Positions 1 to 64,000 of a DNA stretch of 64,000 nucleotides are shown here, one piece after another. The stretch is taken from assembly GCA_001771135.1 (NCBI GenBank), contig MESW01000007.1:3563-67562 (forward strand), read 5' to 3'. The translations under genes and the position numbers were made by a program. Origin of the DNA: a candidate division CPR3 bacterium GWF2_35_18. GTDB taxonomy: Bacteria; Patescibacteriota; CPR3; GWF2-35-18. Within the stretch, counting starts at the first letter, position 1. Each line of letters opens with the position of its first letter. A model generated the notes under the pieces. It saw only the letters and a program-made list of their open reading frames with translations, was not told the DNA's origin and searched no databases.

Positions 1-781
1 TTCCTATAATAAATTCATTTAGAAACCATTCATTATCAAATTTTCTAATAGATTGAGGAAGAACGTTTCCAAGGTTTTCATTAACGATAAGTTCATCTAA
101 TTTCCGACCGAAAATATCGTAAATTTCAATTTTTCCTGTTGGTTTCAGGTGAATTTCTCCAGTGTTACGAAATCTGGTTACAAAATTTACTGGAGGATAG
201 TTATATAGGCCTTTATCTACGGAAAACTCGATTATTGATCCTTGTTCTGTTGTTTCGCCTGCGATTTGACCAAGAATTATTGGACCTATCTGAGAAGCAA
301 TCTGAATATTTGAAGTCTCTAATAGGTTATTAGGTTGTGTGCTAAACAATATTCCCGCATAATATCCGCCTGCTTCAGCATTTTCTGGAACAGAAACACT
401 AAAATTTACTGCAATTTTTCCTTTTGGTTCAAGGGTAATACCTTTTTTACTGATATTAATCCATTTAGCTAGGGAGTATGTTTCATCACTTTTCTCTGGC
501 AGTATAAACTCTTCAGCGCCTTTTTCTCCTTTAGGAACAAAGGAGTATACGATAGGATAATATGTTTGAGTTTTATCTCCAGTATTTTCGAGTTTGATAA
601 TTTCTTGATTAGATAAACCTTTTTCTAAAGATAATTCAAAAATTGGAGGAGAGATTCGAAGTCCGGTTGCGGTATCAGAAACTTGATTTTCAGCATGTAT
701 CTCAATTGTAAGAGTTGGGTATATAAATAAAAAAAGAAGGATAATACTAAGAATTTGTGTTTTTATTTGAGACAGTTTCAT
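1..781 (-). CDS. Secreted cell-surface protein, C-terminus beyond window (DUF916-like fold suspected); ATG at 781..779, ORF open to position 1
   Basis: Own translation of minus strand: MKLSQIKTQILSIILLFLFIYPTLTIEIHAENQVSDTATGLRISPPIFELSLEKG...; N-terminal signal peptide then beta-rich T/S/N-rich sequence; not in ORF track because no stop in window. Confidence 0.45.
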   Translation of the reverse strand, partial: MKLSQIKTQILSIILLFLFIYPTLTIEIHAENQVSDTATGLRISPPIFELSLEKGLSNQEIIKLENTGDKTQTYYPIVYSFVPKGEKGAEEFILPEKSDETYSLAKWINISKKGITLEPKGKIAVNFSVSVPENAEAGGYYAGILFSTQPNNLLETSNIQIASQIGPIILGQIAGETTEQGSIIEFSVDKGLYNYPPVNFVTRFRNTGEIHLKPTGKIEIYDIFGRKLDELIVNENLGNVLPQSIRKFDNEWFLNEFIIG

Positions 782-799
782 AAAATCGTTTGTTAATAG

Positions 800-1867
800 T
801 TAAAAACTTGCAGTAACAATTATAGTTGCTGTGTGGTTGTAGCTTCCTGCAGTGGTAGTTCCAGTAATTGAGGCTGCATGACATAATGTTGTAGAATCAC
901 CGTTTACTGGTGTATTAGCATTAGCAAATTGTTGTGCGCTATTGGTAATAGCTGAAGCGGGTTGAGGATTAGAAGCTGGGTCAGTACAGGTTGTGTACTG
1001 AACAATTGTTTGAGTTGCTTTACTTGTTGCAACTCCATATTCTTCGCTTCCTTGATCAATATCATTGTCTAATTCCACATCATCAATATCAATAGTTCCA
1101 TTTCGAAGATTTCCATCATCAAGGATTGTTGAAACATATCCATTTGCAGCATTCGTTGATACGGAGATGTTATATTGACAAGTTTCTATTGTTGATAAAG
1201 AAAGTGTTCCTAGTGTGCATGTGGTTGAAGAAATAGTTACATCAAGAGTTGGATCAACAGAAGCGGTGATTGTAATCTGATCACTGGTTAAGATATCTAT
1301 GGCAAATGTTCCAGTGTCAGCAGCAGCAGTAATATTAATAAGATAAGTATTAGCGCTCGGATTCGTTACTCTATTTGTTCCTCCTGAAGCAGCAGTCCCA
1401 TATTCGACATTTACTGTTACATTAGTGTTACTAGAAGTGAAAGTAGGACATGCTAATAAAGTAACAACACCAGTTGTGTCATTTATTCCAATGGAGATAT
1501 CATTGACTCCGGTAGATCCAGTACAATCGGTTGAAGTTCCGGTATTATAAACTACTCTTTCGGTTCCATCGTTAATATCAAAATCAGTAATCGTAGATGT
1601 TTCTCCATCAACCATAAATGCTCCACTATCTTCATTGAAATCAATTGCAATTGTTTCTCCTGCATCCCAGGTAGTAGTTGTTCCGAGAGTAAACAGAATA
1701 TCATGAGAAGATGTTTGACTTGCTTGAATTCTTGTCATTGTATCGGATATAGAAGTTAGATTGGCTGCAGCTACTTGTAACTTAAAGTTCTTTAGAACTG
1801 GTAATGATAAGGTAAAGATTGTAGCAAAGAGTAACGAAGAAAAAGAGAGGAGTCTTGATGTATTCAT
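800..1867 (-). CDS. Secreted Thr/Ser/Asn-rich surface protein (signal peptide, beta-rich)
   Basis: ORF track 355 aa; N-terminal hydrophobic signal MNTSRLLSFSSLLFATIFTLSLPV; extreme T/S/N/G/D composition, no TM after signal. Confidence 0.5.
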   Translation of the reverse strand: MNTSRLLSFSSLLFATIFTLSLPVLKNFKLQVAAANLTSISDTMTRIQASQTSSHDILFTLGTTTTWDAGETIAIDFNEDSGAFMVDGETSTITDFDINDGTERVVYNTGTSTDCTGSTGVNDISIGINDTTGVVTLLACPTFTSSNTNVTVNVEYGTAASGGTNRVTNPSANTYLINITAAADTGTFAIDILTSDQITITASVDPTLDVTISSTTCTLGTLSLSTIETCQYNISVSTNAANGYVSTILDDGNLRNGTIDIDDVELDNDIDQGSEEYGVATSKATQTIVQYTTCTDPASNPQPASAITNSAQQFANANTPVNGDSTTLCHAASITGTTTAGSYNHTATIIVTASF

Positions 1868-2009
1868 ATATAAAAACTTTTTATGTTAACAAAATAATAA
1901 TAACATTAATTTAGAAGATCACTTTACTATTGTCAACAAAAATATTAAATTATAAATAGCAGAATTATCTCAATATTTTAGCCTAATAATAAAAATGGAG
2001 AAGAGTAAA

Positions 2010-2975
2010 TTATCGTTGTAATGGAGAGTAAGATCTTCTGTTCTTAAAAATTATAATAGTTACTAGAAAGAAGAAAAGAGTTAGTATTAAAATCAGAAGG
2101 TAAAAATCAATATAAATAAAGTATATTGGAACGCTATTTAGTTCTAATAAATTCACAGTAGAGGTTGAAGGATACTTTATTTTTGCTTCTGCCTTAAATA
2201 TTCCAAATAACGTTTCTGGATACCATGTGAGATAGGGATATTTATCTGTTTGGGTGGTGTTAAAAATCTGTCTAGATGAATGAGCGAGTACATTTTGAGG
2301 TAAGAGATTTTCTTTAGTGATTTGTTTTGTAATAAGATTTTGAATCTCGATATATCCTGAAGATTTGAATAATAAATCACCCGTGTTTTCTAATACCAAA
2401 TCAAAGTTAATCGGCTTTTGAGAATTGAAGAAATTCGTATTAAAGCTACTAATTTTTCCGTTTCTTGCGGATGGTTTACTAATATCTTCTATAGTTAAAA
2501 GAACCGGAGATTGAATTTCACCACTTAAAATATTACCTGTTTGATTATTTTCTATTTCTTTTGAAGAAACTGATGTTACAAAGTAGTAATCTTTTAGTTC
2601 GACTTCTATTGGGACGTTAATTTTCATTTGAACGGAAATGATTTCTTTATCATTATTAAAATATATTTCAGTTTTAGAATAGTCAATCCAGTCCAAAAAA
2701 TCAGGCGTTTCGTTTAGTGATTTTAAGTTACCAATTTTGTCTTTTGGAATAAATGCTTTAGGTTGTATGATATATTCAATGTTCTTACTTCCAGAAACCT
2801 TGTATTCATAATTAAACTGAGATCCAGGTTTTATTTCTATCTGCAAAAGCATAGGATCTATTTGAAAATTTATTTGTTCTGCCTTTATTGGATTATTTGT
2901 TGCCATGAAGATATAACAAGCTATCGTTAGCATAAAGATAGCGAAGATGATAGATGGGGTTTTATATCTTTTCAT
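2010..2975 (-). CDS. Surface protein with N-terminal signal peptide and C-terminal TM anchor (DUF916/DUF3324-like architecture)
   Basis: ORF track 321 aa; signal MKRYKTPSIIFAIFMLTIACYIFMA; C-terminal hydrophobic segment LLILILTLFFFLVTIIIF followed by basic KNRRSY tail. Confidence 0.45.
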   Translation of the reverse strand: MKRYKTPSIIFAIFMLTIACYIFMATNNPIKAEQINFQIDPMLLQIEIKPGSQFNYEYKVSGSKNIEYIIQPKAFIPKDKIGNLKSLNETPDFLDWIDYSKTEIYFNNDKEIISVQMKINVPIEVELKDYYFVTSVSSKEIENNQTGNILSGEIQSPVLLTIEDISKPSARNGKISSFNTNFFNSQKPINFDLVLENTGDLLFKSSGYIEIQNLITKQITKENLLPQNVLAHSSRQIFNTTQTDKYPYLTWYPETLFGIFKAEAKIKYPSTSTVNLLELNSVPIYFIYIDFYLLILILTLFFFLVTIIIFKNRRSYSPLQR

Positions 2976-2987
2976 AGTAGTTTAAAG

Positions 2988-3716
2988 TTAAAATGTTCCG
3001 GTACAGATATATTTAATTCTATTCTGGTATGTCCCTGATTCTTGAGTAGCTCCAATATTAATTTTATATGTTACCTGAACTTCTGATCCTTGTGTTATCC
3101 CGATATTATTCATAACTATCTGTTCCGGTTCACTGTTTGATTCATCTGAAAACTGTTTATATCCGGAGGTAAATTCCGCATCTGTTCCTGTTATATTAGC
3201 CAAAGTATAACCAAATCCATAGGTAGTATTTATATTCCAATCTCCATTATTAAGATATGTAATGTCTAAATTATCTCCTCTAGTGTCTTCGATATATGTT
3301 CCCGGGTAAGCGAGATTATCTAATTGATTATTTTCAGAAGCAGTGACTTGATACCCATGCGCAGCACCACTTGTTACTATAAGGTTGGTGGTATCAGTTT
3401 TTGGAGTGTCTATAGATAAAGTTCCAAAATCAATAGCACTATTTGAAATAGTGAAAGTAAAGGGAATAATTGAGTAAAGATATTCGAAACCAATCATTGC
3501 TTTAAAACCATCTGATTCATATAATCCTGGGGCTATTTGTCCTCCAGTATCAACAAGGCTATAGTTATCTGAACTTTTTTGTCCGGCAAAGTCATTTAAA
3601 TTTCCCCAGTCTAATCTAAAATTTTCACTTTGAGCTTCAAACGCTTTTGCCCGTTTGAAAGAGAAAATAAATATGAAAGCTAATAGTAGGATAAAAATTA
3701 AGACCTTTTTTTGCAT
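2988..3716 (-). CDS. Secreted beta-rich surface protein (possible WxL-type partner of the anchored proteins)
   Basis: ORF track 242 aa; signal MQKKVLIFILLLAFIFIFSF; T/S/G/N/Y rich; 12-nt spacing to upstream gene suggests operon. Confidence 0.4.
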   Translation of the reverse strand: MQKKVLIFILLLAFIFIFSFKRAKAFEAQSENFRLDWGNLNDFAGQKSSDNYSLVDTGGQIAPGLYESDGFKAMIGFEYLYSIIPFTFTISNSAIDFGTLSIDTPKTDTTNLIVTSGAAHGYQVTASENNQLDNLAYPGTYIEDTRGDNLDITYLNNGDWNINTTYGFGYTLANITGTDAEFTSGYKQFSDESNSEPEQIVMNNIGITQGSEVQVTYKINIGATQESGTYQNRIKYICTGTF

Positions 3717-3852
3717 ACACTTAGTATCGATTATTCAAAAATTACTGTCAAGACAACTGAACTATTTAGTTTTAAAGTTATTTTTACTCTCGCACAATTA
3801 ACAATAAAATGTTAAAATTGGTATCGTTGAATTTTTAGTATTAAAGTTAATT

Positions 3853-5007
3853 ATGATTGATTTAGCAAAAATAAAAGTAAAGGCCGGTAACGGAGGAGAT
3901 GGTTGCATCTCTTTCCGGAGAGAAAAATTCATTCCTAAAGGTGGTCCTGATGGAGGTGATGGGGGAAGAGGAGGAAGTGTTTATTTCATTTCTCAAGCCA
4001 AAAAGGTTACCTTACTGGATTTTCAATATAACAAAATATTTCAAGCCCAAAGAGGTAGACATGGGAGTGGCGCTAAAAAAACCGGTTTATCTGGAGAAGA
4101 TTTGATTATTGAAGTTCCGGTTGGAACGATAGTTCGAGAGTATAAAGAATCAGAAGATAATAAGAAACTTCGAGAAATGAATCATACAGACCTCTCTAAT
4201 TTTCCTATTTTATATGATTTTAATAAGATAGGTTTAGAACATAAGATTGCAAAGGGAGGATTAGGAGGAAAGGGTAATTGGCATTTTCGATCATCGGAAA
4301 ACCGAATACCTAGAGTTGCGGAAAGAGGACAATCTGGAGAAGAAAAGGAATTGATCTTAGAGCTCAAATTGATTGCGGATGTTGGTTTAATCGGTATTCC
4401 AAATGCGGGTAAATCTACTTTACTGTCGAAATTGACTTTAGCCAGACCCAAAATTGCAGATTATCCTTTTACAACGATTTCACCGGTTTTAGGAGTCTGT
4501 GAACAGTCGGGAATGGACTTTGTCATAGCTGATATTCCGGGAATTATTGAAGGAGCTTCTTCCGGAAAAGGTCTTGGTTACGAGTTCTTGAGACACGTAG
4601 AAAGAACTAAAATATTAATTCATCTTTTGGGTTTAGACGATCAAAAATCAAAGCCGGATGATTATTTTGCTGTTTATAATCAGATAAACGATGAGATTGT
4701 TAAATATAGTAAGCTGCTTGGTCAGAAAAAACAAATTGTTGTAATGAATAAAATGGATTTACCTTACGTGAAAGAGATTTATAAGGATGTTCGGAGTATG
4801 TTCAAAAGGCATAATGTGGAACTTTTAGAAATTTCTGGATTTACTGGAAAGGGATTAGAAGATTTAAAGAGGCAAATTGTTACTGAGTTAAACGAGGTGA
4901 ATAAAAATGCACCTAAAGAGATAATTAAAGAAGAGAAAATTCCAACTTTTACATTAACTGATTTAACAAAGAAAAAAAGAGTTGTCAAAGAGCTTTACGA
5001 AAGGTAA
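3853..5007 (+). CDS. obg: GTPase Obg (CgtA)
   Basis: N-terminal glycine-rich Obg fold KAGNGGDGCISFRREKFIPKGGPDGGDGGRGGSVYF; G1 GIPNAGKSTLLS; DxxG DIPGII; NKMD G4; ~30 aa insertion before the second Gly-rich strand. Confidence 0.9.
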   Translation: MIDLAKIKVKAGNGGDGCISFRREKFIPKGGPDGGDGGRGGSVYFISQAKKVTLLDFQYNKIFQAQRGRHGSGAKKTGLSGEDLIIEVPVGTIVREYKESEDNKKLREMNHTDLSNFPILYDFNKIGLEHKIAKGGLGGKGNWHFRSSENRIPRVAERGQSGEEKELILELKLIADVGLIGIPNAGKSTLLSKLTLARPKIADYPFTTISPVLGVCEQSGMDFVIADIPGIIEGASSGKGLGYEFLRHVERTKILIHLLGLDDQKSKPDDYFAVYNQINDEIVKYSKLLGQKKQIVVMNKMDLPYVKEIYKDVRSMFKRHNVELLEISGFTGKGLEDLKRQIVTELNEVNKNAPKEIIKEEKIPTFTLTDLTKKKRVVKELYER

Positions 5008-5039
5008 AATGGGTCTACCTTTAATAATTTAATTCACTT

Positions 5040-5110
5040 GGGCCCGTAGTCTAGTGGTAAAACGATGCATTCGCATTGCATATACGGGAGTTCGATTCTC
5101 CCCGGGTCCA
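5040..5110 (+). tRNA. tRNA-Ala (anticodon CGC), no encoded CCA
   Basis: Cloverleaf folded by hand: acceptor GGGCCCG/CGGGTCC with G3:U70 Ala identity pair, anticodon stem ATGCA/TGCAT, loop TTCGCAT, T-arm GGGAG TTCGATT CTCCC. Confidence 0.8.
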
Positions 5111-5134
5111 TAAGACTTGTGGGTAATTAAATAT

Positions 5135-5211
5135 GGGCCGGTAGCTCAGCTGGCTAGAGCACTTGCATGGCATGCACGGGGTCAGGGGTTCAAATCCCCT
5201 CCGGTCCACCA
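5135..5211 (+). tRNA. tRNA-Ala (anticodon GGC), CCA encoded
   Basis: GGGCCGG TA GCTC AGCTGGCTA GAGC; anticodon arm CTTGC ATGGCAT GCACG matches the E. coli tRNA-Ala(GGC) arm apart from one stem mismatch; G3:U70; T-arm GGGGTTCAAATCCCC; 3' CCA. Confidence 0.85.
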
Positions 5212-5217
5212 TAAACT

Positions 5218-7677
5218 ATGAATCGTAAATTAAACTACAATCCTTCCGAAATAGAGCCAAAATTGGAAGAATATTGGCAAAAAAATAAGGTATATAAGGT
5301 TATTGAAGACAAAACTCGGAAGAAATATTATTGTTTAGACTTTTTTCCTTACCCTTCAGGTTCTTCTTTATCCGTAGGACATTGCCGTAATTATATTCCC
5401 ACAGATGTTTTATCCCGTTTTCGTAAAATGAAAGGTTATAATGTTTTACATCCTATGGGATGGGATGCTTTTGGCCTTCCTGCAGAGAATTATGCCATAA
5501 AAAACAAAAAACATCCTCAAGATACTACCGTGGAAAATGTCGCAAACTTCAAAAAACAGCTTTCAATTCTCGGATTGTCCTTTGATTGGGAGAGAGAGAT
5601 TAATTCAACAGATCCAAGTTACTATAGATGGACACAATGGTTTTTTATTTTACTATTTAAAAAGGGCCTAGCTTACCAAAAGGTAGCCGAGCAATGGTGG
5701 TGTCCAAGTTGCAAGACGGTTTTGGCAAATGAACAGGTAGAGGAGGGGAAATGCTGGAGATGCGGTTCAATAGTTACCCGTAAAGGTTTGAAACAGTGGT
5801 TTTTTAGAATTACCAGTTATGCTGATAGGCTGCTAAATGATCTTGATAAGATTGATTGGCCGGAAAAAATTAAACTGATGCAGCGTAATTGGATTGGGAG
5901 AAAAGAAGGAATTAATATTGAATATCAAATTGAAGGAATTGATGAAAAAATAACCTGTTTTACAACTCGTCCAGATACAAATTTTGGAGCTACCTTTATT
6001 GTTATTGCTCCAGAAAACCCTTTAGTTAAGAAAATAACAAAATCTGTATCTAAAAAATCAGTAGAGAAATATATTGAGGAGACTAAACGTAAGAGTGAAA
6101 TTGATAGAATTGCTGAAGGTCATAAAAAAACGGGGGTTTTTACAGGGTCTTATGCCATTAATAACTTAAATAATAAAAAATTACCGATATGGATTAGCGA
6201 TTTTGTTTTAATGTCTGTTGGAACTGGGGCAGTTGTAGGTGTCCCCGGACATGATCTCCGCGATTTTGAATTTGCAATAACATTCAAACTACCTATTGTT
6301 AGAGTTGTAGTCGGAGCAGATGCCGATAATTTGGAAATCACCAAAAAAGAACAGGTTCAGGAAGAAGAAGGAAAGATAATCAATTCAGAATTTTTGAATG
6401 GTCTTGATATCCATACGGCTACAAAAAAAATGATGGATTATTTAGAAAAAAAAGGTTGGGGGAAAAGGACTGTCAATTATAAGATGCGTGATTGGCTTAT
6501 ATCTCGTCAAAGATACTGGGGAGCTCCTATTCCGATCATCCATTGTGAAAAATGTGGTGTCGTTCCAGTTTCTGAAGAATCTCTTCCTGTTTTACTCCCA
6601 GAAGTCGATAATTTTGAACCAACAGGAACAGGAGAATCTCCTTTATCAAAAAATAAAGATTTTGTGAATACTACTTGTCCTAAATGTGGAGGAAAGGCAA
6701 AAAGAGAAACAGATACACAAGATGGATTTGCTTGTTCTTCATGGTATTTTTTAAGATATGCTGATCCACAAAATGATAAAAAGCCTTTTGAAAAGAACAA
6801 AATAGATTATTGGTGTCCGGTAGATCTTTATGTAGGCGGAGCAGAGCATGCGGTGATGCATCTTCTTTATGCTCGATTTTTTACCAAAGTGATGTATGAT
6901 GAAGGAGTGGTTTCTTTCGAAGAACCATTTATAAAGCTGATGAACCAAGGAATGATTTTAGCTTCGGATGGTAGGAAAATGTCAAAGTCTTTTGGAAATG
7001 TAATCACGCCTAATTCCGTTGTTAATAAATATGGAGCGGATGCGTTAAGATTATACGAGATGTTTATTGGTCCGTTTGAACAAGAAGTTTCTTGGGATGA
7101 TAGTGGAATTAAGGGAACGAGAAAATTTTTAGATAAAGTTTGGCAATTTGTAACAGAAAAAAATAAAGGGAATAAAGAAGATCTACAAGCCGATGTTAAA
7201 ATCGAAAAAGCTTTACACAAAACGATTAAGAAGATTGAAGCAGATTTTTATGAATTTAAATTTAATACCGTAGTCTCTACCTTGATGGAATTTATGAATT
7301 TAGCAACATACTTAAAAAACAGTTTATCTGAAAAAATGCATAACGATATTTCAGAGAAATTAGTGACAATTTTGGCTCCAATTACTCCTTATATTGCTGA
7401 AGAATTATGGAAACAAATTAGTAATGATAAAAAATCTATTCATGAACACTCATGGCCAATTTATAATGAAAATTTAGTTAAAGATGATATTGTGGAGATT
7501 CCAGTTCAGATAAATGGAAAGATTAGAGATAAATTATTTGTTTCTACGACAATTACTGAAGAAGAGTTGAAGAAAATTATTTTAGAAAGTAAAAAGATAA
7601 AAATAATGTTAAATAATAAAAAGATTCAACGATTTATTTATGTGAAAGATCGATTAGTTAATATTGTTGTAGTATAG
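5218..7677 (+). CDS. leuS: Leucyl-tRNA synthetase
   Basis: HPMGWDAFGLPAENYA, class I editing-domain architecture, KMSKS as KMSKS (GRKMSKSFGN); 819 aa. Confidence 0.95.
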   Translation: MNRKLNYNPSEIEPKLEEYWQKNKVYKVIEDKTRKKYYCLDFFPYPSGSSLSVGHCRNYIPTDVLSRFRKMKGYNVLHPMGWDAFGLPAENYAIKNKKHPQDTTVENVANFKKQLSILGLSFDWEREINSTDPSYYRWTQWFFILLFKKGLAYQKVAEQWWCPSCKTVLANEQVEEGKCWRCGSIVTRKGLKQWFFRITSYADRLLNDLDKIDWPEKIKLMQRNWIGRKEGINIEYQIEGIDEKITCFTTRPDTNFGATFIVIAPENPLVKKITKSVSKKSVEKYIEETKRKSEIDRIAEGHKKTGVFTGSYAINNLNNKKLPIWISDFVLMSVGTGAVVGVPGHDLRDFEFAITFKLPIVRVVVGADADNLEITKKEQVQEEEGKIINSEFLNGLDIHTATKKMMDYLEKKGWGKRTVNYKMRDWLISRQRYWGAPIPIIHCEKCGVVPVSEESLPVLLPEVDNFEPTGTGESPLSKNKDFVNTTCPKCGGKAKRETDTQDGFACSSWYFLRYADPQNDKKPFEKNKIDYWCPVDLYVGGAEHAVMHLLYARFFTKVMYDEGVVSFEEPFIKLMNQGMILASDGRKMSKSFGNVITPNSVVNKYGADALRLYEMFIGPFEQEVSWDDSGIKGTRKFLDKVWQFVTEKNKGNKEDLQADVKIEKALHKTIKKIEADFYEFKFNTVVSTLMEFMNLATYLKNSLSEKMHNDISEKLVTILAPITPYIAEELWKQISNDKKSIHEHSWPIYNENLVKDDIVEIPVQINGKIRDKLFVSTTITEEELKKIILESKKIKIMLNNKKIQRFIYVKDRLVNIVVV

Positions 7678-7708
7678 TTTTTAGTAGTAAAAAATTACCC
7701 CGAATAAT

Positions 7709-8308
7709 ATGTACCACCAAATTCTAAAACTTAAATTTGCTATTCTGTTACTTTTTCTTATTATATTTGTTAGTGTAGTTGTTTTCTATCTTTTTTCCCA
7801 TCGGAAACAGAGTATTGATAATCAAGAGATAGTTTTATCGGAGAGTGTTGATTATCAATACAATGAAGAAACTGATAAAAAGATATTAATTGTTGACATA
7901 TCTGGGCAAATTCTTAATCCTGGGGTTTATGAAATGAGTGAAGGTGATAGGGTCATAGATCTTATTACTAGATCAGGGGGAATTACCATAGAAGCAGATA
8001 AAAGCTATATTGAAAAGCATTTGAATCAAGCCGCTCAACTCATAGATGGTCAAAAGATCTATATTCCTAAAGAAGGCGAAAATTTACTCCAAAATGATAA
8101 TTCTAGTTTTGGTAACCAAAATAGTCAAGGAAAAGTGAGTATAAATTATGGTTCGGCTACGGATTTGGATTCTTTACCTGGTATTGGAGAGAAAAGAGCC
8201 TCTAGTATTATAAAAAATCGTCCTTATGCTTCTATAGAGGAATTATTGCTGCGTAAAATAATTCCTCAATCTGTATTTGAGGATATTAAAAATGACATAT
8301 CTCTTTGA
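7709..8308 (+). CDS. comEA: ComEA-like DNA-binding competence protein (N-terminal TM, SLBB-like region, C-terminal helix-hairpin-helix)
   Basis: TM LKFAILLLFLIIFVSVVVFYLF; C-terminal HhH INYGSATDLDSLPGIGEKRASSIIKNRPYASIEELL. Confidence 0.8.
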   Translation: MYHQILKLKFAILLLFLIIFVSVVVFYLFSHRKQSIDNQEIVLSESVDYQYNEETDKKILIVDISGQILNPGVYEMSEGDRVIDLITRSGGITIEADKSYIEKHLNQAAQLIDGQKIYIPKEGENLLQNDNSSFGNQNSQGKVSINYGSATDLDSLPGIGEKRASSIIKNRPYASIEELLLRKIIPQSVFEDIKNDISL

Positions 8309-9776
8309 AAAATATTCATTATTATTTATTTTTCTCTTAGGTTTATTATTGGGAATAATCTCTTATGAATTATTAATATTTTTTTATGTCCTAATTTCTA
8401 TTATTTTCATTTTAATATTGTATACATTTTTTATTATCAGAAAATATATTAAATTGCCAATAATATTTTTAATGTCTATTTTACTTGGTTTTTTTAGAAA
8501 CGATTTGTCAAAATATGATATTAGCAGGGATAGTTTTTCTTACTATTATAATCAAGAGATAGTAGTAACAGGCGATATAGTTGAAACCCCCGTTAATAAA
8601 CAAAATTCACAGGAAGTTGTAGTTGGGAATTTAAATATAATAAAATCAGATAATGAGATTATTCCCTTAAATGGAAAGATGTTGCTTCAAACAAGGAATT
8701 TTCCAGAATATTACTATGGTGAAGTACTACAAATAGAAGGAGAAATCACAGAACCAATCTCTTTAGGAGAATTTGATTATAAATCGTATTTAGAAAATCA
8801 GGGTATCTATGGAGTTGTAAGATTTCCTTATATTTCAATTATATCCGAAAATGGAGGAAATATTTTTTTAAGGGTTCTATTTAGTTTTCGTCTGCAAATT
8901 GAAAGTAATATTAACAGATTTTTCCCTGAACCAGAAGCTTCTTTACTTTCTGGAATTATCTTAGGAGTACAAAGAAATTTTCCTCCTTACTTTAAAGATA
9001 ATTTACAAAAAACGGGAACTACTCATATTGTGGTTGTTTCAGGAACAAATATTACTTTGGTAATGATGATATTTATAGTGTTTTCTCCATATCTAGGAAG
9101 AAGAAGAATGTTAACTTTTTCATTACTTGGAATATTTATCTATGTTTTTTTAGTTGGTTTTGATCCACCAGTATTACGAGCTTTAATAATGTTTATTCCT
9201 GCATATTTTAGTCAAATATATGGAAGAGATGGGGATGTTTTTACAAACTTTATTTTTGCCGCAGATGTTATTTTATTTATTAATCCACTATTAATTAATA
9301 ACATTTCTTTTCAGCTATCATTTTCTGCTACTTTAGGGCTGATTCTTGTTTTTCCTATTTTAAAGCAGCTTATTAGATTACCCGATGTAATTAGAGAAGG
9401 TTTATTAGTTTCTTTATCCGCACAAATTATGACTCTTCCAATTATTGTTTATAATTTTAAAGAGTATTCAACTGTTTCGCCACTTGTAAATTTATTGCTT
9501 ATTCCCATAGTTCCAATTCTTACTTGGGGTGGTTTTATATTTATTCCATTAAGTTTTTTAAACGGTATTATTACAAATATATATAGTTGGTTTTTATATA
9601 TACCGCTTACGTATTTTGTAAAGATCGTAAATTTTTTTGGTGATTTTCCTGGAGCGAGTATTTCTTTACAAAATATTTCGACATCTTTTGTTTTTTTTTA
9701 TTACATAGCTTTAACTTTTTTCATATTTTTAGGAAGATTCTTTAGTAAAGATAGTTTACTATGTATCAAGAAATAA
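8277..9776 (+). CDS. comEC: ComEC/Rec2 DNA-uptake channel, DUF4131 plus competence (membrane) domains
   Basis: Polytopic membrane protein; competence-domain motif TGTTHIVVVSGTNITLV (cf. HLLAISGLH); 32-nt overlap with comEA; probable start at the second Met. Confidence 0.8.
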   Translation: MRILKMTYLFEKYSLLFIFLLGLLLGIISYELLIFFYVLISIIFILILYTFFIIRKYIKLPIIFLMSILLGFFRNDLSKYDISRDSFSYYYNQEIVVTGDIVETPVNKQNSQEVVVGNLNIIKSDNEIIPLNGKMLLQTRNFPEYYYGEVLQIEGEITEPISLGEFDYKSYLENQGIYGVVRFPYISIISENGGNIFLRVLFSFRLQIESNINRFFPEPEASLLSGIILGVQRNFPPYFKDNLQKTGTTHIVVVSGTNITLVMMIFIVFSPYLGRRRMLTFSLLGIFIYVFLVGFDPPVLRALIMFIPAYFSQIYGRDGDVFTNFIFAADVILFINPLLINNISFQLSFSATLGLILVFPILKQLIRLPDVIREGLLVSLSAQIMTLPIIVYNFKEYSTVSPLVNLLLIPIVPILTWGGFIFIPLSFLNGIITNIYSWFLYIPLTYFVKIVNFFGDFPGASISLQNISTSFVFFYYIALTFFIFLGRFFSKDSLLCIKK

Positions 9777-10618
9777 TCAGTTTTATAAAAAAATACCAGA
9801 AATTTCTATTAATATTTATTTTCATGATTCTATCTTTGGTTATTCTATATTTTTGTCAGACACCGGATGGTCTTTTGCATATTATTTTTTATGATGTAGG
9901 AGAAGGAGATGGAATACTTATTAAAACACCGACAGGAGAGGTAGTTCTTATTGACGGTGGACCGAATGAACAGATTATTTACAGCATATCTAATGATCTT
10001 TCGATTTTTAAACGAGAAATTGATGTCGGAATAGTATCTCATCCTCACGCTGATCATTTAATCGGTTTTATTGAAGTTTTCAGACGTTTCTATTTTAAAT
10101 CTATTTTTATTAATGATTTAGAATATCAAACCTCTGAAGTGGAGGCTTTAAAAGATGAGTTGGGAAAAAATGATAAGATTTCTAAAGAATTAGTAGCTGG
10201 TCAAAATATTCAGATGGGAGAAATATCTTTAAGAACAATTTGGCCAGAATTAGACACTCATTGTATTGATGATATTAACGAATGTTCAATAGTTTTGAGG
10301 CTTGATTACCGTGACTTTTGTGTTTATTTTATGGGAGATGTTAATAATGAAGTGCAAGGAGAAATGAGGAATCTAAAACAATGTGAGATAGTAAAAATTG
10401 CGCATCAAGGATCAAAAAACGCTATTGACGAAAGTTTTATTAAAAAAGTAATGCCAAAAATTGGAATAATTTCTGTGGGAAAAAATAATTATGGTCATCC
10501 ATATCCAGAAACTCTTAAATTACTTGAGTTAAATAAAATTAAGATATTTCGGACCGATGAGTTTGGAGATATTGAAATTATTTCCGATGGTAAAAAATAT
10601 TACATTCTTAATAGGTAA
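9761..10618 (+). CDS. ComEC C-terminal metallo-beta-lactamase domain encoded as a separate ORF
   Basis: HPHADHLIGF (HxHxDH), later H in IAHQGS; overlaps previous ORF by 16 nt in a different frame. Confidence 0.75.
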   Translation: MYQEIISFIKKYQKFLLIFIFMILSLVILYFCQTPDGLLHIIFYDVGEGDGILIKTPTGEVVLIDGGPNEQIIYSISNDLSIFKREIDVGIVSHPHADHLIGFIEVFRRFYFKSIFINDLEYQTSEVEALKDELGKNDKISKELVAGQNIQMGEISLRTIWPELDTHCIDDINECSIVLRLDYRDFCVYFMGDVNNEVQGEMRNLKQCEIVKIAHQGSKNAIDESFIKKVMPKIGIISVGKNNYGHPYPETLKLLELNKIKIFRTDEFGDIEIISDGKKYYILNR

Positions 10619-11325
10619 AAAATATCATGACATATATTTATATACTAAGTTATAGATCTATATATATTGATATATTAAAATAATATATTTACTATTCTCT
10701 AATGTTCTTGCAGTTTTATTTTCAAATAGTGTATAATAACTGGGTACATTGTAAAAATATTCTACTTCTAAAAGATAGAAATAGTAGAAAGAAGTCATTT
10801 TTTTAAAGCGATCCAGAGAATTGTGTGAGTCTGGTAAAAATGTTCTTTCGAACGAGTCTATTTTAAGTAGTTGATTGAAAAAATTCATTCCCTGGATGGA
10901 AAGTAAATCAGACGGTTGATTCCCGTAAAGAAGAATCTAATATTGAGAGTCCTCTGAAGGTTGAGAGTAGGAGGAAATCAGGGTGGTAACACGGGTAGTT
11001 TTTTATAAAGAAAACCCTCGTCCCTTGATAAATGCGTTATTTGCATTTGTCGGGAGACGAGGGTTTTTTGCGTTTAGAGAGTTAAATATAACAAAAGAGA
11101 GCATGGAATCGAAGCATCAGTTGTCTTTCGACTGCCAAATATGGCTCTTTATGCTTGTCCATGCTCTAGATAAAGTTAGCATATAACGAAAAATATTGTC
11201 AAGAGAAAAACATAATACGTTGTTGAACGGTGAAATCGCTGAAAATTTTTAGCAATTTAATCGTTAAATAACAGGCAGTAGCCTGAATAAAAATCGCACA
11301 TTCGAATAAAAAAAGGAGACAGACT

Positions 11326-11844
11326 ATGGATATCCAAATCATCCACCCAACTTTGGCGGATATTTCCGAAATCAACGCCTTAATTTTAGGGCATGGTAAT
11401 GGAGGATTACTTCCCGTTAATGACGCTGAATTTCAGCGACGTGTCGAATCGGGAGATTCCCTTATTCTCAAAATTGATGGAGTAATTGTGAGCTACATTG
11501 CGCTTACTCCTGTTAACAATCATGCTGTTGAGGTTCGTTCACTAGTCACTGAACGAGAGCTTCGGCGTCATGGCTATGGAACCGTTTTGATCACTGAAAT
11601 CTTGAAATTGGCGCAAATAAATTATCCTGATCGTATCGTGGTCGCCATGGTTTCGGGAAAATCAGAAGGAATTTTCCGGAACCATAATTTCATTGATCCT
11701 ACACCAAAAGAGTTAGGATTATTGGATGAGTTGTTAGTTTTATGTTGGACGACTTGTCCAAATTTTTCTAAACTACCTCTGGGTAAGATTTGTTGCCACA
11801 CTTTTTTGGTCTGGCATAACGGAAAAGAGGAAAGAAAGGAATAA
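11326..11844 (+). CDS. GNAT-family N-acetyltransferase (possible horizontally acquired)
   Basis: RRHGYGTVLI matches GNAT motif A (R/Q-x-x-G-x-G/A); strong SD AAGGAGA 7 nt upstream; local GC visibly higher than the surrounding sequence. Confidence 0.55.
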   Translation: MDIQIIHPTLADISEINALILGHGNGGLLPVNDAEFQRRVESGDSLILKIDGVIVSYIALTPVNNHAVEVRSLVTERELRRHGYGTVLITEILKLAQINYPDRIVVAMVSGKSEGIFRNHNFIDPTPKELGLLDELLVLCWTTCPNFSKLPLGKICCHTFLVWHNGKEERKE

Positions 11845-12022
11845 TTGAAGAGAGAGTAGAGGGGTAAGGTATTTTTAATACCATAACGCGATTTTTCGTT
11901 TTTACCCCTTTCACTCTTTTTAATTGAAACAGCAAGCTTTATTAATCAATCATAGCCTTTAAATAACTTAAAGGTTGCGGTTGTTTTATTAATTCTAATT
12001 TAAATTATTACAGGAGATACAT

Positions 12023-13408
12023 ATGCATAATAAATTTGAGAAGCAACAAGTAAATAAATTATGGGGTGAGGCTTTTAATAAAAAGCCAAAAGAAAAAGCG
12101 ATACTGTTTGCGGCAGGACGTGATGTAAGAGGTCTACCGCCTGCAGATGAACAGTTAATTCCTTATGAAATTGAGGCAAGTATCGCCTGGGTTAAGGGTT
12201 TATCTGATCAGAAAATTATTGATAAAAAGACCTTAGAAAAAATTATTGAAGGATTAAAAGAAATTAATACTTTATATGTAAAAGGGGAATTTTATCTTGA
12301 TCCTCAAAAAGAAGATGTCCACTCGAATATAGAATCATATCTTGTAAAAAAGTATGGAATTGATATAGGAGGAAGAATTCACAGCGGAAGATCAAGAAGT
12401 GAACAAGGTATTGTCGATATTATTTTGTATCTGAAAGATAAAAACCTATTTTTTAAACAAGAATTAAAGGATTTAATCGATACTCTAAATGCTTTATCTG
12501 AAAAATATCAGTATGTGATTCTTCCTGCTTATACTCACCATCAGCATGCGACAGTAATGACCTTCGGTAATATGTTAGATTGCTACACACAAACCTTCAA
12601 AAAAGATTTACAAAGGTTTAATAGTTGGAATGAGATTGAAGAAATATCTCCTCTTGGTAGTACCGCTGCTTATGGAACGACCTTCCCGGTAGATAAAAAA
12701 AAGATTAACCAATATCTAGAATTACAGAAAGAATTTACCAATGAGATCGAAGCGATTACCTTTAAGGGTGACGCAGAGGCAATGATGGTCTTCAATCTTT
12801 CGATGTTCATGAACCATCTTTCTTCTCTAGCTCAAACTTTGATCATTTTTTCGACAAAAGAGTTTGGTTTTATTCAGCTCAGTGATGAATATACAACCGG
12901 AAGTTCTATTATGCCACAAAAAAAGAATCCAGATTCGCTTGAAGTTATGAAAGCAAAAGCAGCGATGTGTCAGGGATATTTGATGAGCTTGCTGAGTATG
13001 AAAGACTCTGTTTTTATCGGATATAACAGGGATTTACAATGGGTTAAATATGTGGTTATGGATGCTATCAGTGAAGTAGAAGAAGCTCCAGAAATTATTA
13101 AAGGGGTCTTGCTTACTATGAAAATAGACTCCAAGAAAATGAAAGAGGTTGCATTTAAAGGTTTTATATTGGCTCAGGCAATCATGGAAGGACTTTCTAT
13201 CGACTACGCAATTCCAATGAGGTTAGCCAAAATGATTGTTTCAAATGCGGTGAAGAATAGTAGTGAAGCGGATGGAATTAAATTGAAGACATTAAATAAA
13301 TCGATAAATGAATATGGATTCTTGATCAAGGTGAATAAAATAAAATTTTCAGAATGGATTGATCCATACTCAGTAGCTAGTAAACAGATGAAAAAGGAGG
13401 GATTATGA
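12023..13408 (+). CDS. argH: Argininosuccinate lyase (divergent)
   Basis: LWGEAF (cf. LWGGRF), IHSGRSRSEQ (HTGRSRNDQ), PAYTHHQHATV, fumarate-lyase signature GSSIMPQKKNPD. Confidence 0.85.
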   Translation: MHNKFEKQQVNKLWGEAFNKKPKEKAILFAAGRDVRGLPPADEQLIPYEIEASIAWVKGLSDQKIIDKKTLEKIIEGLKEINTLYVKGEFYLDPQKEDVHSNIESYLVKKYGIDIGGRIHSGRSRSEQGIVDIILYLKDKNLFFKQELKDLIDTLNALSEKYQYVILPAYTHHQHATVMTFGNMLDCYTQTFKKDLQRFNSWNEIEEISPLGSTAAYGTTFPVDKKKINQYLELQKEFTNEIEAITFKGDAEAMMVFNLSMFMNHLSSLAQTLIIFSTKEFGFIQLSDEYTTGSSIMPQKKNPDSLEVMKAKAAMCQGYLMSLLSMKDSVFIGYNRDLQWVKYVVMDAISEVEEAPEIIKGVLLTMKIDSKKMKEVAFKGFILAQAIMEGLSIDYAIPMRLAKMIVSNAVKNSSEADGIKLKTLNKSINEYGFLIKVNKIKFSEWIDPYSVASKQMKKEGL

Positions 13409-13476
13409 CAAAACGATGGCGACGAAAAAATTAAAGAGATAAAAAGTTAATTATTAATTATATTTGGAGAATTAAA

Positions 13477-14724
13477 ATGAATAAAAATTATATTAAAGCT
13501 TCTTCATATGAGGCGAAAATAGGTCAAGTAAAAAAAGTCGTCCTTCTATATTCTGGAGGATTGGATACTAGTGTGATGTTGAAATGGATTCAAGATAACT
13601 ATAAAGCTAAAGTTATTGCTCTGACGATGGATTTAGGTCAGCAAGGTGATGATTTAGAATTCATTAAGAAAAAAGCCTTAAATCTTGGCGCTGAAAAAAT
13701 CTATGTAATTAATGTGAAAGACGAGTTTGCGAATGAATACATATCAAAACTTATCAAAGCAAATGGGGCTTATCAGGGAAACTATTATATTTCCACCATA
13801 TCGAGGTACTTAATGGCTAAATGGGCGATTAAGATTGCCAAACAAGAAAATGCCGATGCGATTGCACATGGGTGTACGGGTAAAGGTAATGATCAGGTAA
13901 GAATTGAAGCCTCAGCTTTAACCTTAAATCCCGATATTAAGATCATTGCTCCAGTTAGAGAGTGGTCGATGGGAAGAGATGAAGAGATAGAATATGCAGC
14001 AAAAAACGGAATTCCCGTTCCAGTAAAAAAGGACTTTCCTTACTCTGTAGATGATAATATGTGGGGAATGACTTGGGAATCAGGAGAAATCGAGGATCCA
14101 TCATTGATTCCTCCGATCGAAAAGTTTTTGAATACCCATACATTACCTGAAAATGCTCCAGATAAAGCAGAATTTATCAAGATTAAGTTTTCGAAAGGAA
14201 TTCCAGTTTCTATAAATGAAAAAGAGATGAAATTGTCGGATCTTATTATTAAGCTTAATAAAATTGCCGGAAAACATGGAGTAGGGATTGTCCATCATAT
14301 TGAGGATAGATTGGTTGGTTTGAAGGTAAGAGGTGTCTATGAAATGCCAGCAGCTCACGTTATTATGACAGCTCATAAGAATTTGGAAAAATACGTAAAC
14401 ACCATGACCGAAAACGAATTAAAAAATGTTATGGATATAAAATGGTCTTATCTGGTTTACGGTTCTAAATGGTATGAGCCTGTTTTAGAAGCTATCAATG
14501 CTTTTAATGATAAGATCAATGAAAAGGTTGAAGGGGAAGTAACAATTAAGCTATATAAAGGATCAGCTGAAGTTGTTGCCATAACTTCACCGTATGCTCT
14601 TTATGATCATAACTTAGCTACATTTATGAAAGATTATACTTTCAATCAGAATGCGAGTCCTGGTTTCGTAGAGATTTTCAGTCTACAGATGAAATTAGCA
14701 AACCAAGTAAAGAGTAAAAATTAA
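13477..14724 (+). CDS. argG: Argininosuccinate synthase
   Basis: PP-loop VVLLYSGGLDTSVML; 415 aa typical length. Confidence 0.9.
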   Translation: MNKNYIKASSYEAKIGQVKKVVLLYSGGLDTSVMLKWIQDNYKAKVIALTMDLGQQGDDLEFIKKKALNLGAEKIYVINVKDEFANEYISKLIKANGAYQGNYYISTISRYLMAKWAIKIAKQENADAIAHGCTGKGNDQVRIEASALTLNPDIKIIAPVREWSMGRDEEIEYAAKNGIPVPVKKDFPYSVDDNMWGMTWESGEIEDPSLIPPIEKFLNTHTLPENAPDKAEFIKIKFSKGIPVSINEKEMKLSDLIIKLNKIAGKHGVGIVHHIEDRLVGLKVRGVYEMPAAHVIMTAHKNLEKYVNTMTENELKNVMDIKWSYLVYGSKWYEPVLEAINAFNDKINEKVEGEVTIKLYKGSAEVVAITSPYALYDHNLATFMKDYTFNQNASPGFVEIFSLQMKLANQVKSKN

Positions 14725-14738
14725 AAATGAAGTAAAGA

Positions 14739-14780
14739 TGGAAGGAGAGGAGTTTACTCCTCTCCTTCCATTCATTATTT
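14739..14780 (+). terminator. Intrinsic terminator after argG (12-bp perfect stem TGGAAGGAGAGG / CCTCTCCTTCCA, loop AGTTTACT, T-rich tail)
   Basis: Inverted repeat read directly. Confidence 0.6.
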
Positions 14781-14919
14781 AAACATGTTAAGATAGGGAA
14801 ATATACCTAACTTTTTTGAAATTGTAAGATAAGAATTGTAGTTGGGGATACCGAATTTCTTTATTTTTACTCTTAAATTAGATTAATTCGGGTATAATTG
14901 TTCAAATATTCAAATTTTA

Positions 14920-16830
14920 ATGTCAAAAATTCAAAAGAACCCATCCCAAATCATCAAAAATCTAATTTTTCAAGCTCTTACTCAAATTGGCTTGAAAGAT
15001 AAACTAAAATTAAGTTTATCAGATATTGAAACTTCTCATTCTAAAGATTTTATATACGGTGATTATACTTCAAATATCGCTATGTCTTTGTACAGAATGT
15101 TGGCATTTGCTCTCGATTCTCATGTTTCTGGTGGGAAGAAGTCTGGAGTTATTTGGGTTCCAATTCCTGGAAAGAATTGGAGATCTCCCATAGAATTAGC
15201 TGAGGAAATAAAAAACAAAATATTAAGTGAAGATATGATTGATCGAATAGAAGTTGTCAAACCAGGATTTATCAATTTTTATTTAAATAAAAATTATCTA
15301 CTTTCAGAGCTAGATAGAATCGTTAAAGAAGAAAAAGAATATGGAAAGTTGAAGCTTTGGCAAGGTCAAAAGATCGTTGTGGAATATACCGATCCCAATC
15401 CTTTCAAGGAATTTCATATAGGACATCTTTACAGTAATACGGTAGGAGAATCTTTAACGCGTTTATTTGAATCTATGGGTGCGGAAGTAAAGAGGGCTGA
15501 TTATTTTGGAGATGTCGGTATGCATGTGGCCAAATCACTTTGGGGTTTGAGACAAAAAATGTCTAGAGAGAATACTCAACTAGCTACTTTAAAAGTAAAG
15601 ACATTGAAAGAGAGAATTAAATATTTAGGCCAAGCTTACGCAAAAGGGGCAACAGCTTATGAGGAAGATAATAAGGCAAAGAATGAAATTAAAAATATTA
15701 ACTACTTAGTTTATATCTCAGCTCAAAATTATATGAGGGAAAAGTACAATTGGGAACCGCAGGTTAATTATAAAAAATATGTTCAGTACAAAGAATCGGA
15801 ATTAAAAGAGATTTCAGAGTTTTATCAAATTGGGAGAGAATGGAGTTTATCTTATTTTGAAGAGATTTATCAGAGATTAGGGACGAAGTTTGATTTTTAC
15901 TATCCGGAAAGTATTTCGGGTGAATATGGTTTTAAAGTAGTCAAGGAATTTGCAAAAGTATTTCAAAAAAGTGAAGGTGCAATAATTTTTGACGGTGAAA
16001 AATACGGTCTACACAAGAGAGTCTTTATAAATTCGTTAGGTTTACCTACGTATGAAGCCAAAGAACTAGGTTTATCGATTAAAAAATATGAAGATTATCA
16101 ATATGATAAATCAGTAATTGTGACCGGAAATGAAATTAATGAATATTTTAAAGTTTTACTAAAGGTTTTGGGAGAGATTAAAGCAGATCTTGCAAAAAAA
16201 ACGACACATATTGGGCACGGAATGGTTCGTTTACCAGAAGGAAAAATGTCTAGTCGCACCGGAAAAATTAAAACAGGGGAATGGTTAATTGAAGAGGGAA
16301 AACTAAAAGCTTTAGAACTTATAAATAGTGATGAATTTACAGATACGGATAAAGAAAAATTAGGAGAAATAGTCGGAATTGGAGCGGTAAAATACGCTTT
16401 ACTTAAACATGGAGTAGGGCATGATATCGAATTTGATTTCAAAACCTCAGTTTCTCTAGAGGGAAACTCTGGTCCTTATCTTCAATATACGTATGCTAGA
16501 ACTAGAAGTGTTCTACGGAAAGTTAAAGATTATAAATCAAAGGTTTTAATAAACAAATTAGAGTTGAATGATCAGGAAATATCGATATTACGTACAATTT
16601 ATAAATTTTCAGAGGTGGTTACAGATTCCGCCGAGAGTTATTCTCCGAATTTAATCTGTAATTTTCTCTTTGACCTAGCTCAAAAATACAATTCATTTTA
16701 TAATGATTATCCAATTATTAAATCAGATAAAGATATCAAACAATTTCGTCTACTGCTAACAGTTGCAGTTTCTCAAATTATTAAAAACGGATTGTATTTA
16801 CTTGGAATTAAAGTTCCAGAAAGGATGTAA
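14920..16830 (+). CDS. argS: Arginyl-tRNA synthetase
   Basis: HIGH motif FHIGHLYSNTVGE; C-terminal DALR domain ending ...LGIKVPERM (universal ArgRS C-terminal Met). Confidence 0.9.
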   Translation: MSKIQKNPSQIIKNLIFQALTQIGLKDKLKLSLSDIETSHSKDFIYGDYTSNIAMSLYRMLAFALDSHVSGGKKSGVIWVPIPGKNWRSPIELAEEIKNKILSEDMIDRIEVVKPGFINFYLNKNYLLSELDRIVKEEKEYGKLKLWQGQKIVVEYTDPNPFKEFHIGHLYSNTVGESLTRLFESMGAEVKRADYFGDVGMHVAKSLWGLRQKMSRENTQLATLKVKTLKERIKYLGQAYAKGATAYEEDNKAKNEIKNINYLVYISAQNYMREKYNWEPQVNYKKYVQYKESELKEISEFYQIGREWSLSYFEEIYQRLGTKFDFYYPESISGEYGFKVVKEFAKVFQKSEGAIIFDGEKYGLHKRVFINSLGLPTYEAKELGLSIKKYEDYQYDKSVIVTGNEINEYFKVLLKVLGEIKADLAKKTTHIGHGMVRLPEGKMSSRTGKIKTGEWLIEEGKLKALELINSDEFTDTDKEKLGEIVGIGAVKYALLKHGVGHDIEFDFKTSVSLEGNSGPYLQYTYARTRSVLRKVKDYKSKVLINKLELNDQEISILRTIYKFSEVVTDSAESYSPNLICNFLFDLAQKYNSFYNDYPIIKSDKDIKQFRLLLTVAVSQIIKNGLYLLGIKVPERM

Positions 16831-16832
16831 AG

Positions 16833-17456
16833 ATGTTTTTTGTGATTGAAGGAATTGATGGGGCTGGTTGTGGAGCCCAGCGTAAAAATCTAGAAAAGCT
16901 AGCAAATATTAGCGGAAAAGAAATTGTGACGATGAAATATCCATATTATGATAATGCTTTGGGGGAAGTTTTACGTAAATTTCTGAAAGAAGGTAAAGAT
17001 CTTTCTGTGGAAATGCAGTTTTTGTTATTTGCTGGGCAAATGATCTCAGAAAAAGAGAAGATAGCAAAGTTACGAAAAGAGAAAATCATTGTTTGTGATC
17101 GCTATTTTGCTGGAACCCTAGTCTATCAAGGTTTAAAGGGTTTTGATTGGCAAAAAGGATTAAGATTTGCTAATGATTTTCACCTAGAAATTCCCGATAC
17201 GATCTTTTATTTGGATACACCGGTTGATGTTGCTAGAGAAAGGAAACAACAAGAAGAAGGTAAAAAAATCCTCGATCGTCATGAAGCTGATTTTGAATTT
17301 ACTAAAAAAGTTGATCAAAAATATAGGGAACTTATTAAGAAAAAAGTTTTTGCAAAATGGATTATGATCGATAATACGAAAACTATTGACGAAGTCACCG
17401 AAAATATTGTAAATATAACCAATAAATTAATTGAAGGAGGCAGGAATACAAAATAG
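16833..17456 (+). CDS. Thymidylate kinase family paralog with degenerate P-loop (GAGCGAQ instead of GAGKSTQ), likely not a functional kinase
   Basis: Tmk DRY motif CDRYFAGTLVYQG and LID-like region ILDRHEADFEF present; checked DNA: ggggctggttgtggagcccag = G A G C G A Q; 2-nt gap to argS stop. Confidence 0.7.
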   Translation: MFFVIEGIDGAGCGAQRKNLEKLANISGKEIVTMKYPYYDNALGEVLRKFLKEGKDLSVEMQFLLFAGQMISEKEKIAKLRKEKIIVCDRYFAGTLVYQGLKGFDWQKGLRFANDFHLEIPDTIFYLDTPVDVARERKQQEEGKKILDRHEADFEFTKKVDQKYRELIKKKVFAKWIMIDNTKTIDEVTENIVNITNKLIEGGRNTK

Positions 17457-17476
17457 ATAAGAGTATTTGAAATGCT

Positions 17477-18088
17477 TTGATCGTTTTGTGGTTCTATGCT
17501 TGTAAAATTATGGAAAGAACTTTTGTCGCAATTAAACCAGATGGTGTAATGAGGGGTTTAATTGGTGAAATCATCCGAAGGTTTGAAAATTCGGGTTTAA
17601 GATTAGTAGCTATGAAAATGCTTATGGCTGATGAAGAGAGAATTAAAGGAACTTATCACGCTACGGATAAATGGCGTTCAGAGATGGGAGAAAAAACTTT
17701 AAAAAGTTATAAAGAATTTGGAAAAGATCCTACCAGTGAGCTTGGAACTAATGAAGCTCTCGAAATTGGAAAATTAATTGAAAGTTGGATTTATGAATAC
17801 TGGAAGTCTGGCCCTATAGTTGTCATGGCTGTTGAAGGTAATCACGCGATTAAGAATGTTAGAATGATTATTGGATATACTGTTCCTACTGATGCTGTTC
17901 CCGGAACAATTCGGGGTGATTATTCTATTGACTCTCCAGTTCTTGCTAATCTGCGTAAACGCCCAATCAAAAACTTAATTCATGCTTCTGGCAGTGTAGA
18001 AGAGGCTGAGATGGAGGTCAAAAACTGGTTTACCGATAAAGAAATTGTCGAATATAAGAGAGCCGATCATTCAATTATGTTCGACTAA
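17477..18088 (+). CDS. ndk: Nucleoside diphosphate kinase with ~45 aa internal insertion (probable start at MERTF, nt 17510)
   Basis: ERTFVAIKPDGV..., catalytic His region NLIHASGSVEEAEMEV (NxxHGSDS); insertion between the FYAEH-equivalent and GPIVVMAVEG. Confidence 0.85.
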   Translation: MIVLWFYACKIMERTFVAIKPDGVMRGLIGEIIRRFENSGLRLVAMKMLMADEERIKGTYHATDKWRSEMGEKTLKSYKEFGKDPTSELGTNEALEIGKLIESWIYEYWKSGPIVVMAVEGNHAIKNVRMIIGYTVPTDAVPGTIRGDYSIDSPVLANLRKRPIKNLIHASGSVEEAEMEVKNWFTDKEIVEYKRADHSIMFD

Positions 18089-18115
18089 AGTTTTTTTTAT
18101 TAAGAATTTTTAAAA

Positions 18116-18160
18116 GGGCGATTCGGTAAAAACCGAATCGCCCTTTTGTTTTGGTTTTTT
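18116..18160 (+). terminator. Intrinsic terminator after ndk (GGGCGATTCGG / CCGAATCGCCC then T-run)
   Basis: Inverted repeat plus TTTTGTTTTGGTTTTTT. Confidence 0.65.
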
Positions 18161-18195
18161 ATTAAAGTTTAGGTATAATAATAATGTTAATATTT

Positions 18196-18272
18196 GCCGT
18201 TGTAGCTCAACTGGATAGAGCAGTTCCGTCCTAAGGAAAAGATTGCAGGTTCAAATCCTGCCAGCGGCACCA
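18196..18272 (+). tRNA. tRNA-Arg (anticodon CCT), CCA encoded
   Basis: Acceptor GCCGTTG/CAGCGGC, D-arm GCTC..GAGC, anticodon loop GTCCTAA, T-arm GCAGG TTCAAAT CCTGC, 3' ACCA. Confidence 0.8.
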
Positions 18273-18287
18273 ATATTTACAAATTAA

Positions 18288-18359
18288 CGGAGCGTAGTTC
18301 ATCGGTAGAACGCACGGTTCGGGACCGTGAAGTAGCAGGTTCAATTCCTGTCGCTCCGA
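18288..18359 (+). tRNA. tRNA-Pro (anticodon CGG), no CCA
   Basis: Acceptor CGGAGCG/CGCTCCG, anticodon arm CACGG TTCGGGA CCGTG, T-arm GCAGG TTCAATT CCTGT. Confidence 0.8.
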
Positions 18360-18386
18360 TATGTTACAATTAACTCATATGAGTTA

Positions 18387-18998
18387 ATGAAAGGGGAAGT
18401 TATGTCGCAAATAATAAATATTGAAGATCCTGAGCAAATACAACAAACTTACCCTGAATTTATTTTTCAAGAGATTCAGCTTAATAAAGATGAATATATC
18501 GTGAAAGCCTCTCGTAAACATTGGATTGTTTTCAGAAGTGCCTTTTTAGTGGGGTTTTTTATACCTTTTGTGACTATTTTTATGGCGATGTTTATTAGCA
18601 CACCATTTCTCCATATGCCAAAATTGATCGCTGATAAGTTGAGCATTGGTTTCATGTATGCTTCTCCGATATTTTTCTTTTTTGGTGTATTTATGTTTCT
18701 TTGGGAATTATTTCTTTGGTATCGTACATTCTATTTAGTGACAAGCCAAAGACTTATAAAGGTAGAACAACAAACTCTATTTAGCTCAAAAACACACCAA
18801 ATGTATCTTGACAAAGTTCAGGATGCAATTTGTAAGATATCTGGTTTCGAAGCTTTATTATATGGATATGGGGATATATCCATTCAAGGTTCATCAGAAA
18901 CAGCTCAAATAGAGTTTAAAAAAGTAGGGTATCCCAAAAAAATGCAAAAAATTATTGCTAGTGTGGCTGGTAAGGTTGTTAGGACTAATCAAGATTGA
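18387..18998 (+). CDS. Membrane protein with bacterial PH-like (YdbT/DUF304-type) domain
   Basis: Two TM helices (FLVGFFIPFVTIFMAMFI; IFFFFGVFMFLWELFLWY) flanking, then soluble beta-rich domain; architecture only. Confidence 0.4.
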   Translation: MKGEVMSQIINIEDPEQIQQTYPEFIFQEIQLNKDEYIVKASRKHWIVFRSAFLVGFFIPFVTIFMAMFISTPFLHMPKLIADKLSIGFMYASPIFFFFGVFMFLWELFLWYRTFYLVTSQRLIKVEQQTLFSSKTHQMYLDKVQDAICKISGFEALLYGYGDISIQGSSETAQIEFKKVGYPKKMQKIIASVAGKVVRTNQD

Positions 18999-20124
18999 GA
19001 GTGTAGAGATTAGTAGAAGTTGAGCTACTAGGATTGAAATTCGTAAGGAAGAATAACTTATTTCCGTTTGGTGAGACAAAAACTTCTTTTGATATTAAAA
19101 TTCCTTCATAGACGGATACTTTATTTTGCCCGTCAATTTCGGTAATCGAGAGTTTTCCCGATTTAGTCTCTTCGTTATTTTCAACAAAGATAAATCTTTC
19201 GCTATCGATAAACCATATTACTGATTGGTAATCAGATATCTTAATGGTTGAAGTTGTGATTGTTTCTTTCTCCAAATCATAAACTTCTACAAATCCGTCA
19301 CGATTTTCATAATAAAATTTGTTTTGATCAGGACTCCAGAAAATAGTTTTATCTTTAATGATTCCTTGTGTATTTAAAGATAAAGTGGATATTTTATCTT
19401 TAGTGAGGCTATCTGCTTCAATTTTCCATTTCATAATAATTTCTTCCTTTGTTTTTGTACTTTTTGTAACGCTCGTTGATAAGATATCATTGGTTACAAT
19501 ATAGTTTTCTGTGATATTATCGTTTTGAATGGATACAAGTAACTCATTTCCATCTTGGGACCAGAGGGATTCTGCTTGAGAGTATTTAATATTAGCAGTA
19601 TCTTTTAGTATTTGCTTGAGATCATATCCTTTTCCAAAAGGAAGATTGTTAAAGACTAACAACCAAACTCCATTTTTTTCTTCATTATCTCGTACCTGAA
19701 AAACAATTTTTGTATTATCCAGATTTACCTGAGGATTATAACAACCATAAAGTGTTACGGGTGTAAGAGAAGGATTCATGGGAAATAATCTAGCATCAAT
19801 TTGAATTACTACGTTTTCTTCAACTTTTATATCTTTCTCCCAGCTAGTATAGCCTTCCTTTTGAATCTTTAGATGGTAATTTTCAGGAATAAGGTTTGAT
19901 AATGTTGTATTGGTAACATTTTGAAGTTGATCGTTTAGATAAAGAAGCGCTCCTTTTGGTTCTGAATTTGCAACAATCATTCCGGTCTTTTCCAGTTTTT
20001 TTCCATTTATGTTGTATATATATCCCTTTGCCGTAAATATCAAAATAGTTGCAGAAGCGATAAAGAACAAGGTGCTGATGAGAGAGAAAATGTTTTTTGC
20101 TTTTAGAATATCTTTTAACTTCAT
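18985..20124 (-). CDS. Membrane-anchored PEGA-domain protein with C-terminal beta-propeller-like region
   Basis: N-terminal TM IFSLISTLFFIASATILIF; PEGA-like segment GMIVANSEPKGALLYLNDQLQNVTNTTLSNLIPENYHLKIQKEGYTSWEKDIKVEEN. Confidence 0.45.
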   Translation of the reverse strand: MKLKDILKAKNIFSLISTLFFIASATILIFTAKGYIYNINGKKLEKTGMIVANSEPKGALLYLNDQLQNVTNTTLSNLIPENYHLKIQKEGYTSWEKDIKVEENVVIQIDARLFPMNPSLTPVTLYGCYNPQVNLDNTKIVFQVRDNEEKNGVWLLVFNNLPFGKGYDLKQILKDTANIKYSQAESLWSQDGNELLVSIQNDNITENYIVTNDILSTSVTKSTKTKEEIIMKWKIEADSLTKDKISTLSLNTQGIIKDKTIFWSPDQNKFYYENRDGFVEVYDLEKETITTSTIKISDYQSVIWFIDSERFIFVENNEETKSGKLSITEIDGQNKVSVYEGILISKEVFVSPNGNKLFFLTNFNPSSSTSTNLYTLNLD

Positions 20125-20309
20125 GTTTGTGATTATATACCTAACATCTATTAGTTTGCAAAGATAAATATTGGATATTCAGGAGTTTTATGGTTTTTGA
20201 TTTATGAACTAAATTTACTAAAATATTCTAAGTTTTAGAATTTCGTTTAAAAAGTCTTCTTAAGCGGATTTTACTAATATATATATATACTGATTTCCTT
20301 TGGTAATTT

Positions 20310-20339
20310 AACGTAAATTCGAGTATAATCATTAATATT
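20310..20339 (+). promoter_or_regulatory. Putative sigma70-like promoter for solitary mreB (TTGGTA ... 18 nt ... TATAAT)
   Basis: Perfect -10 TATAAT at 20334..20339; weak -35. Confidence 0.35.
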
Positions 20340-20366
20340 GTTTAAGTATTTAATGGATATTTCTTT

Positions 20367-21386
20367 ATGTTTCATTTTAACCTCGTTCGTCGTATTGGCA
20401 TAGACCTTGGAACAGCAAATTCTTTAGTTTTTATCCCAGGAGAAGGAATTGTTTTAAATGAACCGACGGTTGTTGCTATTACTCATGATGATAACAAAGT
20501 TGTAGCTGTCGGAAATGAGGCCAAAGAGATGCTTGGTCGTACTCCTGAGAACATCATTGCTTCTCGTCCTATGCGTGACGGCGTAATTGCTGATTATATG
20601 ATTATTGAGTCAATGTTACGGTATTTTATCAATAAGGTTATGGGTAAAGTTAAAATTACAAAACCTGAAGTAATGATTTGTGCTCCAGCAGGGGTAACTT
20701 CAGTTGAAAGAAGAGCAGTCTTAGATGCTACTTTATCTGCAGGAGCAAAAACAGCCTATTTAATTGATGAGTGTTTAGCTGCTGCAATTGGTGCAAGAAT
20801 GCCTATTGGAGATCCTTCAGGTAATTTTATAGCAGATATTGGAGGAGGAACAACGGAAGTGGCGATTATTTCTTTAGGAGGAATTGTTGTGAATAATACT
20901 GTAAGAGTTGGAGGAAACAAGCTAGATGAAGCCATTGCTTCATCTATTCGGAGAAAGTATAACTTAATTGTGGGTTATCAGATGTCCGAAAAGATTAAGA
21001 TTGAAATTGGAAGTGCGACTCACATGACTAAAGAGAAGAAAATGGAAATAAAAGGGCGAGACTCAGTAAACGGTCTTCCCAAAAGTATTACAATTACTTC
21101 TTCGGAAGTTACTGAAGCGTTGGCTTTACCTCTAAAAAGTATTGTGGGTGCAATTAAAACTGTTCTAGAAAATACTCCTCCGGAGCTTGCCTCCGATATT
21201 ATCGATAATGGTCTTGTGATGACAGGAGGAACCTCTTTACTTAGGAATATTGATCAACTTTTGACTCGCGAAACAGGAGTTCCTTGTTTAGTAGCTGATG
21301 ATCCCTTAAATTGTGTGGCTGTCGGAACAGGGATAGCTTTAGAAAACTTGGATCATTACAAACGTAACATTACCAGAAAAGGATAA
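20367..21386 (+). CDS. mreB: Actin-like MreB paralog (solitary, not linked to mreCD)
   Basis: RIGIDLGTANSLVF, actin ATPase fold motifs DIGGGTTEVAI, GGTSLLRNI. Confidence 0.85.
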   Translation: MFHFNLVRRIGIDLGTANSLVFIPGEGIVLNEPTVVAITHDDNKVVAVGNEAKEMLGRTPENIIASRPMRDGVIADYMIIESMLRYFINKVMGKVKITKPEVMICAPAGVTSVERRAVLDATLSAGAKTAYLIDECLAAAIGARMPIGDPSGNFIADIGGGTTEVAIISLGGIVVNNTVRVGGNKLDEAIASSIRRKYNLIVGYQMSEKIKIEIGSATHMTKEKKMEIKGRDSVNGLPKSITITSSEVTEALALPLKSIVGAIKTVLENTPPELASDIIDNGLVMTGGTSLLRNIDQLLTRETGVPCLVADDPLNCVAVGTGIALENLDHYKRNITRKG

Positions 21387-21393
21387 AAATAAT

Positions 21394-22512
21394 ATGCTGA
21401 TTGGTATTGATGCTAGCAAAATATTGATATCCAAAAAGACTGGGACAGAGAACTATTCAAGCTCTTTAATCAAAGCAATTTCCAAAATCGATAGAAAAAA
21501 CCAATATTTATTATATCTAAACTCTGATAAAAGAGTTAACCTATTGTCTCAAGAAAACTTTCAAGAAGTTCCATTTTCAGCAAAGAAGCTATGGACTCAG
21601 TATCATCTTGCAAAGGAATTATTTAAAAAAACTCCAGGTGTTCTTTTTGTTCCAGCTCATACTTTACCGGTTATTCGTCCCTCAAAATTAAAGACAGTCG
21701 TAACTATACATGATTTAGGTGCACAGTATCTGCCTCAATATCATCAGTTTCCACAAAGATTATATCTGAATAAAAGTACCGAATACGTATTAAAACATGC
21801 AGATCATATTATTGCTGTTTCTGAGGCGACAAAAAGGGAAATATTAAATAATTCTAGCAGAGATGATAAAACAGTGACAACAATTTATGAAGGGTATAAT
21901 GAGGAATATTTTAATTTTTTCAAGCTTAAATCTCAAAACTTAAAACTCAAGACCATATTAAATAAATATAATCTTAAAAAATCGTATCTTCTGTTTGTAG
22001 GAACAATTCAACCGCGAAAAAATCTATTGCGTTTGATTCAAGCTTTTGCTCAAGTAAATAACTCTGACTTGGATTTGGTTTTTGTAGGTAAAAAAGGTTG
22101 GTTATTCGAAGACATTCTAAAAGAACCACAAAAATTGGGAGTAGAAGAGAAAGTAAAGTTCTTAGATTATGTGCAGGATGTTGATTTGCCTTATTTATAT
22201 TATGGTGCTAAATGTTTTGTTTTTCCAAGTCTTTGTGAAGGATTTGGGATTCCTTTGCTTGAAGCAATGGCAGTAGGTTGTCCGATAATAACCTCTAATA
22301 TTTCGAGTATGCCAGAAATCGCAGGTAATGCGGCCATATTTGTTGATCCTTTTGAAGTAAAGGATATTAAATTAGGTATTGAAAAGATAATTTTCAATAC
22401 AAAACTATGTCAGGATATGGCAAAAAATGGTTTGCAAAGAGTAAAAAACTTTTCTTGGGAGAAAGCAGCTCAAGAAACAGTTAAAGTTTTTGAAAAAGTA
22501 GCCAATCAATAA
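21394..22512 (+). CDS. Glycosyltransferase family 4 (GT-B)
   Basis: C-terminal EX7E-type region FPSLCEGFGIPLLEAMAVGCPIITSNISSMPEIAG. Confidence 0.8.
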   Translation: MLIGIDASKILISKKTGTENYSSSLIKAISKIDRKNQYLLYLNSDKRVNLLSQENFQEVPFSAKKLWTQYHLAKELFKKTPGVLFVPAHTLPVIRPSKLKTVVTIHDLGAQYLPQYHQFPQRLYLNKSTEYVLKHADHIIAVSEATKREILNNSSRDDKTVTTIYEGYNEEYFNFFKLKSQNLKLKTILNKYNLKKSYLLFVGTIQPRKNLLRLIQAFAQVNNSDLDLVFVGKKGWLFEDILKEPQKLGVEEKVKFLDYVQDVDLPYLYYGAKCFVFPSLCEGFGIPLLEAMAVGCPIITSNISSMPEIAGNAAIFVDPFEVKDIKLGIEKIIFNTKLCQDMAKNGLQRVKNFSWEKAAQETVKVFEKVANQ

Positions 22513-22513
22513 A

Positions 22514-23251
22514 ATGAAAGAAACTATTTTAGGAATAAAAATTAGTCTGGAATCAGAACAAGAATTGATTCAAAGTATATCAGAGTATATCAATAGTGGT
22601 CAAAAAATCAGAATATTTACCCCAAATCCAGAGATGGTTATTGAAGCTCAGAGAGATAATGATTTTAAATTAATTTTAAATAGTGCCGAAATTACAATTC
22701 CGGATGGAAAAGGTCTCATTTGGGCCTCAAAAATACTTAATAAAAGATTGAAAAACACTATTCCGGGAACTGATCTTATGGAAAAAATATGCGCAGAAGC
22801 TTCTCGTAAGAACTGGACCATATTTTTATTAGGAGCAAGTAAGGGGATTGCAGATGAAACAAAAAGTATTTTAGAAGTAAGGTATCCAGGAATTAAAATT
22901 ATTGGATTTCTTGAAGGAAGTCCATTAGATGAAGATGATTTAAAAACTCAAAATAATATTTTAAAAATTATTGGTAAAAGAAAGATAGATTTGCTTTTTG
23001 TTGCTTATGGGGCTCCTAAACAGGAGAAATGGATTCATCGTAATATCAGTAGCTTGCCGGTTGCTGTTGCTATGGGAGTTGGGGGAGCCTTTAATTACAT
23101 ATCTGGTAATATAAGTAGAGCTCCAATATGGATGAGAAAGATTGGTCTTGAATGGTTTTATCGACTTATAACGGAACCATGGAGATGGAAAAGACAATTG
23201 AAATTAATTCGTTTTAGTTATTTAGTCTTCATAAATAGGATACAAAGTTAA
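22514..23251 (+). CDS. WecB/TagA/CpsF-family glycosyltransferase (GT26)
   Basis: 245 aa; ILGIKISLESEQELI..., PDGKGLIWASK, FLLGASKGIADE, WMRKIGLEWFYRL typical of GT26. Confidence 0.8.
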   Translation: MKETILGIKISLESEQELIQSISEYINSGQKIRIFTPNPEMVIEAQRDNDFKLILNSAEITIPDGKGLIWASKILNKRLKNTIPGTDLMEKICAEASRKNWTIFLLGASKGIADETKSILEVRYPGIKIIGFLEGSPLDEDDLKTQNNILKIIGKRKIDLLFVAYGAPKQEKWIHRNISSLPVAVAMGVGGAFNYISGNISRAPIWMRKIGLEWFYRLITEPWRWKRQLKLIRFSYLVFINRIQS

Positions 23252-23272
23252 TTTTTGATATAATATTTCATT

Positions 23273-24478
23273 ATGAGAATTCTTTATCTATATCAATTCC
23301 CTTTATACGGTAATGGTAGTGGTTCAAGCCTAAGAAATATTGCCGGAATTGTTGCTAAAGAACACAAGGTGGCTATCTTAGCTCCCGATGAAAGAAAACT
23401 ACCAAGGATAAAAGGATATACTGCTATACCTTCTCAAATTCCTGTTTTTGTGGGTCACCCTGAATTAAAAAAATCCAAAAAATTTAGTGAATTAAACCCT
23501 CAAGAGATATCAGATCTGTATTCTTATTATTATCAGCGTGTAATTGAAGCCGTTTCTGAATTTAAACCAAATTTTATTGACGTTCAACATGCCCATTTTT
23601 TAACATGGGTTGCTAGAGATATCTGTGCTATATATAATATTCCATTTTCTGTATATGTACATGGTAGCGATCTGCATGCGATTGAACTTGATAAAAGATA
23701 TCATGCTTTAACAAGAGATGCTTTAAAATGGGCAAAGAGAATCATTGTTAATAGTGGTTATACTAGGGAATGGTTGCTCAAACTTTTTCCAAATGAGTTT
23801 GATAGTAAGAGAAAAATTCGTACTATTGCTCCTGGAGGAGTGAATATTGATAATTTTCCGGAATTTATTTCATTAAAACATATAAATAGCAAATATAATC
23901 TAAATGGGAAAAACGTCGTTTTATTTACGGGAAGACTTACCAGTCAGAAAGGTACAAAATATCTTATTAAAGCAGCTCATCGTATTAAAGGTGAAGTGGT
24001 TATATTAGGAGACGGTCCAGAACAAGATAATTTGAAACAGCTAGTGGCTCAAAGAAAATTAACCAATGTTCATTTATTGGGATATGTAGGAAATGAACAT
24101 CGCCGAGAACTGAAAGAATGGTATTATCGAGCTGATGTTCTTGTTGCTCCTTCAGTTTGGGATGAACCTTTGGGTTTATCTATCATTGAATCAATGGCCG
24201 CCAAAACACCTGTCGTTGCTACCCGTAAAGGAGGAATTCCATCAGCGATTAAAGATAATTATAATGGAATATTAGTACGTTCCCGTAATAGTAATCAGAT
24301 TGCAGATGCTGTTAATAAGATATTATTAAATCCAGAACTAGGGCTTAAGATGGGAGAAAGAGCAAGAGAGACGGTAAAACAAAAATTCACAAGAGAAATC
24401 ATTGCGAGGAAATTTGTGAATATGTATGAAAAATTTTCATATACTTGGCCAAATAAAAATAATGGGAGAAAAAAATGA
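23273..24478 (+). CDS. Glycosyltransferase family 4
   Basis: VAPSVWDEPLGLSIIESMAAKTPVVATRKGGIPSAIKDNYNGILV. Confidence 0.75.
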   Translation: MRILYLYQFPLYGNGSGSSLRNIAGIVAKEHKVAILAPDERKLPRIKGYTAIPSQIPVFVGHPELKKSKKFSELNPQEISDLYSYYYQRVIEAVSEFKPNFIDVQHAHFLTWVARDICAIYNIPFSVYVHGSDLHAIELDKRYHALTRDALKWAKRIIVNSGYTREWLLKLFPNEFDSKRKIRTIAPGGVNIDNFPEFISLKHINSKYNLNGKNVVLFTGRLTSQKGTKYLIKAAHRIKGEVVILGDGPEQDNLKQLVAQRKLTNVHLLGYVGNEHRRELKEWYYRADVLVAPSVWDEPLGLSIIESMAAKTPVVATRKGGIPSAIKDNYNGILVRSRNSNQIADAVNKILLNPELGLKMGERARETVKQKFTREIIARKFVNMYEKFSYTWPNKNNGRKK

Positions 24479-25779
24479 TTGAGCCTCTTTATGGTCTTTC
24501 AAGTAAAGAAATCGTAACTTCTGCAGAAAGAGCTCAGCGAATTGAAACAGTTTTAAAGTCTCAACTTACAAAACAGACAAACGAATTTGTAGATCCTGCT
24601 CCTGTAGTTAAAGAAGGTAGCGAAGCTGATTTTTTAATAGTTTATGGTCAAGGTCCAGTCCTTCCAGGGAATTTAAGAGAGCATGACGATACTCAAGGAG
24701 ATGTAAATGTATATTGTCGTTTAAACGCTGTTGCAGCGGCGGCGATGTATCGTGAAGGATTGACGACAAAAGTAATATTAACAGGAGGGCGTACTGGTAG
24801 ACAAGAACTGAAATCAGAAGGAGAATTAATGAAAAACATAATGGTTCACGAATATGGAATCCCTGAGGAAGCTATTTTAGTTGAAGATAAAGCTGGAAAT
24901 ACTCTCCAAAATTATGCAAATAGTTTAGAAATGGAAGGTGGTATTAAAGAAGGTTCTCGAATAATGCATTTAGCTGCTCCTCATCATACAGGAAGAGTCC
25001 ATATGATGGCAAAAATGTATGATTTGGATGGACCAACTTTTAGCTCTGAACAGGTTCTACGACAAGTTTTTGATACTGCAATTAGAGGTGAAGACTATGA
25101 TACTAATTTCATAGGTTTTGATTCGAATACTGCCAGAAAAATAACTCAAAATATGCATATTTTATTTAATGCTGACGATAATCCTAATTTTTTTGCTCGG
25201 GCTACTGCTGAAAATCGATGGACAGAAGGGCTTATTCAAATGCCTGAGTACTGGATTATGCAAGCTGCCATGATTAACGATGAAAAACGTTTTATTAGAA
25301 TACTTCAGACTTTAAAAGATATTAAGATGGTTTTACCAGAATGTCAGCATCCTCTTGGTAAAGATCTTAATTATCAAGAAAATGTTATAGGTCCATTTTT
25401 ACAGAGGTGTGGAATTGATCTATCAGCGATTGATTTTAATAATCCTGAAGCTATTCATGTTTTAATGCAAAGAATGAGAGATGTCAAAAGAGATCTTTCT
25501 CCTCAGGTTTGGGATAGCATATACGGTTCAGAATATGCTAATTATGAAAATCCTGAAGAGTGGCTTCCCAGAATAATAGCAGATATCGACTTAGTAATTG
25601 CGGGAATAGAGGGAAAAGCAAAAGGGATTCACAGGCCTAATTTCTTAAGAGAATTACTCGTCCCTGCTGAAAATTGGCTTTCTGAAAGAGGTATAGAACT
25701 ACCAGATGAAGATAATATAAACAAAATAGATGAATTATTGATTTTAAAGAGATCTATTCAAGAAAAAATATCTAATTAA
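24475..25779 (+). CDS. DUF218 (SanA/YdcF/ElyC-like) domain protein with long C-terminal extension
   Basis: VILTGGRTGRQELKSEGELMKNIMVHEYGIPEEAILVEDKAGNTLQNYANS matches the DUF218 core; 4-nt overlap with upstream GT4. Confidence 0.55.
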   Translation: MIEPLYGLSSKEIVTSAERAQRIETVLKSQLTKQTNEFVDPAPVVKEGSEADFLIVYGQGPVLPGNLREHDDTQGDVNVYCRLNAVAAAAMYREGLTTKVILTGGRTGRQELKSEGELMKNIMVHEYGIPEEAILVEDKAGNTLQNYANSLEMEGGIKEGSRIMHLAAPHHTGRVHMMAKMYDLDGPTFSSEQVLRQVFDTAIRGEDYDTNFIGFDSNTARKITQNMHILFNADDNPNFFARATAENRWTEGLIQMPEYWIMQAAMINDEKRFIRILQTLKDIKMVLPECQHPLGKDLNYQENVIGPFLQRCGIDLSAIDFNNPEAIHVLMQRMRDVKRDLSPQVWDSIYGSEYANYENPEEWLPRIIADIDLVIAGIEGKAKGIHRPNFLRELLVPAENWLSERGIELPDEDNINKIDELLILKRSIQEKISN

Positions 25780-25788
25780 GGAGAAAAA

Positions 25789-26907
25789 ATGAGGATTGCG
25801 TTTGTTACAGGATTGAAAAGATCAACGACAAAAGATAGTCTTGGTGGTAGGAATCAGATAGTTTACAAATTGGTTGAAGGAATGGCAAAAAGGGGCCATC
25901 AAGTAACTTTTATTGGCACTGGTGATTCACAATTGCCAGCGGAAATTATCCCTATTGTCGACAAAGCTTTAATGTTTCAATCTCCTCAAGAAAATGATTT
26001 TTACTTCCATACAGCTTACCTATCAATGATGACAAAGAAGATGGCTGAAATGGCTAATCAGTTTGATATAATTGCCAATCACGTTTATCCGGAATTTCTT
26101 CCTTTACTTGTTGCAAATCAAATTCAGACTCCAATTGTGACAACGACTCATGCACAAGTGACTCCGTATCTTGCGAAAGCAATGTCAGGTTACAAAGATA
26201 GTTATTTTGTTTTTGTTTCAAATTCACATCGGGATTTAGCTCGAAAATATGCAGCTTTTCCCAATTCAAAAACTATTTATAATGGGATAGATGTGGATAA
26301 ATTCACTTTCTCAAACTCTGCAGAAGATCATCTATTATTCTTTGGAAGAATAAATTATTATAAAGATGAAACTGGGAAATTAGTTGATGCAAAAGGATGG
26401 AAAGTATCTCTTGATGTTGCAAAAGAAAGCGGAGAAAGTTTAGAGATAGCTGGTCCAGTATTAGCCGGTGAATTTGGATCAAACGCACAACAATTTTATG
26501 ACACAAATGTTTCACCATTTATTGATGGTGAAAAAATTAAATTTGTGTCCAAAATACAGGCTTCCGAACCGGTTGAATTTGAACAAAAAGTAAAATTACT
26601 AGGAAGAGCAAAAGCTTTACTCTTTCCAATTAATTGGGATGAGCCTTTCGGTTTAGTGATGGTTGAAGCTTTAGCTTGTGGAACCCCAGTGATTGGTTTC
26701 AACCGTGCTTCTGTTCCCGAAATCATTATTAATGGAAAAACGGGATTCATTGTAAACAATAGAGAAGAAATGATTAAAATTATACCAAAGATTAAAGATA
26801 TCAAAAGAGAAGATTGTCGTCAGAGAGCTTTTGACTTTACTACTGATAAAATGGTAAATAATTATATAGAATATTATGAAGAAATATATGCCCAAACTAA
26901 AAAATAA
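25789..26907 (+). CDS. Glycosyltransferase family 4
   Basis: FPINWDEPFGLVMVEALACGTPVIGFNRASVPEIIINGKTGFIV. Confidence 0.75.
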   Translation: MRIAFVTGLKRSTTKDSLGGRNQIVYKLVEGMAKRGHQVTFIGTGDSQLPAEIIPIVDKALMFQSPQENDFYFHTAYLSMMTKKMAEMANQFDIIANHVYPEFLPLLVANQIQTPIVTTTHAQVTPYLAKAMSGYKDSYFVFVSNSHRDLARKYAAFPNSKTIYNGIDVDKFTFSNSAEDHLLFFGRINYYKDETGKLVDAKGWKVSLDVAKESGESLEIAGPVLAGEFGSNAQQFYDTNVSPFIDGEKIKFVSKIQASEPVEFEQKVKLLGRAKALLFPINWDEPFGLVMVEALACGTPVIGFNRASVPEIIINGKTGFIVNNREEMIKIIPKIKDIKREDCRQRAFDFTTDKMVNNYIEYYEEIYAQTKK

Positions 26908-28021
26908 TAAGCTAAAAATTCTAATTTTAGCCCCTGTAATATATATGTCTCCGACTAAATTTGGAGATAAGATATATGCACCTAGAGATTATATCCTTAC
27001 TTTAGCAGAAGGTCTTAAGAAAAAAGGTCATGAAGTAATTCTTTTCAGTACTCCTGATTTGAAAACAGAAGTACCATTAATGGGAGGGGACTGGTATCCT
27101 TTGAAACACGATTTGATTAGAGATCGATATAAAACAAGAGAGCTTATTTCTGAATATTGGATGCAAAGTAGAACTTTAGTTCAAGATTATTATGAGGCTG
27201 ACATTATTGTAAAGGCGATAAAATATGCGAATGAAAATCAGGTAGACATTATTCACACCGATAGTTATTTAGTGCATTTTTTCCAATCCTTAACTGAAAT
27301 TCCAATTATTTATTTAATGCATGATCCTTTACCTACTGATGAAGCTATAGAATATTGGATATTAAAACGTTTTAAGGATCATAAATACATCTCTATAAGC
27401 AATTCTCAACGCAGAAGCGGTGATTTGCATATAAATTTTATTGATACTGTTTATCATGGTTTACCTTTAGAAAATTTCATATTTAACCCTAAAAGAGGAG
27501 AATCTTTAGCTTTTGTAGGTAGAGTAATAAAGGAAAAGGGTTTAGATAAAGCAATCGAAGTATCGAAAAAACTGAATATTCCCTTAAAACTTGCAACAAC
27601 TAATGATTATAAAGATTCCCAATATTATCAAGAAGAAATTGCTCCTATTATTGATAAAAGACTAGTGCAAACAATGGGATTTTTGGTCGGTAAAGAAAAG
27701 ATCGAATTCTATAATAAAGCAATGGCTTTACTTTTTCCGATCTCTTGGTCTGAACCATTTGGTTTAGTTATGATTGAAGCTATGGCTTGTGGAACTCCTG
27801 TGGTGGCTTTTGACTGTGGTTCAGTGAAAGAAGTGGTTAAAGATGGTGTAACTGGATATGTTGTTGATCCTCGAGAAGGGATAACTGGATTTATTGAAGC
27901 AGTGAAAAAAATTGATTTGATAGACAGAGTTAAGTGCCGGGAATATTTTGAGACTCATTTTACAGCAGAGATTATGGTGAATAATTATGAGAAATTATAT
28001 TCAAAAGTTCTTCAGAAATAA
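26876..28021 (+). CDS. Glycosyltransferase family 4
   Basis: FPISWSEPFGLVMIEAMACGTPVVAFDCGSVKEVVKDGVTGYVV; paralog of previous gene. Confidence 0.75.
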   Translation: MKKYMPKLKNNKLKILILAPVIYMSPTKFGDKIYAPRDYILTLAEGLKKKGHEVILFSTPDLKTEVPLMGGDWYPLKHDLIRDRYKTRELISEYWMQSRTLVQDYYEADIIVKAIKYANENQVDIIHTDSYLVHFFQSLTEIPIIYLMHDPLPTDEAIEYWILKRFKDHKYISISNSQRRSGDLHINFIDTVYHGLPLENFIFNPKRGESLAFVGRVIKEKGLDKAIEVSKKLNIPLKLATTNDYKDSQYYQEEIAPIIDKRLVQTMGFLVGKEKIEFYNKAMALLFPISWSEPFGLVMIEAMACGTPVVAFDCGSVKEVVKDGVTGYVVDPREGITGFIEAVKKIDLIDRVKCREYFETHFTAEIMVNNYEKLYSKVLQK

Positions 28022-28048
28022 ATATTTATCAGAGATGCACTAAATTCT

Positions 28049-29626
28049 ATGAATTTTTTTTCTAACCCTCCAGTTATTAGTATTAAAGATTATGTCTTAA
28101 AGGATATTATTTGGAAGAATCACGTTACAGGAGAATCCAAAAAGATAAAAAGATTTTTTAACGGATATGATAAAGGTCTTCTAAAGGCTAATTTATCTGA
28201 TAAGTATTGGGCTTTGATTATAAAAAACTGTGATTTTGTTAAAAAAGAGCTTGAAGGAAGGGGTGGATTTTTTTATAGTAATTTTCATATTCTCCCAGAA
28301 AATCGAAGTCAATTTGACTCTGTTTATCCGATATCAGACAACCCAATATCCTTTAAAACAGTATTTGTGAGTGGGTTTCTCTTTCCTCAAGATCAAATAA
28401 TAAACATTGAGGGTGGATTTTACATTAAAGGTGAGAAATCGCCTTCCTTGGAGGAACTAACTGAACAGCATATTCCACAAGAACATTATCCCACACTACT
28501 TTTTAATTTAGGTTATTACTATACCAAACAACTTCTCAATGAAATAGATTATGGGTATAATAAGGTAAGAAGAAGTAAACATTTAGATAAGGAAATATTA
28601 GAAAGTGATTGTTTACCTTTTTTAGGTGGTTCTGTATGGAAAAAATCTGACATATTAGTTGTTAATCCGCCTTTATTTAACAAGTCTGTGATACTTTTTA
28701 GCAAAGAAGGAAAGATATTGATAATTAAAAACTGGAAGCTAGAAGAAGGTTCTGTCGAAATTCTAGGGAAATTTTTATCTTGGAAGAAAGAAGATGTTAA
28801 CAACTTCAATTCAGATAGTGATATTCAGATTTTTACTCCTTTTATAGACAATAAAAATGCTTCATTATCGGAGAAGTATAAAAACTATAATGTTTTTGTT
28901 GGAAGTGGGAGAGTTAATTTCTTAATTATTTCCAAAGGAACTGGAAAGAATCCTGAATCATACATAGTGAAAATAAAGAAGGGAAAGATCTTGATGCCTT
29001 CGATGGGAATGGTAATTTCTTTAGATGAGAATTTCTTTACGCAAAATTTTAAAGGGAATTTTTCTGATTTCGATGAGAGTGGATTTATCAAATCAGAAAC
29101 TCCTCTTAAAGTTTATTTCAAAGTTGGTGTCCCTATAGATATGAATTCTTATGATATTTCCTTTGGTTATGGAGGTTTTTTACCTCTAGTGTTAAATGGA
29201 AATGATTTTACGGAATCTCCAGATGAACTAGAAAAGTTAATGTTTGACCAAGGATTTTTCCATCCATTTTCCAGGCAGTCTCAAGAAACTCCTATTGAAA
29301 AACCTTATGAAAGGGAACCACGCGCAGTTTTTGTCGTCACAGAAAATAGTGATAATAAAGAGGAATATGGATTTTTCTCATTCTCAGGTAGATATGAAAA
29401 CTCTATTGGAATAAGTCTTTTCGAAATAGTTCCACTTTTAAAACAAATATTAAAGACTAGAAAGATTAAATTTGTGATACACTTAGATAGTGGATCTGCG
29501 GTAAAATTAATGTATTTACAAAATAAGCAGAATGTTAGAATATTAAATTTAACCGCTTTGTCCATGCGTAGTTTTACTGGAGAATATACAGAAAATGTAT
29601 ATAACTTGATTAACTTTTCTGTTTAA
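28049..29626 (+). CDS. Hypothetical 525-aa soluble protein embedded in glycosyltransferase operon (no motif recognised)
   Basis: ORF track; same strand, 27-nt gap upstream and 7-nt gap downstream; no TM or signal peptide evident. Confidence 0.4.
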   Translation: MNFFSNPPVISIKDYVLKDIIWKNHVTGESKKIKRFFNGYDKGLLKANLSDKYWALIIKNCDFVKKELEGRGGFFYSNFHILPENRSQFDSVYPISDNPISFKTVFVSGFLFPQDQIINIEGGFYIKGEKSPSLEELTEQHIPQEHYPTLLFNLGYYYTKQLLNEIDYGYNKVRRSKHLDKEILESDCLPFLGGSVWKKSDILVVNPPLFNKSVILFSKEGKILIIKNWKLEEGSVEILGKFLSWKKEDVNNFNSDSDIQIFTPFIDNKNASLSEKYKNYNVFVGSGRVNFLIISKGTGKNPESYIVKIKKGKILMPSMGMVISLDENFFTQNFKGNFSDFDESGFIKSETPLKVYFKVGVPIDMNSYDISFGYGGFLPLVLNGNDFTESPDELEKLMFDQGFFHPFSRQSQETPIEKPYEREPRAVFVVTENSDNKEEYGFFSFSGRYENSIGISLFEIVPLLKQILKTRKIKFVIHLDSGSAVKLMYLQNKQNVRILNLTALSMRSFTGEYTENVYNLINFSV

Positions 29627-29633
29627 TATCTAA

Positions 29634-31193
29634 ATGCCTAACTCCAAAATTAAGAAATTAAAAATTTTATTTGTAACGTCCGAAGTTGCTCCTCTCTCAA
29701 AAGTGGGTGGACTAGCTGACGTCTGTTGGTCTTTACCGAGGGAGTTAATTAAACTAGGCCACGATGTTCGTATTTTTACTCCTAAGTATGGAAGTATTGA
29801 AGAGGAAAAATATAGCATCAAATATTATTTAAAAGGTTTGAAAGTTTCTACATCTAAAGAAGACATTATTTGTAACATAAAACAGTGTTTAATTCCTGGC
29901 AATATAAAGGTTTATTTGCTAGAAAACATGGAGTATTATGAAAAAAGAGCTAATGTTTATGGTTATTCTGATGATAGTAGACGTTGGTATCTATTATCAA
30001 AACTAGTGCTGGAATTTTTGAAAGCAGAAGATTGGACTCCAGATATTATTCACAATCATGATTGGATGACTGGATTTGCAAGCAACTTTTTAAGAACAGA
30101 ATACAAAAAAGATAAAAAATTAAATAAAATAGCTACACTATTTACAATACATAATATCGAGATGCAAGGTCAATTTAATTATTGGGACCAGAAAGAATCA
30201 GAGAAAGATGACGGTAAAAAAAATATTACAGATTTGTATGCAAAAGAAGTTATTGGTAGTAATGGTGTTAAAAGAGGTATTATTCACTCAGATATTGTTT
30301 CTTCAGTCTCTGAAAATTATACAAGAGAAATTATGACTCCAGAATATGGTGCAGGTTTGGATAAACTGATGAGAGAAGAAAGAATGAAGTTATTCGGAGT
30401 TATTAATGGGCTTGATTACAATGTTTTTAATCCTTCTACAGATCCAGATATTTGGGTAAATTATGATAGAAATAGTTTAGAAAAGAAAACCAAGAATAAA
30501 CTAAAATTTCAACAAGAGTTTGGATTAGATCAAGATCCAGATGTTCCTTTGCTTGGATTTGTCGGAAGGTTTACAAAGCAGAAAGGCTTAAGTTTAATAA
30601 AAGAGGTTCTTGAGATATTGATTAAAGATCTCCATTTCCAATTTGCGATAGTAGGAGGAAGTGGTGAACAGGAATATCAACAATATTTTTATGAACTAAT
30701 GAAAAAATATCCCCACAAAATAGGTGGTCATCTAATGGTAAGTAAAATTATCGGTCAGCAGATATATGCTGCATCTGATATTTTCTTATATCCGTCACTT
30801 TTTGAACCTTGTGGTTTAGCTCATCTAATAGCCATGAAGTATGGTAGTGTTCCAGTGGTTCATAAAACAGGAGGTCTTGCGGATACTGTTTTAGATTTTG
30901 ATCCAAATACATTCGAAGGAAATGGTTTTGTATTTGAAGATTTTAACCAAAGATCTTTTATGATTCAGATTGTTCGGGCTATTGAGAATTTTAAGCACAA
31001 AAATAGTTGGAAAAAATTGCAGAGAAAACTGATGGGATTAGATTTTTCATGGAAAAATTCAGCAATACAATATATTGATTTGTATAATAAAGCAATAGAG
31101 AGGCATAAAAGATGGTTGACTAAAGAAGGTTTAATCAAGGCAAGATTTCCAGAAGAAGTTTCTGGAATTCACACGATTGATCCTTCTCGATAA
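29634..31193 (+). CDS. Glycogen/starch-synthase-like glycosyltransferase (GT5, GlgA family)
   Basis: N-terminal KxGGL motif SKVGGLADVCWSLPREL; C-terminal HKTGGLADTV. Confidence 0.8.
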   Translation: MPNSKIKKLKILFVTSEVAPLSKVGGLADVCWSLPRELIKLGHDVRIFTPKYGSIEEEKYSIKYYLKGLKVSTSKEDIICNIKQCLIPGNIKVYLLENMEYYEKRANVYGYSDDSRRWYLLSKLVLEFLKAEDWTPDIIHNHDWMTGFASNFLRTEYKKDKKLNKIATLFTIHNIEMQGQFNYWDQKESEKDDGKKNITDLYAKEVIGSNGVKRGIIHSDIVSSVSENYTREIMTPEYGAGLDKLMREERMKLFGVINGLDYNVFNPSTDPDIWVNYDRNSLEKKTKNKLKFQQEFGLDQDPDVPLLGFVGRFTKQKGLSLIKEVLEILIKDLHFQFAIVGGSGEQEYQQYFYELMKKYPHKIGGHLMVSKIIGQQIYAASDIFLYPSLFEPCGLAHLIAMKYGSVPVVHKTGGLADTVLDFDPNTFEGNGFVFEDFNQRSFMIQIVRAIENFKHKNSWKKLQRKLMGLDFSWKNSAIQYIDLYNKAIERHKRWLTKEGLIKARFPEEVSGIHTIDPSR

Positions 31194-31254
31194 TCTAATG
31201 CTGGATTGTACATCCAGATAATGTATATTATTTTTAATAAATTAGGAGACGTAT

Positions 31255-32703
31255 GTGAAAGTTTTATTTGTGACTTCTGAGTGTTATCCTTTTATAAAAG
31301 TTGGAGGACTTGCAGATGTGGCTGGATCTTTGCCAAAAGCGATGAGCAGATTAGGTGTTGAAGTGACAATTGCGATGCCATATTATAAGAACATAGAGTT
31401 ATCTGAAAAATATATATCTAAAGTAGATGGAGAAATGACTTTTACTTTTGGAGATAAAGAAGAACATTTAAATCTTTATAGAACATTCTATCCAGGAACT
31501 CACCTTCCAGTATTATTATTCAGGAATGAGACTTATATTAAAGATGAAGTATATCCTAAAATACATGATAAGTCTTTAAGTCAATTCGTTTTTTTCTCCA
31601 GAGCAATTTTGAAATTTTTAAAAACAGGAGAGCTTAAGTATGATCTTTTACATCTTAATGATTGGCCTACGGCAATTATTGCGGGATTACTCAAAACAGA
31701 GTATAGGGTTCAACCCGTCTTAAGTCAACTTGCTACAATTCTTACAATACATAATTTAGGTCCTCAGGGTATAGCTAAACTTTCAATACTAGATAGTTTG
31801 GAGATAAATAGATATTCTTTAAAAACACTCGATTGGGACGCTCAGGATAAAAATATCGACTTACTTCTTCAAGGGATTGTTAATGCAGATTTGATTAACA
31901 CAGTTTCTCCAACCTATGCAAAAGAAATTATGACAAAGGAATATGGAGAAGGTTTGGATCAAGTCATGAAGTCTCGTGAGGGAAGAGTTTTTGGAGTTCT
32001 AAATGGAATTGATTATTCAGTTTTTAATCCTCAAACAGATTCAGCTATTCATTTCCGCTATGATGTTAATAATTGGGATGCAGGGAAAGCTCAGAATAAA
32101 TTATTTTTACAGAAAAAATTACATCTTAAAGAAGACGTAAAAATTCCTTTAATCGGAATGGTTACCCGTTTGAGCAATCAAAAAGGAATAGATCTTATCC
32201 TCGAAAAGATGGATGAAATTGTAAAAAAGAACATACAAGTTGTAATTTTAGGTACAGGAAGTGAGTCTTATGAAGCAAAACTTTCCAAGTTTAATGATAA
32301 ATATCCAGATATGGTGAGTATGATTTTAAAGTTTGATCAGTCTCTTTCTCGCCAAATTTTTGCAGGAACAGATATGTTTTTAGTTCCTTCGAAGTTTGAA
32401 CCGTGTGGATTGACACAACTTATTGCAATGAAATATGGGAGTATGCCAATTGTAAGAGCTACAGGAGGCCTTAAAGATACCGTTACGAAAGGAAAAACTG
32501 GTTTTGTTTTTGAGGAGTATTCAAGTAAGTCATTATTGCAGTCGATTGCAGATGCGGTAACGGTTTATAAAAATACTACAAAGTGGCGTGAACTTGTCCA
32601 GGAAGCAATGAGACAGGATTTTTCTTGGAACAACTCTGCTAAGGAATACTTAAAACTATATCAGAAAGCACTTAAATTTAAACAGGAAGAAAATTTTATC
32701 TAA
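31255..32703 (+). CDS. Second GlgA-family GT5 glycosyltransferase (GTG start, SD AGGAGA)
   Basis: IKVGGLADVAGSLPKAM; RATGGLKDTV; ~35-40 percent identity to upstream paralog by eye. Confidence 0.8.
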   Translation: MKVLFVTSECYPFIKVGGLADVAGSLPKAMSRLGVEVTIAMPYYKNIELSEKYISKVDGEMTFTFGDKEEHLNLYRTFYPGTHLPVLLFRNETYIKDEVYPKIHDKSLSQFVFFSRAILKFLKTGELKYDLLHLNDWPTAIIAGLLKTEYRVQPVLSQLATILTIHNLGPQGIAKLSILDSLEINRYSLKTLDWDAQDKNIDLLLQGIVNADLINTVSPTYAKEIMTKEYGEGLDQVMKSREGRVFGVLNGIDYSVFNPQTDSAIHFRYDVNNWDAGKAQNKLFLQKKLHLKEDVKIPLIGMVTRLSNQKGIDLILEKMDEIVKKNIQVVILGTGSESYEAKLSKFNDKYPDMVSMILKFDQSLSRQIFAGTDMFLVPSKFEPCGLTQLIAMKYGSMPIVRATGGLKDTVTKGKTGFVFEEYSSKSLLQSIADAVTVYKNTTKWRELVQEAMRQDFSWNNSAKEYLKLYQKALKFKQEENFI

Positions 32704-32719
32704 GTTAATGGAGTAAATT

Positions 32720-33529
32720 ATGGTTGATTATAGACAGAACAAGCTAAATAAAAAATGGATAATTGTTTCTCCAAAAAGAGCAAAAAGACCAGGAGAAAAT
32801 AAGAAGGAAGCGAAGCCAGTTTGCCCTTTTTGCTATGGACACGAATCGATGACTCCACCTGAAGTTTACCGTATTGGAGACGGAAATCCAGGTGAGTCAG
32901 GATGGAAAGTGAGGGTTGTTCCCAATAAGTACAAAATAACTGATATTCATGAGGTTATTATTCATCATCCTAATCATGATTTCGATTTTGAAGATTTACC
33001 AGAGGAACATGCTAATTTAGTTTTTGGGGTATATAAAAATAGATTTAATTTTCATAAAGATGAAGGACAAGTTGTAATCTTTAATAACTGTGGGAAAGAG
33101 GCTGCTGAGTCTCTAGAACATAATCACACTCAACTCGCAGTTGTTCCTGCGAATATACAATTAGACACTCCGGTTATTGGTGAGATAAATTTGGCTTATG
33201 AAGATGATCAGCTGCTTATTTCGTGTCCACGAGACTCAGAATGGCCGTATGAAGTTTGGTTTATACCCAAAAGAAGAGATCTGTGCTTTGGAGATATTAA
33301 CTCCGATGAAATAATGTCTTTCAGTCGTAATTTAAAAAAAGTTATTAATATCATTAAAAAGGAAGTCGGAAAATTTTCTTATAATTTTTATATTTACCCT
33401 TCTCAAGATTGGTATTTAAGATTGATTCCTCGGATTACAAATAGGGCAGGATTTGAATTAAGTACAGGGATTATGGTAAATACAAAGGATTCGCAGGAAG
33501 TTGTGAATTTATTAAAGCAGAATCTTTAA
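32720..33529 (+). CDS. Galactose-1-phosphate uridylyltransferase family (HIT superfamily) nucleotidyl-hexose transferase, short form
   Basis: WIIVSPKRAKRP (GalT W-x-x-VSP-x-RA-x-RP), zinc motif CPFCYGHE, active-site HNHTQ (HxHxQ). Confidence 0.75.
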   Translation: MVDYRQNKLNKKWIIVSPKRAKRPGENKKEAKPVCPFCYGHESMTPPEVYRIGDGNPGESGWKVRVVPNKYKITDIHEVIIHHPNHDFDFEDLPEEHANLVFGVYKNRFNFHKDEGQVVIFNNCGKEAAESLEHNHTQLAVVPANIQLDTPVIGEINLAYEDDQLLISCPRDSEWPYEVWFIPKRRDLCFGDINSDEIMSFSRNLKKVINIIKKEVGKFSYNFYIYPSQDWYLRLIPRITNRAGFELSTGIMVNTKDSQEVVNLLKQNL

Positions 33530-33766
33530 TTATAGATCTTCGTCAAAATTTTTCTTAGAAAATCCCTTTCCAATTATCCATAGGACTTGTTCTTTGGTGT
33601 AGCGGCGATCTCCTCGAGAATTGATGCGTATTGGAAGGAGTTTTCCTTTTTTTCCCCAGCGTTTAATTGTAATAGGGGATACTCGTAAGAATTTAGCAAC
33701 TTCTTTTACGGTCATAAGATCTGGTAAATGTGAGAATTCTCCTGGTTGTTTTTGGGAATCATCCAT
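33530..33766 (-). CDS. Excisionase-family helix-turn-helix DNA-binding protein (MerR-like HTH)
   Basis: LMTVKEVAKFLRVSPITIKRWGKKGKLLPIRINSRGDRRYTKEQV. Confidence 0.6.
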   Translation of the reverse strand: MDDSQKQPGEFSHLPDLMTVKEVAKFLRVSPITIKRWGKKGKLLPIRINSRGDRRYTKEQVLWIIGKGFSKKNFDEDL

Positions 33767-33884
33767 ATTTATTTCCTCTATATTTTATTGTCTTTATTCA
33801 AACTACCATGACTATTTGATTGTGTCAATATGTATACAAATACAACTTAATATATCAAATTGAGAAGTATTTATGATCTGAATA

Positions 33885-33918
33885 CAAAAAAGACCTTATT
33901 TTATTAAGGTCTTTTTTG
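33885..33918. terminator. Bidirectional intrinsic terminator between HTH gene and rplL (AAAAAAGACCTTA ... TAAGGTCTTTTTT)
   Basis: Inverted repeat flanked by A-run and T-run. Confidence 0.6.
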
Positions 33919-33953
33919 ATTATTTAATTAATTATCGAGACAATAATTAATCG

Positions 33954-34382
33954 TTACTTTAACTCAACTTTTGCGCCAGCTTCTTCTAGTTTTTTCTTTG
34001 CTTCTTCAGCTTCTTTTTTCGAAACACCTTCTTTTAGTGCTTTTGGAGCTGCTTCTACTAAATCTTTAGCTTCTTTGAGTCCTAAGGTAGGATTAATTTC
34101 TCTTACCGCCTTGATAACTGCTATTTTATTGCTACCAAAGGAAGATAAGATGACATCAAAACTATCTTTTTCTTCTGCAGGCGCGGCAGCCGCATTAGCT
34201 GTAACTGGTCCAGTAACAGCAGCCATTGGCATTTGTGCTTTAACTCCGAATTTATCTTCTAGAGCTTTAACGAGATCAGCTAATTCCAAGACGGACATCT
34301 TTTCAACTTTTTCAATAATTTCTTGTTGAGTTTTGTTTAATTTTGTCTCTTTTGGTTGTTCTTCTGCCATAATATTCACCAC
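33954..34382 (-). CDS. rplL: Ribosomal protein L7/L12
   Basis: Ala/Glu/Lys-rich, C-terminal domain ...[42 protein letters not shown]. Confidence 0.9.
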
Positions 34383-34404
34383 CCTTCGGTTTAATTACAA
34401 GTTA

Positions 34405-34929
34405 TTAATTTTTAGTTTCTTTTTGATTTTTAATATTATTAACGACATTTACAAAAGAAATAAGATGATAGTTTAATCCATAGACTAGGTTACTAAGAGG
34501 CGATTGGAGTAACCCTACAAATTGTGTTAATAAGGTTTGTTTATTTGGAAGAGCTGATAGTTGTTTAAGTTGATCTATGGTTAGTAAATCTTTTGCTAAA
34601 ACTCCGAACTTTAACTGTGGAAAACTATCATTATCTTTTGCAAAGTCGATGATTATTTTTAGGGGAGTGATCTCATCACCATAAGCAAATAAAGTTGCCG
34701 TTGGTCCTTCTATCTCTTGAGTTGGTTTTATCCCATTTTTTTCGAGTGAAATTTTTAGCAGAGTGTTTTTTGTAACTTGTAACTCTGACTCAGTGTTCAG
34801 AAGTCTTTTACGTAATTCTTGAATTTTGTTTACGGAAAGACCTTTATAATCAGTCAAATAAACTGCTTTTGATTTTCCAATTTTACTATTAAGTTGTTCA
34901 ACTGCTTTTTGATTAGCTTGATTTGGCAT
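34405..34929 (-). CDS. rplJ: Ribosomal protein L10
   Basis: Position upstream of rplL; 174 aa. Confidence 0.85.
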   Translation of the reverse strand: MPNQANQKAVEQLNSKIGKSKAVYLTDYKGLSVNKIQELRKRLLNTESELQVTKNTLLKISLEKNGIKPTQEIEGPTATLFAYGDEITPLKIIIDFAKDNDSFPQLKFGVLAKDLLTIDQLKQLSALPNKQTLLTQFVGLLQSPLSNLVYGLNYHLISFVNVVNNIKNQKETKN

Positions 34930-35079
34930 TTTATTTTATCTTTCTACAAAAAAAACGCTCATACCGAAAGCGTTTTTGTAAAGTTAAATATAATATTAAA
35001 TATTCTTTACTTGTGTCACCTCGGTAGGAAATTAAGAGTATTGAGACTCAATACTCACCTACTGTCATTAGCATAATGT

Positions 35080-35108
35080 AATATATTCGATTTTAATATT
35101 TCTGTCAA
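35080..35108 (-). promoter_or_regulatory. Sigma70-type promoter for rplJ-rplL (TTGACA, 17 nt, TATATT on minus strand), followed by structured L10 leader
   Basis: Reverse complement reads TTGACAgaaatattaaaatcgaaTATATT; leader contains hairpins incl. AAAAACGCTTTCGGTATGAGCGTTTTTTT attenuator-like element. Confidence 0.6.
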
Positions 35109-35111
35109 CAC

Positions 35112-35924
35112 TTAATTAAGTTTATCAGGATCTAACTTAATCGAGGGGCTCATTGTCGTCTTAATTGTAATTGACTTTATGTACGGATTTTTTACCTTTG
35201 GAGGTCTTGCAACAATAATAGTTTCGTATATTGACTTAAAATTTCCTTTTAATTTTTCCTCTCCAAAAGAAAGTGGTCCAATAATAGTGTGAACGATTGG
35301 AAAGTCCTTTTCATTCTTTATTTCAAGGCTGTTACCGGAAATTAAATTACTAATAGTTTCTTTAATATTTTTAGTAACAGTGTTGTTTTTAATGTTTGGC
35401 ATTAAGCCTTTTGGGCCTAAAATTTTAGCAAGAAGTGCAATTTTGGGCATCATTTCAGGAGTAGCAAGTACTTTATCAAATCCAGTCCAACCGTTTTTTA
35501 CTTTCGTAATCGTTTCTTCGTCAGAAACATATGTAGCTCCTGATTCCTTTGCTTCTTTGATTTGGTCTTGATCTCCAAAAACTAATATTTTTAATTCTTT
35601 TTTAATTCCAAAAGGAATAGAAGTAACTTTTCTGATAATCTGATCACTTTTTTTAGGATCAATAGAAAGATTTATGTGAAGTTCGACTTTGGGATCAAAT
35701 TTTGTATAAGAGATCTCTTTGAGTAATTTGAGAGCCTCTGATAAGGAATATTTACGATTTTCAATTTGTTTCAATTTATTTTGATACTTTTTTCCTCTGA
35801 TTTTAGGGTTACTTTTTGTTTCTGGTTTTGATTTACTCTTTTGATTTTTTTCTTTAACCACTTCTTTTTCTTTTAATTCTTCACTATTCATATTTTCTAA
35901 ATCTTTAATTTCCTTTTTTCCCAT
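35112..35924 (-). CDS. rplA: Ribosomal protein L1 with ~45 aa lysine-rich N-terminal extension
   Basis: L1 core from ...SLSEALKLLKEISYTKFDPKVELHINL...; extension MGKKEIKDLENMNSEELKEKEVVKEKNQKSKSKPETKSNPKIRGKKYQ. Confidence 0.9.
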   Translation of the reverse strand: MGKKEIKDLENMNSEELKEKEVVKEKNQKSKSKPETKSNPKIRGKKYQNKLKQIENRKYSLSEALKLLKEISYTKFDPKVELHINLSIDPKKSDQIIRKVTSIPFGIKKELKILVFGDQDQIKEAKESGATYVSDEETITKVKNGWTGFDKVLATPEMMPKIALLAKILGPKGLMPNIKNNTVTKNIKETISNLISGNSLEIKNEKDFPIVHTIIGPLSFGEEKLKGNFKSIYETIIVARPPKVKNPYIKSITIKTTMSPSIKLDPDKLN

Positions 35925-36006
35925 GATAAATTACTCCTTAATAACTTTTACTCCCTAATTTCATTTGTTTTGTATCTTAATTAGTTAGGGAATCCCAAAA
36001 TTATTT

Positions 36007-36435
36007 TTAATTTTTTATATCTATGCCCATGTTTTTAGCAGTACCAGCAATTGTTTTTGTTGCAGCCTCAACATCGGTTGTGTTTAAATCAGATAATTTT
36101 TTTTCGGTAATTTCCTTAAGTTTTTCTTTTGAAATTGAACCGACTTTATTTTTATTAGGTGTTCCAGATCCTTTTTCCACTCCAGCGGCTTTTCGTAGTA
36201 AATCTGCAGTAGGAGGAGTTTTTAGCTTGAAATCAAAGCTTCTATCTTCATATACTGTGACAATTGCAGGAATGATAAATCCTTTATCTGCAGCGCTTTT
36301 TTCATTGTATTGGCGACAAAATTCAACAATATTAATTCCATGTTGACCCAAAACTGGTCCGACTGGAGGAGCTGGAGTTGCTTCACCTGCGTGTAAATTT
36401 ATTTTAAATGAGGTTTTTATTTTTTTCTTAGCCAT
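36007..36435 (-). CDS. rplK: Ribosomal protein L11
   Basis: MAKKKIKTSFKINLHAGEATPAPPVGPVLGQHGINIVEFCRQYN. Confidence 0.95.
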   Translation of the reverse strand: MAKKKIKTSFKINLHAGEATPAPPVGPVLGQHGINIVEFCRQYNEKSAADKGFIIPAIVTVYEDRSFDFKLKTPPTADLLRKAAGVEKGSGTPNKNKVGSISKEKLKEITEKKLSDLNTTDVEAATKTIAGTAKNMGIDIKN

Positions 36436-36447
36436 TTTATATCCTTT

Positions 36448-36990
36448 TTAGAGTTTACTTACTTGGAGAAAATCTAATTCTACAGGAGTTTCCCTTCCGA
36501 ATATTGAAACTAAAACTTTTAATTTTCCTTGATCTTCATTGATTTCTTCTACTGATCCAACAAAATCCGCAAACGGTCCATCAATAATTTTAACCGCTTC
36601 GCCTTTACTGAAGCTGGCTTTATATTTTGGAGCTTTCATCTTCGAGTATTTGAAGATTGTTTTAACTTCAGCTTCAGGTAAAGGGATTGGTCTGCTTGCA
36701 AAACCGACAAAACCAGTAACTCCAGGAGTATTTCGAACTACAAACCAAGTTTCATCACTCATTAACATTTTTACAAGAATATATCCCGGAAGAATTCTTT
36801 CCCTAATATTTTTTCTTTTTCCTTCTTTAATCTCGATCTTTTCTTGAGTGGGAATCATAATATCAAAGATCTTATCTTCAATATTTAATGATTTGATTCT
36901 TTTTTTCAAAGTAGCTGAAACTTTTTGTTCATGACCAGAATAAACATGGACAACGAACCATTCTGGTTTCGTGCTTAGTTTTTGTTTCAT
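36448..36990 (-). CDS. nusG: Transcription antiterminator NusG
   Basis: [14 protein letters not shown] (NGN domain), C-terminal [24 protein letters not shown]. Confidence 0.9.
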
Positions 36991-37087
36991 TTTGTTATAA
37001 TCCTAAAGTAATTTTATTCCCAAATTTTCCAATTTATTTTTTATTATATTGTTAATTTGGGTTGTGATCACCTACAGTTACTCTGAA

Positions 37088-37351
37088 CTATAAGAAGGTG
37101 ATCATATTAAAAAGATAATCTACAATTGTTACTGTCACACTAATAAAAACACTAGTAGCAATAACTACTAAAGTTAAATTATAAGTTTTCTTCGATGATG
37201 GCCAAGTTACTTTTTTTGTTTCAATAATAACTTCCTCAAAATATTTTTTTATTGGCCCGAAAGGGTTTTTGATATTTCTTTTTTGTCTTTTCATGGTTAG
37301 TATATAATGGAAAACTGGAGTATTATATACCCAAATTCCTCTAAATTGCAA
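37088..37351 (-). CDS. secE: Preprotein translocase SecE (likely true start at internal MKRQKRN, ~37297)
   Basis: Single C-terminal TM LTLVVIATSVFISVTVTIVDYLF preceded by KKVTWPS; position upstream of nusG. Confidence 0.75.
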   Translation of the reverse strand: MQFRGIWVYNTPVFHYILTMKRQKRNIKNPFGPIKKYFEEVIIETKKVTWPSSKKTYNLTLVVIATSVFISVTVTIVDYLFNMITFL

Positions 37352-37508
37352 GTTATTAATGCTATTTTTATTAAATATGTAATATTAGTTTGATATCTTA
37401 ATTAAATTTTAACAATTTGTAAAGGATATATTGTCTCTGATCTTTTTTATGATACAATAAATTGATATAGATTGTTGTTGAAACAAGCTTACATTTACGT
37501 TTTATCTT

Positions 37509-37862
37509 ATGAATCAAACTAACTTTCCTCAAAACAGTTTAAGGCCTTCTTCAGAGGTTTTTCAGAATCCCGAAAGAATAGGTGTTGATACTGTTGCAGT
37601 AAATTCAGAAGGAGTTTCCCGTATTTCTTCAAAAGAAGAACAACCTATGATTCAAAGTAAGCCTACAAATTTACTTGCGCATACTACACAGCAGCATTTA
37701 ACTGATAATGAGCAAACAAACAAAGTTTTTGCTAAAGATTCAAAAAACTTGACTCCTAAAGAAATTTCGTTTGGAATTAAACAGCCTTCAAATAGTAGTA
37801 TGTTTTGGTTTATGATGATGTCAAGATGGGAAATTGAACGTCAGAAAAGGAGAAAACTGTGA
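37509..37862 (+). CDS. Hypothetical low-complexity (Q/S/N/T-rich, predicted disordered) protein, stop overlaps start of downstream ATPase
   Basis: ORF track only; no SD; may be non-coding. Confidence 0.3.
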   Translation: MNQTNFPQNSLRPSSEVFQNPERIGVDTVAVNSEGVSRISSKEEQPMIQSKPTNLLAHTTQQHLTDNEQTNKVFAKDSKNLTPKEISFGIKQPSNSSMFWFMMMSRWEIERQKRRKL

Positions 37863-40222
37863 ATCTTGCAATTACATCTTTTAGTAGTAACCAGATCTTA
37901 TTTATAATCGTTATTACACTATTATTACTGGTTTTTATGCTTACCCTTTTTTTAGGAGGATTTGCTTTTATATCGAGTTTTCTTAAAAACTTAAATAGAA
38001 AACAAAAATCACTATCGCTAATATGTGTAAAAATTCAGATTCCCAAGGGAAACGAAATTGAGATTGAGAAGGCAGAGCAGATGTTTGCAGGTCTTTATGG
38101 AATATATCAACGTGGTTTTGCTGGAGCTTTTTCTGCTCAAGCAGTTATTAGTTTTGAAATTGTTGCTCGTAATAAAAAAATAGAGTTTTATGTTCTAGTT
38201 CAAAAAGATATTTACAATTTAGTAGAAAAACAAATTCATAGTGCGTATTCTGAGGCAGAGATTGAACAGATTGAGTTTCCAAATATTTTTAATCATCCTG
38301 GTAAAGTCTTTTTCTCTGAACTTCGTTTCTCAAATCAACCATACTTTCCGATAAAAAAATATAAAGATCTCCCAAATGATTCTTTGAATCAGATTACTTC
38401 AGCAATGAGTAAGCTTCAGGAAGATGAAGCGATGATTTTACAGATATTAATTTCTCCGGTGAGTGATTCTTGGAGAGGAAGAGGGAAGAGATATGTTGCT
38501 TCTGTTAATGCGCGTTCTCAACAAACTGATTCACAAGGGAATCTTGTTCCCAAAGTTTCTGTCGATACCAGTTTAACTCAAGGCGTTGAGGAAAAAGTGG
38601 CAAAAGTGGGGTTTGAAACTGTAATTAGGATTGTATCAGTTGGATCTAATACCCAAATTGCTCGTTCCAATATAGACAACTTAATTGGAGCCTTTGAGCA
38701 GTTTAGATTACCTTCCTATAATGGGTTTTTAAGACGCCGATTCATTTTTAATAAGAAAAAATTCGCGCGAGATTTTATTTATAGATACTTTCCCATTAGC
38801 GGAAAGAGGATGATTTTGAATACGGAAGAGTTAGCAACTATTTTTCATTTTCCAAATAAAAAGGTAGAAACTCCACATATTGACTGGTTGTTATCCAAAA
38901 AAGCCGCTTCTCCCGGTTTTCTTCCTTTAGAAGGGCTTTATCTTGGAAAAAGTAAATTCCGAGGAGTAGAAACAAAAGTATTTCAAACCCTTCCAGATCG
39001 CAGGAGACATACCTACATTATAGGACAAACTGGTGTTGGTAAATCTGAATTTTTGAAATCATTAGCGGTTCAAGATATAAAAGAAGGTAAAGGAGTCGCT
39101 TTTATTGATCCTCATGGAGATGCGGTTGAAGATATTTTAACAAAAATTCCACCCGAGAGAGCGGAAGATGTGATTTATTTCGACCCGGGAGATACCGAAA
39201 GACCAATGGGATTGAATATTTTGGAAGCAAAAAGTGAGGATCAGAAACATCTGATTGTTAACTCATTTATAGCACTACTTTATAAATTGTATGATCCGGG
39301 GCACACTGGTATTATGGGTCCACGACTTGAGCGTGCCATTCGTAACGTTATGCTTACTGCGATGAGCGAAGAGGGGAATTCGATGGTTGAAGTTTTGAGA
39401 TTACTCATAAGTCCTGAATTTGCCAAAGAAAAAGTAGCCTTAGTTAAAGATCCTCTTGTGAAGCAGTATTGGACTGAAGAGCTTGCTCAGACTTCTGATT
39501 TCCATAAGTCAGAGACATTAGGATATTTTGTTTCCAAATTTGACCGTTTTGTTACTGAGAAACTAATGCGTAATATTATTGGACAATCTTATTCAGCTTT
39601 CGATTTTCGAGAAGTTATGGATCAATCAAAAATATTACTCGTAAATCTTTCCAAGGGAAAAATCGGAGAAGAGAACTCCAACTTTTTAGGGTTAATATTA
39701 GTACCAAGATTACTTGTTGCAGCAATGAGTCGTTCCGCTGATACGACTGAAGAAGAGCGCAAGGATTTTTTTCTATATGTTGATGAGTTCCAAAACTTTG
39801 CTACTCCAGATTTTGCTACAATTCTTTCAGAGGCCAGAAAATTTAGACTTTCACTAGTTGTTGCAAATCAATATATTGCACAAATGGATGAACATGTTAA
39901 AAATGCTATTTTTGGTAATGTAGGAACGACTGTTGCCTTTAGAGTTGGTGTAAATGATGGAGAGTTTATGCAGAATAGATTTGATCCAGTTTTTAACAAG
40001 ACGGATCTTATGAATATCCCTGTTGGCAATGTTTATATTCAGATGCTAATAAATGGAGCCCCTTCTTCACCATTCTCTATGGCAGTAGATTGGCAACATA
40101 TTATGAACACTCCCAAAAATAAAGAAGTTGCAGATATGATTAAACAGTTATCACGTCTTAAATATGGTCGAGATCGAGATGTTGTTGAAGCGGAGATTAG
40201 AATGCGGGCAAAATTGGAATAA
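37859..40222 (+). CDS. Membrane-anchored P-loop ATPase of the VirB4/VirD4 (TraG/TrwB, DUF87 AAA-like) type IV secretion / DNA-translocation family
   Basis: N-terminal TM ILFIIVITLLLLVFMLTLFLGGFAFISSF; Walker A IIGQTGVGKSEF followed by AFIDPHGDAVEDIL (DPxGE-type motif of TraG/DUF87); Walker B FFLYVDEFQNF ~230 aa later; RKFRLSLVVANQYIAQM; GTG start. Confidence 0.55.
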   Translation: MNLAITSFSSNQILFIIVITLLLLVFMLTLFLGGFAFISSFLKNLNRKQKSLSLICVKIQIPKGNEIEIEKAEQMFAGLYGIYQRGFAGAFSAQAVISFEIVARNKKIEFYVLVQKDIYNLVEKQIHSAYSEAEIEQIEFPNIFNHPGKVFFSELRFSNQPYFPIKKYKDLPNDSLNQITSAMSKLQEDEAMILQILISPVSDSWRGRGKRYVASVNARSQQTDSQGNLVPKVSVDTSLTQGVEEKVAKVGFETVIRIVSVGSNTQIARSNIDNLIGAFEQFRLPSYNGFLRRRFIFNKKKFARDFIYRYFPISGKRMILNTEELATIFHFPNKKVETPHIDWLLSKKAASPGFLPLEGLYLGKSKFRGVETKVFQTLPDRRRHTYIIGQTGVGKSEFLKSLAVQDIKEGKGVAFIDPHGDAVEDILTKIPPERAEDVIYFDPGDTERPMGLNILEAKSEDQKHLIVNSFIALLYKLYDPGHTGIMGPRLERAIRNVMLTAMSEEGNSMVEVLRLLISPEFAKEKVALVKDPLVKQYWTEELAQTSDFHKSETLGYFVSKFDRFVTEKLMRNIIGQSYSAFDFREVMDQSKILLVNLSKGKIGEENSNFLGLILVPRLLVAAMSRSADTTEEERKDFFLYVDEFQNFATPDFATILSEARKFRLSLVVANQYIAQMDEHVKNAIFGNVGTTVAFRVGVNDGEFMQNRFDPVFNKTDLMNIPVGNVYIQMLINGAPSSPFSMAVDWQHIMNTPKNKEVADMIKQLSRLKYGRDRDVVEAEIRMRAKLE

Positions 40223-40223
40223 G

Positions 40224-40817
40224 TTAGTCTTTAAGGAAATCAATTATCCTTTTCCCAAAAATAGTTAAAGCAGCTCCGATTGTAAGAAGATGTTCTCCAG
40301 TGGGGAGAGTAATATTTTGGGCTCCGATAATAGTTGCTGTATTACCCGGAACTAATTCATCCCCGAGTAATGGTCTAATCGTCATAATTCTTTTTTTATC
40401 TATTTCGGAAAGGTTATCAATCCTTTTTTCGCATAATTCAACGGATTCAGCAAAGAGTTTACTGGATTTAGTTCTTGTTCCATAAGAGCGAAAACCTTTT
40501 TGCATACCTTTTCTTAAACGTCCACAGACATTTACTATTTTATATACATTGTTATTTTTATAAAATGCATTCAAAACAGTACTTCCACCAGCACTGCATC
40601 CTACAAGAGAGACTTTATTCTGATTTTGAGATAACTTAGAAATAAGATTTAATAGTTTAGAAAGAGATTCTGTAAAATCTGTATTCTTTTTGTGCCAGTT
40701 AAAAGGATAAATTAATGGTTGAAGATTATATTTACGCCAAAACGAAGTAGCGATTTTTACCTTAGTTGTATCGTTACTAAGACCAGGAATAATAATAACA
40801 TAATGGACTTGAGACAT
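40224..40817 (-). CDS. Alpha/beta-hydrolase-fold protein (GxSxG lipase/esterase-like)
   Basis: VIIIPGLSND ... nucleophile elbow VGCSAGG; 197 aa. Confidence 0.45.
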   Translation of the reverse strand: MSQVHYVIIIPGLSNDTTKVKIATSFWRKYNLQPLIYPFNWHKKNTDFTESLSKLLNLISKLSQNQNKVSLVGCSAGGSTVLNAFYKNNNVYKIVNVCGRLRKGMQKGFRSYGTRTKSSKLFAESVELCEKRIDNLSEIDKKRIMTIRPLLGDELVPGNTATIIGAQNITLPTGEHLLTIGAALTIFGKRIIDFLKD

Positions 40818-40841
40818 GTTTTAATACAAATTTAGGTAAAA

Positions 40842-40913
40842 CAGGGGCGTCAGGATTTGAACCCGAACTAAAGGTTTTGGAGACCCTTGTGCTACCATTG
40901 ACACTACGCCCCT
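40842..40913 (-). tRNA. tRNA-Trp (anticodon CCA), no CCA tail
   Basis: Reverse complement AGGGGCG TA GTGTC AATGGTAGCAC A AGGGT CTCCAAA ACCTT TAGT TCGGG TTCAAAT CCTGA CGCCCCT. Confidence 0.85.
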
Positions 40914-40941
40914 ACAAAATTAAGTACTCTGCGAAAAGAGA

Positions 40942-41112
40942 TTATTTAACTTTAGTTTCTTTATGAACGGTTTGTTTTTTGCACCATTTGCAAAGCTTTT
41001 TTAATTCCAACTTTTCTTGATTATTCAACTTACTTTTTGTGGTTGTGTAGTTCAACCTTTTGCACTTAGTGCATTGTAAATGAATAATAATCCGTTGTGA
41101 TTTTTTCGCCAT
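40942..41112 (-). CDS. rpmG: Ribosomal protein L33 (56 aa, not in ORF track)
   Basis: Own translation MAKKSQRIIIHLQCTKCKRLNYTTTKSKLNNQEKLELKKLCKWCKKQTVHKETKVK; two CxxC zinc-ribbon pairs and L33 signature YTTTKNK / LELKKYC. Confidence 0.8.
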   Translation of the reverse strand: MAKKSQRIIIHLQCTKCKRLNYTTTKSKLNNQEKLELKKLCKWCKKQTVHKETKVK

Positions 41113-41147
41113 AATATTCCTTCCTAAGATTTAATTATGTATTTAAA

Positions 41148-41222
41148 TGGAGCCCACTAGCGGACTTGAACCGCTGACCTACTCCTTACCATGGAGTTGC
41201 TCTACCACTGAGCTAAGTGGGC
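41148..41222 (-). tRNA. tRNA-Thr (anticodon GGT), CCA encoded
   Basis: RC: GCCCACT TA GCTC AGTGGTA GAGC A ACTCC ATGGTAA GGAGT AGGTC AGCGG TTCAAGT CCGCT AGTGGGC T CCA. Confidence 0.85.
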
Positions 41223-41225
41223 AAA

Positions 41226-41311
41226 TGCTGAGGGTAGGATTTGAACCTACGTAGCCCTGTCGGGCGGCAGATTTACAGTCTGCTCCGATTGACCGCTCCG
41301 GCACCTCAGCT
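41226..41311 (-). tRNA. tRNA-Tyr (anticodon GTA), long variable arm
   Basis: RC: GCTGAGG TG CCGGAGCGGTCAATCGGA GCAGA CTGTAAA TCTGC + long variable arm + TAGG TTCAAAT CCTAC CCTCAGC A; anticodon arm identical to E. coli tRNA-Tyr. Confidence 0.85.
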
Positions 41312-41411
41312 TATTCTTATACCCATATAATTTCGATTTACATCTTAACATGTTTCTATATGGGTAATACTCAACTACATTTTTTACAAACTCAAAGAAA
41401 TTGAGTATATA

Positions 41412-41483
41412 AGCCGCCTGTCGGACTTGAACCGACGACCCACGGTTTACAAAACCGTTGCTCTGCCACTGAGCTAAGGCGGC
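41412..41483 (-). tRNA. tRNA-Thr (anticodon TGT)
   Basis: RC: GCCGCCT TA GCTC AGTGGCA GAGC A ACGGT TTTGTAA ACCGT GGGTC GTCGG TTCAAGT CCGAC AGGCGGC. Confidence 0.85.
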
Positions 41484-41647
41484 ACCGTATATCTTTCAGA
41501 ATGCCTTTACTTTAAGTATATACCAGAATATTTTTATATATACTTAAAAAAGTTAGATATACCGAGAAAAACGTGATTATTATATACTTATCTTCCTGTG
41601 ATTTGCAACAATCTTAGGTATTATAAGGTTAATGAAATTTCCCCCAT

Positions 41648-41690
41648 AAAAAAAGCTGGTGTAAAATTACATTTCACCAGCCTTTTTTCG
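41648..41690. terminator. Bidirectional intrinsic terminator (A7 GCTGGTG ... CACCAGC T6)
   Basis: Inverted repeat GCTGGTG/CACCAGC with 14-nt loop flanked by A-run and T-run. Confidence 0.6.
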
Positions 41691-41888
41691 GAAATATCCG
41701 TTCCTAGTGGTTGAAGCTTTGAATTTGGACTCCCAAAGAGCCAAGTGGGTTTCTAGTCTACATTATCTTAATGACAATCTAGAACGTATGAATCCCTTTG
41801 TATTGAGCGTCGGATCAAATTATAAAGCTTCTCCATTTAGGATGTTTTAGTAAATAAATACTAAAACTATATTCAAGGTACCATACTT

Positions 41889-42497
41889 CTAGAATGAAAT
41901 CAAGATTGCAGGAAATAACTTTGAAAGGAGGTCTAGAATTATTTGTAAATACATACTTATAACTGTTTGTCCGTTAATTGGTAAGATAAGTAGAATTATC
42001 AAAAGTATGTATGTTAACTTACTAGATTCTTCCCATTGAATAGCCATCTTTGTGGGTAGAATTCCAGATACAATTTTAAACCCGTCGAGAGGACCAAGTG
42101 GAATGAGATTAAAAGTTCCCAACACGATATTTATCAGAATGAATGGTTCTAGAAACCAATTATTTCCGATAAAATAAAGAATAATTAATCCCAATATCGC
42201 TAGAGCGAAATTGGCCGCTGGTCCAGCCAGAGAAACTAAAGCAGTATCTCTGCGGATATTTTTAAAATTATAAGGGTTTATGGGAACTGGTTTTGCCCAT
42301 CCAAATCCAATTAAAAATATGGCTAAAGTTCCAACGAGGTCAAGGTGAGCAAAAGGATTTATGGTTAGTCTACCCATAGCTTTTGGAGTCGGATCACCCA
42401 ATTTATCAGCGATATATGCATGAGAAAACTCATGAATAATTAGCGCTGGAATAAAAAATAAAATATAGGGAATTATTAAGGCCGTATTTAAAAACAT
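41889..42497 (-). CDS. Peptidase M50 (site-2 protease / SpoIVFB-like) membrane metalloprotease
   Basis: HEFSHAYIADKLGD (HExxH) in TM1, multiple TM helices, LDGFKI (LDG motif). Confidence 0.7.
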   Translation of the reverse strand: MFLNTALIIPYILFFIPALIIHEFSHAYIADKLGDPTPKAMGRLTINPFAHLDLVGTLAIFLIGFGWAKPVPINPYNFKNIRRDTALVSLAGPAANFALAILGLIILYFIGNNWFLEPFILINIVLGTFNLIPLGPLDGFKIVSGILPTKMAIQWEESSKLTYILLIILLILPINGQTVISMYLQIILDLLSKLFPAILISF

Positions 42498-42620
42498 ATT
42501 ATATCTTGATCTAAAAATAAAATTCTGTTAGTATATGAAATCGTTTTGTTATACAATTGTAGGATAATAAATATAACAGATTGTATCCAACATACTAAAG
42601 AAAGTCAAAAAGGAGAAAAA

Positions 42621-42860
42621 ATGTCTAGATCATGTGAAATCTGCGGAAAAGGCGTTGTCTATGGTAAAAGCGGTATTCATAAACATAGCGGTTTATGGCA
42701 TAATCGTGCCCCTAAGACAGCCAGACAGTGGAAACCAAACCTCAAAACTGTAAGAGTAATGGTTGATGGTCAGGTTAAGAAAATTAAAATCTGTGCTCAA
42801 TGCTTGAAATCGAGTAAAATAATGGGAAAAGAAGCCAGTACAACCAATACAACTAACTAA
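42621..42860 (+). CDS. rpmB: Ribosomal protein L28 (true start at MSRSCEICGK with SD AAAGGAGAAAAA; track ORF 42546 is too long)
   Basis: MSRSCEICGKGVVYGKSGIHKHSGLWHNRAPKTARQWKPNLKTVRVMVDGQVKKIKICAQCLKS matches L28 incl. CxxC...CxxC. Confidence 0.85.
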   Translation: MSRSCEICGKGVVYGKSGIHKHSGLWHNRAPKTARQWKPNLKTVRVMVDGQVKKIKICAQCLKSSKIMGKEASTTNTTN

Positions 42861-43735
42861 AAAAGATCAAAATTGCGATAGCCATTTTTAAATTCTTCTA
42901 AGTTCATTTCTTTTTTACCTTCGAGTTGGACTTTATCAACTATTATTTTGTTATCTTCATATCTAAGAGTGGTGATTTTTAAACGTTTTCCATCCCAATT
43001 TGTCCATATACCAGGCCAAGGATAATATGCTTTGAATTTTTGATAGATATTTTTAGGCGATTCTTTGGAAATATCGATATAACCATCATTTCTACTAAGA
43101 ATTTTAGTAAAAGTAGCTTGGGAGTGGTTCTGGGGAATAGGTTGTATTGTACGATTAGCGTAATCTGATAAGAAGGAAGGTGTATGATTTGATCCTAGTC
43201 TGAATAGTTTTTCCGTTAAACTGTGATTATCATCATGATCATTGACTACTACTTTTTGTTGAAATAATATTTGTCCATGGTCAACTTTTTCATCAACTAA
43301 GAATATGGTATAACCTGTTTCTGCTTCGTTATTCAGAATAGCACTTTGTATCGGTGTCGAGCCGCGGTATTTTGGTAATAAAGAGGGATGAAAGCATACG
43401 ATTCCTAATTTAGGTAGTTTAATAATTTCGGGAGGGATAATTTTGGCATAACTTGCGATAAAAATAAGATCTGATTTTAATGATTTAATCTTTTCAATGA
43501 TTTTTGGGTTTTTTAATGAGTTGGGTGTTAATACATTAAGTTTTTCTTTTAGAGCGAACTTTTTAACTGGTGTTGAAATTTTTTCTTTTTTTCTACCCTT
43601 TGGTTTATCAGATTGTGTAAGTATTGCAATAATAGATACTTTATTACTTTTCAATAAAGTTTCTAAAAAATAGGTTGAATAGATCGAGCTTCCAGCAAAA
43701 ATAATCTTAATTTTGTTCATAATGGTATATATCAA
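42857..43735 (-). CDS. fmt: Methionyl-tRNA formyltransferase
   Basis: Formyltransferase motif GIVCFHPSLLPKYRGSTPIQSAILN; C-terminal Fmt domain. Confidence 0.9.
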   Translation of the reverse strand: MIYTIMNKIKIIFAGSSIYSTYFLETLLKSNKVSIIAILTQSDKPKGRKKEKISTPVKKFALKEKLNVLTPNSLKNPKIIEKIKSLKSDLIFIASYAKIIPPEIIKLPKLGIVCFHPSLLPKYRGSTPIQSAILNNEAETGYTIFLVDEKVDHGQILFQQKVVVNDHDDNHSLTEKLFRLGSNHTPSFLSDYANRTIQPIPQNHSQATFTKILSRNDGYIDISKESPKNIYQKFKAYYPWPGIWTNWDGKRLKITTLRYEDNKIIVDKVQLEGKKEMNLEEFKNGYRNFDLF

Positions 43736-43924
43736 TATGTATCATAATATATATTAATATAATTATTTAATACATAAAGTAATTTATATTTGTTGTAATC
43801 TTGTTTTAATTATACTTAAGAACAGTATAAACCACAAATTTGAGTGATTACACTTTGTATTTCAAGCAAAAATACTTAAGTTGATAAACTAATAAGGGAA
43901 TGTTAAACTGAAGCGGAATTCTGT

Positions 43925-44998
43925 TTGAGTTTTAATGTAAATTTTATGTTTGATTTTTTTTGGGATTTAGTTACTTATGACATCGGAATAGATCTTGGCA
44001 CTGCAAATACAAAAGTGCATGTGCGAAATAAGGGAATTATTTTCCGAGAACCTTCGGTAGTTGCTCAGCATAAGAAGACAAAACAGATATTAGCAATTGG
44101 AACTGAAGCAAAAAGGATGCTGGGAAAAACTCCAACGACTATTGTGGCAATTAAACCTCTTTCTGACGGAGTTATTTCTGATTTTGACATTACAGAACAG
44201 ATGTTGCGTTATTTTATCCGTAAAGTTCACGACGTAAAATCAACAATTCCTAAAATACCTCGACCGCGACTCGTAATTGGAGTTCCTTCAGAAATTACGG
44301 AAGTGGAAAGGAAAGCAGTGGTTGATGCAGCTATGAAGGCAGGAGCCAGAAATGTTTTTTTAATTGAAGAACCAATGGCTTCAGCAATCGGAGCGGGTCT
44401 TGCCATAGAAGAACCAAATGGGAATATGATTATTGATATAGGAGGGGGAACGACGGAGATTGCTATCATTTCTTTGAGCGGTATTGTCGTAAGTCGTTCT
44501 ATTAGAGTTGCTGGTCAAGAGATGGATGATGAGATTGTAAATTTTGCGAAAAAAAATTATAACTTGCTTTTGGGAGAACGAACAGCCGAAGATATCAAAA
44601 TTGAAATAGGATCTGCCTATACGAATTCGGGTGTCGACAATAAAAAGGTTATCATGAGAGGAAGAGATTTAGTCTCGGGTTTACCGAAGGCAATTTCTAT
44701 CACGGCAGAAGAAGTTCGAAAAGCAATAGGCGGTCCCATAAGTATAATTATTTTGGCTGTTAAAGAAGTTATCGAAGAAACTCCTCCTGAGCTTCTTGCA
44801 GATATCATGAAACAGGGTATTACCCTTTCTGGAGGAGGATCATTAATTAGAGGAATTGATAAACTAATAGCTGAAAAAACAGGTGTTCCAGTCAGGGTTG
44901 CAGATGATCCCTTAACTGGTGTTGTTAGGGGAACTGCAGCCGTTTTAGAAGAACTAGACCTGTTAGAGAAGGTAAAAATTGCAGGAAGAGGTCGTTAG
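43925..44998 (+). CDS. mreB: Rod-shape protein MreB (in mreBCD-mrdA operon)
   Basis: DIGIDLGTANTKVH, DIGGGTTEIAI, GGGSLIRGI. Confidence 0.9.
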   Translation: MSFNVNFMFDFFWDLVTYDIGIDLGTANTKVHVRNKGIIFREPSVVAQHKKTKQILAIGTEAKRMLGKTPTTIVAIKPLSDGVISDFDITEQMLRYFIRKVHDVKSTIPKIPRPRLVIGVPSEITEVERKAVVDAAMKAGARNVFLIEEPMASAIGAGLAIEEPNGNMIIDIGGGTTEIAIISLSGIVVSRSIRVAGQEMDDEIVNFAKKNYNLLLGERTAEDIKIEIGSAYTNSGVDNKKVIMRGRDLVSGLPKAISITAEEVRKAIGGPISIIILAVKEVIEETPPELLADIMKQGITLSGGGSLIRGIDKLIAEKTGVPVRVADDPLTGVVRGTAAVLEELDLLEKVKIAGRGR

Positions 44999-45015
44999 AT
45001 TTTCCATTTATTCAT

Positions 45016-45834
45016 ATGCAGGAATCTTATAAGGCAATAAAATCATTTCTAAGTTTTATTCTGCTGAGTTTAGGAATTATTTTTATCGATATTTTATTCT
45101 CTCTTAATTTTATCAAAGAGAAGAGTATACAGTTTATTTATCCAATTACTTACGCTTCTCAGAATCTGAGTAATGAGATAAAAGATTTTGTTGAACAGTT
45201 AACCGAAACCAAAAAAATATATAAAGAATATGTTAGTTTGAGCGAACAAAACAGTCAGTTAAAAGCTCAAGAGTCTCTGCTTCAAGATTTGGAAACAGAA
45301 AACAAGCTGTTGAAGGAAAGTTTAAAGGTAAAATCAGATATAGATTATGATAAGGTTTTGGCAAAAGTAATAGGAAGGGAAGAAAGTAATACCTTAGGAT
45401 ATATTATTATCAATAAAGGTTCTAAAGATGATGTTAAAGTGGGCATGCCTGTAGTTTTGGATAACCGTTTGCTTGGAAAGGTAGAAGAAGTATTTACGTC
45501 ATATTCACGTGTGAGACTAATTAATTCTAGTAACAGTAACATTCCGACAAAAATTCTAGGGGATTTGAGTAATAAGAGTTTATCGTTTTTAGTGGGAGGA
45601 TATGGATTAACAATGAATGTAACAAAGTTAGATCAAGATGCTGTTGTGGAGAAAGGAGATTTCGTTATCACATCGGGACAAGGGGGAACATTTCCTCAAA
45701 ATTTATTAATAGGAGAAGTAACAGAAGTTGTTTCCAAAGTAGAAACAATGTTGTATCAAGAGGCAAAAGTCAAACCAGTCGTTGATTTTAGTAATTTACA
45801 AACAGTTTTTGTGTTATTAAAAACTGAGTTTTGA
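45016..45834 (+). CDS. mreC: Rod-shape protein MreC
   Basis: N-terminal TM, coiled-coil region (LKAQESLLQDLETENKLLKE), C-terminal beta domain GMPVVLDNRLLGKVEEV, ITSGQGGTFPQNLLIGEV. Confidence 0.8.
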   Translation: MQESYKAIKSFLSFILLSLGIIFIDILFSLNFIKEKSIQFIYPITYASQNLSNEIKDFVEQLTETKKIYKEYVSLSEQNSQLKAQESLLQDLETENKLLKESLKVKSDIDYDKVLAKVIGREESNTLGYIIINKGSKDDVKVGMPVVLDNRLLGKVEEVFTSYSRVRLINSSNSNIPTKILGDLSNKSLSFLVGGYGLTMNVTKLDQDAVVEKGDFVITSGQGGTFPQNLLIGEVTEVVSKVETMLYQEAKVKPVVDFSNLQTVFVLLKTEF

Positions 45835-46364
45835 AAAAAAGTATTATGTCAATTATTATTATTTCATTTTTGGTAATTATTATCGAAAAGGGAATTTTTC
45901 CTTCCTTTTTCCCTTCCGGTTTTATTCCTCAGTTTCTGCTTATTTATCTTATTTCTTTAACAAATTGGCAGATTAGAAATTTCCATACCGAGTTAAAATG
46001 GCATAATATAGCGTTAGCAATATTTATATCTGGGATTATCTATGATTTACTATCCGGAAATTTTTTAGGGATTAATTCACTACTTTTGTTAGTTACAATA
46101 TTTGTTATCATAGTTTTAGGATTAATCTTGCCATCGCAAGTTAATTTTTTCTTTCTTCCTTTAAGTATCGTTGTTGGGAGCATTGTTTTTAACGTTCTTT
46201 TCTATTTTTCATATTCAATATTAGGAATTGATTTAAACCTTTCTTTTTGGAACTACATAATTAGTCAGAATCTGGTGAACTTTATTATGGGGATTATTTC
46301 TCAAATTTTGTTTAGTTTTCTATTTAACAAATTTTTAAGTAAAAAAGATATAGAGATTAGTTAA
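45831..46364 (+). CDS. mreD: Rod-shape protein MreD (polytopic membrane protein)
   Basis: Five hydrophobic helices, position between mreC and PBP2, 4-nt overlap. Confidence 0.6.
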   Translation: MKKSIMSIIIISFLVIIIEKGIFPSFFPSGFIPQFLLIYLISLTNWQIRNFHTELKWHNIALAIFISGIIYDLLSGNFLGINSLLLLVTIFVIIVLGLILPSQVNFFFLPLSIVVGSIVFNVLFYFSYSILGIDLNLSFWNYIISQNLVNFIMGIISQILFSFLFNKFLSKKDIEIS

Positions 46365-46369
46365 ATATC

Positions 46370-48358
46370 ATGAAAAAGAATAAAACATATACAAAATTAA
46401 TAAATAAGCGATTTTTTCCAGATAAGTTAAAGATCAGTTTTGGAGAGCAAATATATAAGGATAGTGCTAATAAGACATCTAAAGGTTATTATAAAAACTA
46501 TTCTGGATATCAGGGAAATATTAAAGAGGGTAGTTTATCTGTCTTTACTGTTTGGAAATTGGTTCCATTTTATTTATTTTTGATTATAATATTTTCACTT
46601 ATACTTTTCAGATCTTGGCAGCTTCAAGTGATCGAAGGTAAGAAATATCGAGTTTTGGCTGAAGAGAATAGAATTCGTTTTCAGATAACAGATGCTCCAA
46701 GAGGAATTATTTATGATCAGAATGGATATGTTCTAGCTCGAAATATTCCTGGTGTTAAGGTTTATTTTTCACCATATGAATTAAGTCAGGAAACGAAAGA
46801 ACAGGTTATATCAAATCTGAGTATGATTTTAAATAAAAATATTCAAGAGATAAGAGATCTTATTACTGAGGGTGAAAAAAATTCAATTGCTAAAATAGCT
46901 ATCAAGTCAAATATTGACCATGAAAAAGAAATCGAAATTCTGGCCCGGAAAGATGATTTACCCGGGGTATCTTTGGAAGAAGGAATAATCAGAGAGTATC
47001 TTGAAGGTGAGATTTTTTCAAACATAATTGGTTATAATGGTGAACTATCTCAAGAAGAATTAGAATCAGAAAACTATTCAAAGTATTTTTTAGGTGAAAA
47101 GATTGGAAGGTCTGGTCTAGAAAAGTATTACGAATCTGATTTAAAGGGAACATTAGGTCAAAAACTAATTGAAGTTGATGCTAATGGTCAAGAAAAAGAG
47201 CTTATCTATGAAACAAAATCTGCTTCAGGAAATGGTTTAATCTTAAATATTGATCATAATCTTCAGAGAAAAGTATATGAAGTGTTACAGGTAGGCATTA
47301 TTAATTATAAGTCAACAGGAGCTATCGGGATTTTTCAGGATGTAACTACTGGAAGAGTTTTATCTATGGTTTCTCTTCCTAGTTATGATAATAATGTTTT
47401 CGCTAAAGGAGTTAATACTAGTGAGTTAGAAAAAATTCAAAGTGATCCAGGAAATTTGTTATTTAATCGTGCAATTAGTGGAACCTATCCTTCAGGTTCA
47501 ACCATTAAACCTTTAGTGGGTGTAGCTGCTTTAGAAGAAGGTATCATTAAAAAGGATACCTTGTTTAATGATACTGGTGTGATTACAATGGGTGTATATC
47601 GTTTCCCTGATTGGAAAATAGCTTGGGGTTTAGCTCCAAATGGAAACATTAATGTAATAGATGCTATAGCGCAGTCATGTGATACTTTCTTTTATGCCAT
47701 TGGAGGAGGATATGGTTCTCAATCTGGGTTAGGAATTGATAATCTCGGGAAATATGCCGTTAAATTCGGTTTATCTAAGCTTACAAATATAGATTTACCC
47801 GGTGAAAATGAAGGATTATATCCTACTCCTGAATGGAAAGAGGACACCCAAGGTGAAGCTTGGTATTTAGGAGATACTTATTGGGTTGCAATAGGTCAAA
47901 GCTATGTTTTAACGACACCAATACAAATAAACAATTATACTACTGCGGTTGCCAATGGTGGAACTCTGTATAAACCTCAAATAGTAAATAGGGTTGTTGA
48001 TACAAATAAAAGAACCATATTTCAAAAAGAACCAGAAATATTAAATAGTAATTTTATTTATAAGGAAAATTTAGATATAGTTAAAGAAGGAATGAGGAAA
48101 GGAGTTGATGGCGGGATTATCTATCCCTTAAGAGATGCAAAGTATAAGGTCGCTGCTAAAACCGGAACAGCGGAGTTTGGGAAAAAAGATGCTCATGGAT
48201 ATTACGAATCTCATGCGTGGGTAACAGGGTTTTTCCCTTATGATAATCCCAAAGTGTCTTTTACAATATTATTTGAAGCTGGAGGAGAAAGTAGTAATGC
48301 TGCTAAAGCAGCAAAGGAAATCATTGACTGGTATTATGATTATGAACAAAGTTTATAA
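46370..48358 (+). CDS. mrdA: Penicillin-binding protein 2 (elongasome transpeptidase)
   Basis: SxxK as SGSTIKP, SxN region, KTGTAE (KTG); N-terminal TM; 662 aa. Confidence 0.85.
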   Translation: MKKNKTYTKLINKRFFPDKLKISFGEQIYKDSANKTSKGYYKNYSGYQGNIKEGSLSVFTVWKLVPFYLFLIIIFSLILFRSWQLQVIEGKKYRVLAEENRIRFQITDAPRGIIYDQNGYVLARNIPGVKVYFSPYELSQETKEQVISNLSMILNKNIQEIRDLITEGEKNSIAKIAIKSNIDHEKEIEILARKDDLPGVSLEEGIIREYLEGEIFSNIIGYNGELSQEELESENYSKYFLGEKIGRSGLEKYYESDLKGTLGQKLIEVDANGQEKELIYETKSASGNGLILNIDHNLQRKVYEVLQVGIINYKSTGAIGIFQDVTTGRVLSMVSLPSYDNNVFAKGVNTSELEKIQSDPGNLLFNRAISGTYPSGSTIKPLVGVAALEEGIIKKDTLFNDTGVITMGVYRFPDWKIAWGLAPNGNINVIDAIAQSCDTFFYAIGGGYGSQSGLGIDNLGKYAVKFGLSKLTNIDLPGENEGLYPTPEWKEDTQGEAWYLGDTYWVAIGQSYVLTTPIQINNYTTAVANGGTLYKPQIVNRVVDTNKRTIFQKEPEILNSNFIYKENLDIVKEGMRKGVDGGIIYPLRDAKYKVAAKTGTAEFGKKDAHGYYESHAWVTGFFPYDNPKVSFTILFEAGGESSNAAKAAKEIIDWYYDYEQSL

Positions 48359-48389
48359 ATAACGTAATTAGTTTCAGATTTGCTAAATT

Positions 48390-49487
48390 ATGGGAAACAA
48401 AATAAACAGTGAAAATAAATATCTTGTTGGTTTAAGTATGTTGCCAGGTGTTGGTTCAAGAACGATATCCAAATTAATTAGTTATTTTGGTTCGGCTGAA
48501 TCTGCATGGAAAGCATCAAATAATAGTATAAACACGATTAATTTTCAATCAAATATTAAAGATTCAATCAGAAATTTTCGTCCCAAAATTGATTTAGAGA
48601 GAATAACAGATCAGTTTAGCAAACAAGGCATAAAACTGTTAAATATTGCCGATGATACTTATCCGGAACTTTTGAAACAGATATATGATTCCCCAATGTT
48701 ACTTTACTATAAGGGTAATCTGGATTGGAAAAATTCATTATTTTTTTCCGTAGTTGGAACTAGAAAGATAACTCCTTATGGGAAAAGAGCAATAGAAGAG
48801 ATAATATCAGCTTTGACGCTACAGGGTTTGACAATTGTTTCCGGTATGGCTAGAGGTGGGGATACTGTAGCTCATCAGGTAGCGATAAAAAATCATGGTA
48901 AAACAGTAGCTGTTTTAGGCTCTGGCGTAAATGTTATCTATCCTCCAGAAAATAAACGACTAGCTGATGAAATTATTCAGAATGGAGCACTTCTTTCGGA
49001 ATTTCCTCCTGACGCTGAACCGCGAAAACAGAATTTTCCTCTGAGAAATCGAATTGTTAGCGGTATTTCTCTTGGGGTTCTCGTGGTTGAAGCCTGTGAA
49101 AAAAGTGGAACTCTAATCACCGCAAATTGTGCTCTAGAACAGAATCGAGAAGTTTTTGCTCTACCGGGATCTATTTTTAGTCCTTATTCTAAAGGACCAG
49201 CTGAGCTTATTAAGATGGGAGCGAAACTAGTTACATCCGTTACCGATATTCTAGAAGAGTTAAATTTAGAATCAAAGATCCAGTTTAAAAAGGCAAAAGA
49301 AGTAATTCCGGATTCAAAAGAGGAAGAGAAAATATTGTTTGTATTAAATTTGCATGATTATGTTATGATAGATCAGTTAATCAGAGAAACTGCTTTGGAA
49401 TCGGCAATAATTCTTTCGACCTTGACGATGATGGAAATGAAGGGTAAAGTAAAAAACTTAGGATCAGGAAAGTATAGTAAAATTTAA
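48390..49487 (+). CDS. dprA: DNA processing protein DprA (Smf)
   Basis: Rossmann-like core GMARGGDTVAHQVAIKNHGKTVAVLGSGVNVIYPPEN. Confidence 0.85.
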   Translation: MGNKINSENKYLVGLSMLPGVGSRTISKLISYFGSAESAWKASNNSINTINFQSNIKDSIRNFRPKIDLERITDQFSKQGIKLLNIADDTYPELLKQIYDSPMLLYYKGNLDWKNSLFFSVVGTRKITPYGKRAIEEIISALTLQGLTIVSGMARGGDTVAHQVAIKNHGKTVAVLGSGVNVIYPPENKRLADEIIQNGALLSEFPPDAEPRKQNFPLRNRIVSGISLGVLVVEACEKSGTLITANCALEQNREVFALPGSIFSPYSKGPAELIKMGAKLVTSVTDILEELNLESKIQFKKAKEVIPDSKEEEKILFVLNLHDYVMIDQLIRETALESAIILSTLTMMEMKGKVKNLGSGKYSKI

Positions 49488-49492
49488 AACAC

Positions 49493-51517
49493 ATGGCAAA
49501 ACCAAAAGTAGCGGTTATCGTTGAATCTCCAACAAAAGCAAAAACAATATCAAAATATCTCCCTTCAAATTATCAGATTGAAGCAAGTTTTGGGCATATG
49601 CGTGATTTACCAAAAGGAAACTTAGGAGTAGATGTTGAAAATAATTTCAATCCTTCTTACGTAATTCCTCGTGATAAAACCAAACAGGTGAATCAATTTA
49701 AAAAACAGATGATTGATAAATCCTTATTCTATTTAGCTACAGACCCTGATAGAGAAGGTGAAGCTATTGCCTTTCATGTGCGTGAGATTCTTAAGAAAAA
49801 TAATAAAGATCTTCACGATCGTGATTTTAAAAGAGTTGTTTTTCATGAAATTACAAAAGAAGCAATTCAAGAAGCATTTGAACGCCCAATGATGTTGAAC
49901 GAAAAACTATTTGAAGCACAAACAGCACGTAGAGTTTTGGATCGTTTGGTTGGTTATAAATTATCACCTTTACTATGGGATAAAATAAGAAAAGGTCTTT
50001 CAGCAGGTAGAGTACAATCCGTTACTGTAAAATTGATTGTTGATAGGGAAAGAGAAATCCAAGCTTTTAAAGCGGAAGAATATTGGGAAGTTGAGGCGGA
50101 TTTTTTTACAGTGAGAAATGATAAGTTCAAAGCAATTCTTTACAAAAGAGGCGATATTACGAAGAAAAACGGGAAGATTACTATAAAAAATGAACAAGAA
50201 GCGCAATTAATTCTAAAGGAATTAGAAAAAGGTGAATATAGAGTTGGTAAAATAGAGGATAAGAAAGTTTCTAAGTCTCCGTACCCTCCTTTTATTACAA
50301 GTACATTACAACAAGCGGCTATAAATATTTATAGCTTCAGTTCAAAACGTACAATGATGGCCGCCCAAAAGCTTTTTGAGAAGGGATTGATTACGTATAT
50401 GCGTACCGATTCCTTTAATTTAAGTGAATCAGCCACTTCAAAAATTCGAGAATATATCAAATCAAATTTTGGTAAAGATTATCTTCCCGAAAGTGTTCTT
50501 CGATACAAAAGCCGGTCAAAAGTTGCCCAAGAAGCTCATGAAGCAATTCGTCCTACAGATATTAATTTAACTCCAACAAACCTTAATTCTGATCTTGAAG
50601 GGGATGAAAAGAAGGTATATGAACTCATTTGGAAAAGGACATTGGCTTGTCAAATGGAGAAATCTCAATATTTGCAAACTTCTTGCGATATAATTACTAC
50701 CAATTTTGATTTAAACTATCTTTTGAAAGCGAATGGAAACAGATTATTGTTTTCTGGGTGGAGAAAGGTCTATACAACAGAAAATGGTGACCATGATATC
50801 AATCAAGAACATTTACTGCCAGAGTTGAAAATTGAGGAAAAAGTGCTTTTGGATAAGTTATCTCCGAACCAAAAATTTACTAAACCACCCGCAAGATACA
50901 CTGAGGCATCTTTGATTAAAGCACTAGAAGAGCATGATATTGGCCGTCCGTCGACCTATGCTCCGACTATCTCTACCATACTAGCCAGATTATATATTGA
51001 AAAAGAAGAAAAATCCTTAAAACCAACTGAAGTTGGATTTAAAGTAACTGATTTTTTAGTTCAATATTTTCCGGATATTGTCAATTACGATTTTACCGCG
51101 GAGATGGAAGAAAGTCTTGATGCTGTCGCTCGGGGTGAAAGAAAATGGGTTCCTCTGATTGCCGAATTTTATAGTCCTTTTGAGAAAAAAATCGAAGCAG
51201 TTTTTGCAGATGGACAAAAAATAGAACTTGAGGAGGATAAAACCACTGAGGTTTGTGAAAAATGTGGAAAACCAATGGTAATAAAGGTAGGCAGATTTGG
51301 TCGATTTTTAGCTTGTTCAGGATATCCTGAATGTAAAAATGCAAAACCATTAGTACAAAAAATTGACTTTAAATGTCCAGAATGCGGTGGAGATGTTGTT
51401 ATAAAAAGAACTAAAAAGGGTCGGAAATTTTATGGATGTTCGAATTATCCCAATTGTAAATACGCAAGTTGGAAAAAACCGCAAGAGAAAAAAGCAGAAG
51501 TAGAGAAAACAAACTAA
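49493..51517 (+). CDS. topA: DNA topoisomerase I
   Basis: Toprim N-terminus VAVIVESPTKAKTISKYL, active-site region, C-terminal Zn-ribbons CEKCGKPMVIKVGRFGRFLACSGYPECKNA and CPECGGDVV...GCSNYPNCKY. Confidence 0.9.
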   Translation: MAKPKVAVIVESPTKAKTISKYLPSNYQIEASFGHMRDLPKGNLGVDVENNFNPSYVIPRDKTKQVNQFKKQMIDKSLFYLATDPDREGEAIAFHVREILKKNNKDLHDRDFKRVVFHEITKEAIQEAFERPMMLNEKLFEAQTARRVLDRLVGYKLSPLLWDKIRKGLSAGRVQSVTVKLIVDREREIQAFKAEEYWEVEADFFTVRNDKFKAILYKRGDITKKNGKITIKNEQEAQLILKELEKGEYRVGKIEDKKVSKSPYPPFITSTLQQAAINIYSFSSKRTMMAAQKLFEKGLITYMRTDSFNLSESATSKIREYIKSNFGKDYLPESVLRYKSRSKVAQEAHEAIRPTDINLTPTNLNSDLEGDEKKVYELIWKRTLACQMEKSQYLQTSCDIITTNFDLNYLLKANGNRLLFSGWRKVYTTENGDHDINQEHLLPELKIEEKVLLDKLSPNQKFTKPPARYTEASLIKALEEHDIGRPSTYAPTISTILARLYIEKEEKSLKPTEVGFKVTDFLVQYFPDIVNYDFTAEMEESLDAVARGERKWVPLIAEFYSPFEKKIEAVFADGQKIELEEDKTTEVCEKCGKPMVIKVGRFGRFLACSGYPECKNAKPLVQKIDFKCPECGGDVVIKRTKKGRKFYGCSNYPNCKYASWKKPQEKKAEVEKTN

Positions 51518-51546
51518 TTATATAATTAACCCTTACTACTTATAAA

Positions 51547-52686
51547 ATGAAAGTATATTTTACCGCTTCAGTATCATCAGGTCGGGCTTATCTTCTTCAA
51601 TATAAAATCATTATTAAAGCATTAAAGAGTCTTGGTCATAAAGTTCTATCTGAGGATGTGGCTTTTGATAGTGTTAACAAAAATGGAGATCGTTTAAAAA
51701 GAGACTCAACTCTTCCTCCAGCAGAGATTTTTTTAAGAGAACGAAGAGAAGTTGAAGAATCGGATATTGTGATTGCTGAAGTTTCTCAATCTTCTATGGG
51801 GGTAGGATTTTTGATAAGTCATGCTCTTCAGCAAAGAAAACCGGTTTTAGCACTTCTCTATGGAGATATCGAAGAAAAAAATATCTCTCCTTTTCTGGAA
51901 GGGCATCCCTCTCAAAATCTTTTTTTAGAACATTATACTGAAGATAACTTGAAGATTGTTTTAAAAAAGTTTTTCCATCATATGGAAGTGAATAACAAAC
52001 GTAAAGGTAAATTAGTCGTAGTTGATGGGAGTGATAGCTCTGGGAAGAAAACTCAAGTAGATTTATTATTACAATATCTTCAAAGTAAGAAATACAAAAC
52101 TAAGTATATTGACTTTCCTCGTTATTATTCATCTTTTCACGGTCGTACTGTAGCGCGATATTTAAAAGGAGAATTTGGAGGATTGAATGAAGTAAATCCT
52201 TATCTATCTTCACTAGCATACGCTTTAGATCGCTCGGCAGCAAAAGAAGATCTGGATGCGTGGTTACTTGAAGATAATATCGTTATTGCAAACAGATATG
52301 TTTCATCAAGCATGGCTTTTCAAACAGTTAGGCTTCCTGAAAAAGAAAGAGAAATTTTTTTGAAATGGTTGTACGAAATGGAATACAAAGAACATAAACT
52401 TCCTATAGAAGATATTGTTATTTATCTTTACGTACCGGTTTCTATTTCGCAAAAACTTATGGAGAATCGAGAAAAGAAAAAATACCTCAAGGGAAAAGAT
52501 AAAGATATTCACGAAAAAAATGTTGAATATCTTAAAGATGTTGAAAATATGTATCTAGAGCTTGTTAAAAGAAACAAGAAATGGGTGAAGATTAATTGTA
52601 TTGATAAAAAGGGAAACCTAAGATCCAAAGAAGATATCCATAGGGAAGTGATCAGTCTTTTAAAGAAAAAAATGATCTTTAAATAA
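51547..52686 (+). CDS. tmk: Fusion: N-terminal nucleoside 2-deoxyribosyltransferase / DNPH1(Rcl)-like domain (catalytic Glu replaced) + C-terminal thymidylate kinase
   Basis: N-domain VYFTASVSSGRAY ... DIVIAEVSQSSMGVGFLISHA (Rcl has DVVVAEVTQPSLGVGYELGRA; E to L here); C-domain P-loop VVVDGSDSSGKKTQ, DRY motif ANRYVSSSMAFQ. Confidence 0.8.
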   Translation: MKVYFTASVSSGRAYLLQYKIIIKALKSLGHKVLSEDVAFDSVNKNGDRLKRDSTLPPAEIFLRERREVEESDIVIAEVSQSSMGVGFLISHALQQRKPVLALLYGDIEEKNISPFLEGHPSQNLFLEHYTEDNLKIVLKKFFHHMEVNNKRKGKLVVVDGSDSSGKKTQVDLLLQYLQSKKYKTKYIDFPRYYSSFHGRTVARYLKGEFGGLNEVNPYLSSLAYALDRSAAKEDLDAWLLEDNIVIANRYVSSSMAFQTVRLPEKEREIFLKWLYEMEYKEHKLPIEDIVIYLYVPVSISQKLMENREKKKYLKGKDKDIHEKNVEYLKDVENMYLELVKRNKKWVKINCIDKKGNLRSKEDIHREVISLLKKKMIFK

Positions 52687-52690
52687 ATTG

Positions 52691-53182
52691 CTATTTTGTT
52701 AGTTCAAGAAACCGGAACTCATATTGATTTTCTTTTCGCCAATCGGATTCCCAGATTACTTTTTTGAATTTAGAATACTCTGGAAAGAATATTGAAGCAT
52801 TGAAATTACCTTTTACTTCGGTCAAATAGAGTTTATTAGCATATATCATTGCTTGCTGATAAATTTGACCGCCACCGATAATAAAAATCTCTTTTTGGTC
52901 GATATTTTTTGCTTCCTCAAGAGCGTTTTCTAAAGAATTAGCTACGATAATTCCATTTTGAGAAAAACTTGGATCACGGGTAATTACAATATTGGTTCTT
53001 TTAAGCAGTGGTTTTCCAATTGATTCAAAGGTCTTTCTTCCCATAATAATTGGATGGTTTGTAGTTAGAGTCTTGAATCTTTTAAAGTCTTCAGAGATAT
53101 GCCACAAAAGATTATTACCGTTTCCGATTTCGCGGTTAGGACCTATTGCAACGATGATACTAATAGTTGGTTTTGAGTTCAT
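52691..53182 (-). CDS. folA: Dihydrofolate reductase
   Basis: ISIIVAIGPNREIGNGNNLLWHISEDFKRFKTLTTNHPIIMGRKTFESIG. Confidence 0.85.
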   Translation of the reverse strand: MNSKPTISIIVAIGPNREIGNGNNLLWHISEDFKRFKTLTTNHPIIMGRKTFESIGKPLLKRTNIVITRDPSFSQNGIIVANSLENALEEAKNIDQKEIFIIGGGQIYQQAMIYANKLYLTEVKGNFNASIFFPEYSKFKKVIWESDWRKENQYEFRFLELTK

Positions 53183-53562
53183 TTACAGATTTCCTTGAAT
53201 GTTGTTTCTAATATTTTAGTAATATCAGCAAGATTCTCATATTCTATAAATTCATTGCTTATTTTTTGTAAAGAATATGCGGTTTTCACTCCTTTTTTAT
53301 AAATACAAACAATAGGTGTTTGGTATATGTCTGCCCAGCCTAACTCTATTCCTTGTCCAGTTGACGGAAAAGATACTTCCGCAAGTACTATATCTATAGA
53401 ATTTGATTCTAACAACTTCTTAATCTCGTACGGTTGTTTGCTATTTTCATGTGGAAAGATAAATTCGTACTTATTATTCAAAAAAGAGTTTCTTAACGGT
53501 TTATACAAACTATTTTTATAATCAGAATTTCTTAGATGAGAAACGTATATTTTCTTAAGCAT
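53179..53562 (-). CDS. Small nucleoside 2-deoxyribosyltransferase / DNPH1-like protein retaining the catalytic Glu
   Basis: DIVLAEVSFPSTGQGIELGWADIYQTPIVCIY (GxGxELG core); 4-nt overlap with folA start, 3-nt gap after thyA. Confidence 0.6.
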   Translation of the reverse strand: MLKKIYVSHLRNSDYKNSLYKPLRNSFLNNKYEFIFPHENSKQPYEIKKLLESNSIDIVLAEVSFPSTGQGIELGWADIYQTPIVCIYKKGVKTAYSLQKISNEFIEYENLADITKILETTFKEICK

Positions 53563-53565
53563 GGT

Positions 53566-54543
53566 TTAAACTTTATCTTTTCCAAATCCACCGATAACTG
53601 CTATAGGAGCTTTTATTGGTGGGTAAGGGTTATATCCTTCTAGGATAAAATCTTCAAATTTAAAGTCATCGATGTTCTTAATTTCTGGATTGATTTTCAT
53701 GGTTGGAAAGGGTTTTGGTTCTCGTGAAAGTTGTTCTTTTACCTGTTCCATATGATTTTCATAAATATGAACATCTCCGAAAGTGTGAACAAAATCTCCG
53801 GGTTCATATCCAGTTGCTTGAGCCAGTATCATGGTCAGAAGCGCATAACTAGCAATGTTAAAAGGTACGCCTAAAAAAACATCTGCGGAACGTTGATAAA
53901 GAAGTAGCGAAAGTTTCTTTTGTTCAACATTTATATTTACATGAAACATGGTATGACAGGGGACAATGGACATCGATTTTTCTTTTGAAGCTGACATTTC
54001 ATAGGAGAATTCAGGGTTCCAAGCGGAAACTAGGAAATGCTTTTTGTTTGGTTTTCGTTTAATTTTTTCAATCATCCAGGCAATTTGGTCTACAATTCGT
54101 CCGTCACTGCATTTCCATTTGCGCCATTGAACTCCATATACTGGACCGATATACCCCCATTTTTCCGCAAACTTCTCGTCATCTTTTATCTTTTGAGTAA
54201 AAGCTTTGATATCCAGTTCGGGAACTTCTTTATTATCCATGGCGTTTTGATAGCTTTTATATGCCCAGTCATCCCAGATATGCACATTATTATCGACAAG
54301 GTATTTAATGTTGTCGCAATTACCGGATAAAAACCATAGGAGCTCATGGATAATTCCGCGAAGAAAAACTTTTTTTGTGGTTAGAAGTGGAAAACCTTTG
54401 GAAAGATCAAAACGAATTTGGCGTCCAAAAACGCTTTTAAGTTTAATTCCGGTACTATGGCTAACCTTTATTGTTCCATTGTCTAAAATATCTTGCAGTA
54501 GATTGAGATATTGGTACTCTGGGTGTTGTTGATTTTGTGACAT
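53566..54543 (-). CDS. thyA: Thymidylate synthase (ThyA, long form with insertion)
   Basis: YLNLLQDILDNGT, FGRQIRFDLSKGFPLLTTKKVFLRGIIHELLWFLSG, catalytic Cys IVPCHTMFH, YQRSADVFLGVPFNIASYALLT. Confidence 0.9.
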   Translation of the reverse strand: MSQNQQHPEYQYLNLLQDILDNGTIKVSHSTGIKLKSVFGRQIRFDLSKGFPLLTTKKVFLRGIIHELLWFLSGNCDNIKYLVDNNVHIWDDWAYKSYQNAMDNKEVPELDIKAFTQKIKDDEKFAEKWGYIGPVYGVQWRKWKCSDGRIVDQIAWMIEKIKRKPNKKHFLVSAWNPEFSYEMSASKEKSMSIVPCHTMFHVNINVEQKKLSLLLYQRSADVFLGVPFNIASYALLTMILAQATGYEPGDFVHTFGDVHIYENHMEQVKEQLSREPKPFPTMKINPEIKNIDDFKFEDFILEGYNPYPPIKAPIAVIGGFGKDKV

Positions 54544-54652
54544 TCTGTTCTCCTTTTATGTTAATCAAGTGGTATCCTAACGGATTTAAAAATTAACTTC
54601 AATACCATTTTAGTTTTAATTGATTAGAAGCTATTTTGAGTCATTATTTTTC

Positions 54653-54681
54653 TTGATTATTAAATTCTTTCATGGTATATT
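54653..54681 (+). promoter_or_regulatory. Sigma70-type promoter for rpsB-tsf (TTGATT, 17 nt, extended -10 TGGTATATT)
   Basis: Read directly; ~100 nt leader with hairpin before SD AAAGGAGG. Confidence 0.5.
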
Positions 54682-54784
54682 GCTGTTTCGTTAGTAAATT
54701 CACACGTTCTCTTCAAACAAAAAACTCCTTGTCTGTAAAATACAGGCAATTATAGAGAACGGAGGCTTAAAGGAGGCTATAATC

Positions 54785-55714
54785 ATGAATGTTACTTTAG
54801 AAAATCTATTAGAAGCAGGTGTTCACTTTGGGCATCAAATTAAAAGATGGAATCCCAAGATGAAAAACTTTATTTACACTCATCGAAATGGGGTTCATAT
54901 TATTGATTTATCACAAACCCTGGAAATGATGCAAAAAGCCGCTTCCTATATTGAAAAAGAAGTGGCTAGTGGGAAAAATATAATCTTTGTGGGAACAAAA
55001 AGACAAGCTAAGGATATCATTGTAAAAGAGGCCGTTGCCTGTGGAGCAATGTACATTAATAACCGTTGGCCAGGAGGTTTAATCACAAATTTTCCTTCCG
55101 TAAAAAATACCATTTCTAAGTATAATAAAATGTTAAAAATGAAAGAGTCTAAAGAGACTGAGAAAATGACGAAAAAAGACCTTTCTGTTTTTAATAAAGA
55201 CTTGGAAAGAAAAGAAAAGCTTGTTGGGGGTATAAAAAATCTAACCGATAGACCAGATCTGCTTTTTGTTCTTGATGTTAAAAGAGAGATTAATGCTATT
55301 AGAGAAGCAAAACAAAAAGACATTCCTGTTATTTCAATTTGTGATACCAATTCGAATCCTGATCTTGTTACTATTGCAATTCCGGGGAATGATGACGCCA
55401 TAAAATCAATTACTCTTTTAGTTTCTTTTATTGCTGATGCGGTAGAAAAAGGTTTGAGCAAGAGATCGAAAGAAGTGAAAACAAAGATTGTTAAAGATTC
55501 TCCGAAGTTGTCAGAACTTAAAAATCATAAAAAAGATGTAGAATTAGATCATGTTGGAATTTCAGATGTTGTACTAGCAAAGTTAAAAGAAGAAGGAATT
55601 GAAACTTTATCTCAGCTTGAAGATAAAAAAGATGAGGAGTTACTGGCAATGAAAGGTTTGGGTCAAAAGGCAGTTACCAAACTAAAAGAAGACGTTAAAA
55701 ATTATAAAAAGTAA
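54785..55714 (+). CDS. rpsB: Ribosomal protein S2 with ~60 aa C-terminal extension containing a helix-hairpin-helix
   Basis: LLEAGVHFGHQIKRWNPKM...; extension GISDVVLAKLKEEGIETLSQLEDKKDEELLAMKGLGQKAVTKLKED. Confidence 0.9.
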   Translation: MNVTLENLLEAGVHFGHQIKRWNPKMKNFIYTHRNGVHIIDLSQTLEMMQKAASYIEKEVASGKNIIFVGTKRQAKDIIVKEAVACGAMYINNRWPGGLITNFPSVKNTISKYNKMLKMKESKETEKMTKKDLSVFNKDLERKEKLVGGIKNLTDRPDLLFVLDVKREINAIREAKQKDIPVISICDTNSNPDLVTIAIPGNDDAIKSITLLVSFIADAVEKGLSKRSKEVKTKIVKDSPKLSELKNHKKDVELDHVGISDVVLAKLKEEGIETLSQLEDKKDEELLAMKGLGQKAVTKLKEDVKNYKK

Positions 55715-55751
55715 CTTTTAAGGTATAAAAAAATATCGATGGAGGATCATA

Positions 55752-56222
55752 ATGAGCGTAAATACTGAAGATATTAAAAAATTAAGGGAAGAAACTGGAG
55801 CGGGGGTATTAGATTGTAAAAGAGCTTTAGATGAATCTAAGGGAAACTTTGAAAAGGCAAAAGAAATTATCAAGGAAAAGGGTTTTTTAAAAGCAGATAA
55901 AAAAGCTTCTAGAGAAACCTCTCAAGGACTCATTGAGACTTATGTTCACGGTGGTGGAAAAGTAGGAGTAATGCTTGAGTTACTTTGTGAAACAGACTTT
56001 GTAGCTAGAAACTCAGATTTTAAAAAATTAGCGCATGAACTTGCAATGCATATTGCAGCTATGGAGCCAAAGAATATTAAGGAATTACTCAAACAGAATT
56101 ACATTCGTGATATGAGTGTTACAGTTGAAGCTTTAATTAAACAGCATATTGCCAAAATAGGAGAAAATATCGTCCTGAAGAGGTTTGAAAGATATGTTTT
56201 AGGGTTTCAATCTAAAGACTAA
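55752..56222 (+). CDS. tsf: Elongation factor Ts (unusually short, 156 aa)
   Basis: N-terminal UBA-like IKKLREETGAGVLDCKRALDES; dimerisation/core region truncated relative to 200-280 aa forms. Confidence 0.8.
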   Translation: MSVNTEDIKKLREETGAGVLDCKRALDESKGNFEKAKEIIKEKGFLKADKKASRETSQGLIETYVHGGGKVGVMLELLCETDFVARNSDFKKLAHELAMHIAAMEPKNIKELLKQNYIRDMSVTVEALIKQHIAKIGENIVLKRFERYVLGFQSKD

Positions 56223-56294
56223 AAACTAAAAGTATCATATTTTCTGTTTTTAAGATAAAATATGATTATTCTAGTTAAGCTTGAAAGGAGAAAA

Positions 56295-56852
56295 ATGATT
56301 ACTGACGCTATCGCTACTTTTAACGATAACAGCTCTAAAGCAATAAAAGCTTTTATTGATAAACTTTCCACCTTTCGAACAGGTAGAGCAACTAGTTCCT
56401 TAGTTGAGAATCTCATGGTTGATACCTATGGGACGAAGATGCCTTTGAAATCTCTTTCTTCCATTTCTATTCCAGATCCAAAGATTATTATGCTGCAACC
56501 ATGGGATCGAAACAATATTCCTTTTATTGAAAAAGCGATTTTAACTTCAAATTTAGGTTTAACTCCTCAAACAGAAGGAAACATTATTCGTGTTGTTGTT
56601 CCGGCTTTAACTGGAGAACGACGTGAAGAGTTTAAAAAACTAGTTAAACAAGAATCAGAGAATTCACGTGTTACAATTCGAGGTTTTCGTAAAGAAGCTA
56701 TGGATGAAATTAAGTTGAAAAAAGAGAGCAAAGAGCTTTCTGAAGATGAAGAGACCCGAGCAAAAAATGAATTACAAAAAGAGGTTGATGCAAGAATCGA
56801 AGAGATAGACTCTCTTCTAAATAAAAAAATAACCGAATTAGATCAAATCTAG
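56295..56852 (+). CDS. frr: Ribosome recycling factor (start at MITDAIATF, SD AAGGAGA)
   Basis: LSTFRTGRATSSLVENLMVDTYG ... LTGERREEFKKLVKQ. Confidence 0.85.
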   Translation: MITDAIATFNDNSSKAIKAFIDKLSTFRTGRATSSLVENLMVDTYGTKMPLKSLSSISIPDPKIIMLQPWDRNNIPFIEKAILTSNLGLTPQTEGNIIRVVVPALTGERREEFKKLVKQESENSRVTIRGFRKEAMDEIKLKKESKELSEDEETRAKNELQKEVDARIEEIDSLLNKKITELDQI

Positions 56853-56862
56853 AGACATTATT

Positions 56863-57918
56863 ATGTTTAGCACTATCGTTGTAATTTTACTTATCATTTC
56901 TGTAATAATTTTTGTCCATGAATTGGGACATTTTGTAGCCGCTCGTATTTCCAAAGTGAGAGTGGAAGAGTTTGGTTTAGGAATGTTTATTAGGATTTTT
57001 AGCATTAAAAGAGGTGAAACAACCTATTCTATAAATGCAATTCCTATTGGTGGTTTTGTAAAACTGACAGGAGAGGATGGTAGCGAGCAAGATGATCCTC
57101 ATAGCTTTGCGAGTAAACCAAAACTGACACGTTTTTTTATCCTTTCAGCTGGGGTATTTATGAATTTTATTTTAGCATTTTTATTATTTACAGTTGTCTT
57201 TTTAACAGGAATGCCACAATGGGGAGGAAAAGTATATATTGCGGATATTAGTTCAGATAGTCCTGCGTTTGAAGCTCAACTTCAAAAAGGAGATCTGATT
57301 CAAAAAGTGAACGGAACTGTTGTTGATTCGAGTGAGAGAATTCAAGAGATTACAGAAGCTAATCTAGGTAGTAAGTTGAATCTTGAAATTTTAAGAGAGA
57401 ATAATACTTTAAATATTGAAGTTTTAGCTCGTAAAGATCATCCAGACAACGAAGGACCAATGGGGGTGACTATGAGTGTTGAGCCGGTTGTTGTATCCTC
57501 TATAAAATACTCTTTTTCCCAAGCTCTTATTGAAGGATTTAAACTTACATTAAGTATGACCAAGGAAATGATTTTGGGTTTTGTGATGATTTTTACGAAT
57601 CTTTTTGGAACAGGGAAAGTTCCAGAAGGTGTGGCTGGACCAATTGGTATTGGTCAAATTATTGGAGAATTAATGAAGTTTGGAATTATTCCGGTGCTAC
57701 AATTTGCAGGTATCTTTAGTTTGAATTTAGCCGTACTTAACTTTATTCCCTTTCCTGCCTTAGATGGTGGTAGAGTTTTATTTATTGTGATTGAAGGAAT
57801 CATTCGAAGAAAAGTTCCAGCCAGAGTTGAAGGAATGATACATCTTGGAGGATTGGCTCTTTTATTGATTCTTCTTATTTTAGTTTCCTATCAAGATATT
57901 TTAAGAATCGTGAAGTAG
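56863..57918 (+). CDS. rseP: RseP-type site-2 protease (M50 with PDZ)
   Basis: HELGHFVAARI (HExxH) in TM1, central PDZ-like region, C-terminal LDGGRVLF. Confidence 0.8.
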   Translation: MFSTIVVILLIISVIIFVHELGHFVAARISKVRVEEFGLGMFIRIFSIKRGETTYSINAIPIGGFVKLTGEDGSEQDDPHSFASKPKLTRFFILSAGVFMNFILAFLLFTVVFLTGMPQWGGKVYIADISSDSPAFEAQLQKGDLIQKVNGTVVDSSERIQEITEANLGSKLNLEILRENNTLNIEVLARKDHPDNEGPMGVTMSVEPVVVSSIKYSFSQALIEGFKLTLSMTKEMILGFVMIFTNLFGTGKVPEGVAGPIGIGQIIGELMKFGIIPVLQFAGIFSLNLAVLNFIPFPALDGGRVLFIVIEGIIRRKVPARVEGMIHLGGLALLLILLILVSYQDILRIVK

Positions 57919-57940
57919 ATATTTAGAGGGAAATCAAACT

Positions 57941-58420
57941 GTGGATCGAAATCAAAATCTTCCTAAAATTTTACAACTTGATAATTTAAATAAGTTGCGA
58001 CAAAAATTCCCCAAGAAAAAAATTATTTTAATTTCTGGTTGCTTTGATATTCTTCATATTGGACATATTGGCTTCATTGAAGCAGCAAAAAAGCAGGCAG
58101 ACATTTTAGTTATAGGGATATTATCTGACAAATTTGTCAAAAAAAGGAAAGGCCAAAGTCGTCCAATATTTACGGAGATGGAAAGATTAAAGTTGATTGT
58201 TAGCTTAGAGATTGTTGATTATGCTTTTATCATGGATACTAATGATGTAGATACGGTACTACAGGAATTAAGTCCCAATTTTTATGGTATTGGAGGAGAT
58301 AGAGATAAAAATAATTTTGCCGAAAAGAGATGGCTCAATAAATATAATGTTAAAGTTAAATTTCTTCCTCGTTTTGGTGAAGAATCAACAACGACAATTT
58401 TAAAAAGGGTCTTACGGTAA
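57941..58420 (+). CDS. Cytidylyltransferase-like nucleotidyltransferase (HldE/RfaE domain II or TagD-like), GTG start
   Basis: ILISGCFDILHIGHIGFIEAAKKQADILVIGILSD (GxFDxxHxGH nucleotidyltransferase motif). Confidence 0.6.
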   Translation: MDRNQNLPKILQLDNLNKLRQKFPKKKIILISGCFDILHIGHIGFIEAAKKQADILVIGILSDKFVKKRKGQSRPIFTEMERLKLIVSLEIVDYAFIMDTNDVDTVLQELSPNFYGIGGDRDKNNFAEKRWLNKYNVKVKFLPRFGEESTTTILKRVLR

Positions 58421-58439
58421 ACACTTGCACAAAATATTT

Positions 58440-58660
58440 TTGAGGAGTATAAAGAAAAGGATAAAGGTAATTAGATCAAACAATCTTTTTGAGTGATTCT
58501 GGAAAAGTGTAAACCAGGAAAAGATTATGATTCGACCCAACCTTTTGACGAAAGAATGATATTTTATAAGAGTTAAAACCAAGGTGGTACCGCGGTAATA
58601 TTTTCCGCCCTTGGGAGTTCAATATTATCAATATTGGAATTCCTGGAGGCGGTTTTTTAG
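58440..58660 (+). promoter_or_regulatory. T-box riboswitch leader upstream of proS (T-box sequence plus terminator/antiterminator)
   Basis: AAGGTGGTACCGCGG at 58581..58595 matches the conserved T-box GGUGGUACCGCG; followed by terminator CCGCCCTTGGGAG ... CTCCAGGAGGCGG TTTTTT ending 58658; candidate CCN specifier (AAACCAGG / CGACCCAAC) in upstream stem region. Confidence 0.7.
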
Positions 58661-58715
58661 TTTAAGAATATAAAAGAGCAAAATATTTACTCTAAATACT
58701 AAAGGAGGTTTATAT

Positions 58716-60419
58716 ATGAAGTATAAAACATTATTTGGAAAAACGGTTAAGAATATTTCTTCAGAGATAAAAACCGTTTCCCATAAATTATTAATCAAAT
58801 CTGGGTTTATCCGAGAAAGTACAGCCGGAAGATACTTCAATCTTCCCTTAGGTATGAAGGTTCATAATAAAGTTATTGATGTTATTAGAGAACAAATGAA
58901 TCAAGCTGAAGCTCAAGAGATGATTACTCCGGTTCTTCATCCTATTGAACTTTGGAAGGAAACGAATAGAACGGTATCAGTGGGTTTTGAACTCACTACT
59001 TTGAAGGATCGCCGCGGAACGGAGTTTGTTTTAGGAGGTACAGCTGAAGAGATGTTTGTAGAAGTTGTAAAACAGTTTAATCTTTCATATAGAGATCTTC
59101 CTTTTAATCTTTATCAGTTTTCTTCTAAGTTTCGTGATGAATTACGAGTTCGTGGTGGTTTGTTGCGAGCGCGAGAATTTACCATGAAAGATGCCTATTC
59201 CTTTGATCGTGATGAAAAAGAGTTCAAAAAGACCTATGAAAAAATGAAGGAAACTTATACCAAAATATTTAGACTTTTAGGTCTAGAAACGGTAATTGTA
59301 GAAGCAGATAATGGATATATCGGTGGGGAATATTGTCATGAATTTCAGGTTTTGTCGGATACAGGAGAAGATCTTCTTTTTTACGTTAAGAGTCTTAATA
59401 AATATTTTAATAGAGAGATTGCTCCTAGTCAGGCTCAAAAAGTGGCATCTAAGGATGAAATAATAAAAGAGAAAAAGGATGTTTTAGGGGAAAAAATTAT
59501 TGGAGTTGAAGATTTGGCTAAATATTTAAATATTCCGGTTGAAAAAACAACAAAAACATTGTTATTTGAAGGTAGCGATAACAGGTTAATTGCCGCTGCC
59601 GTAAGAGGTGGATATGATATTGACGAAACAAAGTTAAGACGTATTGCCAAAACTTCATTCCTAAAATTAGCAAGTGCAGATACGATTAAAGAACTTACCG
59701 GGGCTGAGGTTGGTTTCTTGGGTCCTCTAAATCTTCCTAAAAAGGTTGAGGTTTTTTACGATGAATCTACAGATAGCAGGATGAATTTTGAATGTGGAGC
59801 TAATAAGACAGATTACCATACTATTAACGTGAATTGGGATCGAGATCTTCCAAAACCCACAAAATTTTATGATATTAAAGTAACAAAAGAAGGGGACATC
59901 TATCCCGAAACTGGTGAGAAATATGAAGTTTTTCGAGGGATAGAAGTTGGTAATATTTTCCAATTGGGATACCATTATAGTAAATTGATGAATGCGACTT
60001 TTAGAGATGAAGACGGCACAGAAAAATTATATTACATGGGATGTTATGGAATTGGAATCGGAAGAGCTATTGCGACTATAGTTGAAAAACATCATGATGA
60101 CAAAGGAATTATTTGGCCTGAAAACAGTGCTCCATTTAAAGTAGAATTGGTATTACTCAATACTGAAGACGAGAATGTTACGAAAGTTGCTGATAATCTA
60201 TATCAAAAGCTTAGAGATTCGAATGTGGAAGTTTTGTTTGATGATCGTGCGGATGTTTCCGCGGGAGAAAAACTCAAGGATGCAGATCTTTTAGGAATTC
60301 CTTACCGAGTAGTTGTGAGTAAAAAGACAGTAGCCGAAAATAAAGTTGAATATAAAAAAAGAGATGAAGATAAAGCTATACTTATTTCGGAGGCGGAATT
60401 TATCAAAAAGATATCCTAA
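58716..60419 (+). CDS. proS: Prolyl-tRNA synthetase (bacterial-type, 567 aa)
   Basis: Class II motifs; ProRS-specific YFNLPLGMKVHNKV, ITPVLHPIELWKETNR, C-terminal anticodon-binding domain. Confidence 0.9.
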   Translation: MKYKTLFGKTVKNISSEIKTVSHKLLIKSGFIRESTAGRYFNLPLGMKVHNKVIDVIREQMNQAEAQEMITPVLHPIELWKETNRTVSVGFELTTLKDRRGTEFVLGGTAEEMFVEVVKQFNLSYRDLPFNLYQFSSKFRDELRVRGGLLRAREFTMKDAYSFDRDEKEFKKTYEKMKETYTKIFRLLGLETVIVEADNGYIGGEYCHEFQVLSDTGEDLLFYVKSLNKYFNREIAPSQAQKVASKDEIIKEKKDVLGEKIIGVEDLAKYLNIPVEKTTKTLLFEGSDNRLIAAAVRGGYDIDETKLRRIAKTSFLKLASADTIKELTGAEVGFLGPLNLPKKVEVFYDESTDSRMNFECGANKTDYHTINVNWDRDLPKPTKFYDIKVTKEGDIYPETGEKYEVFRGIEVGNIFQLGYHYSKLMNATFRDEDGTEKLYYMGCYGIGIGRAIATIVEKHHDDKGIIWPENSAPFKVELVLLNTEDENVTKVADNLYQKLRDSNVEVLFDDRADVSAGEKLKDADLLGIPYRVVVSKKTVAENKVEYKKRDEDKAILISEAEFIKKIS

Positions 60420-60751
60420 AGTTTCTGATTTATATCCGAATTATTCCAATTTGCAACTTATGATATTGTTAATTCGGGTTAAACTCATCTACAATTATTA
60501 CAGATTACAGGAAGATGAGTATATGAAAATCTGAAGCTTGTGAGTTTTTCTAAACTTAGTTATACTAAGGGAATAAAGGTAGCAATTAGATTGTTATATT
60601 CTAGTATTTTGTATTACTGGATAAGGCAAATATACATAAATTAAAAATAAAAGATAGGTTAAATAATTATATTTAAGTATATTCCAAATAGAATAAATTA
60701 ATAATTTCGAAGGAATAATTCGGGAAATAATAAAGGGGGTGTTTCTTTCCC

Positions 60752-60952
60752 ATGACGAAGTTGGTAGCTAAAAAAGATGAATCTTCAGATAGTTTGATTA
60801 GAAGATTCAACAAATTAATCCAAAAAACAGGTCTTCTTACAGAACTAAAACGACGTGAGTTTTATGAAAAACCGTCAGAAGTTAAAAAAAGACAACTTAA
60901 AGAAAAACAGAAAAAAATCAGAAAGGCAATTCGATTAGACAGATCGAATTAG
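60752..60952 (+). CDS. rpsU: Ribosomal protein S21
   Basis: IRRFNKLIQKTGLLTELKRREFYEKPSEVKKRQ matches S21 (LRRFKR..AGVL.E.RRREFYEKP). Confidence 0.85.
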   Translation: MTKLVAKKDESSDSLIRRFNKLIQKTGLLTELKRREFYEKPSEVKKRQLKEKQKKIRKAIRLDRSN

Positions 60953-60961
60953 TCAAAGGAT

Positions 60962-61405
60962 ATGAGTTTGAAAGAAAATATTGAAACAGACCTAAAAAAA
61001 GCACTTAAAGAAGGCGATAAGTTATCGTTATCTGTTTTACGTATGATTATTGCAAGTATCCGTAACGAAAAGATTAAACAAAACGTAGAACTTACCGATG
61101 AGGAGACGATAAAACTACTTCTTCGAGAAGTAAAGATCCGACGTCAGTCAATTGAAGAGTTCAAAAAAGGAAATAGAACCGATCTAGCCGATAGAGAAGC
61201 TTCGGAAATTGATATTATTCAAAAATACCTTCCGCAAAGTTTGACTGAGGATGAGTTAGGCGCTTTAGTTGATATCGCGATTCAAAAACTGGAAGCAAAA
61301 TCTCTTTCTGATATGGGAAAGGTTATGAGTTTTGTAATGGGTAAAACAAAAGGACGAGCTGAAGGTCAAAAAGTGTCAACCCTTGTAAAACAGAAGCTTT
61401 CATAA
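60962..61405 (+). CDS. yqeY: GatB/YqeY domain protein
   Basis: 147 aa; LKENIETDLKKALKEGDKLSLSVLRMI; conserved rpsU-yqeY linkage. Confidence 0.7.
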   Translation: MSLKENIETDLKKALKEGDKLSLSVLRMIIASIRNEKIKQNVELTDEETIKLLLREVKIRRQSIEEFKKGNRTDLADREASEIDIIQKYLPQSLTEDELGALVDIAIQKLEAKSLSDMGKVMSFVMGKTKGRAEGQKVSTLVKQKLS

Positions 61406-61442
61406 TTTAGGTAATGTGTTTTAAAGTATTACATTCTAAACC

Positions 61443-61787
61443 ATGCTAAATAACAAAAAGATTCGAATTGGAATTGCTTTAGTTGACAACAAAACTATAA
61501 AAGTTTTTAATAAAAAATTCCTCAAAGTTGCAACTGAAACAGATGTGATTTCTTTTAATATTGACGAAAAAGCTCCAGATGGTTTTTATCTTCTAGGAGA
61601 TGTTTTGGTTTCGTTAGACCAGGTAAAAAAGCAAGCTAGCCAGTTTAATGCCACAGAAGCTGAGGAATTAGCACGTGTTGTTGCTCACGGCGTATTGCAT
61701 CTACTTGGTTATGAAGACAAAACTCCTCAAGAACAAAAAAAAATGAGAAATCTAGAAAATAAAATTGTGAGCAGTATCCAAAAATAA
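61443..61787 (+). CDS. ybeY: Endoribonuclease YbeY (rRNA maturation)
   Basis: HGVLHLLGYEDKT (HxxxHxxGxxH zinc motif); short N-terminus. Confidence 0.75.
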   Translation: MLNNKKIRIGIALVDNKTIKVFNKKFLKVATETDVISFNIDEKAPDGFYLLGDVLVSLDQVKKQASQFNATEAEELARVVAHGVLHLLGYEDKTPQEQKKMRNLENKIVSSIQK

Positions 61788-61793
61788 TTTACC

Positions 61794-63449
61794 ATGTCTG
61801 AAGTTTTATATCGTAAATACCGACCCCAAAATTTCTCTGAGATTGTAGGACAAGAAGCAATTACACAGACCCTTCAGGAAGCATTAGCTTCTGGGAGAAT
61901 TGCGCACGCTTATCTTTTCAGTGGTCCAAAAGGGACAGGAAAAACTACTACTGCCCGTGTACTTTCAAAAGTTTTAAATTGTTTAAACTTGAAAGGGAAA
62001 AAGAACGACAAGTTTCCTCAAGAACCATGCAATAAATGCGATCATTGTCTTGAAATCTCCCAGGGAAATTTTTTAGATCTAATTGAGATCGATGCTGCCT
62101 CAAATAGAGGTATTGACGAGATTCGGGATCTAAAAGAAAAGGTCGTTTATCCTCCTAGTGTAGGGAAATTTAAAATTTATATAATTGATGAAGTTCATAT
62201 GTTAACAAAGGAAGCTGCTAACGCTCTTTTGAAAACCCTAGAAGAACCTCCTACTTATGTCATTTTTATTCTTTGTACCACTGAGGCGCACAAAATATTG
62301 CCCACAGTTATTTCTCGTTGTCAAAGATATGATTTTAAAAGAGCATCTTCTCCTCAAATTGTAAAAAGATTAGAACAAGTTTTAAAAAAGGAAAATATTG
62401 AATTTGAAAATGAAGCTTTGATAAAAATTGCTCAAAGCTCTAGTGGGGGATTTCGCGACGCTGAAGCACTTCTTAGTAAGTTGCTTTCACTCTCCGATAA
62501 AGAAAAACTGACCAAAGAGGTTGTCACTAGAAAGCTGGGGTTAATAGAGAGTACGACAATTGCCAAGATAATTGAGAATCTTTTAGCTGGAGAGGCGAAA
62601 GAAGTGATTCTGAAATTACGAGATTTTGAGCAAAAAGGCATTGAGATTACTTATTTAATTGAGAAAATGATTGAGTATCTAAGAGTCTTATTACTTATTA
62701 AAGCTGGAGTAGAAATAGAGCTGCTTGATCTTATAGAAGAAGATTATAAACATTTCTTAACAAAATCATCTTTGTACGAAACTACTGAAATTACAGGATT
62801 GTTATATTCTTTAAGCGAAATTCTCAAAGATACTAAATATGCTTTTGTCAGTAGTCTTCCTTTGGAGATGTTAGCGATTAAAAGAAGTTTGCAAAAGAAG
62901 AAGGATCCCGGGAATAACTCTTCAAAAAGAGAACTGACGGAAAAAGGAAAAAGTTTTGATAAAGTAGAAAATAAGACTATCGAAACAGCTCCTAAAGAGA
63001 TTCTTGCGCCTGATCATATAGTGCAAGAGATTTCCGTTGTTGATGACACAGAAAATGTAAAGGAAGAAGATCAAAGGATGCTGGAACAAATCATTTTGAA
63101 GTGGCAAGATTTCTTAAAAGGCGTAAGACCGCATAACCATTCAATTGAAGCTTTATTAAAAGCGAGCCAACCAAAAGTGGTTAAAAACAAAACATTGCAT
63201 TTAGAATTTTTTTATACATTTCATAAAGAACGGATTGAAGATACTAAATCACTCCAGATTATAGAAAAAGTTTTAAGTGATCTCCTTGGACAGACTATGC
63301 GTATAAAATGTTTATTAGGAATAAAAGGGAAAAAGATTGAGCATAAGGGAAAGAATGCAAAAACTATTGCCAAAACGGAAAAAATTGTTCAAAATGATCT
63401 TTTACAAACTGCAACCGAGATTTTTGGGGGAGCGGTTTTAGAAAGTTGA
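61794..63449 (+). CDS. dnaX: DNA polymerase III subunit gamma/tau
   Basis: YRKYRPQNFSEIVGQE, Walker A GPKGTGKTT, zinc module CNKCDHC, SRC motif ISRCQRY. Confidence 0.9.
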   Translation: MSEVLYRKYRPQNFSEIVGQEAITQTLQEALASGRIAHAYLFSGPKGTGKTTTARVLSKVLNCLNLKGKKNDKFPQEPCNKCDHCLEISQGNFLDLIEIDAASNRGIDEIRDLKEKVVYPPSVGKFKIYIIDEVHMLTKEAANALLKTLEEPPTYVIFILCTTEAHKILPTVISRCQRYDFKRASSPQIVKRLEQVLKKENIEFENEALIKIAQSSSGGFRDAEALLSKLLSLSDKEKLTKEVVTRKLGLIESTTIAKIIENLLAGEAKEVILKLRDFEQKGIEITYLIEKMIEYLRVLLLIKAGVEIELLDLIEEDYKHFLTKSSLYETTEITGLLYSLSEILKDTKYAFVSSLPLEMLAIKRSLQKKKDPGNNSSKRELTEKGKSFDKVENKTIETAPKEILAPDHIVQEISVVDDTENVKEEDQRMLEQIILKWQDFLKGVRPHNHSIEALLKASQPKVVKNKTLHLEFFYTFHKERIEDTKSLQIIEKVLSDLLGQTMRIKCLLGIKGKKIEHKGKNAKTIAKTEKIVQNDLLQTATEIFGGAVLES

Positions 63450-63483
63450 AAAATTATCAGATTATTAAAAAGGAGAAAATAAG

Positions 63484-63750
63484 ATGTTTGATAAAATCAA
63501 AGAATTAAACGAACTACGTAAGCAAGCCAAAAAAATGCAGGATATGCTGAAGGAAGAAGTGATTGTAGTCGAGAAGGGTAATGTAAAAGTAAAAATCCGA
63601 GGAGATATGGAAGTTGAATGGGTAGAATTAGATGGAGAACAAAGAAAAGATCTTGCTCAAGCATTTAACGCTGCAATAAAGGAATCTCAGAAAGTTGCTG
63701 CTCAAAAGATGCGTGGACAGATGGGCGATTTCAAAATTCCCGGTTTTTGA
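63484..63750 (+). CDS. ybaB: Nucleoid-associated protein YbaB/EbfC
   Basis: 88 aa; MFDKIKELNELRKQAKKMQDML...; position after dnaX. Confidence 0.85.
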   Translation: MFDKIKELNELRKQAKKMQDMLKEEVIVVEKGNVKVKIRGDMEVEWVELDGEQRKDLAQAFNAAIKESQKVAAQKMRGQMGDFKIPGF

Positions 63751-63769
63751 AAATTGATTTAAACTATTA

Positions 63770-64000
63770 ATGCCAATTTTTATTCTACTTTCTCTATCTT
63801 TTGCCATTGGACGTGCTTTAGTCACAATATATCAGAAATATATTTCTGAATATGTAGAACAGGATTGGAAGATTTTCACCTTTCTTTTTTACTTTAGTGG
63901 ACTTTTGATGTCATTTGTCTTCTATCTTATCTCTCCTTGGAAAGTTAATATTGAAACTTTGTCTGTTACTTGGCCAGCTGGAGTAACTTTTTTCTTGGGT
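63770..64000 (+). CDS. Hypothetical integral membrane protein, N-terminal part only (runs off window)
   Basis: Own translation MPIFILLSLSFAIGRALVTIYQKYISEYVEQDWKIFTFLFYFSGLLMSFVFYLISPW...; open to window end. Confidence 0.35.
   Translation, partial: MPIFILLSLSFAIGRALVTIYQKYISEYVEQDWKIFTFLFYFSGLLMSFVFYLISPWKVNIETLSVTWPAGVTFFLG

What the first reader, a model, noticed from the sequence alone, without database searches (positions are those of the whole stretch)
37352..40841. 3.5-kb insertion carrying a VirB4/VirD4-like ATPase splits the conserved rpmG-secE-nusG linkage, next to tRNA-Trp
On the minus strand the order is tRNA-Thr / tRNA-Tyr / tRNA-Thr / rpmG / tRNA-Trp ... secE / nusG / rplK / rplA / rplJ / rplL. 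In bacteria rpmG (or tRNA-Trp) is normally followed directly by secE-nusG. Here three genes sit between the 3' end of tRNA-Trp (40842) and secE: a disordered 117-aa ORF, a 787-aa membrane-anchored P-loop ATPase, and a convergently transcribed alpha/beta hydrolase; the first two are on the opposite strand to the ribosomal operon. Placement at a tRNA 3' end and the type-IV-secretion-like ATPase together suggest a remnant of an integrated or conjugative element, or a lineage-specific DNA-translocation module. I searched the far boundary (37352..37510) for a repeat of the tRNA-Trp 3' end and saw none, and no integrase is present, so the element, if real, is degraded or non-canonical.
Basis: partly seen in the sequence, partly recalled or inferred. 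Interest (0 to 1): 0.7.

Follow-up and report, generated by a model that had tools for sequence, protein, structure and literature searches.

The report
Resident VirB4/T4CP-like ATPase gene pair
The genes that split the rpmG/tRNA-Trp–secE linkage are not a decayed mobile element: two of them are a small-protein plus membrane-ATPase pair, related to conjugation motors, that Patescibacteria carry widely and apparently inherit vertically, and whose function is still unknown.

Summary
Three genes separate tRNA-Trp/rpmG from secE-nusG in a candidate division CPR3 (Patescibacteria) genome. The mobile-element reading fails. Composition and codon usage match the host, no tRNA-Trp repeat exists, and the 64-kb window has no integrase, relaxase or other T4SS gene.

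ORF117 plus the 787-aa ATPase occupy the same place, divergent from secE-nusG, in CPR3-, WWE3-labelled and other genomes down to 55% identity. The ATPase is as conserved as NusG and L11. Woykebacteria keep an uninterrupted tRNA-Trp–secE junction and carry the pair about 90 kb away, so the split is an old rearrangement of resident genes. Only the hydrolase slot next to tRNA-Trp varies.

The ATPase belongs to the known, widespread orphan T4CP (VirD4-type) homologues of Patescibacteria (Pfam DUF8128 plus T4CP domains). Two further points emerged:
- 65 of 82 relatives have a coupled upstream small disordered protein ending in an amphipathic "RWLAEW" helix.

Function is inferred: a membrane-anchored translocation or receptor ATPase exapted from monoderm conjugation machinery. 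This is a new member of a known kind, of modest interest.

The parts
37431..37458 (+). Promoter-like site (TTGTCT-16-TG-TACAAT, extended -10) upstream of ORF117. It is the putative promoter of the ORF117-ATPase operon and is divergent from the secE promoter.
   Evidence: consensus match only; the region is not enriched in such sites over shuffles; sequence.
37509..37862 (+). ORF117: a small, low-complexity (predicted disordered) partner protein, translationally coupled to the ATPase through a GTGA start/stop overlap.
   Evidence: A same-strand small ORF abuts the ATPase start in nearly all relatives.
37746..37859 (+). C-terminal motif region of ORF117 (…KEISFGIKQPSNSSMFWFMMMSRWEIERQKRRKL). It is a divergent copy of the family motif LPLt..ei..GL…dSiRWLAeWc.R.lK.
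   Evidence: The motif HMM hits 65 of 82 non-redundant upstream ORFs. The window copy is weak: 13 bits, E=3e-4 among upstream ORFs. It is still the only hit among 1058 six-frame fragments of the window plus the plasmid locus (E=0.0044, next best 1.8).
37859..40222 (+). 787-aa membrane-anchored VirB4/T4CP-superfamily ATPase (Pfam DUF8128 + TrwB_AAD_bind + TraG-D_C + DUF87).
   Evidence: AlphaFold model pLDDT 91.7, pTM 0.83.
37895..37951 (+). N-terminal transmembrane helix (residues 13-31, ILFIIVITLLLLVFMLTLF), followed by a K/R-rich stretch. The rest of the protein is therefore predicted to be cytoplasmic.
   Evidence: Kyte-Doolittle 19-residue mean 3.26; helix 10-45. The topology is inferred from the positive-inside rule.
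37994..38908 (+). DUF8128 domain (residues 46-350) with the fold of the VirB4 N-terminal domain.
38936..40219 (+). C-terminal RecA-type ATPase domain with an all-alpha insertion (helices at about 460-575). Walker A GQTGVGKS lies at 39023-39046 and Walker B FLYVDE at 39770-39787.
40224..40817 (-). 197-aa alpha/beta-hydrolase-like gene. It is lineage-variable cargo in the slot between the ATPase stop and the tRNA-Trp 3' end, and is not part of the conserved pair.
   Evidence: 47 homologues, patchy, some carrying Abhydrolase_1/Hydrolase_4. It is absent from all 88 related loci. The gene in the same slot of the 82%-identity relative is unrelated.
40841..40914 (-). tRNA-Trp (CCA), the right-hand flank of the split.
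   Evidence: No partial copy of its 3' end occurs elsewhere.
40942..41112 (-). rpmG (L33), flank.
37088..37351 (-). secE, the left-hand flank. The likely true start is the ATG at 37294 (68 aa). 37322-37351 is a TTGCAA-N18-TATAAT promoter-like site that gives secE-nusG-rplKAJL its own promoter.
   Evidence: (repeat D4). Relatives' SecE proteins are 60-70 aa.

Best explanation
The 3.5-kb interval is not foreign DNA.

**What it contains.**
- (i) A resident, vertically inherited two-gene operon. ORF117 is a small, mostly disordered protein ending in a basic amphipathic helix. The 787-aa ATPase is translationally coupled to it.
- (ii) One variable cargo gene, the hydrolase.

**How it got there.** An old chromosomal rearrangement placed the pair between tRNA-Trp and secE. 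It happened in the ancestor of the lineages represented by the CPR3- and WWE3-labelled genomes and several unnamed Patescibacteria. Other lineages, such as Woykebacteria, keep tRNA-Trp–secE intact and carry the pair elsewhere on the chromosome.

**What the ATPase is.** It is one of the 'orphan' VirD4-type coupling-protein homologues known to be nearly ubiquitous in Patescibacteria.

**Shown here.**
- It has one N-terminal TM helix, a VirB4-N-terminal-domain-like DUF8128 domain, and an intact Walker A/B RecA-type motor domain with an all-alpha insertion.
- Its sequence signature is T4CP-like. Its nearest mobile-element relatives sit in the coupling-protein position, next to the relaxase, of Tcp/ICEBs1-type conjugation operons on Bacillus plasmids.

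**Inferred.**
- It forms a membrane-anchored hexameric ATP-driven motor or substrate receptor.
- It descends from the monoderm conjugation machinery that also gave rise to the Patescibacteria T4SS.
- It now works as a chromosomal housekeeping-like function. It may not depend on the VirB4 T4SS (roughly even odds, see the rivals); the substrate (DNA or protein) is unknown.
- The small partner's C-terminal helix docks on the ATPase as an adaptor or regulator, by analogy with virB3-virB4 gene order and with CagZ-Cagbeta.
For: **Host-like composition.** For the ATPase, z(GC)=0.83, z(GC3)=0.36 and z(codon log-likelihood)=-0.40. The interval's tetranucleotide distance is at the 15th percentile of windows.

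**Conserved position.** secE-nusG-rplK lies divergent and immediately upstream in 10 distinct related loci plus the window. These include CPR3 4484_211 and WWE3-labelled genomes. The tRNA-Trp/rpmG cluster lies 0.7-5 kb downstream in six of them.

**Empty site.** One Woykebacteria contig has an uninterrupted tRNA-Trp–secE junction and carries the pair about 90 kb away.

**Core-like conservation.** Mean pairwise identity is 59.7%, against 60.7% for NusG and 62.8% for L11. Spearman correlation is 0.39; 110 of 5000 Mantel permutations reach it.

**Breadth.**
- More than 7,800 homologues.
- 5,467 clusters at 50% identity with E<=1e-30.

**No mobile-element genes.** The 64-kb window has no integrase, relaxase or T4SS gene. 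No att-like repeat exists. No close relative was found in 2.9 M viral contigs.

**Partner gene.** The motif HMM hits 65 of 82 non-redundant upstream ORFs. Across 4,884 six-frame fragments of the loci, 69 fragments hit, about the number of upstream ORFs that hit.

**Fold and family.**

**Plasmid comparator.** The window ATPase matches the relaxase-adjacent 885-aa protein at E=1e-52 over residues 71-766. It does not match that plasmid's AAA_10 VirB4 (E=0.5).

**Literature (PMC12102498).**
- T4CP homologues are in 2,918 of 3,035 Patescibacteria genomes, against 2,417 for VirB4.
- Only 148 of 5,713 lie near virB4.
- The S. epibionticum t4cp is not essential although the T4SS is.
- The authors raise exaptation.
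Against: - The family's ultimate origin is mobile. Distant relatives (22-30% identity) sit on Bacillus, Streptomyces, Staphylococcus, haloarchaeal and Sulfolobus plasmids and in Bacillus phages.
- The slot next to the tRNA-Trp 3' end does vary between relatives, so some insertion or deletion activity occurs there.
- The co-divergence correlation is only moderate.
- MAG taxon labels are unreliable. The 80 loci are the closest relatives, so breadth beyond Microgenomatia-like groups rests and on the paper.
- I could not check whether this genome encodes VirB4 or other T4SS genes elsewhere, nor whether the paper's T4CP count consists of this DUF8128 family.
- The hexamer, the substrate and partner docking are inferred, not shown.
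- The window's ORF117 motif match is weak (13 bits).
Confidence: 0.72

Rival explanations
1. Canonical coupling role. The ATPase is the working T4CP of the chromosomal Patescibacteria T4SS, whose VirB4 cluster is encoded elsewhere. It recruits substrates (proteins, or DNA without a classical relaxase) to that channel, and ORF117 is an adaptor for substrate or channel docking. This differs from the best explanation only in function, not in origin.
For: - T4CP Pfam signatures pass their cut-offs.
- The plasmid homologue sits in the T4CP position of a conjugation operon.
- VirB4 T4SSs are present in 80% of Patescibacteria, and t4cp genes are often encoded far from virB4.
- The VirB4-like N-domain could dock on the same membrane platform.
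Against: - T4CP homologues are more widespread (96%) than VirB4 (80%), and only 148 of 5,713 are near virB4.
- The S. epibionticum t4cp is dispensable while the T4SS genes are essential.
- Wang et al. describe the T4SS as lacking recognisable coupling and relaxase proteins.
- No T4SS gene lies within 6-10 kb in any annotated locus.
Confidence: 0.33
2. One reading: the three genes are the degraded remnant of an integrative or conjugative element that inserted at the 3' end of tRNA-Trp.
For: - The interval lies next to a tRNA 3' end.
- The ATPase belongs to a conjugation-type family with relatives on plasmids and phages.
- The slot beside the tRNA is variable.
Against: - Composition matches the host.
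- No tRNA-derived repeat exists.
- No recombinase, relaxase or T4SS genes are present.
- The pair is conserved at this position across genomes with 55-82% identity and is as conserved as NusG and L11.
- The same pair exists at other chromosomal positions in lineages with an intact junction.
- All plasmid and phage relatives are at or below 30% identity.
Confidence: 0.04
3. FtsK-like housekeeping translocase. The membrane-anchored motor acts on chromosomal DNA at division (segregation, or activation of Xer dimer resolution), independently of any secretion channel.
For: - A XerC/D-type recombinase lies 1-4 genes downstream in 26 of 83 loci, and a DivIC-like gene in 20 of them. These span Beckwith-, Gottesman-, Chisholm-, Woese- and Levybacteria.
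- Conservation is core-like.
Against: - The neighbourhood may be plain Microgenomatia synteny. It also includes RNR and PduO-type genes, and is absent in the CPR3/WWE3 layout.
- FtsK is reported in Saccharibacteria transcriptome papers, so a separate FtsK probably exists.
- The fold is closer to VirB4 and TrwB than to FtsK.
Confidence: 0.1
4. Defence-system ATPase. The pair is an anti-phage or anti-plasmid module of the HerA / DndH / MADS type.
For: - PADLOC mad8 E=2e-17 over the ATPase domain, plus weak HerA and DndH hits.
Against: - The matches cover only the shared ATPase domain.
- No effector (nuclease, Sir2 or methylase) lies adjacent.
- Near-universal, single-locus, core-like conservation is unlike defence islands.
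Confidence: 0.03

Closest known systems
Orphan VirD4-type T4CP homologues of Patescibacteria (Quinonero-Coronel et al. 2025, PMC12102498)
   Same: They are chromosomal and nearly ubiquitous in the phylum, usually far from virB4 and without a relaxase. NCBI names for the window's homologues are the T4CP-type names ('type IV secretion system DNA-binding domain-containing', 'TraM recognition domain-containing'). Their function is unknown and exaptation has been suggested.
   Different: I could not run the CONJscan t4cp profiles, so identity of this DUF8128 family with the paper's T4CP set is inferred. The parts of the paper I read mention neither the conserved upstream small partner nor the VirB4-like N-domain nor the secE-adjacent position.
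Coupling-protein-position 'DUF87 domain-containing protein' of Tcp/ICEBs1-type conjugation operons on 24-31-kb Bacillus plasmids (e.g. NZ_CP154917)
   Same: It is homologous over residues 71-766, including the DUF8128 region (26% identity, E=1e-52), and has the same two-domain build.
   Different: The plasmid gene is followed by a Replic_Relax relaxase, TcpC, TcpE and an AAA_10 VirB4. It lacks the N-terminal TM helix (the alignment starts at its residue 31) and lacks the small-partner motif. The window gene has none of the conjugation neighbours.
VirB4 (TrwK of R388; VirB4 C-terminal domain of Thermoanaerobacter, 4ag5)
   Different: - No VirB4 sequence family (CagE_TrbE_VirB, AAA_10) is hit.
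- There is no match to a real AAA_10 VirB4.
- No VirB3/6/8 neighbours are present.
- The protein carries its own TM helix.
- The upstream protein has no TM segment, unlike VirB3.
TrwB / VirD4 / DotL / Cagbeta coupling proteins
   Same: - The Pfam T4CP families pass their cut-offs.
- A PDB profile search finds only DotL and TrwB, plus a weak DnaA-related hit.
- It has an N-terminal membrane anchor and an all-alpha insertion.
- Cagbeta is likewise regulated by a small partner, CagZ (PDB 8dol title; its role is from my own knowledge).
   Different: - It has an extra 300-residue VirB4-like domain between the anchor and the motor.
- It has one TM helix rather than the usual two.
- It has no relaxase or T4SS linkage.
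- NCBIfam T4CP equivalogs score far below their cut-offs.

Membership tests
Type IV coupling protein (T4CP; VirD4/TrwB family) | Conserved nucleotide-binding domain with Walker A/B. The NBD is the motif that defines T4CPs (PMC7431656 abstract). | tested here: met
Type IV coupling protein (T4CP; VirD4/TrwB family) | N-terminal transmembrane domain and a cytoplasmic all-alpha domain (present in most T4CPs). | tested here: met
   One TM helix at residues 13-31. All-helical insertion at about residues 460-575 in the model. The TrwB_AAD_bind match spans residues 382-696. Difference: one TM helix rather than two, and an extra domain between the TM helix and the NBD.
Type IV coupling protein (T4CP; VirD4/TrwB family) | Genetic and functional association with a relaxase/relaxosome or a T4SS channel. 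| tested here: not met
   No relaxase, VirB4 or other T4SS family occurs in the 64-kb window or within 6-10 kb in eight annotated related loci. The rest of the genome could not be examined.
Type IV coupling protein (T4CP; VirD4/TrwB family) | Match to curated T4CP equivalog models or CONJscan t4cp profiles. | tested here: inconclusive
   NCBIfam SXT_TraD scores 49.9 bits (cut-off 366) and conju_CD1115 36.8 (cut-off 250). These are partial hits only. CONJscan profiles are not available here.
VirB4 | Two-domain fold: VirB4 N-terminal domain plus C-terminal RecA-type ATPase. | tested here: met
VirB4 | Membership in VirB4 sequence families (CagE_TrbE_VirB / AAA_10 / TIGR VirB4). | tested here: not met
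   No such family appears at E<=0.1 in Pfam or NCBIfam. BLASTP against an AAA_10 VirB4 from the comparator plasmid gives E=0.5.
VirB4 | Encoded with VirB3/VirB6/VirB8-type channel genes. | tested here: not met
   None lies in the window or in related loci. The upstream ORF117 has no TM segment, unlike VirB3.
Integrative/conjugative element (or its remnant) at a tRNA gene | Direct repeat of the tRNA 3' end (attL/attR) bounding the element. | tested here: not met
   No repeat family involves tRNA-Trp. The 23-mer with up to 3 mismatches and the 15-mer with up to 2 mismatches have no other copy near the interval.
Integrative/conjugative element (or its remnant) at a tRNA gene | Recombinase, relaxase or mating-pore genes, or their pseudogenes. 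| tested here: not met
   The slot genes in relatives are GH1, TPR, thymidine kinase, polysaccharide deacetylase and LDH.
Integrative/conjugative element (or its remnant) at a tRNA gene | Atypical composition and patchy presence among close relatives. | tested here: not met
   Composition matches the host. The pair is present at the same site in all CPR3/WWE3-type relatives retrieved. Only the hydrolase is patchy.
Pfam DUF8128 (PF26449) family | Match to the PF26449 model. | tested here: met
   Precomputed Pfam hits list PF26449 for the identical protein P0001 and for all 120 listed homologues. The local Pfam copy did not return it, so this rests on the precomputed annotation.

The most novel reading that the evidence does not exclude
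The small 'RWLAEW'-helix protein and the TM-anchored ATPase (VirB4 fold, T4CP sequence signature) may form a self-contained, Patescibacteria-wide membrane machine. It would have been exapted from monoderm conjugation and would work independently of the VirB4 T4SS. Candidate roles are moving DNA or protein at the epibiont-host interface or at division. It would also be a living intermediate between VirB4 and T4CP architectures. If so, the 'T4CP homologues' counted in 96% of Patescibacteria genomes would be a distinct, uncharacterised core system.
Probability: 0.3. Interest if true: 0.7.

Novelty: new member of a known kind. Interest (0 to 1): 0.35.

Why it matters
For genome annotation, this is a caution. 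A conjugation-type ATPase next to a tRNA inside a broken ribosomal-operon linkage looks like an island, but here it is resident core DNA.

For Patescibacteria biology, the locus belongs to one of the most conserved and widespread gene families of the phylum, and no function is known for it. Three features found here give concrete handles for experiments in the few cultivable Saccharibacteria, and for deciding whether these ATPases serve the essential T4SS or something else:
- the obligate small partner with a conserved C-terminal helix;
- the VirB4-like fold of the DUF8128 domain;
- conservation as high as NusG and L11.

Tried and rejected
- **att-site search.** Generic direct-repeat finding and explicit mismatch-tolerant searches with the tRNA-Trp 3' end found nothing.
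- **Composition and codon tests** for foreign DNA showed no deviation.
- **Viral-contig scan** returned no close relatives. The PHROG 5156 hit and the phage and plasmid tblastn hits are all distant, at or below 30% identity.
- **Defence-system reading.** PADLOC gave domain-level ATPase matches only.
- **Profile-vs-sequence hhalign** against the plasmid VirB4 was not significant and gave no information.
- **The paper's supplement** does not list this assembly by name, so the genome's VirB4 status remains unknown.
- **Literature search for 'DUF8128'** found no paper.
- **Rfam** over 33-43 kb found only the four tRNAs and the L10 leader, with nothing in the interval.
- **Homology between the window hydrolase and the slot gene of the closest relative**: none.

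Full report
**1. Observation**

The window is from a candidate division CPR3 bacterium (Patescibacteria). The 787-aa protein is 100% identical to a protein of GW2011_GWE2_35_7.

ORF listing, ARAGORN, Rfam and Pfam confirm the minus-strand order:
- tRNA-Thr / tRNA-Tyr / tRNA-Thr / rpmG (40942-41112) / tRNA-Trp (40841-40914)
- the three intervening genes
- secE (37088-37351) / nusG / rplK / rplA / L10 leader / rplJ / rplL

The three intervening genes are:
- ORF117 (37509-37862, +)
- a 787-aa ORF (37859-40222, +)
- a 197-aa ORF (40224-40817, -)

The ATPase's GTG start overlaps the ORF117 stop (GTGA) and follows an AAGGAG Shine-Dalgarno sequence. The protein has one strong TM helix (residues 13-31), Walker A GQTGVGKS and Walker B FLYVDE.

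Pfam places it above gathering cut-offs for TrwB_AAD_bind, TraG-D_C and DUF87. Precomputed annotation adds PF26449 (DUF8128) at the N-terminus.

The hydrolase call rests on sub-threshold Pfam hits, a GCSAG motif, and homologues carrying Abhydrolase_1/Hydrolase_4.

**2. Is it an insertion of foreign DNA?** No.

*Composition.*
- GC, GC3 and synonymous codon usage of the three genes lie within one standard deviation of 50 other window genes, apart from a +1.55 codon z-score for the short ORF117, which means more typical usage than average.
- The interval's tetranucleotide distance from the window is at the 15th percentile.

*Boundaries.*
- No repeat family involves tRNA-Trp.
- Its 3' end has no partial copy near the far boundary, even with 2-3 mismatches.

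*Gene content.* The rest of the window is housekeeping: obg, leuS, comEA/EC, argGH, argS, mreBCD, PBP2, dprA, topA, tmk, thyA, rpsB-tsf-frr and proS. There is no integrase, relaxase, VirB4 or other T4SS gene.

*Viral contigs.* No close relative exists in 2.9 million viral contigs.

**3. Comparative context**

*Relatives with the same layout.* Relatives at 82%, 68% and 68% ATPase identity have the same divergent junction: secE-nusG-rplK-rplA on one side, and a small ORF plus the ATPase on the other.

Among the 80 closest loci plus the earlier ones:
- nusG/rplK lie immediately upstream and divergent in 10 distinct loci. These include CPR3 4484_211 and WWE3-labelled genomes.
- The tRNA-Trp/rpmG/tRNA-Thr-Tyr cluster lies 0.7-5 kb downstream in six of them.

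*Empty site.* A Woykebacteria contig shows an 'empty site': fmt-L28-M50-tRNA-Thr/Tyr/Thr-rpmG-tRNA-Trp, then 58 bp, then secE-nusG-rplKAJL. This is syntenic with the window's flanks. The pair sits about 90 kb away on the same contig, beside prfA/prmC.

*Interpretation.* The split is therefore derived, but it is an old relocation of resident genes shared by several deep lineages.

*Conservation.* The ATPase is as conserved as its core neighbours. Mean pairwise identity is 59.7%, against 60.7% for NusG and 62.8% for L11. Its divergence correlates with theirs (Spearman 0.39; 110 of 5000 Mantel permutations reach it).

*The variable slot.* Only the slot between the ATPase stop and tRNA-Trp varies:
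- the hydrolase in the window;
- an unrelated 180-aa gene in the 82% relative;
- in others, a GH1 glycosidase, TPR protein, thymidine kinase, polysaccharide deacetylase, LDH or several unknowns, and never a recombinase.

**4. The conserved partner**

In nearly all loci a same-strand ORF of 90-301 aa (median 145) ends within a few bases of the ATPase start, often with a 4-bp overlap.
- The N-terminal parts are low-complexity: 72% of residues are disorder-promoting.
- The C-termini share the motif LPLt..ei..GL…dSiRWLAeWc.R.lK, an amphipathic basic helix (hydrophobic moment 0.60).

An HMM of the motif gives these results:
- It hits 65 of 82 non-redundant upstream ORFs.
- Among 4,884 six-frame fragments of all loci, 69 fragments hit, about the number of upstream ORFs that hit.
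- The window's ORF117 was not in the seed. It is a weak (13-bit) match, but it is the only hit among 1,058 fragments of the window plus the plasmid comparator.
- Woykebacteria and a few others have an upstream ORF without the motif.

**5. What the ATPase is**

*Sequence.*
- The PDB profile search finds only DotL and TrwB, plus a weak DnaA-related hit.
- NCBIfam gives partial hits to TraD/VirD4-type models far below their cut-offs.

*Full-length model.* The AlphaFold model is confident (pLDDT 91.7).
- Foldseek ranks full-length TrwK/VirB4 first, with about 880 aligned columns but a poor global superposition. HerA follows, then TrwB, Cagbeta and DotL, which fit the C-terminal half well.

*Conclusion on architecture.* The architecture is VirB4-like (N-domain plus motor) with an added TM helix, while the motor's sequence signature is T4CP-like.

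*Distant relatives on mobile elements.* Relatives at 22-30% identity that cover both domains occur on Bacillus, Streptomyces, Staphylococcus, haloarchaeal and Sulfolobus plasmids, and in Bacillus phage G and others.

On a 27.5-kb B. subtilis plasmid the homologue (E=1e-52, residues 71-766) heads a Tcp/ICEBs1-type operon. It is followed by a Replic_Relax relaxase, TcpC, TcpE and an AAA_10 VirB4. The window protein does not match that VirB4. That is the coupling-protein position, and it shows what a true mobile context looks like.

**6. Relation to the literature**

Quinonero-Coronel et al. 2025 (PMC12102498) report the following:
- VirB4 is found in 2,417 of 3,035 Patescibacteria genomes.
- There are 5,713 VirD4-type T4CP homologues in 2,918 genomes.
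- Only 148 of those lie near virB4.
- Relaxases are rare.
- The S. epibionticum t4cp is dispensable although T4SS genes are essential.
- They note that exaptation cannot be excluded.

Wang et al. 2023 describe the essential T4SS as lacking recognisable coupling and relaxase proteins.

The window's gene fits this known class of orphan T4CP homologues. I could not verify with CONJscan profiles that the DUF8128 family is what the paper counted.

No paper mentions DUF8128.

**7. Mechanism**

*Shown.*
- The module is resident and conserved.
- The ATPase is membrane-anchored.
- The ATPase motifs are intact.
- The fold is VirB4-like in both domains.
- The sequence signature is T4CP-like.
- A coupled small partner is present.

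*Inferred.*
- The motor is hexameric, and the substrate is DNA or protein.
- The partner's C-terminal helix docks on the ATPase as adaptor or regulator, by analogy with virB3-virB4 and CagZ-Cagbeta.
- The family descends from monoderm conjugation machinery and has been exapted.

*Open question.* I cannot decide whether it serves the chromosomal T4SS or works alone. I put the canonical coupling role at about 0.33 and an independent role somewhat higher, on these grounds:
- T4CP homologues are in 96% of genomes against 80% for VirB4.
- The S. epibionticum t4cp is dispensable.
- No T4SS gene is linked to the pair.
- The pair has its own partner protein.

*FtsK-like alternative.* In Microgenomatia-type loci a XerC/D-like recombinase (26 of 83 loci) and a DivIC-like gene (20 of 83) lie just downstream. 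This hints at an FtsK-like role, but it may be plain synteny.

**8. Verdict**

The mobile-element interpretation is rejected. The alternative of a lineage-specific translocation module is broadly right, but the module is phylum-wide, and only its position is lineage-specific. It is a new member of a known kind, with modest interest.

Noticed in passing
window 37311-37351 and 41568-41608 (minus strand): Two 41-nt stretches are 76% identical. On the minus strand both read as TTGCAA-N18-TATAAT promoter-like sites, one upstream of secE and one upstream of the tRNA-Thr/Tyr/Thr-rpmG-tRNA-Trp cluster. The TTG 'start' of the 87-aa secE ORF is the -35 hexamer, so SecE probably starts at the ATG at 37294 (68 aa, matching the 60-70 aa of relatives). 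secE-nusG-rplKAJL therefore has its own promoter despite the split.
   Followed up: partly
window 40224-40840; L006 10358-11019; L007 10334-15461; L011 8241-10672; L058 8268-11769; L021 8301-9289: The slot between the ATPase stop and the 3' end of tRNA-Trp is a small variable region (0.6-5 kb) with unrelated cargo in each lineage: an alpha/beta hydrolase, GH1, TPR protein, thymidine kinase, polysaccharide deacetylase, LDH and unknowns. It contains no recombinase or repeats. How the cargo is exchanged is unexplained.
   Followed up: partly
L004 8488-9828 and 25 other loci (e.g. L025, L030, L034, L069, L084): In Microgenomatia-type genomes the small-ORF/ATPase pair is followed, within 1-4 genes, by a convergent XerC/D-type tyrosine recombinase (26 of 83 loci) and a DivIC-like gene (20 of 83). 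Upstream lie a PduO-type adenosyltransferase (25 loci) and a class II-like ribonucleotide reductase (16 loci). This may be only synteny, or a hint of a link to division or dimer resolution.
   Followed up: partly
window 8277-9776 and 9761-10618 (+): ComEC appears split into two overlapping ORFs in different frames: DUF4131+Competence (about 494-499 aa) and a Lactamase_B-like part (285 aa). The 285-aa product is recorded on 23 or more contigs, so the split looks genuine rather than an assembly error. comEA lies just upstream and dprA is at 48390-49487.
   Followed up: no
window 33530-33766 (-): A 78-aa HTH_17/MerR (excisionase-like) DNA-binding protein lies immediately downstream of rplL. It is conserved at the same place in CPR3 relatives L006 and L007. 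It is not associated with any recombinase here.
   Followed up: no
(phrog_5156); Bacillus phage G JN638751 90847-93066 (gp156): A phage protein family of unknown function (PHROG 5156, E=7e-83) matches residues 240-781. Bacillus phage G gp156 matches residues 50-731 (22.5% identity over 87% of the protein). So VirB4-fold/T4CP-like ATPases of this build also occur in large Bacillus phages, where their role is unknown.
   Followed up: partly
window 20367-21386 and 43925-44998 (+): Two MreB paralogues lie in one 64-kb window. The second is followed by mreC, mreD and PBP2. The first heads a block of glycosyltransferase genes.
   Followed up: no
L093 4373-4537 and 4546-4671: In the Woykebacteria 'empty-site' locus, rpmG is called as two adjacent L33 fragments (54 and 41 aa). 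This is either a tandem or split L33, or a frameshift.
   Followed up: no
record titles (e.g. L017, L020, L032 = OZ246397.1, 615 kb 'chromosome 1'): Many TPA_asm MAGs that carry this Patescibacteria-type ATPase are labelled 'uncultured Gammaproteobacteria/Pseudomonadales'. One is a 615-kb complete chromosome. The labels look wrong, so taxon names in such records should not be trusted.
   Followed up: no

What the first reader, a model, noticed from the sequence alone, without database searches (positions are those of the whole stretch)
37859..40222. Membrane-anchored DUF87/TraG-type ATPase with an unusually long pre-Walker-A region
The sequence carries Walker A IIGQTGVGKSEF directly followed by a DPHGD motif (DPxGE-like, as in VirD4 / TraG / HerA), Walker B LYVDEFQNF about 230 residues later, and RKFRLSLVVANQYIAQM. 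About 340 residues separate the N-terminal transmembrane segment from Walker A, which is more VirB4-like in spacing than VirD4-like. No other T4SS components (VirB6, VirB3, relaxase) lie nearby. A standalone member of this family next to competence genes elsewhere in the window (comEA, comEC, dprA) could be a DNA-uptake or export motor rather than part of a conjugation system. The GTG start overlaps the stop of the upstream disordered ORF, suggesting translational coupling.
Basis: partly seen in the sequence, partly recalled or inferred. Interest (0 to 1): 0.6.

Follow-up and report, generated by a model that had tools for sequence, protein, structure and literature searches.

The report
Orphan conjugation-type coupling ATPase with partner
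This is a real, strongly conserved gene for a membrane-anchored motor ATPase descended from the "coupling proteins" of Gram-positive conjugation systems; candidate-phyla-radiation (CPR) bacteria keep it as a chromosomal two-gene unit with a small disordered partner protein and no conjugation genes nearby, and what it moves is still unknown.

Summary
ORF 37859-40222 (+) encodes 787 aa with one N-terminal TM helix, about 345 residues before Walker A, the quoted motifs, and a GTGA start/stop overlap with the upstream ORF.

**What it is**
- It is identical to a hypothetical protein of a candidate division CPR3 bacterium.
- It belongs to a family found across Patescibacteria, with 38-85% full-length identity.
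- The whole protein is still a coupling protein (T4CP), not a VirB4. The family HMM aligns end to end with the T4CPs of Bacillus and Embleya conjugative clusters (E 1e-76 and 8e-79). It barely scores the VirB4s of those clusters.

**Context**
- The window holds only housekeeping genes.
- comEA, comEC and dprA lie 8-28 kb away and are never neighbours in 86 related loci, so the DNA-uptake idea has no support.

**New here**
- The upstream disordered ORF is a conserved partner with a C-terminal Trp/basic helix.
- In 18 of 120 homologues it is fused to the ATPase, and all 18 fusions lack the TM helix.

The function is inferred. It is most likely a domesticated coupling ATPase that serves the CPR type IV secretion system or has been exapted to another role.

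The parts
37431..37458 (+). Candidate sigma-70-type promoter (TTGTCT, 16 nt spacer, TACAAT, with TG extension) about 50 nt upstream of the partner ORF
   Evidence: This is a consensus match only; the number of promoter-like sites in the region is not above the shuffled expectation.
37509..37862 (+). Partner gene: a 117-aa polar, disordered-looking protein with a hydrophobic/basic C-terminal segment
   Evidence: The first 92 aa are 73% polar, charged, Gly or Pro. No Pfam or NCBIfam hit. A same-strand small ORF abuts the ATPase start in most of 86 related loci. The ORF is kept in close relatives at only 26-32% identity while the ATPase stays at 82-85%.
37755..37859 (+). Conserved C-terminal segment of the partner (TPKEISFGIKQPSNSSMFWFMMMSRWEIERQKRRKL): an EI...W...R..K motif
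   Evidence: Alignment A4 has E85, I86, W100, R111 and K116 invariant. The motif HMM built from Microgenomates partners hits only ORFs directly upstream of the ATPase (or fused to it) among 4,023 ORFs. The window copy itself scores below significance (E 2.7).
37847..37852 (+). Shine-Dalgarno AAGGAG, 6 nt before the GTG start
   Evidence: Read directly from the sequence.
37859..37862 (+). GTGA overlap of the ATPase start codon with the partner's stop codon (translational coupling)
   Evidence: In related loci the gap between the two genes is mostly -28 to +30 nt.
37859..40222 (+). ATPase gene, 787 aa: TM helix, DUF8128 domain, then T4CP-type nucleotide-binding domain
   Evidence: AlphaFold2 model: mean pLDDT 89.9, pTM 0.77.
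37895..37981 (+). Single N-terminal transmembrane helix (residues 13-41), followed by the basic stretch KNLNRKQK (predicted cytoplasmic side)
   Evidence: Hydropathy scan. The model has a helix at residues 10-43. A single TM helix is conserved in the unfused homologues.
37991..38914 (+). N-terminal cytoplasmic domain (residues 45-352), Pfam DUF8128 (PF26449), with a VirB4-N-terminal-domain-like fold
38921..40219 (+). RecA-like nucleotide-binding domain of the VirD4/VirB4/HerA clade (residues 355-787)
39017..39052 (+). Walker A (IIGQTGVGKSEF)
   Evidence: G389, T391, G392, G394 and K395 are invariant.
39107..39121 (+). DPHGD motif after the strand that follows Walker A
   Evidence: D417, P418 and H419 are invariant. 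It aligns with TrwB DPNGD.
39236..39622 (+). All-alpha insertion (residues 460-588, eight helices) between Walker A and Walker B; counterpart of the T4CP all-alpha domain
   Evidence: Secondary structure of the model. The Pfam TrwB_AAD_bind match spans it.
39773..39799 (+). Walker B (LYVDEFQNF)
   Evidence: L639, Y640, D642, E643, F644, Q645 and N646 are invariant.
39836..39886 (+). RKFRLSLVVANQYIAQM: conserved Arg/Lys and the ANQ sensor strand
   Evidence: R660, K661, N670, Q671 and Q675 are invariant.

Best explanation
The locus is a two-gene operon. The 117-aa disordered partner is 37509-37862; the 787-aa ATPase is 37859-40222.

**Identity.** The ATPase is a domesticated type IV coupling protein (T4CP, VirD4/TraG/TrwB family). 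It belongs to the subclass found in conjugative elements of monoderm bacteria, which carries a VirB4-N-terminal-domain-like module (DUF8128) in front of the nucleotide-binding domain.

**Proposed mechanism.**
1. The partner is translated first, and ribosomes re-initiate at the overlapping GTG. (Shown in the sequence.)
2. The ATPase inserts into the membrane through one N-terminal helix, with DUF8128 and the ATPase domain in the cytoplasm. (Inferred from the basic residues after the helix.)
3. It assembles into a ring like TrwB or VirB4 and hydrolyses ATP with its invariant Walker A/B residues. (Inferred from homology.)
4. The partner's conserved C-terminal Trp/basic helix docks at the membrane-proximal N-terminus of the ATPase. 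The long disordered arm is free to recruit, or to be, a substrate. (Inferred from natural fusions.)

**Function.** No relaxase or T4SS gene accompanies the operon, and it is a vertically inherited core gene of Patescibacteria. The ATPase therefore most likely no longer serves plasmid transfer. It most likely acts as the substrate-receptor and energising ATPase for the relaxase-less chromosomal T4SS of these bacteria, encoded elsewhere, or for another envelope channel.

The identity is well supported. The cellular role is inference.
For: **Family identity**
- Pfam TrwB_AAD_bind, TraG-D_C and DUF87 all score above their cut-offs.
- PDB sequence hits are TrwB (4e-6) and DotL (1e-5), with no VirB4.

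**Closest non-CPR relatives are working T4CPs**
- tblastn against plasmids finds 26-34% identity.
- In B. subtilis plasmid NZ_CP154917 and Embleya plasmid NZ_CP108778, the relative lies directly upstream of a Replic_Relax protein.
- Those clusters carry their own VirB4 (AAA_10, 8e-116), plus PrgI and NlpC/P60.
- The CPR family HMM aligns end to end with the Embleya and Bacillus T4CPs (8e-79 and 1e-76). The VirB4s of the same clusters score 5e-4 and 0.39.
- The DUF8128 HMM hits the N-termini of those T4CPs (5.5e-33 and 1.6e-9).

**N-domain fold**: it matches the VirB4 N-terminal domain.

**Core, vertically inherited gene**
The best 80 come from all major Patescibacteria lineages.
- Neighbours are housekeeping genes and differ between lineages, but are the same within CPR3.
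- GC content is unremarkable and there are no att-like repeats.

**Partner**
- A small ORF with an adjacent or overlapping end precedes the ATPase in most loci.
- The motif HMM is specific to that position.
- 18 of 120 homologues are partner-ATPase fusions, and all 18 lack the TM helix.

**Literature**
- 5,713 VirD4-type T4CP homologues occur in 2,918 of 3,035 Patescibacteria genomes, and only 148 lie near virB4.
- Relaxases are rare in these genomes.
- The authors say exaptation 'cannot be ruled out' (PMC12102498).
Against: - No T4SS component is seen in the window or reported near most such genes, so coupling to the T4SS is not shown.
- In Southlakia epibionticum the T4SS genes are essential for epibiotic growth, but the T4CP homologue is not (PMC12102498). 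Wang et al. found no recognisable coupling protein in that T4SS cluster (PMC10633639).
- T4CP homologues are present in more genomes (96%) than VirB4 (80%). This hints at a role that does not need the T4SS.
- I could not show that the T4CP hits counted in that paper are this DUF8128 family.
- Curated NCBIfam T4CP equivalogs score far below their cut-offs.
- The window's own partner ORF does not reach significance against the motif HMM (E 2.7). Its assignment rests on position and on alignment with close relatives.
- Oligomeric state, membrane topology and partner binding are all inferred. No complex model could be computed.
Confidence: 0.5

Rival explanations
1. An exapted, T4SS-independent motor. 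The ATPase and its partner would form an autonomous inner-membrane translocase, for example the cytoplasmic motor that pulls DNA in through ComEC, or an exporter or importer used in the episymbiotic lifestyle.
For: - The gene is orphaned from virB4 in nearly all genomes.
- It is more widespread than VirB4.
- It is non-essential where the T4SS is essential (PMC12102498).
- It forms a self-contained, conserved two-gene module with its own partner.
- T4CPs are DNA-dependent translocases by ancestry (established knowledge of TrwB).
Against: - comEA, comEC and dprA are absent from the 6 kb flanking the gene in all 86 related loci.
- In the window they are 28 kb and 8 kb away, inside ordinary housekeeping neighbourhoods. 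dprA-topA is a common pair.
- Nothing in the sequence points to DNA rather than protein as the substrate.
Confidence: 0.2
2. A chromosome-segregation or dimer-resolution translocase acting like FtsK at the division site.
For: - A XerC/D-type recombinase lies just downstream in 22 related loci, and DivIC in 17.
- T4CPs and FtsK belong to the same superfamily.
Against: - The recombinase is convergently oriented and restricted to Microgenomates lineages.
- There is no FtsK_SpoIIIE Pfam hit.
- The protein has no gamma/winged-helix domain.
- TM7x already has an annotated ftsK (PMC10768705).
- The T4CP homologue is non-essential in S. epibionticum.
Confidence: 0.07
3. It is really the VirB4 (assembly ATPase) of a type IV system, possibly a VirB3-VirB4-like fusion, rather than a coupling protein.
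For: - The N-domain fold matches only the VirB4 N-terminal domain.
- A small gene sits directly upstream, as virB3 does before virB4.
Against: - There are no hits to the VirB4 Pfam families (AAA_10, CagE_TrbE_VirB, TraC_F_IV) at E <= 0.1.
- The family HMM scores the true VirB4s of two conjugative clusters at 5e-4 and 0.39, but their T4CPs at 1e-76 to 8e-79.
- Patescibacteria have a separate, monophyletic VirB4 inside their T4SS clusters (PMC12102498).
- The upstream partner has no TM helices, unlike VirB3.
Confidence: 0.05
4. A remnant or active part of an integrated conjugative or mobilisable element inserted next to tRNA-Trp.
For: - The two genes and a hydrolase-like ORF interrupt the usually contiguous tRNA-Trp/secE-nusG-rplKAJL arrangement.
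- The closest non-CPR relatives are plasmid T4CPs.
Against: - There is no integrase, relaxase or att-like repeat.
- Composition looks native.
- The position next to secE is the same in relatives at 68% and 82% identity.
- The family is a near-universal single module across the phylum, with housekeeping neighbours.
Confidence: 0.03
5. The ATPase component of an anti-phage defence system (mad8, DndH/DptH or HerA type).
For: - PADLOC mad8 matches at 2.1e-17 over residues 381-706.
Against: - No other defence-system gene is nearby. The partner and the downstream ORF have no PADLOC hit.
- Neighbours are housekeeping genes.
- Phylum-wide vertical conservation at 38-85% identity is unlike a defence island.
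Confidence: 0.03

Closest known systems
T4CPs of monoderm conjugative elements that carry a DUF8128 N-domain. Examples: the 885-aa 'DUF87 domain-containing protein' of B. subtilis plasmid NZ_CP154917 and the 812-aa 'type IV secretory system conjugative DNA transfer family protein' of Embleya plasmid NZ_CP108778.
   Same: The architecture is the same from end to end: DUF8128 N-domain, then a T4CP nucleotide-binding domain with an all-alpha insertion. The family HMM aligns over profile positions 23-733 and 56-734 (8e-79 and 1e-76). The N-domain HMM scores 1.6e-9 and 5.5e-33.
   Different: Those genes sit in conjugation clusters, directly upstream of a Replic_Relax protein and near VirB4, PrgI and a cell-wall hydrolase. 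The window gene has none of these. It has a single TM anchor; none is predicted in the Bacillus protein. It is chromosomal and housekeeping-linked, and it is preceded by a conserved disordered partner that the plasmid genes lack.
TrwB (R388), VirD4 and DotL: canonical Gram-negative coupling proteins
   Different: The canonical proteins have two TM helices and go straight into the nucleotide-binding domain. Here there is one TM helix plus a 300-aa VirB4-NTD-like domain. Sequence similarity is confined mostly to the Walker A region. No relaxosome or T4SS genes are linked.
VirB4 (TrwK of R388; T. pseudethanolicus VirB4 C-terminal domain)
   Different: There is no sequence-level VirB4 signature, and the family HMM does not recognise true VirB4s. 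VirB4 is encoded within T4SS clusters next to virB3; this gene is not.
'T4CP homologues' of Patescibacteria surveyed by Quinonero-Coronel et al. 2025 (PMC12102498)
   Same: VirD4-type ATPases present in about 96% of Patescibacteria genomes, almost never near virB4, without relaxases, and suggested to be possibly exapted. NCBI names for members of this family match that description.
   Different: That survey does not describe the DUF8128/VirB4-like N-domain, the conserved upstream partner or the fusions. I could not verify protein by protein that its hits are this family; the window's genome is not in the stored supplement.

Membership tests
Type IV coupling protein (VirD4/TraG/TrwB) | FtsK/HerA-superfamily nucleotide-binding domain with intact Walker A and B | tested here: met
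Type IV coupling protein (VirD4/TraG/TrwB) | All-alpha domain inserted in the nucleotide-binding domain; family-specific sequence signature | tested here: met
   Eight-helix insertion at residues 460-588. Pfam TrwB_AAD_bind 30.7 bits (cut-off 20.5) and TraG-D_C 28.8 bits (cut-off 22).
Type IV coupling protein (VirD4/TraG/TrwB) | Orthology to proteins that occupy the T4CP position (next to the relaxase, separate from VirB4) in conjugative clusters | tested here: met
   The family HMM scores 1e-76 and 8e-79 end to end against the T4CPs of the Bacillus and Embleya clusters, and 0.39 and 5e-4 against their VirB4s.
Type IV coupling protein (VirD4/TraG/TrwB) | N-terminal membrane anchor leading directly into the nucleotide-binding domain (canonical two-TM form) | tested here: not met
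   One TM helix, followed by a 300-aa folded domain before the nucleotide-binding domain.
Type IV coupling protein (VirD4/TraG/TrwB) | Genetic linkage to a relaxase/oriT or to mating-pair-formation genes | tested here: not met
   None in the 64-kb window. Neighbours in 86 loci are housekeeping genes. The literature reports 148 of 5,713 near virB4. The rest of the genome could not be examined.
Type IV coupling protein (VirD4/TraG/TrwB) | Passes curated equivalog models (NCBIfam TraD, VirD4-like CD1115, and others) | tested here: not met
   Best scores are 49.9 bits against a cut-off of 366, and 36.8 against 250.
Type IV coupling protein (VirD4/TraG/TrwB) | Substrate recruitment to a T4SS channel; hexameric DNA-dependent ATPase activity | not testable with these tools
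   Requires biochemistry and genetics.
VirB4 | N-terminal domain plus C-terminal RecA-like domain | tested here: met
VirB4 | VirB4 sequence signature (Pfam AAA_10, CagE_TrbE_VirB, TraC_F_IV) | tested here: not met
   No hit at E <= 0.1. True VirB4s are not recognised by the family HMM.
VirB4 | Encoded within a T4SS cluster beside virB3, virB6 and virB8 | tested here: not met
Pfam DUF8128 (PF26449)-containing proteins | Match to PF26449 | tested here: met
   The match is precomputed for the identical protein P0001 and for all 120 top homologues; it is named DUF8128. The local Pfam copy lacks the model. phmmer with residues 45-345 finds 1,757 cluster representatives, always at the protein's N-terminus.
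FtsK/SpoIIIE | FtsK_SpoIIIE motor signature, gamma domain, multi-TM N-terminus | tested here: not met
HerA | N-terminal HAS-barrel; NurA or a defence-effector partner | tested here: not met
   The N-domain is alpha/beta and VirB4-NTD-like, not a barrel. DUF87 matches only residues 382-443. There is no NurA or effector neighbour.

The most novel reading that the evidence does not exclude
The DUF8128 coupling-type ATPase and its disordered, Trp-helix partner could form a Patescibacteria-wide translocation module that works without the type IV secretion system. It might be the missing cytoplasmic motor for DNA or other macromolecule uptake or export at the contact with the host cell. That would be a conjugation ATPase permanently recruited to a core cellular function. 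The mutually exclusive TM helix and partner fusion would mark two ways of attaching the motor to the membrane.
Probability: 0.2. Interest if true: 0.8.

Novelty: new variant of a known kind. Interest (0 to 1): 0.45.

Why it matters
Patescibacteria are a large share of bacterial diversity and depend on host cells, yet how they move macromolecules is poorly understood. Their T4SS is essential in the one genetically tractable species, but it lacks a recognised coupling protein and relaxase.

This gene family is a well-defined candidate for the missing ATPase, or for a repurposed one. The work here gives it:
- a clear evolutionary origin, in the T4CPs of monoderm conjugative elements;
- a domain interpretation, with DUF8128 as a VirB4-NTD-like fold;
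- a previously unannotated obligate partner whose fusions point to a direct interaction.

Experiments can now be designed around these points. The result also shows that some coupling proteins keep a VirB4-like N-domain, which bears on how the two T4SS ATPase families diverged. The gene itself is already catalogued as a hypothetical protein and a Pfam DUF, and a 2025 survey counts T4CP homologues in this phylum. The advance is incremental rather than a new kind of system.

Tried and rejected
1. **Competence link.** I looked for comEA, comEC and dprA homologues within 6 kb in 86 loci and found none.
2. **Integrated element.** There are no att-like direct repeats. The only flanking repeat (D2, 30 nt at 77%) looks like two similar minus-strand promoters. 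There is no integrase.
3. **Defence system.** The PADLOC mad8 hit is a shared ATPase fold only, with no system context.
4. **FtsK-like role.** XerC/DivIC adjacency is lineage-restricted and convergent, and structural similarity to FtsK is much weaker than to TrwB or VirB4.
5. **Partner family.** No Pfam family matched the partners or the frequent downstream gene c3. Partners from different lineages hardly align over their disordered parts.
6. **Partner upstream of the Bacillus plasmid T4CP.** None was found.
7. **afdb50 fold search.** The library was unavailable.
8. **The window's genome in the survey.** It is absent from the stored supplement of PMC12102498, so I could not learn whether this organism has VirB4.
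9. **Literature on 'DUF8128'.** The search found nothing.
10. **Amphipathicity of the partner helix.** It is high in most lineages (hydrophobic moment 0.55-0.79) but low for the window copy (0.34) and for Saccharibacteria. 'Amphipathic' therefore applies to the family, not clearly to this copy.
Full report
**Observation.** The ORF at 37859-40222 (+) is real and as described. It is 787 aa with a GTG start.
- The start overlaps the TGA of ORF 37509-37862 as GTGA. An AAGGAG sits 6 nt upstream.
- The quoted motifs lie at residues 387-398 (Walker A), 417-421 (DPHGD), 639-647 (Walker B) and 660-676.
- Hydropathy shows one TM segment, residues 13-41, and no other.
- The protein is 100% identical to hypothetical protein UR87_C0017G0002 of candidate division CPR3 bacterium GW2011_GWE2_35_7.
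- It has more than 7,800 homologues (the search was cap-limited). The top 120 are 52-85% identical over the full length.
- In a 56-sequence alignment the catalytic residues are invariant.

**Context in the window.** The window is ordinary Patescibacteria chromosome. It carries obg, leuS, comEA, a split comEC, argH/argG, argS, tmk, ndk, two mreB genes, glycosyltransferases, two glgA-like genes, rplL/J/A/K-nusG-secE, a tRNA cluster, fmt, mreBCD-pbp2, dprA-topA, thyA/folA, rpsB-tsf-frr, proS and dnaX.
- No VirB4, VirB6, VirB3 or relaxase family was detected.
- The two-gene unit and a 197-aa hydrolase-like ORF lie between secE and tRNA-Trp.
- GC content is unremarkable. There are no att-like repeats and no integrase.

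**Family assignment.**
- Pfam gives TrwB_AAD_bind (residues 382-696), TraG-D_C and DUF87, all above their cut-offs. The first 360 residues get nothing in the local copy.
- NCBIfam T4CP equivalogs match only partially and far below their cut-offs.
- A profile search of PDB sequences finds TrwB (4e-6) and DotL (1e-5) but no VirB4.
- The precomputed Pfam annotation of this protein and of all listed homologues includes PF26449, DUF8128.

**Structure.** An AlphaFold2 model built with the 56-sequence alignment is confident (pLDDT 89.9, pTM 0.77).
- Foldseek's top 14 hits are all TrwK chains, including constructs without the Hcp1 tag (1e-8 to 4e-6). The next hit is 4e-4.
- No RecA-like ATPase and no Hcp appears in those lists, so the match must be to the VirB4 N-terminal domain.
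The N-terminal region is one domain of one protein, not a separate gene.

**It is nevertheless a coupling protein.** A tblastn of the nucleotide-binding domain against plasmids gives 379 records. The best are 26-34% identical, in Bacillus, Streptomyces/Embleya, Rhodococcus, haloarchaea and Sulfolobus.
- In B. subtilis plasmid NZ_CP154917 and Embleya plasmid NZ_CP108778, the relative (885 and 812 aa) sits directly upstream of a Replic_Relax protein.
- Those clusters also encode a separate VirB4 (AAA_10, 8e-116), PrgI/VirB3 and a cell-wall hydrolase. The relative therefore occupies the T4CP position.
- The HMM of the CPR family aligns end to end with these T4CPs (8e-79 and 1e-76). It scores the VirB4s of the same clusters at 5e-4 and 0.39.
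- The DUF8128 HMM hits the T4CP N-termini at 5.5e-33 and 1.6e-9.
- So the 'DUF8128 + T4CP nucleotide-binding domain' architecture is not peculiar to CPR bacteria. It characterises a subclass of monoderm conjugative coupling proteins, and the CPR gene descends from that subclass.
- This agrees with the published inference that the Patescibacteria T4SS derives from monoderm conjugation machinery (PMC12102498).

**Distribution and synteny.**
- The best 80 cover Microgenomates lineages, Dojkabacteria, WWE3, Berkelbacteria, Saccharibacteria, Doudna-, Magasanik- and Uhrbacteria and Paceibacterota, at 38-57% identity.
- A few records carry other taxon labels but have the same neighbours, so they are probably mis-binned.
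- The N-domain alone finds 1,757 cluster representatives, always at the N-terminus of proteins that are about 780-1,100 aa when complete.
- Across 86 loci the layout of TM helix, DUF8128 and ATPase is conserved. Saccharibacteria add a C-terminal extension.
- Neighbours are housekeeping genes and change between lineages: prfA/prmC and hisS; xerC-like and divIC; dnaX; gyrB; nrdJ; smpB; secE-nusG within CPR3.
- No competence gene is ever within 6 kb.
- This is the pattern of a vertically inherited core gene, not of a mobile element.

**The partner.** In most loci a small same-strand ORF ends within about 30 nt of the ATPase start.
- These proteins have a long, fast-evolving polar region and a conserved C-terminal helix.
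- The helix motif differs by lineage:
  - Microgenomates/CPR3: 'S.(K/R)WLA.W..R.LK', preceded by 'LP.(T/S)..EI..G'.
  - Parcubacteria: 'IRDWLK.IPGVNRFFLEQEAKIK'.
  - Saccharibacteria: 'DLIEKEWV.KAK'.
- An HMM of the Microgenomates motif, searched against all 4,023 ORFs of the loci, hits only ORFs in that upstream position or fused ATPases.
- The window's ORF scores below significance there (E 2.7). It does align with the upstream ORFs of close relatives, with E85, I86, W100, R111 and K116 invariant, at 26-32% identity where the ATPases are 82-85% identical.
- Eighteen of the 120 top homologues (844-938 aa) are natural fusions in which the partner, motif included, runs directly into DUF8128. 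All 18 lack the TM helix, whereas nearly all unfused homologues have it.
- This argues for direct physical cooperation. It also suggests that the Trp/basic helix can replace the membrane anchor.
- No Pfam family covers the partners.

**Function.** Published work reports the following (PMC12102498; PMC10633639):
- VirD4-type T4CP homologues occur in 2,918 of 3,035 Patescibacteria genomes (5,713 proteins), and only 148 lie near virB4.
- VirB4 occurs in 2,417 of those genomes.
- Relaxases are rare.
- The T4CP homologue of S. epibionticum is non-essential, although its T4SS is essential and has no recognisable coupling protein in its cluster.

My best reading is a domesticated coupling ATPase that, with its disordered partner, recruits or energises transport through the relaxase-less T4SS encoded elsewhere. 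The main alternative is a T4SS-independent role. The identity is well supported; the role is inferred. Rivals are weighed in their own sections: DNA-uptake motor, FtsK-like segregation, true VirB4, integrated element and defence ATPase.

**Verdict.** The gene is a member of a catalogued but functionally uncharacterised family. Relative to canonical coupling proteins it is a variant: it has a VirB4-NTD-like domain, it is orphaned and chromosomal, and it has an obligate disordered partner with TM-less fusions. Interest is moderate.

Noticed in passing
P0007, P0009, P0013, P0015, P0026, P0029, P0031, P0038, P0042, P0050, P0054, P0060, P0064, P0067, P0077, P0081, P0089, P0120; loci L007 5560-8301 and L011 233-2773: These are natural fusions of the disordered partner (with its Trp-helix motif) to DUF8128-ATPase. 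Every fused protein lacks the N-terminal TM helix that the unfused homologues have.
   Followed up: partly
L052 (819-aa and 858-aa genes in tandem); L055 (790-aa and 1073-aa genes about 2 kb apart): Two paralogues of the DUF8128-ATPase lie side by side in some genomes. This fits the roughly two T4CP homologues per genome reported in PMC12102498.
   Followed up: no
window 8277-9776 and 9761-10618: ComEC is split into two overlapping ORFs. One holds DUF4131 plus the Competence domain; the other holds the metallo-beta-lactamase domain. This is either a genuine split gene or a frameshift.
   Followed up: no
window 54785-55714: Ribosomal protein S2 (309 aa) carries a C-terminal extension that matches the RNA polymerase alpha C-terminal (helix-hairpin-helix) domain (Pfam RNA_pol_A_CTD, 3.6e-6).
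   Followed up: no
window 37311-37340 and 41568-41597: A 30-nt repeat (77% identical) lies upstream of secE and of the tRNA-Thr/Tyr/Thr/Trp cluster, both on the minus strand. Each copy contains a TATAAT-like box (reverse complement), so these are probably two similar strong promoters, not att sites.
   Followed up: partly
window 37859-40222 (residues 381-706): The nucleotide-binding domain matches the PADLOC model mad8 (MADS defence system) at 2.1e-17, better than it matches Pfam TrwB_AAD_bind. This points to an unremarked relationship between that defence ATPase and this T4CP subclass.
   Followed up: partly
L090 7107-9785 (Rhodococcus ruber plasmid pYYL1.1): A 738-aa relative shares 31% identity over the nucleotide-binding domain but has an unrelated N-terminal 300 aa. 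It is followed by a DUF5663 gene and lies outside any recognisable conjugation cluster, so it is another orphan of this ATPase subclass.
   Followed up: no
window 20367-21386 and 43925-44998; 29634-31193 and 31255-32703: There are two MreB paralogues, the second with mreC/mreD/pbp2. There are also two tandem glycogen-synthase-like genes.
   Followed up: no
window 800-3716 (three minus-strand ORFs of 355, 321 and 242 aa) and 28049-29626 (525 aa): These sizeable ORFs have no Pfam match at E <= 0.001.
   Followed up: no
window 40224-40817 (-): A 197-aa ORF converges on the ATPase, with stop codons 1 nt apart. It has only faint alpha/beta-hydrolase similarity. An unannotated 180-aa ORF occupies the same position in relative L087, but the two were not compared.
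   Followed up: no

Follow-up and report, generated by a model that had tools for sequence, protein, structure and literature searches.

The thymidylate locus of the ultra-small candidate division CPR3 bacterium GW2011_GWF2_35_18 encodes two proteins related to DNPH1 (Rcl), the 2'-deoxynucleoside 5'-phosphate N-hydrolase (5-hydroxymethyl-dUMP N-hydrolase), each of them a variant, as yet unstudied, of a known enzyme family. We favour a joint reading, to which we give a probability of about one-half, in which a 379-aa fusion protein would be an active thymidylate kinase of the Mycobacterium tuberculosis type with a DNPH1-like N-terminal pseudoenzyme domain that binds deoxynucleoside monophosphates, and a separate 127-aa protein would be a competent pyrimidine deoxynucleotide N-glycosidase.

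Within the 64,000-nucleotide stretch of DNA analysed (the window), the minus strand carries, in order of transcription, thyA (positions 53566-54543; thymidylate synthase, 325 aa), the gene for the 127-aa protein (53179-53562; KKP69485.1, annotated as 'hypothetical') and folA (52691-53182; dihydrofolate reductase, 163 aa), and the fusion gene (51547-52686; KKP69483.1, annotated only as 'Tmk') converges on them from the plus strand, its stop codon lying 4 nt from that of folA. All four ORFs were found at these coordinates, and the tightly coupled operon described in the initial annotation is borne out, with a gap of 3 nt between thyA and the small gene and a 4 nt overlap of the folA start with the small-gene stop. 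ThyA (PF00303, 354.6 bits, E 3.7e-106; NCBIfam TIGR03284, 396.9 bits, cut-off 108) and FolA (PF00186, 176.1 bits, E 5.7e-52) both pass the thresholds of their families. A scan for promoters and terminators gave a site count not above that in shuffled sequence. The neighbourhood consists of housekeeping genes, and PADLOC gave no relevant match, which argues against an anti-phage defence module of the NDT or TIR type; a phage origin was likewise rejected, as matches to PHROGs are weak and the family of the small gene is found on only one of 2.9 million viral contigs.

The DNPH1-like/Tmk fusion is real and not an assembly or frameshift artefact: 18 contigs, assembled independently from several samples, carry the identical locus with the same ORF, and the junction is shared by an orthologue of 77% identity. 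The AlphaFold2 model of the fusion has a pLDDT of 88.4 and a pTM of 0.85. Its kinase domain (51997-52686, plus strand) was initially described as intact from the motifs DGSDSSGKKT and ANRYVSS, and we concur; both are present, PF02223 scores 63.9 bits (cut-off 27), the domain aligns over its full length with PDB 1g3u (E 7e-15), and Foldseek gives TM-scores of 0.86-0.87 relative to M. tuberculosis TMPK, with the domain falling below the NCBIfam equivalog cut-offs (125 vs 193 bits). The P-loop (GSDSSGKKT), FPRY, ALDR and NRY motifs correspond to the GK-x-T, FPRY, ALDR and (D/N)RY of the M. tuberculosis type (1g3u; NCBIfam NF005923), from which the fusion differs in its additional 150-aa N-terminal DNPH1-like domain, in having Asn where DRY has Asp, and in a Ser at the position of Asn100 in the M. 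tuberculosis enzyme.

The N-terminal domain (approximately residues 1-131, with a linker helix at 135-151; 51547-51996, plus strand) is a DNPH1 homologue, as had been proposed, and aligns end to end with the rat and human proteins (phmmer E 4.2e-9; query residues 2-144 against chain residues 4-141). A TIR, LOG or other flavodoxin-like identity was rejected, since only DNPH1/Rcl chains match the domain, and its only Pfam match is PF05014, the single Pfam family matched by both NDT-like proteins of the window. Assignment to Nuc_deoxyrib_tr stands at the level of the superfamily but fails the PF05014 gathering threshold of 28.8 bits for both NDT-like regions (17.1 bits for the fused domain and 11.9 for the 127-aa protein); Glu-retaining fusions such as P0146 have a precomputed PF05014 match. 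In DNPH1, E104 is the nucleophile that forms a covalent dRP-enzyme intermediate (PMC10603095), and at this position (human E104, rat E93) the fused domain has Leu89 (codon 51811-51813, plus strand), within the motif GVGFLISHA (51799-51825), as the initial annotation had observed. A shifted catalytic Glu was rejected for the window protein: many relatives with the motif 'GTAFLME' have a Glu two positions downstream, where this protein carries Ser. The Tyr-to-Phe substitution noted previously is also present, but it affects Y103, the neighbour of the nucleophile, and not the tyrosine of the catalytic triad, Y24, which is retained as Tyr4. The domain resembles DNPH1/Rcl (PDB 4fyh, 2klh, 8qhq) in fold, in full-length alignment and in its equivalents of Tyr24, Glu55 (Glu36) and the two phosphate-binding serines, S98 (Ser83) and S128' (Ser114), with a conservative change of D80 to Glu65 that is seen in all fused members. 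Beyond the Tmk fusion and the replacements of E104 by Leu and Y103 by Phe, it differs in having Asp37 for His56 in the Glu55/His56 helical element and Ser for R30.

Because the glutamate needed for the covalent deoxyribosyl-enzyme intermediate is lost, the domain is predicted to be incapable of double-displacement hydrolysis, and since the triad Tyr, both phosphate serines and an acid in place of D80 are kept, it most likely still binds a 2'-deoxynucleoside 5'-monophosphate. Human DNPH1 E104Q binds hmdUMP without cleaving it, and removal of the nucleophile in DNPH1 or MilB (E104Q, E103A) inactivates these enzymes and has been used for substrate trapping (PMC10603095). The earlier proposal that the fused domain binds dNMP without hydrolysis is therefore plausible, while the suggestion that it channels substrate to the kinase finds no support. 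The same Glu-less domain also occurs by itself, as a protein of 140 aa encoded in nucleotide-salvage clusters, so its role cannot rest on the kinase alone. We suggest that it may be a non-catalytic ligand-binding module of the kinase, regulatory or substrate-capturing, and/or a dimerising one.

The fusion architecture is rare: an exhaustive HMMER search yielded about 20 clusters at 50% identity, all from uncultured organisms; a word-indexed homology search recovered fragments and standalone proteins only, and no full-length fusions. The initial annotation did not recognize it as a described family, and our literature searches returned nothing relevant on DNPH1-Tmk fusions, on bacterial DNPH1 beside thyA or on ThyA-derived hmdUMP; the architecture is not unique to this locus, however, and several of its members retain the Glu (P0146, P0149, P0157, P0164, P0228 and P0278). 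Most carry a conserved Glu-less signature of D80E, Y103F and E104L, and in this group D80E is found in 19/19, S98 is kept in 19/19, Y103F occurs in 18/19, E104L in 17/19 and Tyr24 in 17/17, which points to a stable pseudoenzyme and not to decay. The N-domains of the group have also remained conserved; the window protein, for instance, shares 47% identity with P0145 in the N-domain and 52% in the Tmk domain. The Glu-less fusion would be descended from catalytically competent DNPH1-Tmk fusions that persist in sister lineages, in which aberrant dUMP analogues, otherwise open to phosphorylation by the kinase, may meet a sanitising hydrolase coupled to it. A neighbour-joining tree of Tmk domains, built to count losses of the Glu, was star-like; the differing replacements (L, F and Q), together with the pairing of the Q-bearing P0148 with the E-bearing P0146, suggest that there was more than one.

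Two other accounts of the fused domain bear on these patterns. It could be a mere structural scaffold contributing to kinase dimerization or stability, having lost nucleotide binding altogether, a reading that we consider doubtful. The active site does erode in many relatives, with one phosphate serine lost through S128 to Pro in 14 of the 19 Glu-less relatives and S98 lost in P0150, P0152 and P0158; four N-domains are badly degenerate (P0152, P0156, P0158 and P0159), of which P0156 and P0159 retain only a degenerate N-region. Invariance in the N-domain is highest in columns of the core strands, KPVLAL and AEV among them, and DNPH1 is an obligate dimer (PMC10603095). Together with the H56 to Asp and R30 to Ser changes of the window protein, the loss of S128 and the degenerate domains count against ligand binding, and a purely structural role fits part of the family. 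Against it are the conservation of Tyr24, the D80-position acid and Ser98 in essentially the whole Glu-less group, the presence of both phosphate serines in the window protein, and the standalone occurrence of the domain. We regard it as quite improbable that the Glu-less domain is an enzyme with altered chemistry, for example a hydrolase that works with a single carboxylate, Glu65, as its nucleophile or general base. Such a role would account for the strict, non-random conservation of the signature and for the universality of D80E in the fused clade, Glu65 being the sole acid left beside the substrate position, but D80E is also present in the Glu-retaining fusions and is thus older than the loss of the Glu, and removal of the nucleophile inactivates both DNPH1 and MilB; we know of no precedent in the superfamily for catalysis of this kind without it. 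A dNMP-binding pseudoenzyme remains our preferred reading of the fused domain.

The 127-aa protein is, by sequence profile and predicted fold, a member of a branch of the NDT/DNPH1 superfamily separate from that of the fused domain, so far classed as 'hypothetical'. The family comprises at least 428 clusters from 283 species genomes, mostly of CPR bacteria, with match lengths of 113-155 aa. Its profile matches DNPH1 (E 4e-7), hhalign of the protein against DNPH1 gives 98.3% over residues 49-125 and 98.8% in global mode, and the AlphaFold2 model (pLDDT 92.6) has DNPH1, MilB or BcmB as all of its top 50 Foldseek matches (TM 0.6-0.79, the leading ones 0.7-0.79), enzymes that are all nucleoside-monophosphate N-glycosidases; an NCBIfam scan of the protein gave no match. 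The Rcl-like description given initially is thus correct for the superfamily, through profile and fold only, but the protein and the fused domain are not close paralogues. The retention of the catalytic Glu is confirmed: Glu73 (codon 53344-53346, minus strand), in the motif TGQGIELGW (53335-53361), aligns with DNPH1 E104, is the predicted nucleophile and is invariant in 120/120 relatives. The pocket-like residues His9, Tyr20, His38, Thr68 and Trp76 are nearly invariant.

Shared with DNPH1 are this Glu, an AEVS-PS-G-G-ELG core and the fold (TM approximately 0.7); the 127-aa protein differs in being shorter, in lacking the GSIRGGR loop and in its first 48 residues, which have motifs unrelated to DNPH1. 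There is no aligned acid at D80, and the Glu or Asp found two positions further on in 89/120 family members is Lys49 in the window protein; at the place of S98, 89 of 120 have Ser and 30 have Ala, Ser97 lies one position off S128 in the alignment, and Tyr6, present as Tyr in 111/120 members, pairs with Tyr24 only in the low-confidence global alignment. The best TM-scores (0.76-0.79) are to MilB, BcmB and BlsM (PDB 4jem, 4jel, 4jen, 5vto), bacterial CMP (hydroxymethyl-CMP) N-glycosidases with the same Glu nucleophile. In MilB, Phe17 sets ribose specificity and Arg23 binds phosphate (PMC10603095); the position of Phe17 is Tyr in 111/120 members of the small family, and a conserved Arg is absent at the place of Arg23. 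MilB and BcmB belong to antibiotic biosynthesis, unlike the thyA-folA operon setting of the small gene. Nucleoside deoxyribosyltransferases (NDTs; PF05014, Lactobacillus NDT/PDT) have the superfamily and the covalent Glu mechanism in common with the window proteins, but these proteins score below the PF05014 threshold, and solved NDTs, which have no phosphate pocket (PMC10603095), match them far less well than do DNPH1 and MilB. We propose that the 127-aa protein, co-translated with ThyA and DHFR, is a putative competent enzyme with a Glu nucleophile, whose most likely reaction is N-glycosidic cleavage of a pyrimidine 2'-deoxynucleotide (dUMP-like or a modified dUMP), and which may work alongside dTMP synthesis in sanitising the pool or in salvage. 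The lack of an acid aligned with D80, the Ser or Ala at S98 and the character of residues 1-48 count against a nucleotide-cleaving role, as a nucleotide rather than a nucleoside substrate would need a phosphate pocket.

The compact dUMP/dTMP island proposed in the initial annotation is in part a general arrangement. In about one-third of the small-gene loci sampled, the gene is placed between thyA and folA, frequently with a Nudix gene; thyA lies upstream in 25/80 loci and folA downstream in 24/80, often less than 30 nt away, and HIT, HD/YfbR-like and SHMT genes are, with Nudix, recurrent additional neighbours. The remaining two-thirds or so have no thymidylate genes nearby. The fusion, in contrast, stands beside the cassette in this lineage only, and conserved linkage of the two was rejected, since Tmk genes near other cassettes are unfused and other fusion loci have no cassette.

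This distribution also bears on alternatives to hydrolysis by the 127-aa protein. An NDT-like transferase that places deoxyribose (or deoxyribose 5-phosphate) onto uracil would supply ThyA with dU or dUMP from salvage, on which CPR bacteria are generally held to depend; the operon position beside thyA suits such a supply, Glu-nucleophile chemistry is common to nucleoside 2-deoxyribosyltransferases, and the protein lacks the GSIRGGR loop of DNPH1 and a clear D80 or S98 pocket. We nevertheless think it unlikely, given that the closest matches in sequence and fold are the hydrolases DNPH1, MilB and BcmB, with NDT 7m5h matching the small family only at E 0.0095, and that the company of Nudix, HIT and HD hydrolases points to a module for degradation or sanitising. 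Translational coupling of a small gene between thyA and folA, in an arrangement that recurs, might instead indicate a non-enzymatic ThyA-DHFR adaptor standing in for the linker of bifunctional DHFR-TS; this we find scarcely credible, for the Glu nucleophile is invariant and the pocket-like residues nearly so, most loci have neither thyA nor folA, and there are no fusions to ThyA or DHFR among the small-family matches. A combined scheme, in which the small family would be a nucleotide-level deoxyribosyltransferase and the Glu-less module, fused or free, a nucleotide sensor gating Tmk, is in our view very unlikely; it would require a reaction so far undescribed, in which any salvaged dNMP could donate its 2-deoxyribose 5-phosphate to uracil, so that dUMP for ThyA would be made directly where de novo pyrimidine synthesis is lacking, with the sensor guarding the kinase from non-canonical analogues of dUMP.

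DNPH1, at present a drug target, has only recently been recognized as a physiological sanitiser of hmdUMP. The presence of DNPH1-type domains at the thymidylate node, both fused to Tmk and in thyA-folA operons, supports an ancient tie between this fold and dUMP-like nucleotides, whether in their quality control or in their salvage. The Glu-less subfamily would be a natural, conserved counterpart of the E104Q substrate trap made in the laboratory, and a clean case of pseudoenzyme retention; the small family is a candidate for a missing step in the nucleotide economy of hundreds of CPR species. Both proteins are small and should be easy to express and assay. The same Tmk clade is repeatedly fused to partners in the dTTP pathway (dUTPase, Nudix, ThyX, DHFR and TK), and such fusions (Tmk-dUTPase, Tmk-ThyX, Tmk-Nudix, DHFR-Tmk and DNPH1-like-Tmk-TK), like DHFR-TS, join consecutive or guarding enzymes, as does the protein described here, with the difference that its partner domain is predicted from its sequence to be dead, so that it is not a simple fusion of two activities.

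The four reading frames of the thymidylate module lie exactly where the initial annotation had placed them. On the plus strand, the fusion gene (51547-52686) encodes a 379-aa protein (KKP69483.1), and the minus strand carries thyA (53566-54543), a small gene for a 127-aa product (53179-53562; 100% identical to KKP69485.1) and folA (52691-53182), with 3 nt between thyA and the small gene, a 4-nt overlap of the small gene with folA, and 4 nt separating the stop codons of folA and the fusion gene. The ThyA and DHFR products score well past curated thresholds, and the thymidylate kinase (Tmk) domain of the fusion clears them easily. Independent assembly of the same locus in 18 contigs from several samples rules out an assembly error as the origin of the fusion. 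The organism is recorded as candidate division CPR3 bacterium GW2011_GWF2_35_18, and the surroundings are housekeeping genes, with mreBCD, PBP2, dprA and topA upstream and rpsB, tsf, frr, rseP and others, up to dnaX, downstream; a scan of the locus for promoter-like and terminator-like sites gave no excess over shuffled sequence.

Residues 2-144 of the fusion align end to end with rat and human DNPH1/Rcl (E 4e-9), and PF05014 matches the same domain at a sub-threshold 17.1 bits. In human DNPH1, whose numbering we use for the key positions, the catalytic triad is formed by Y24, D80 and E104, of which E104 forms the covalent deoxyribose-phosphate intermediate, while a helical element carries E55 and H56 and the phosphate is held by S98 and S128' (PMC10603095). 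The fused domain keeps Tyr4, Glu36, Ser83 and Ser114 at these positions and has Asp37 for H56, Glu65 for D80, Phe88 for Y103 and Leu89 for E104. The nucleophile is therefore gone, as had been proposed from the sequence; the accompanying Tyr to Phe change is also present, but it affects Y103, the neighbour of the Glu, and the Tyr of the catalytic triad is retained. The kinase is intact, as was also claimed: it aligns over its full length with Mycobacterium tuberculosis thymidylate kinase (E 7e-15), the P-loop, FPRY, ALDR and NRY motifs are all present, and the Tmk domain of an AlphaFold2 model (pLDDT 88.4, pTM 0.85) superposes on the M. tuberculosis enzyme with a TM-score of 0.86-0.87. A structure search with this model found no solved structure spanning both domains.

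The human E104Q mutant binds hmdUMP and does not cleave it (PMC10603095). By analogy with this mutant, and because the window domain retains the Tyr, both serines that hold the phosphate and an acidic residue at position 80, it is best read as a non-catalytic domain that would still bind a deoxynucleoside monophosphate. The initial annotation had likewise proposed binding of a dNMP without hydrolysis; the second half of that proposal stands on the lost nucleophile, and binding is favoured by the kept pocket residues and the E104Q precedent. Candidate roles for such a domain are substrate capture, regulation of the kinase, or mainly the holding of a dimer. A purely structural N-domain, serving as scaffold of the kinase with no nucleotide bound, is a live alternative, since S128 is lost in most Glu-less relatives (Pro in 14 of 19) and degenerate family members exist (the N-regions of P0156 and P0159). 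Among the 118 relatives of the N-domain compared, those that lack the Glu keep Tyr24; all 19 of them have Ser98 and a Glu at D80, and most share Phe at Y103 (18/19) and Leu at E104 (17/19). The 99 Glu-containing relatives retain Y24 (99), H56 (92), D80 (92) and S98 (99), with Ser (89) or Thr (9) in the S128 column.

The fusion architecture, for which the initial annotation knew of no described family, is found elsewhere and is thus not unique: when 1.84 billion representatives were searched exhaustively with HMMER, 5050 Tmk relatives came up, among which the two-domain DNPH1-like-Tmk arrangement forms about 20 clusters at 50% identity, and 3 of the 80 Tmk loci kept from a scan of metagenome contigs carry the full fusion. 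The nucleophile column holds Glu in six fusions (P0146, P0149, P0157, P0164, P0228 and P0278), Leu in the window protein, P0001, P0147, P0151, P0152, P0155, P0158, P0160 and the fusions at loci L083 and L084, Phe in P0145 and P0150, and Gln in P0148. The Glu-less N-domains are well conserved, at 47% identity between the window protein and P0145 (52% for Tmk) and at a mean of 33% over Glu-less pairs (45% for Tmk). Complete Glu-less domains also occur as standalone proteins of 140-143 aa (P0308 and P0316), and at locus L165 such a copy is found two genes upstream of a fusion that likewise lacks the Glu, in a nucleotide-salvage cluster of another CPR genome (L165:5001-10423) that includes genes for PRPP synthetase, a phosphoribosyltransferase, GMP synthase and a fusion of an AAA_33/ADK-like kinase with a HAD phosphatase. 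Taken together, the coherent signature, the conserved N-domains and the standalone copies indicate a stable, selected pseudoenzyme subfamily and not a decaying remnant, and the existence of free copies means that its function does not depend solely on attachment to the kinase. The differing replacements (Leu, Phe and Gln) suggest that the Glu was lost more than once; a distance tree is unresolved and gives no count of losses. Two further standalone DNPH1-like proteins, P0004 and P0010, have a C-terminal tail resembling a ribbon-helix-helix DNA-binding motif, P0004 with Val at the nucleophile position, and may be nucleotide-sensing regulators.

This Tmk clade is a hub for dTTP-pathway gene fusions in uncultured bacteria, its same-pathway partners including dUTPase (P0235), Nudix (P0241), ThyX (P0277), a DHFR/RibD_C domain (P0154), a second Tmk (P0173) and thymidine kinase. 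The last is seen in the triple fusion P0145 (L082:194-1924; 576 aa), where Tmk stands between a Glu-less DNPH1-like domain and a TK1-type thymidine kinase (PF00265); its gene is followed directly by one for SHMT and then by rpsB-tsf. Given such repeated fusion to same-pathway enzymes, an ancestral Glu-containing DNPH1-Tmk protein would likely have coupled a sanitising hydrolase to a kinase that otherwise phosphorylates aberrant dUMP analogues.

The small protein had been described as a paralogue of the fused domain, a pairing that we do not uphold in any close sense, its match to PF05014 having an E value of only 0.25; against DNPH1 it gives a 36-residue match (E 0.004). At 90% identity its family falls into at least 428 clusters. 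The family occurs in 283 species-representative genomes, with Patescibacteria/CPR names on most of the matches listed, and was found on only 1 of 2.9 million viral contigs. A 40-sequence profile of the family matches DNPH1 (E 4e-7) and, more weakly, the MilB/BcmB CMP N-glycosidases; hhalign relates residues 49-125 to bacterial DNPH1-like proteins at 98.3% probability; and the top 50 PDB fold matches of its AlphaFold2 model (pLDDT 92.6) are all DNPH1, MilB or BcmB (TM-score 0.6-0.79). Glu73, aligned to E104, is invariant in 120 members, bearing out the earlier statement that the standalone protein retains the catalytic Glu, and His9, Tyr20, Pro37, His38, Ser64, Thr68, Trp76, Cys86 and Tyr108 are near-invariant. 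A global alignment of low confidence pairs Tyr6 (Tyr in 111 of 120 members, Phe in 8) with Tyr24; in MilB, Tyr or Phe at the equivalent position sets the preference for deoxyribose or ribose (PMC10603095). D80 has no acid aligned to it, and the S98 equivalent is mixed (Ser in 89 of the 120 members, Ala in 30). The small protein is therefore a superfamily member whose nucleophile is intact, without demonstrably being a DNPH1 sensu stricto.

The main clue to its function is the company it keeps: the thymidylate cycle and nucleotide 'house-cleaning' hydrolases. Of the best 80 small-gene loci, 25 have thyA upstream on the same strand (gap of 30 nt or less in 12) and 24 have folA downstream (30 nt or less in 14); in about two-thirds, no neighbour is conserved. 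Where thyA and the small gene stand some 440 nt apart, as they do repeatedly, the interval corresponds to a Nudix gene, which is a neighbour of the small gene in 10 loci. In some 8-10 loci the gene between the two encodes a Nudix hydrolase of roughly 145 aa (e.g. L011:3912-4355), giving a thyA-Nudix-small-folA operon. Occasional neighbours or insertions are a HIT hydrolase (in L001 between the small gene and folA), an HD/YfbR-like 5'-deoxynucleotidase, SHMT (in L022 after folA) and a further NDT-like paralogue. This second Glu-containing NDT/DNPH1-like gene directly adjoins the small gene upstream in two loci (L005:4515-4967 and L021:4676-4921), so some genomes carry superfamily members in tandem. 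These associations fit a DNPH1-like hydrolase that would act on a pyrimidine deoxynucleotide in sanitation or salvage, the main alternative being a transferase providing dU or dUMP.

The initial annotation saw in the module a compact island. The fusion does adjoin the thyA-small-folA cassette here, but this arrangement is specific to this lineage, since other fusion loci (L081, L082 and L084) share the tmk ... rpsB-tsf neighbourhood without the cassette and, near other cassettes, Tmk is encoded as an ordinary protein of 220-250 aa. It is suggestive that one genome holds both a Glu-less fused domain and a standalone enzyme with the Glu, which may reflect a functional hand-over. Both proteins have known folds and known chemistry; public annotation calls the fusion 'Tmk' and the small protein 'hypothetical', precomputed Pfam flags neither NDT-like region, and none of the papers searched deals with either protein. 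What is new is a pseudo-DNPH1 module that is conserved both in fusions and on its own, and an uncharacterised branch of the NDT superfamily, mostly from CPR bacteria and tied to thyA-folA. The anatomy of both proteins is solid; whatever in their mechanism goes further than 'binds but cannot cleave' and 'Glu-dependent N-glycosyl chemistry' is inferred.

Two neighbouring plus-strand products are of unusual length. Ribosomal protein S2 (54785-55714) is 309 aa long, with a C-terminal extension weakly matching the RNA polymerase alpha C-terminal (helix-hairpin-helix) domain (PF03118), and EF-Ts (55752-56222) is only 156 aa, far below the usual bacterial length, with similarly short orthologues in L081 (152 aa) and L082 (153 aa).
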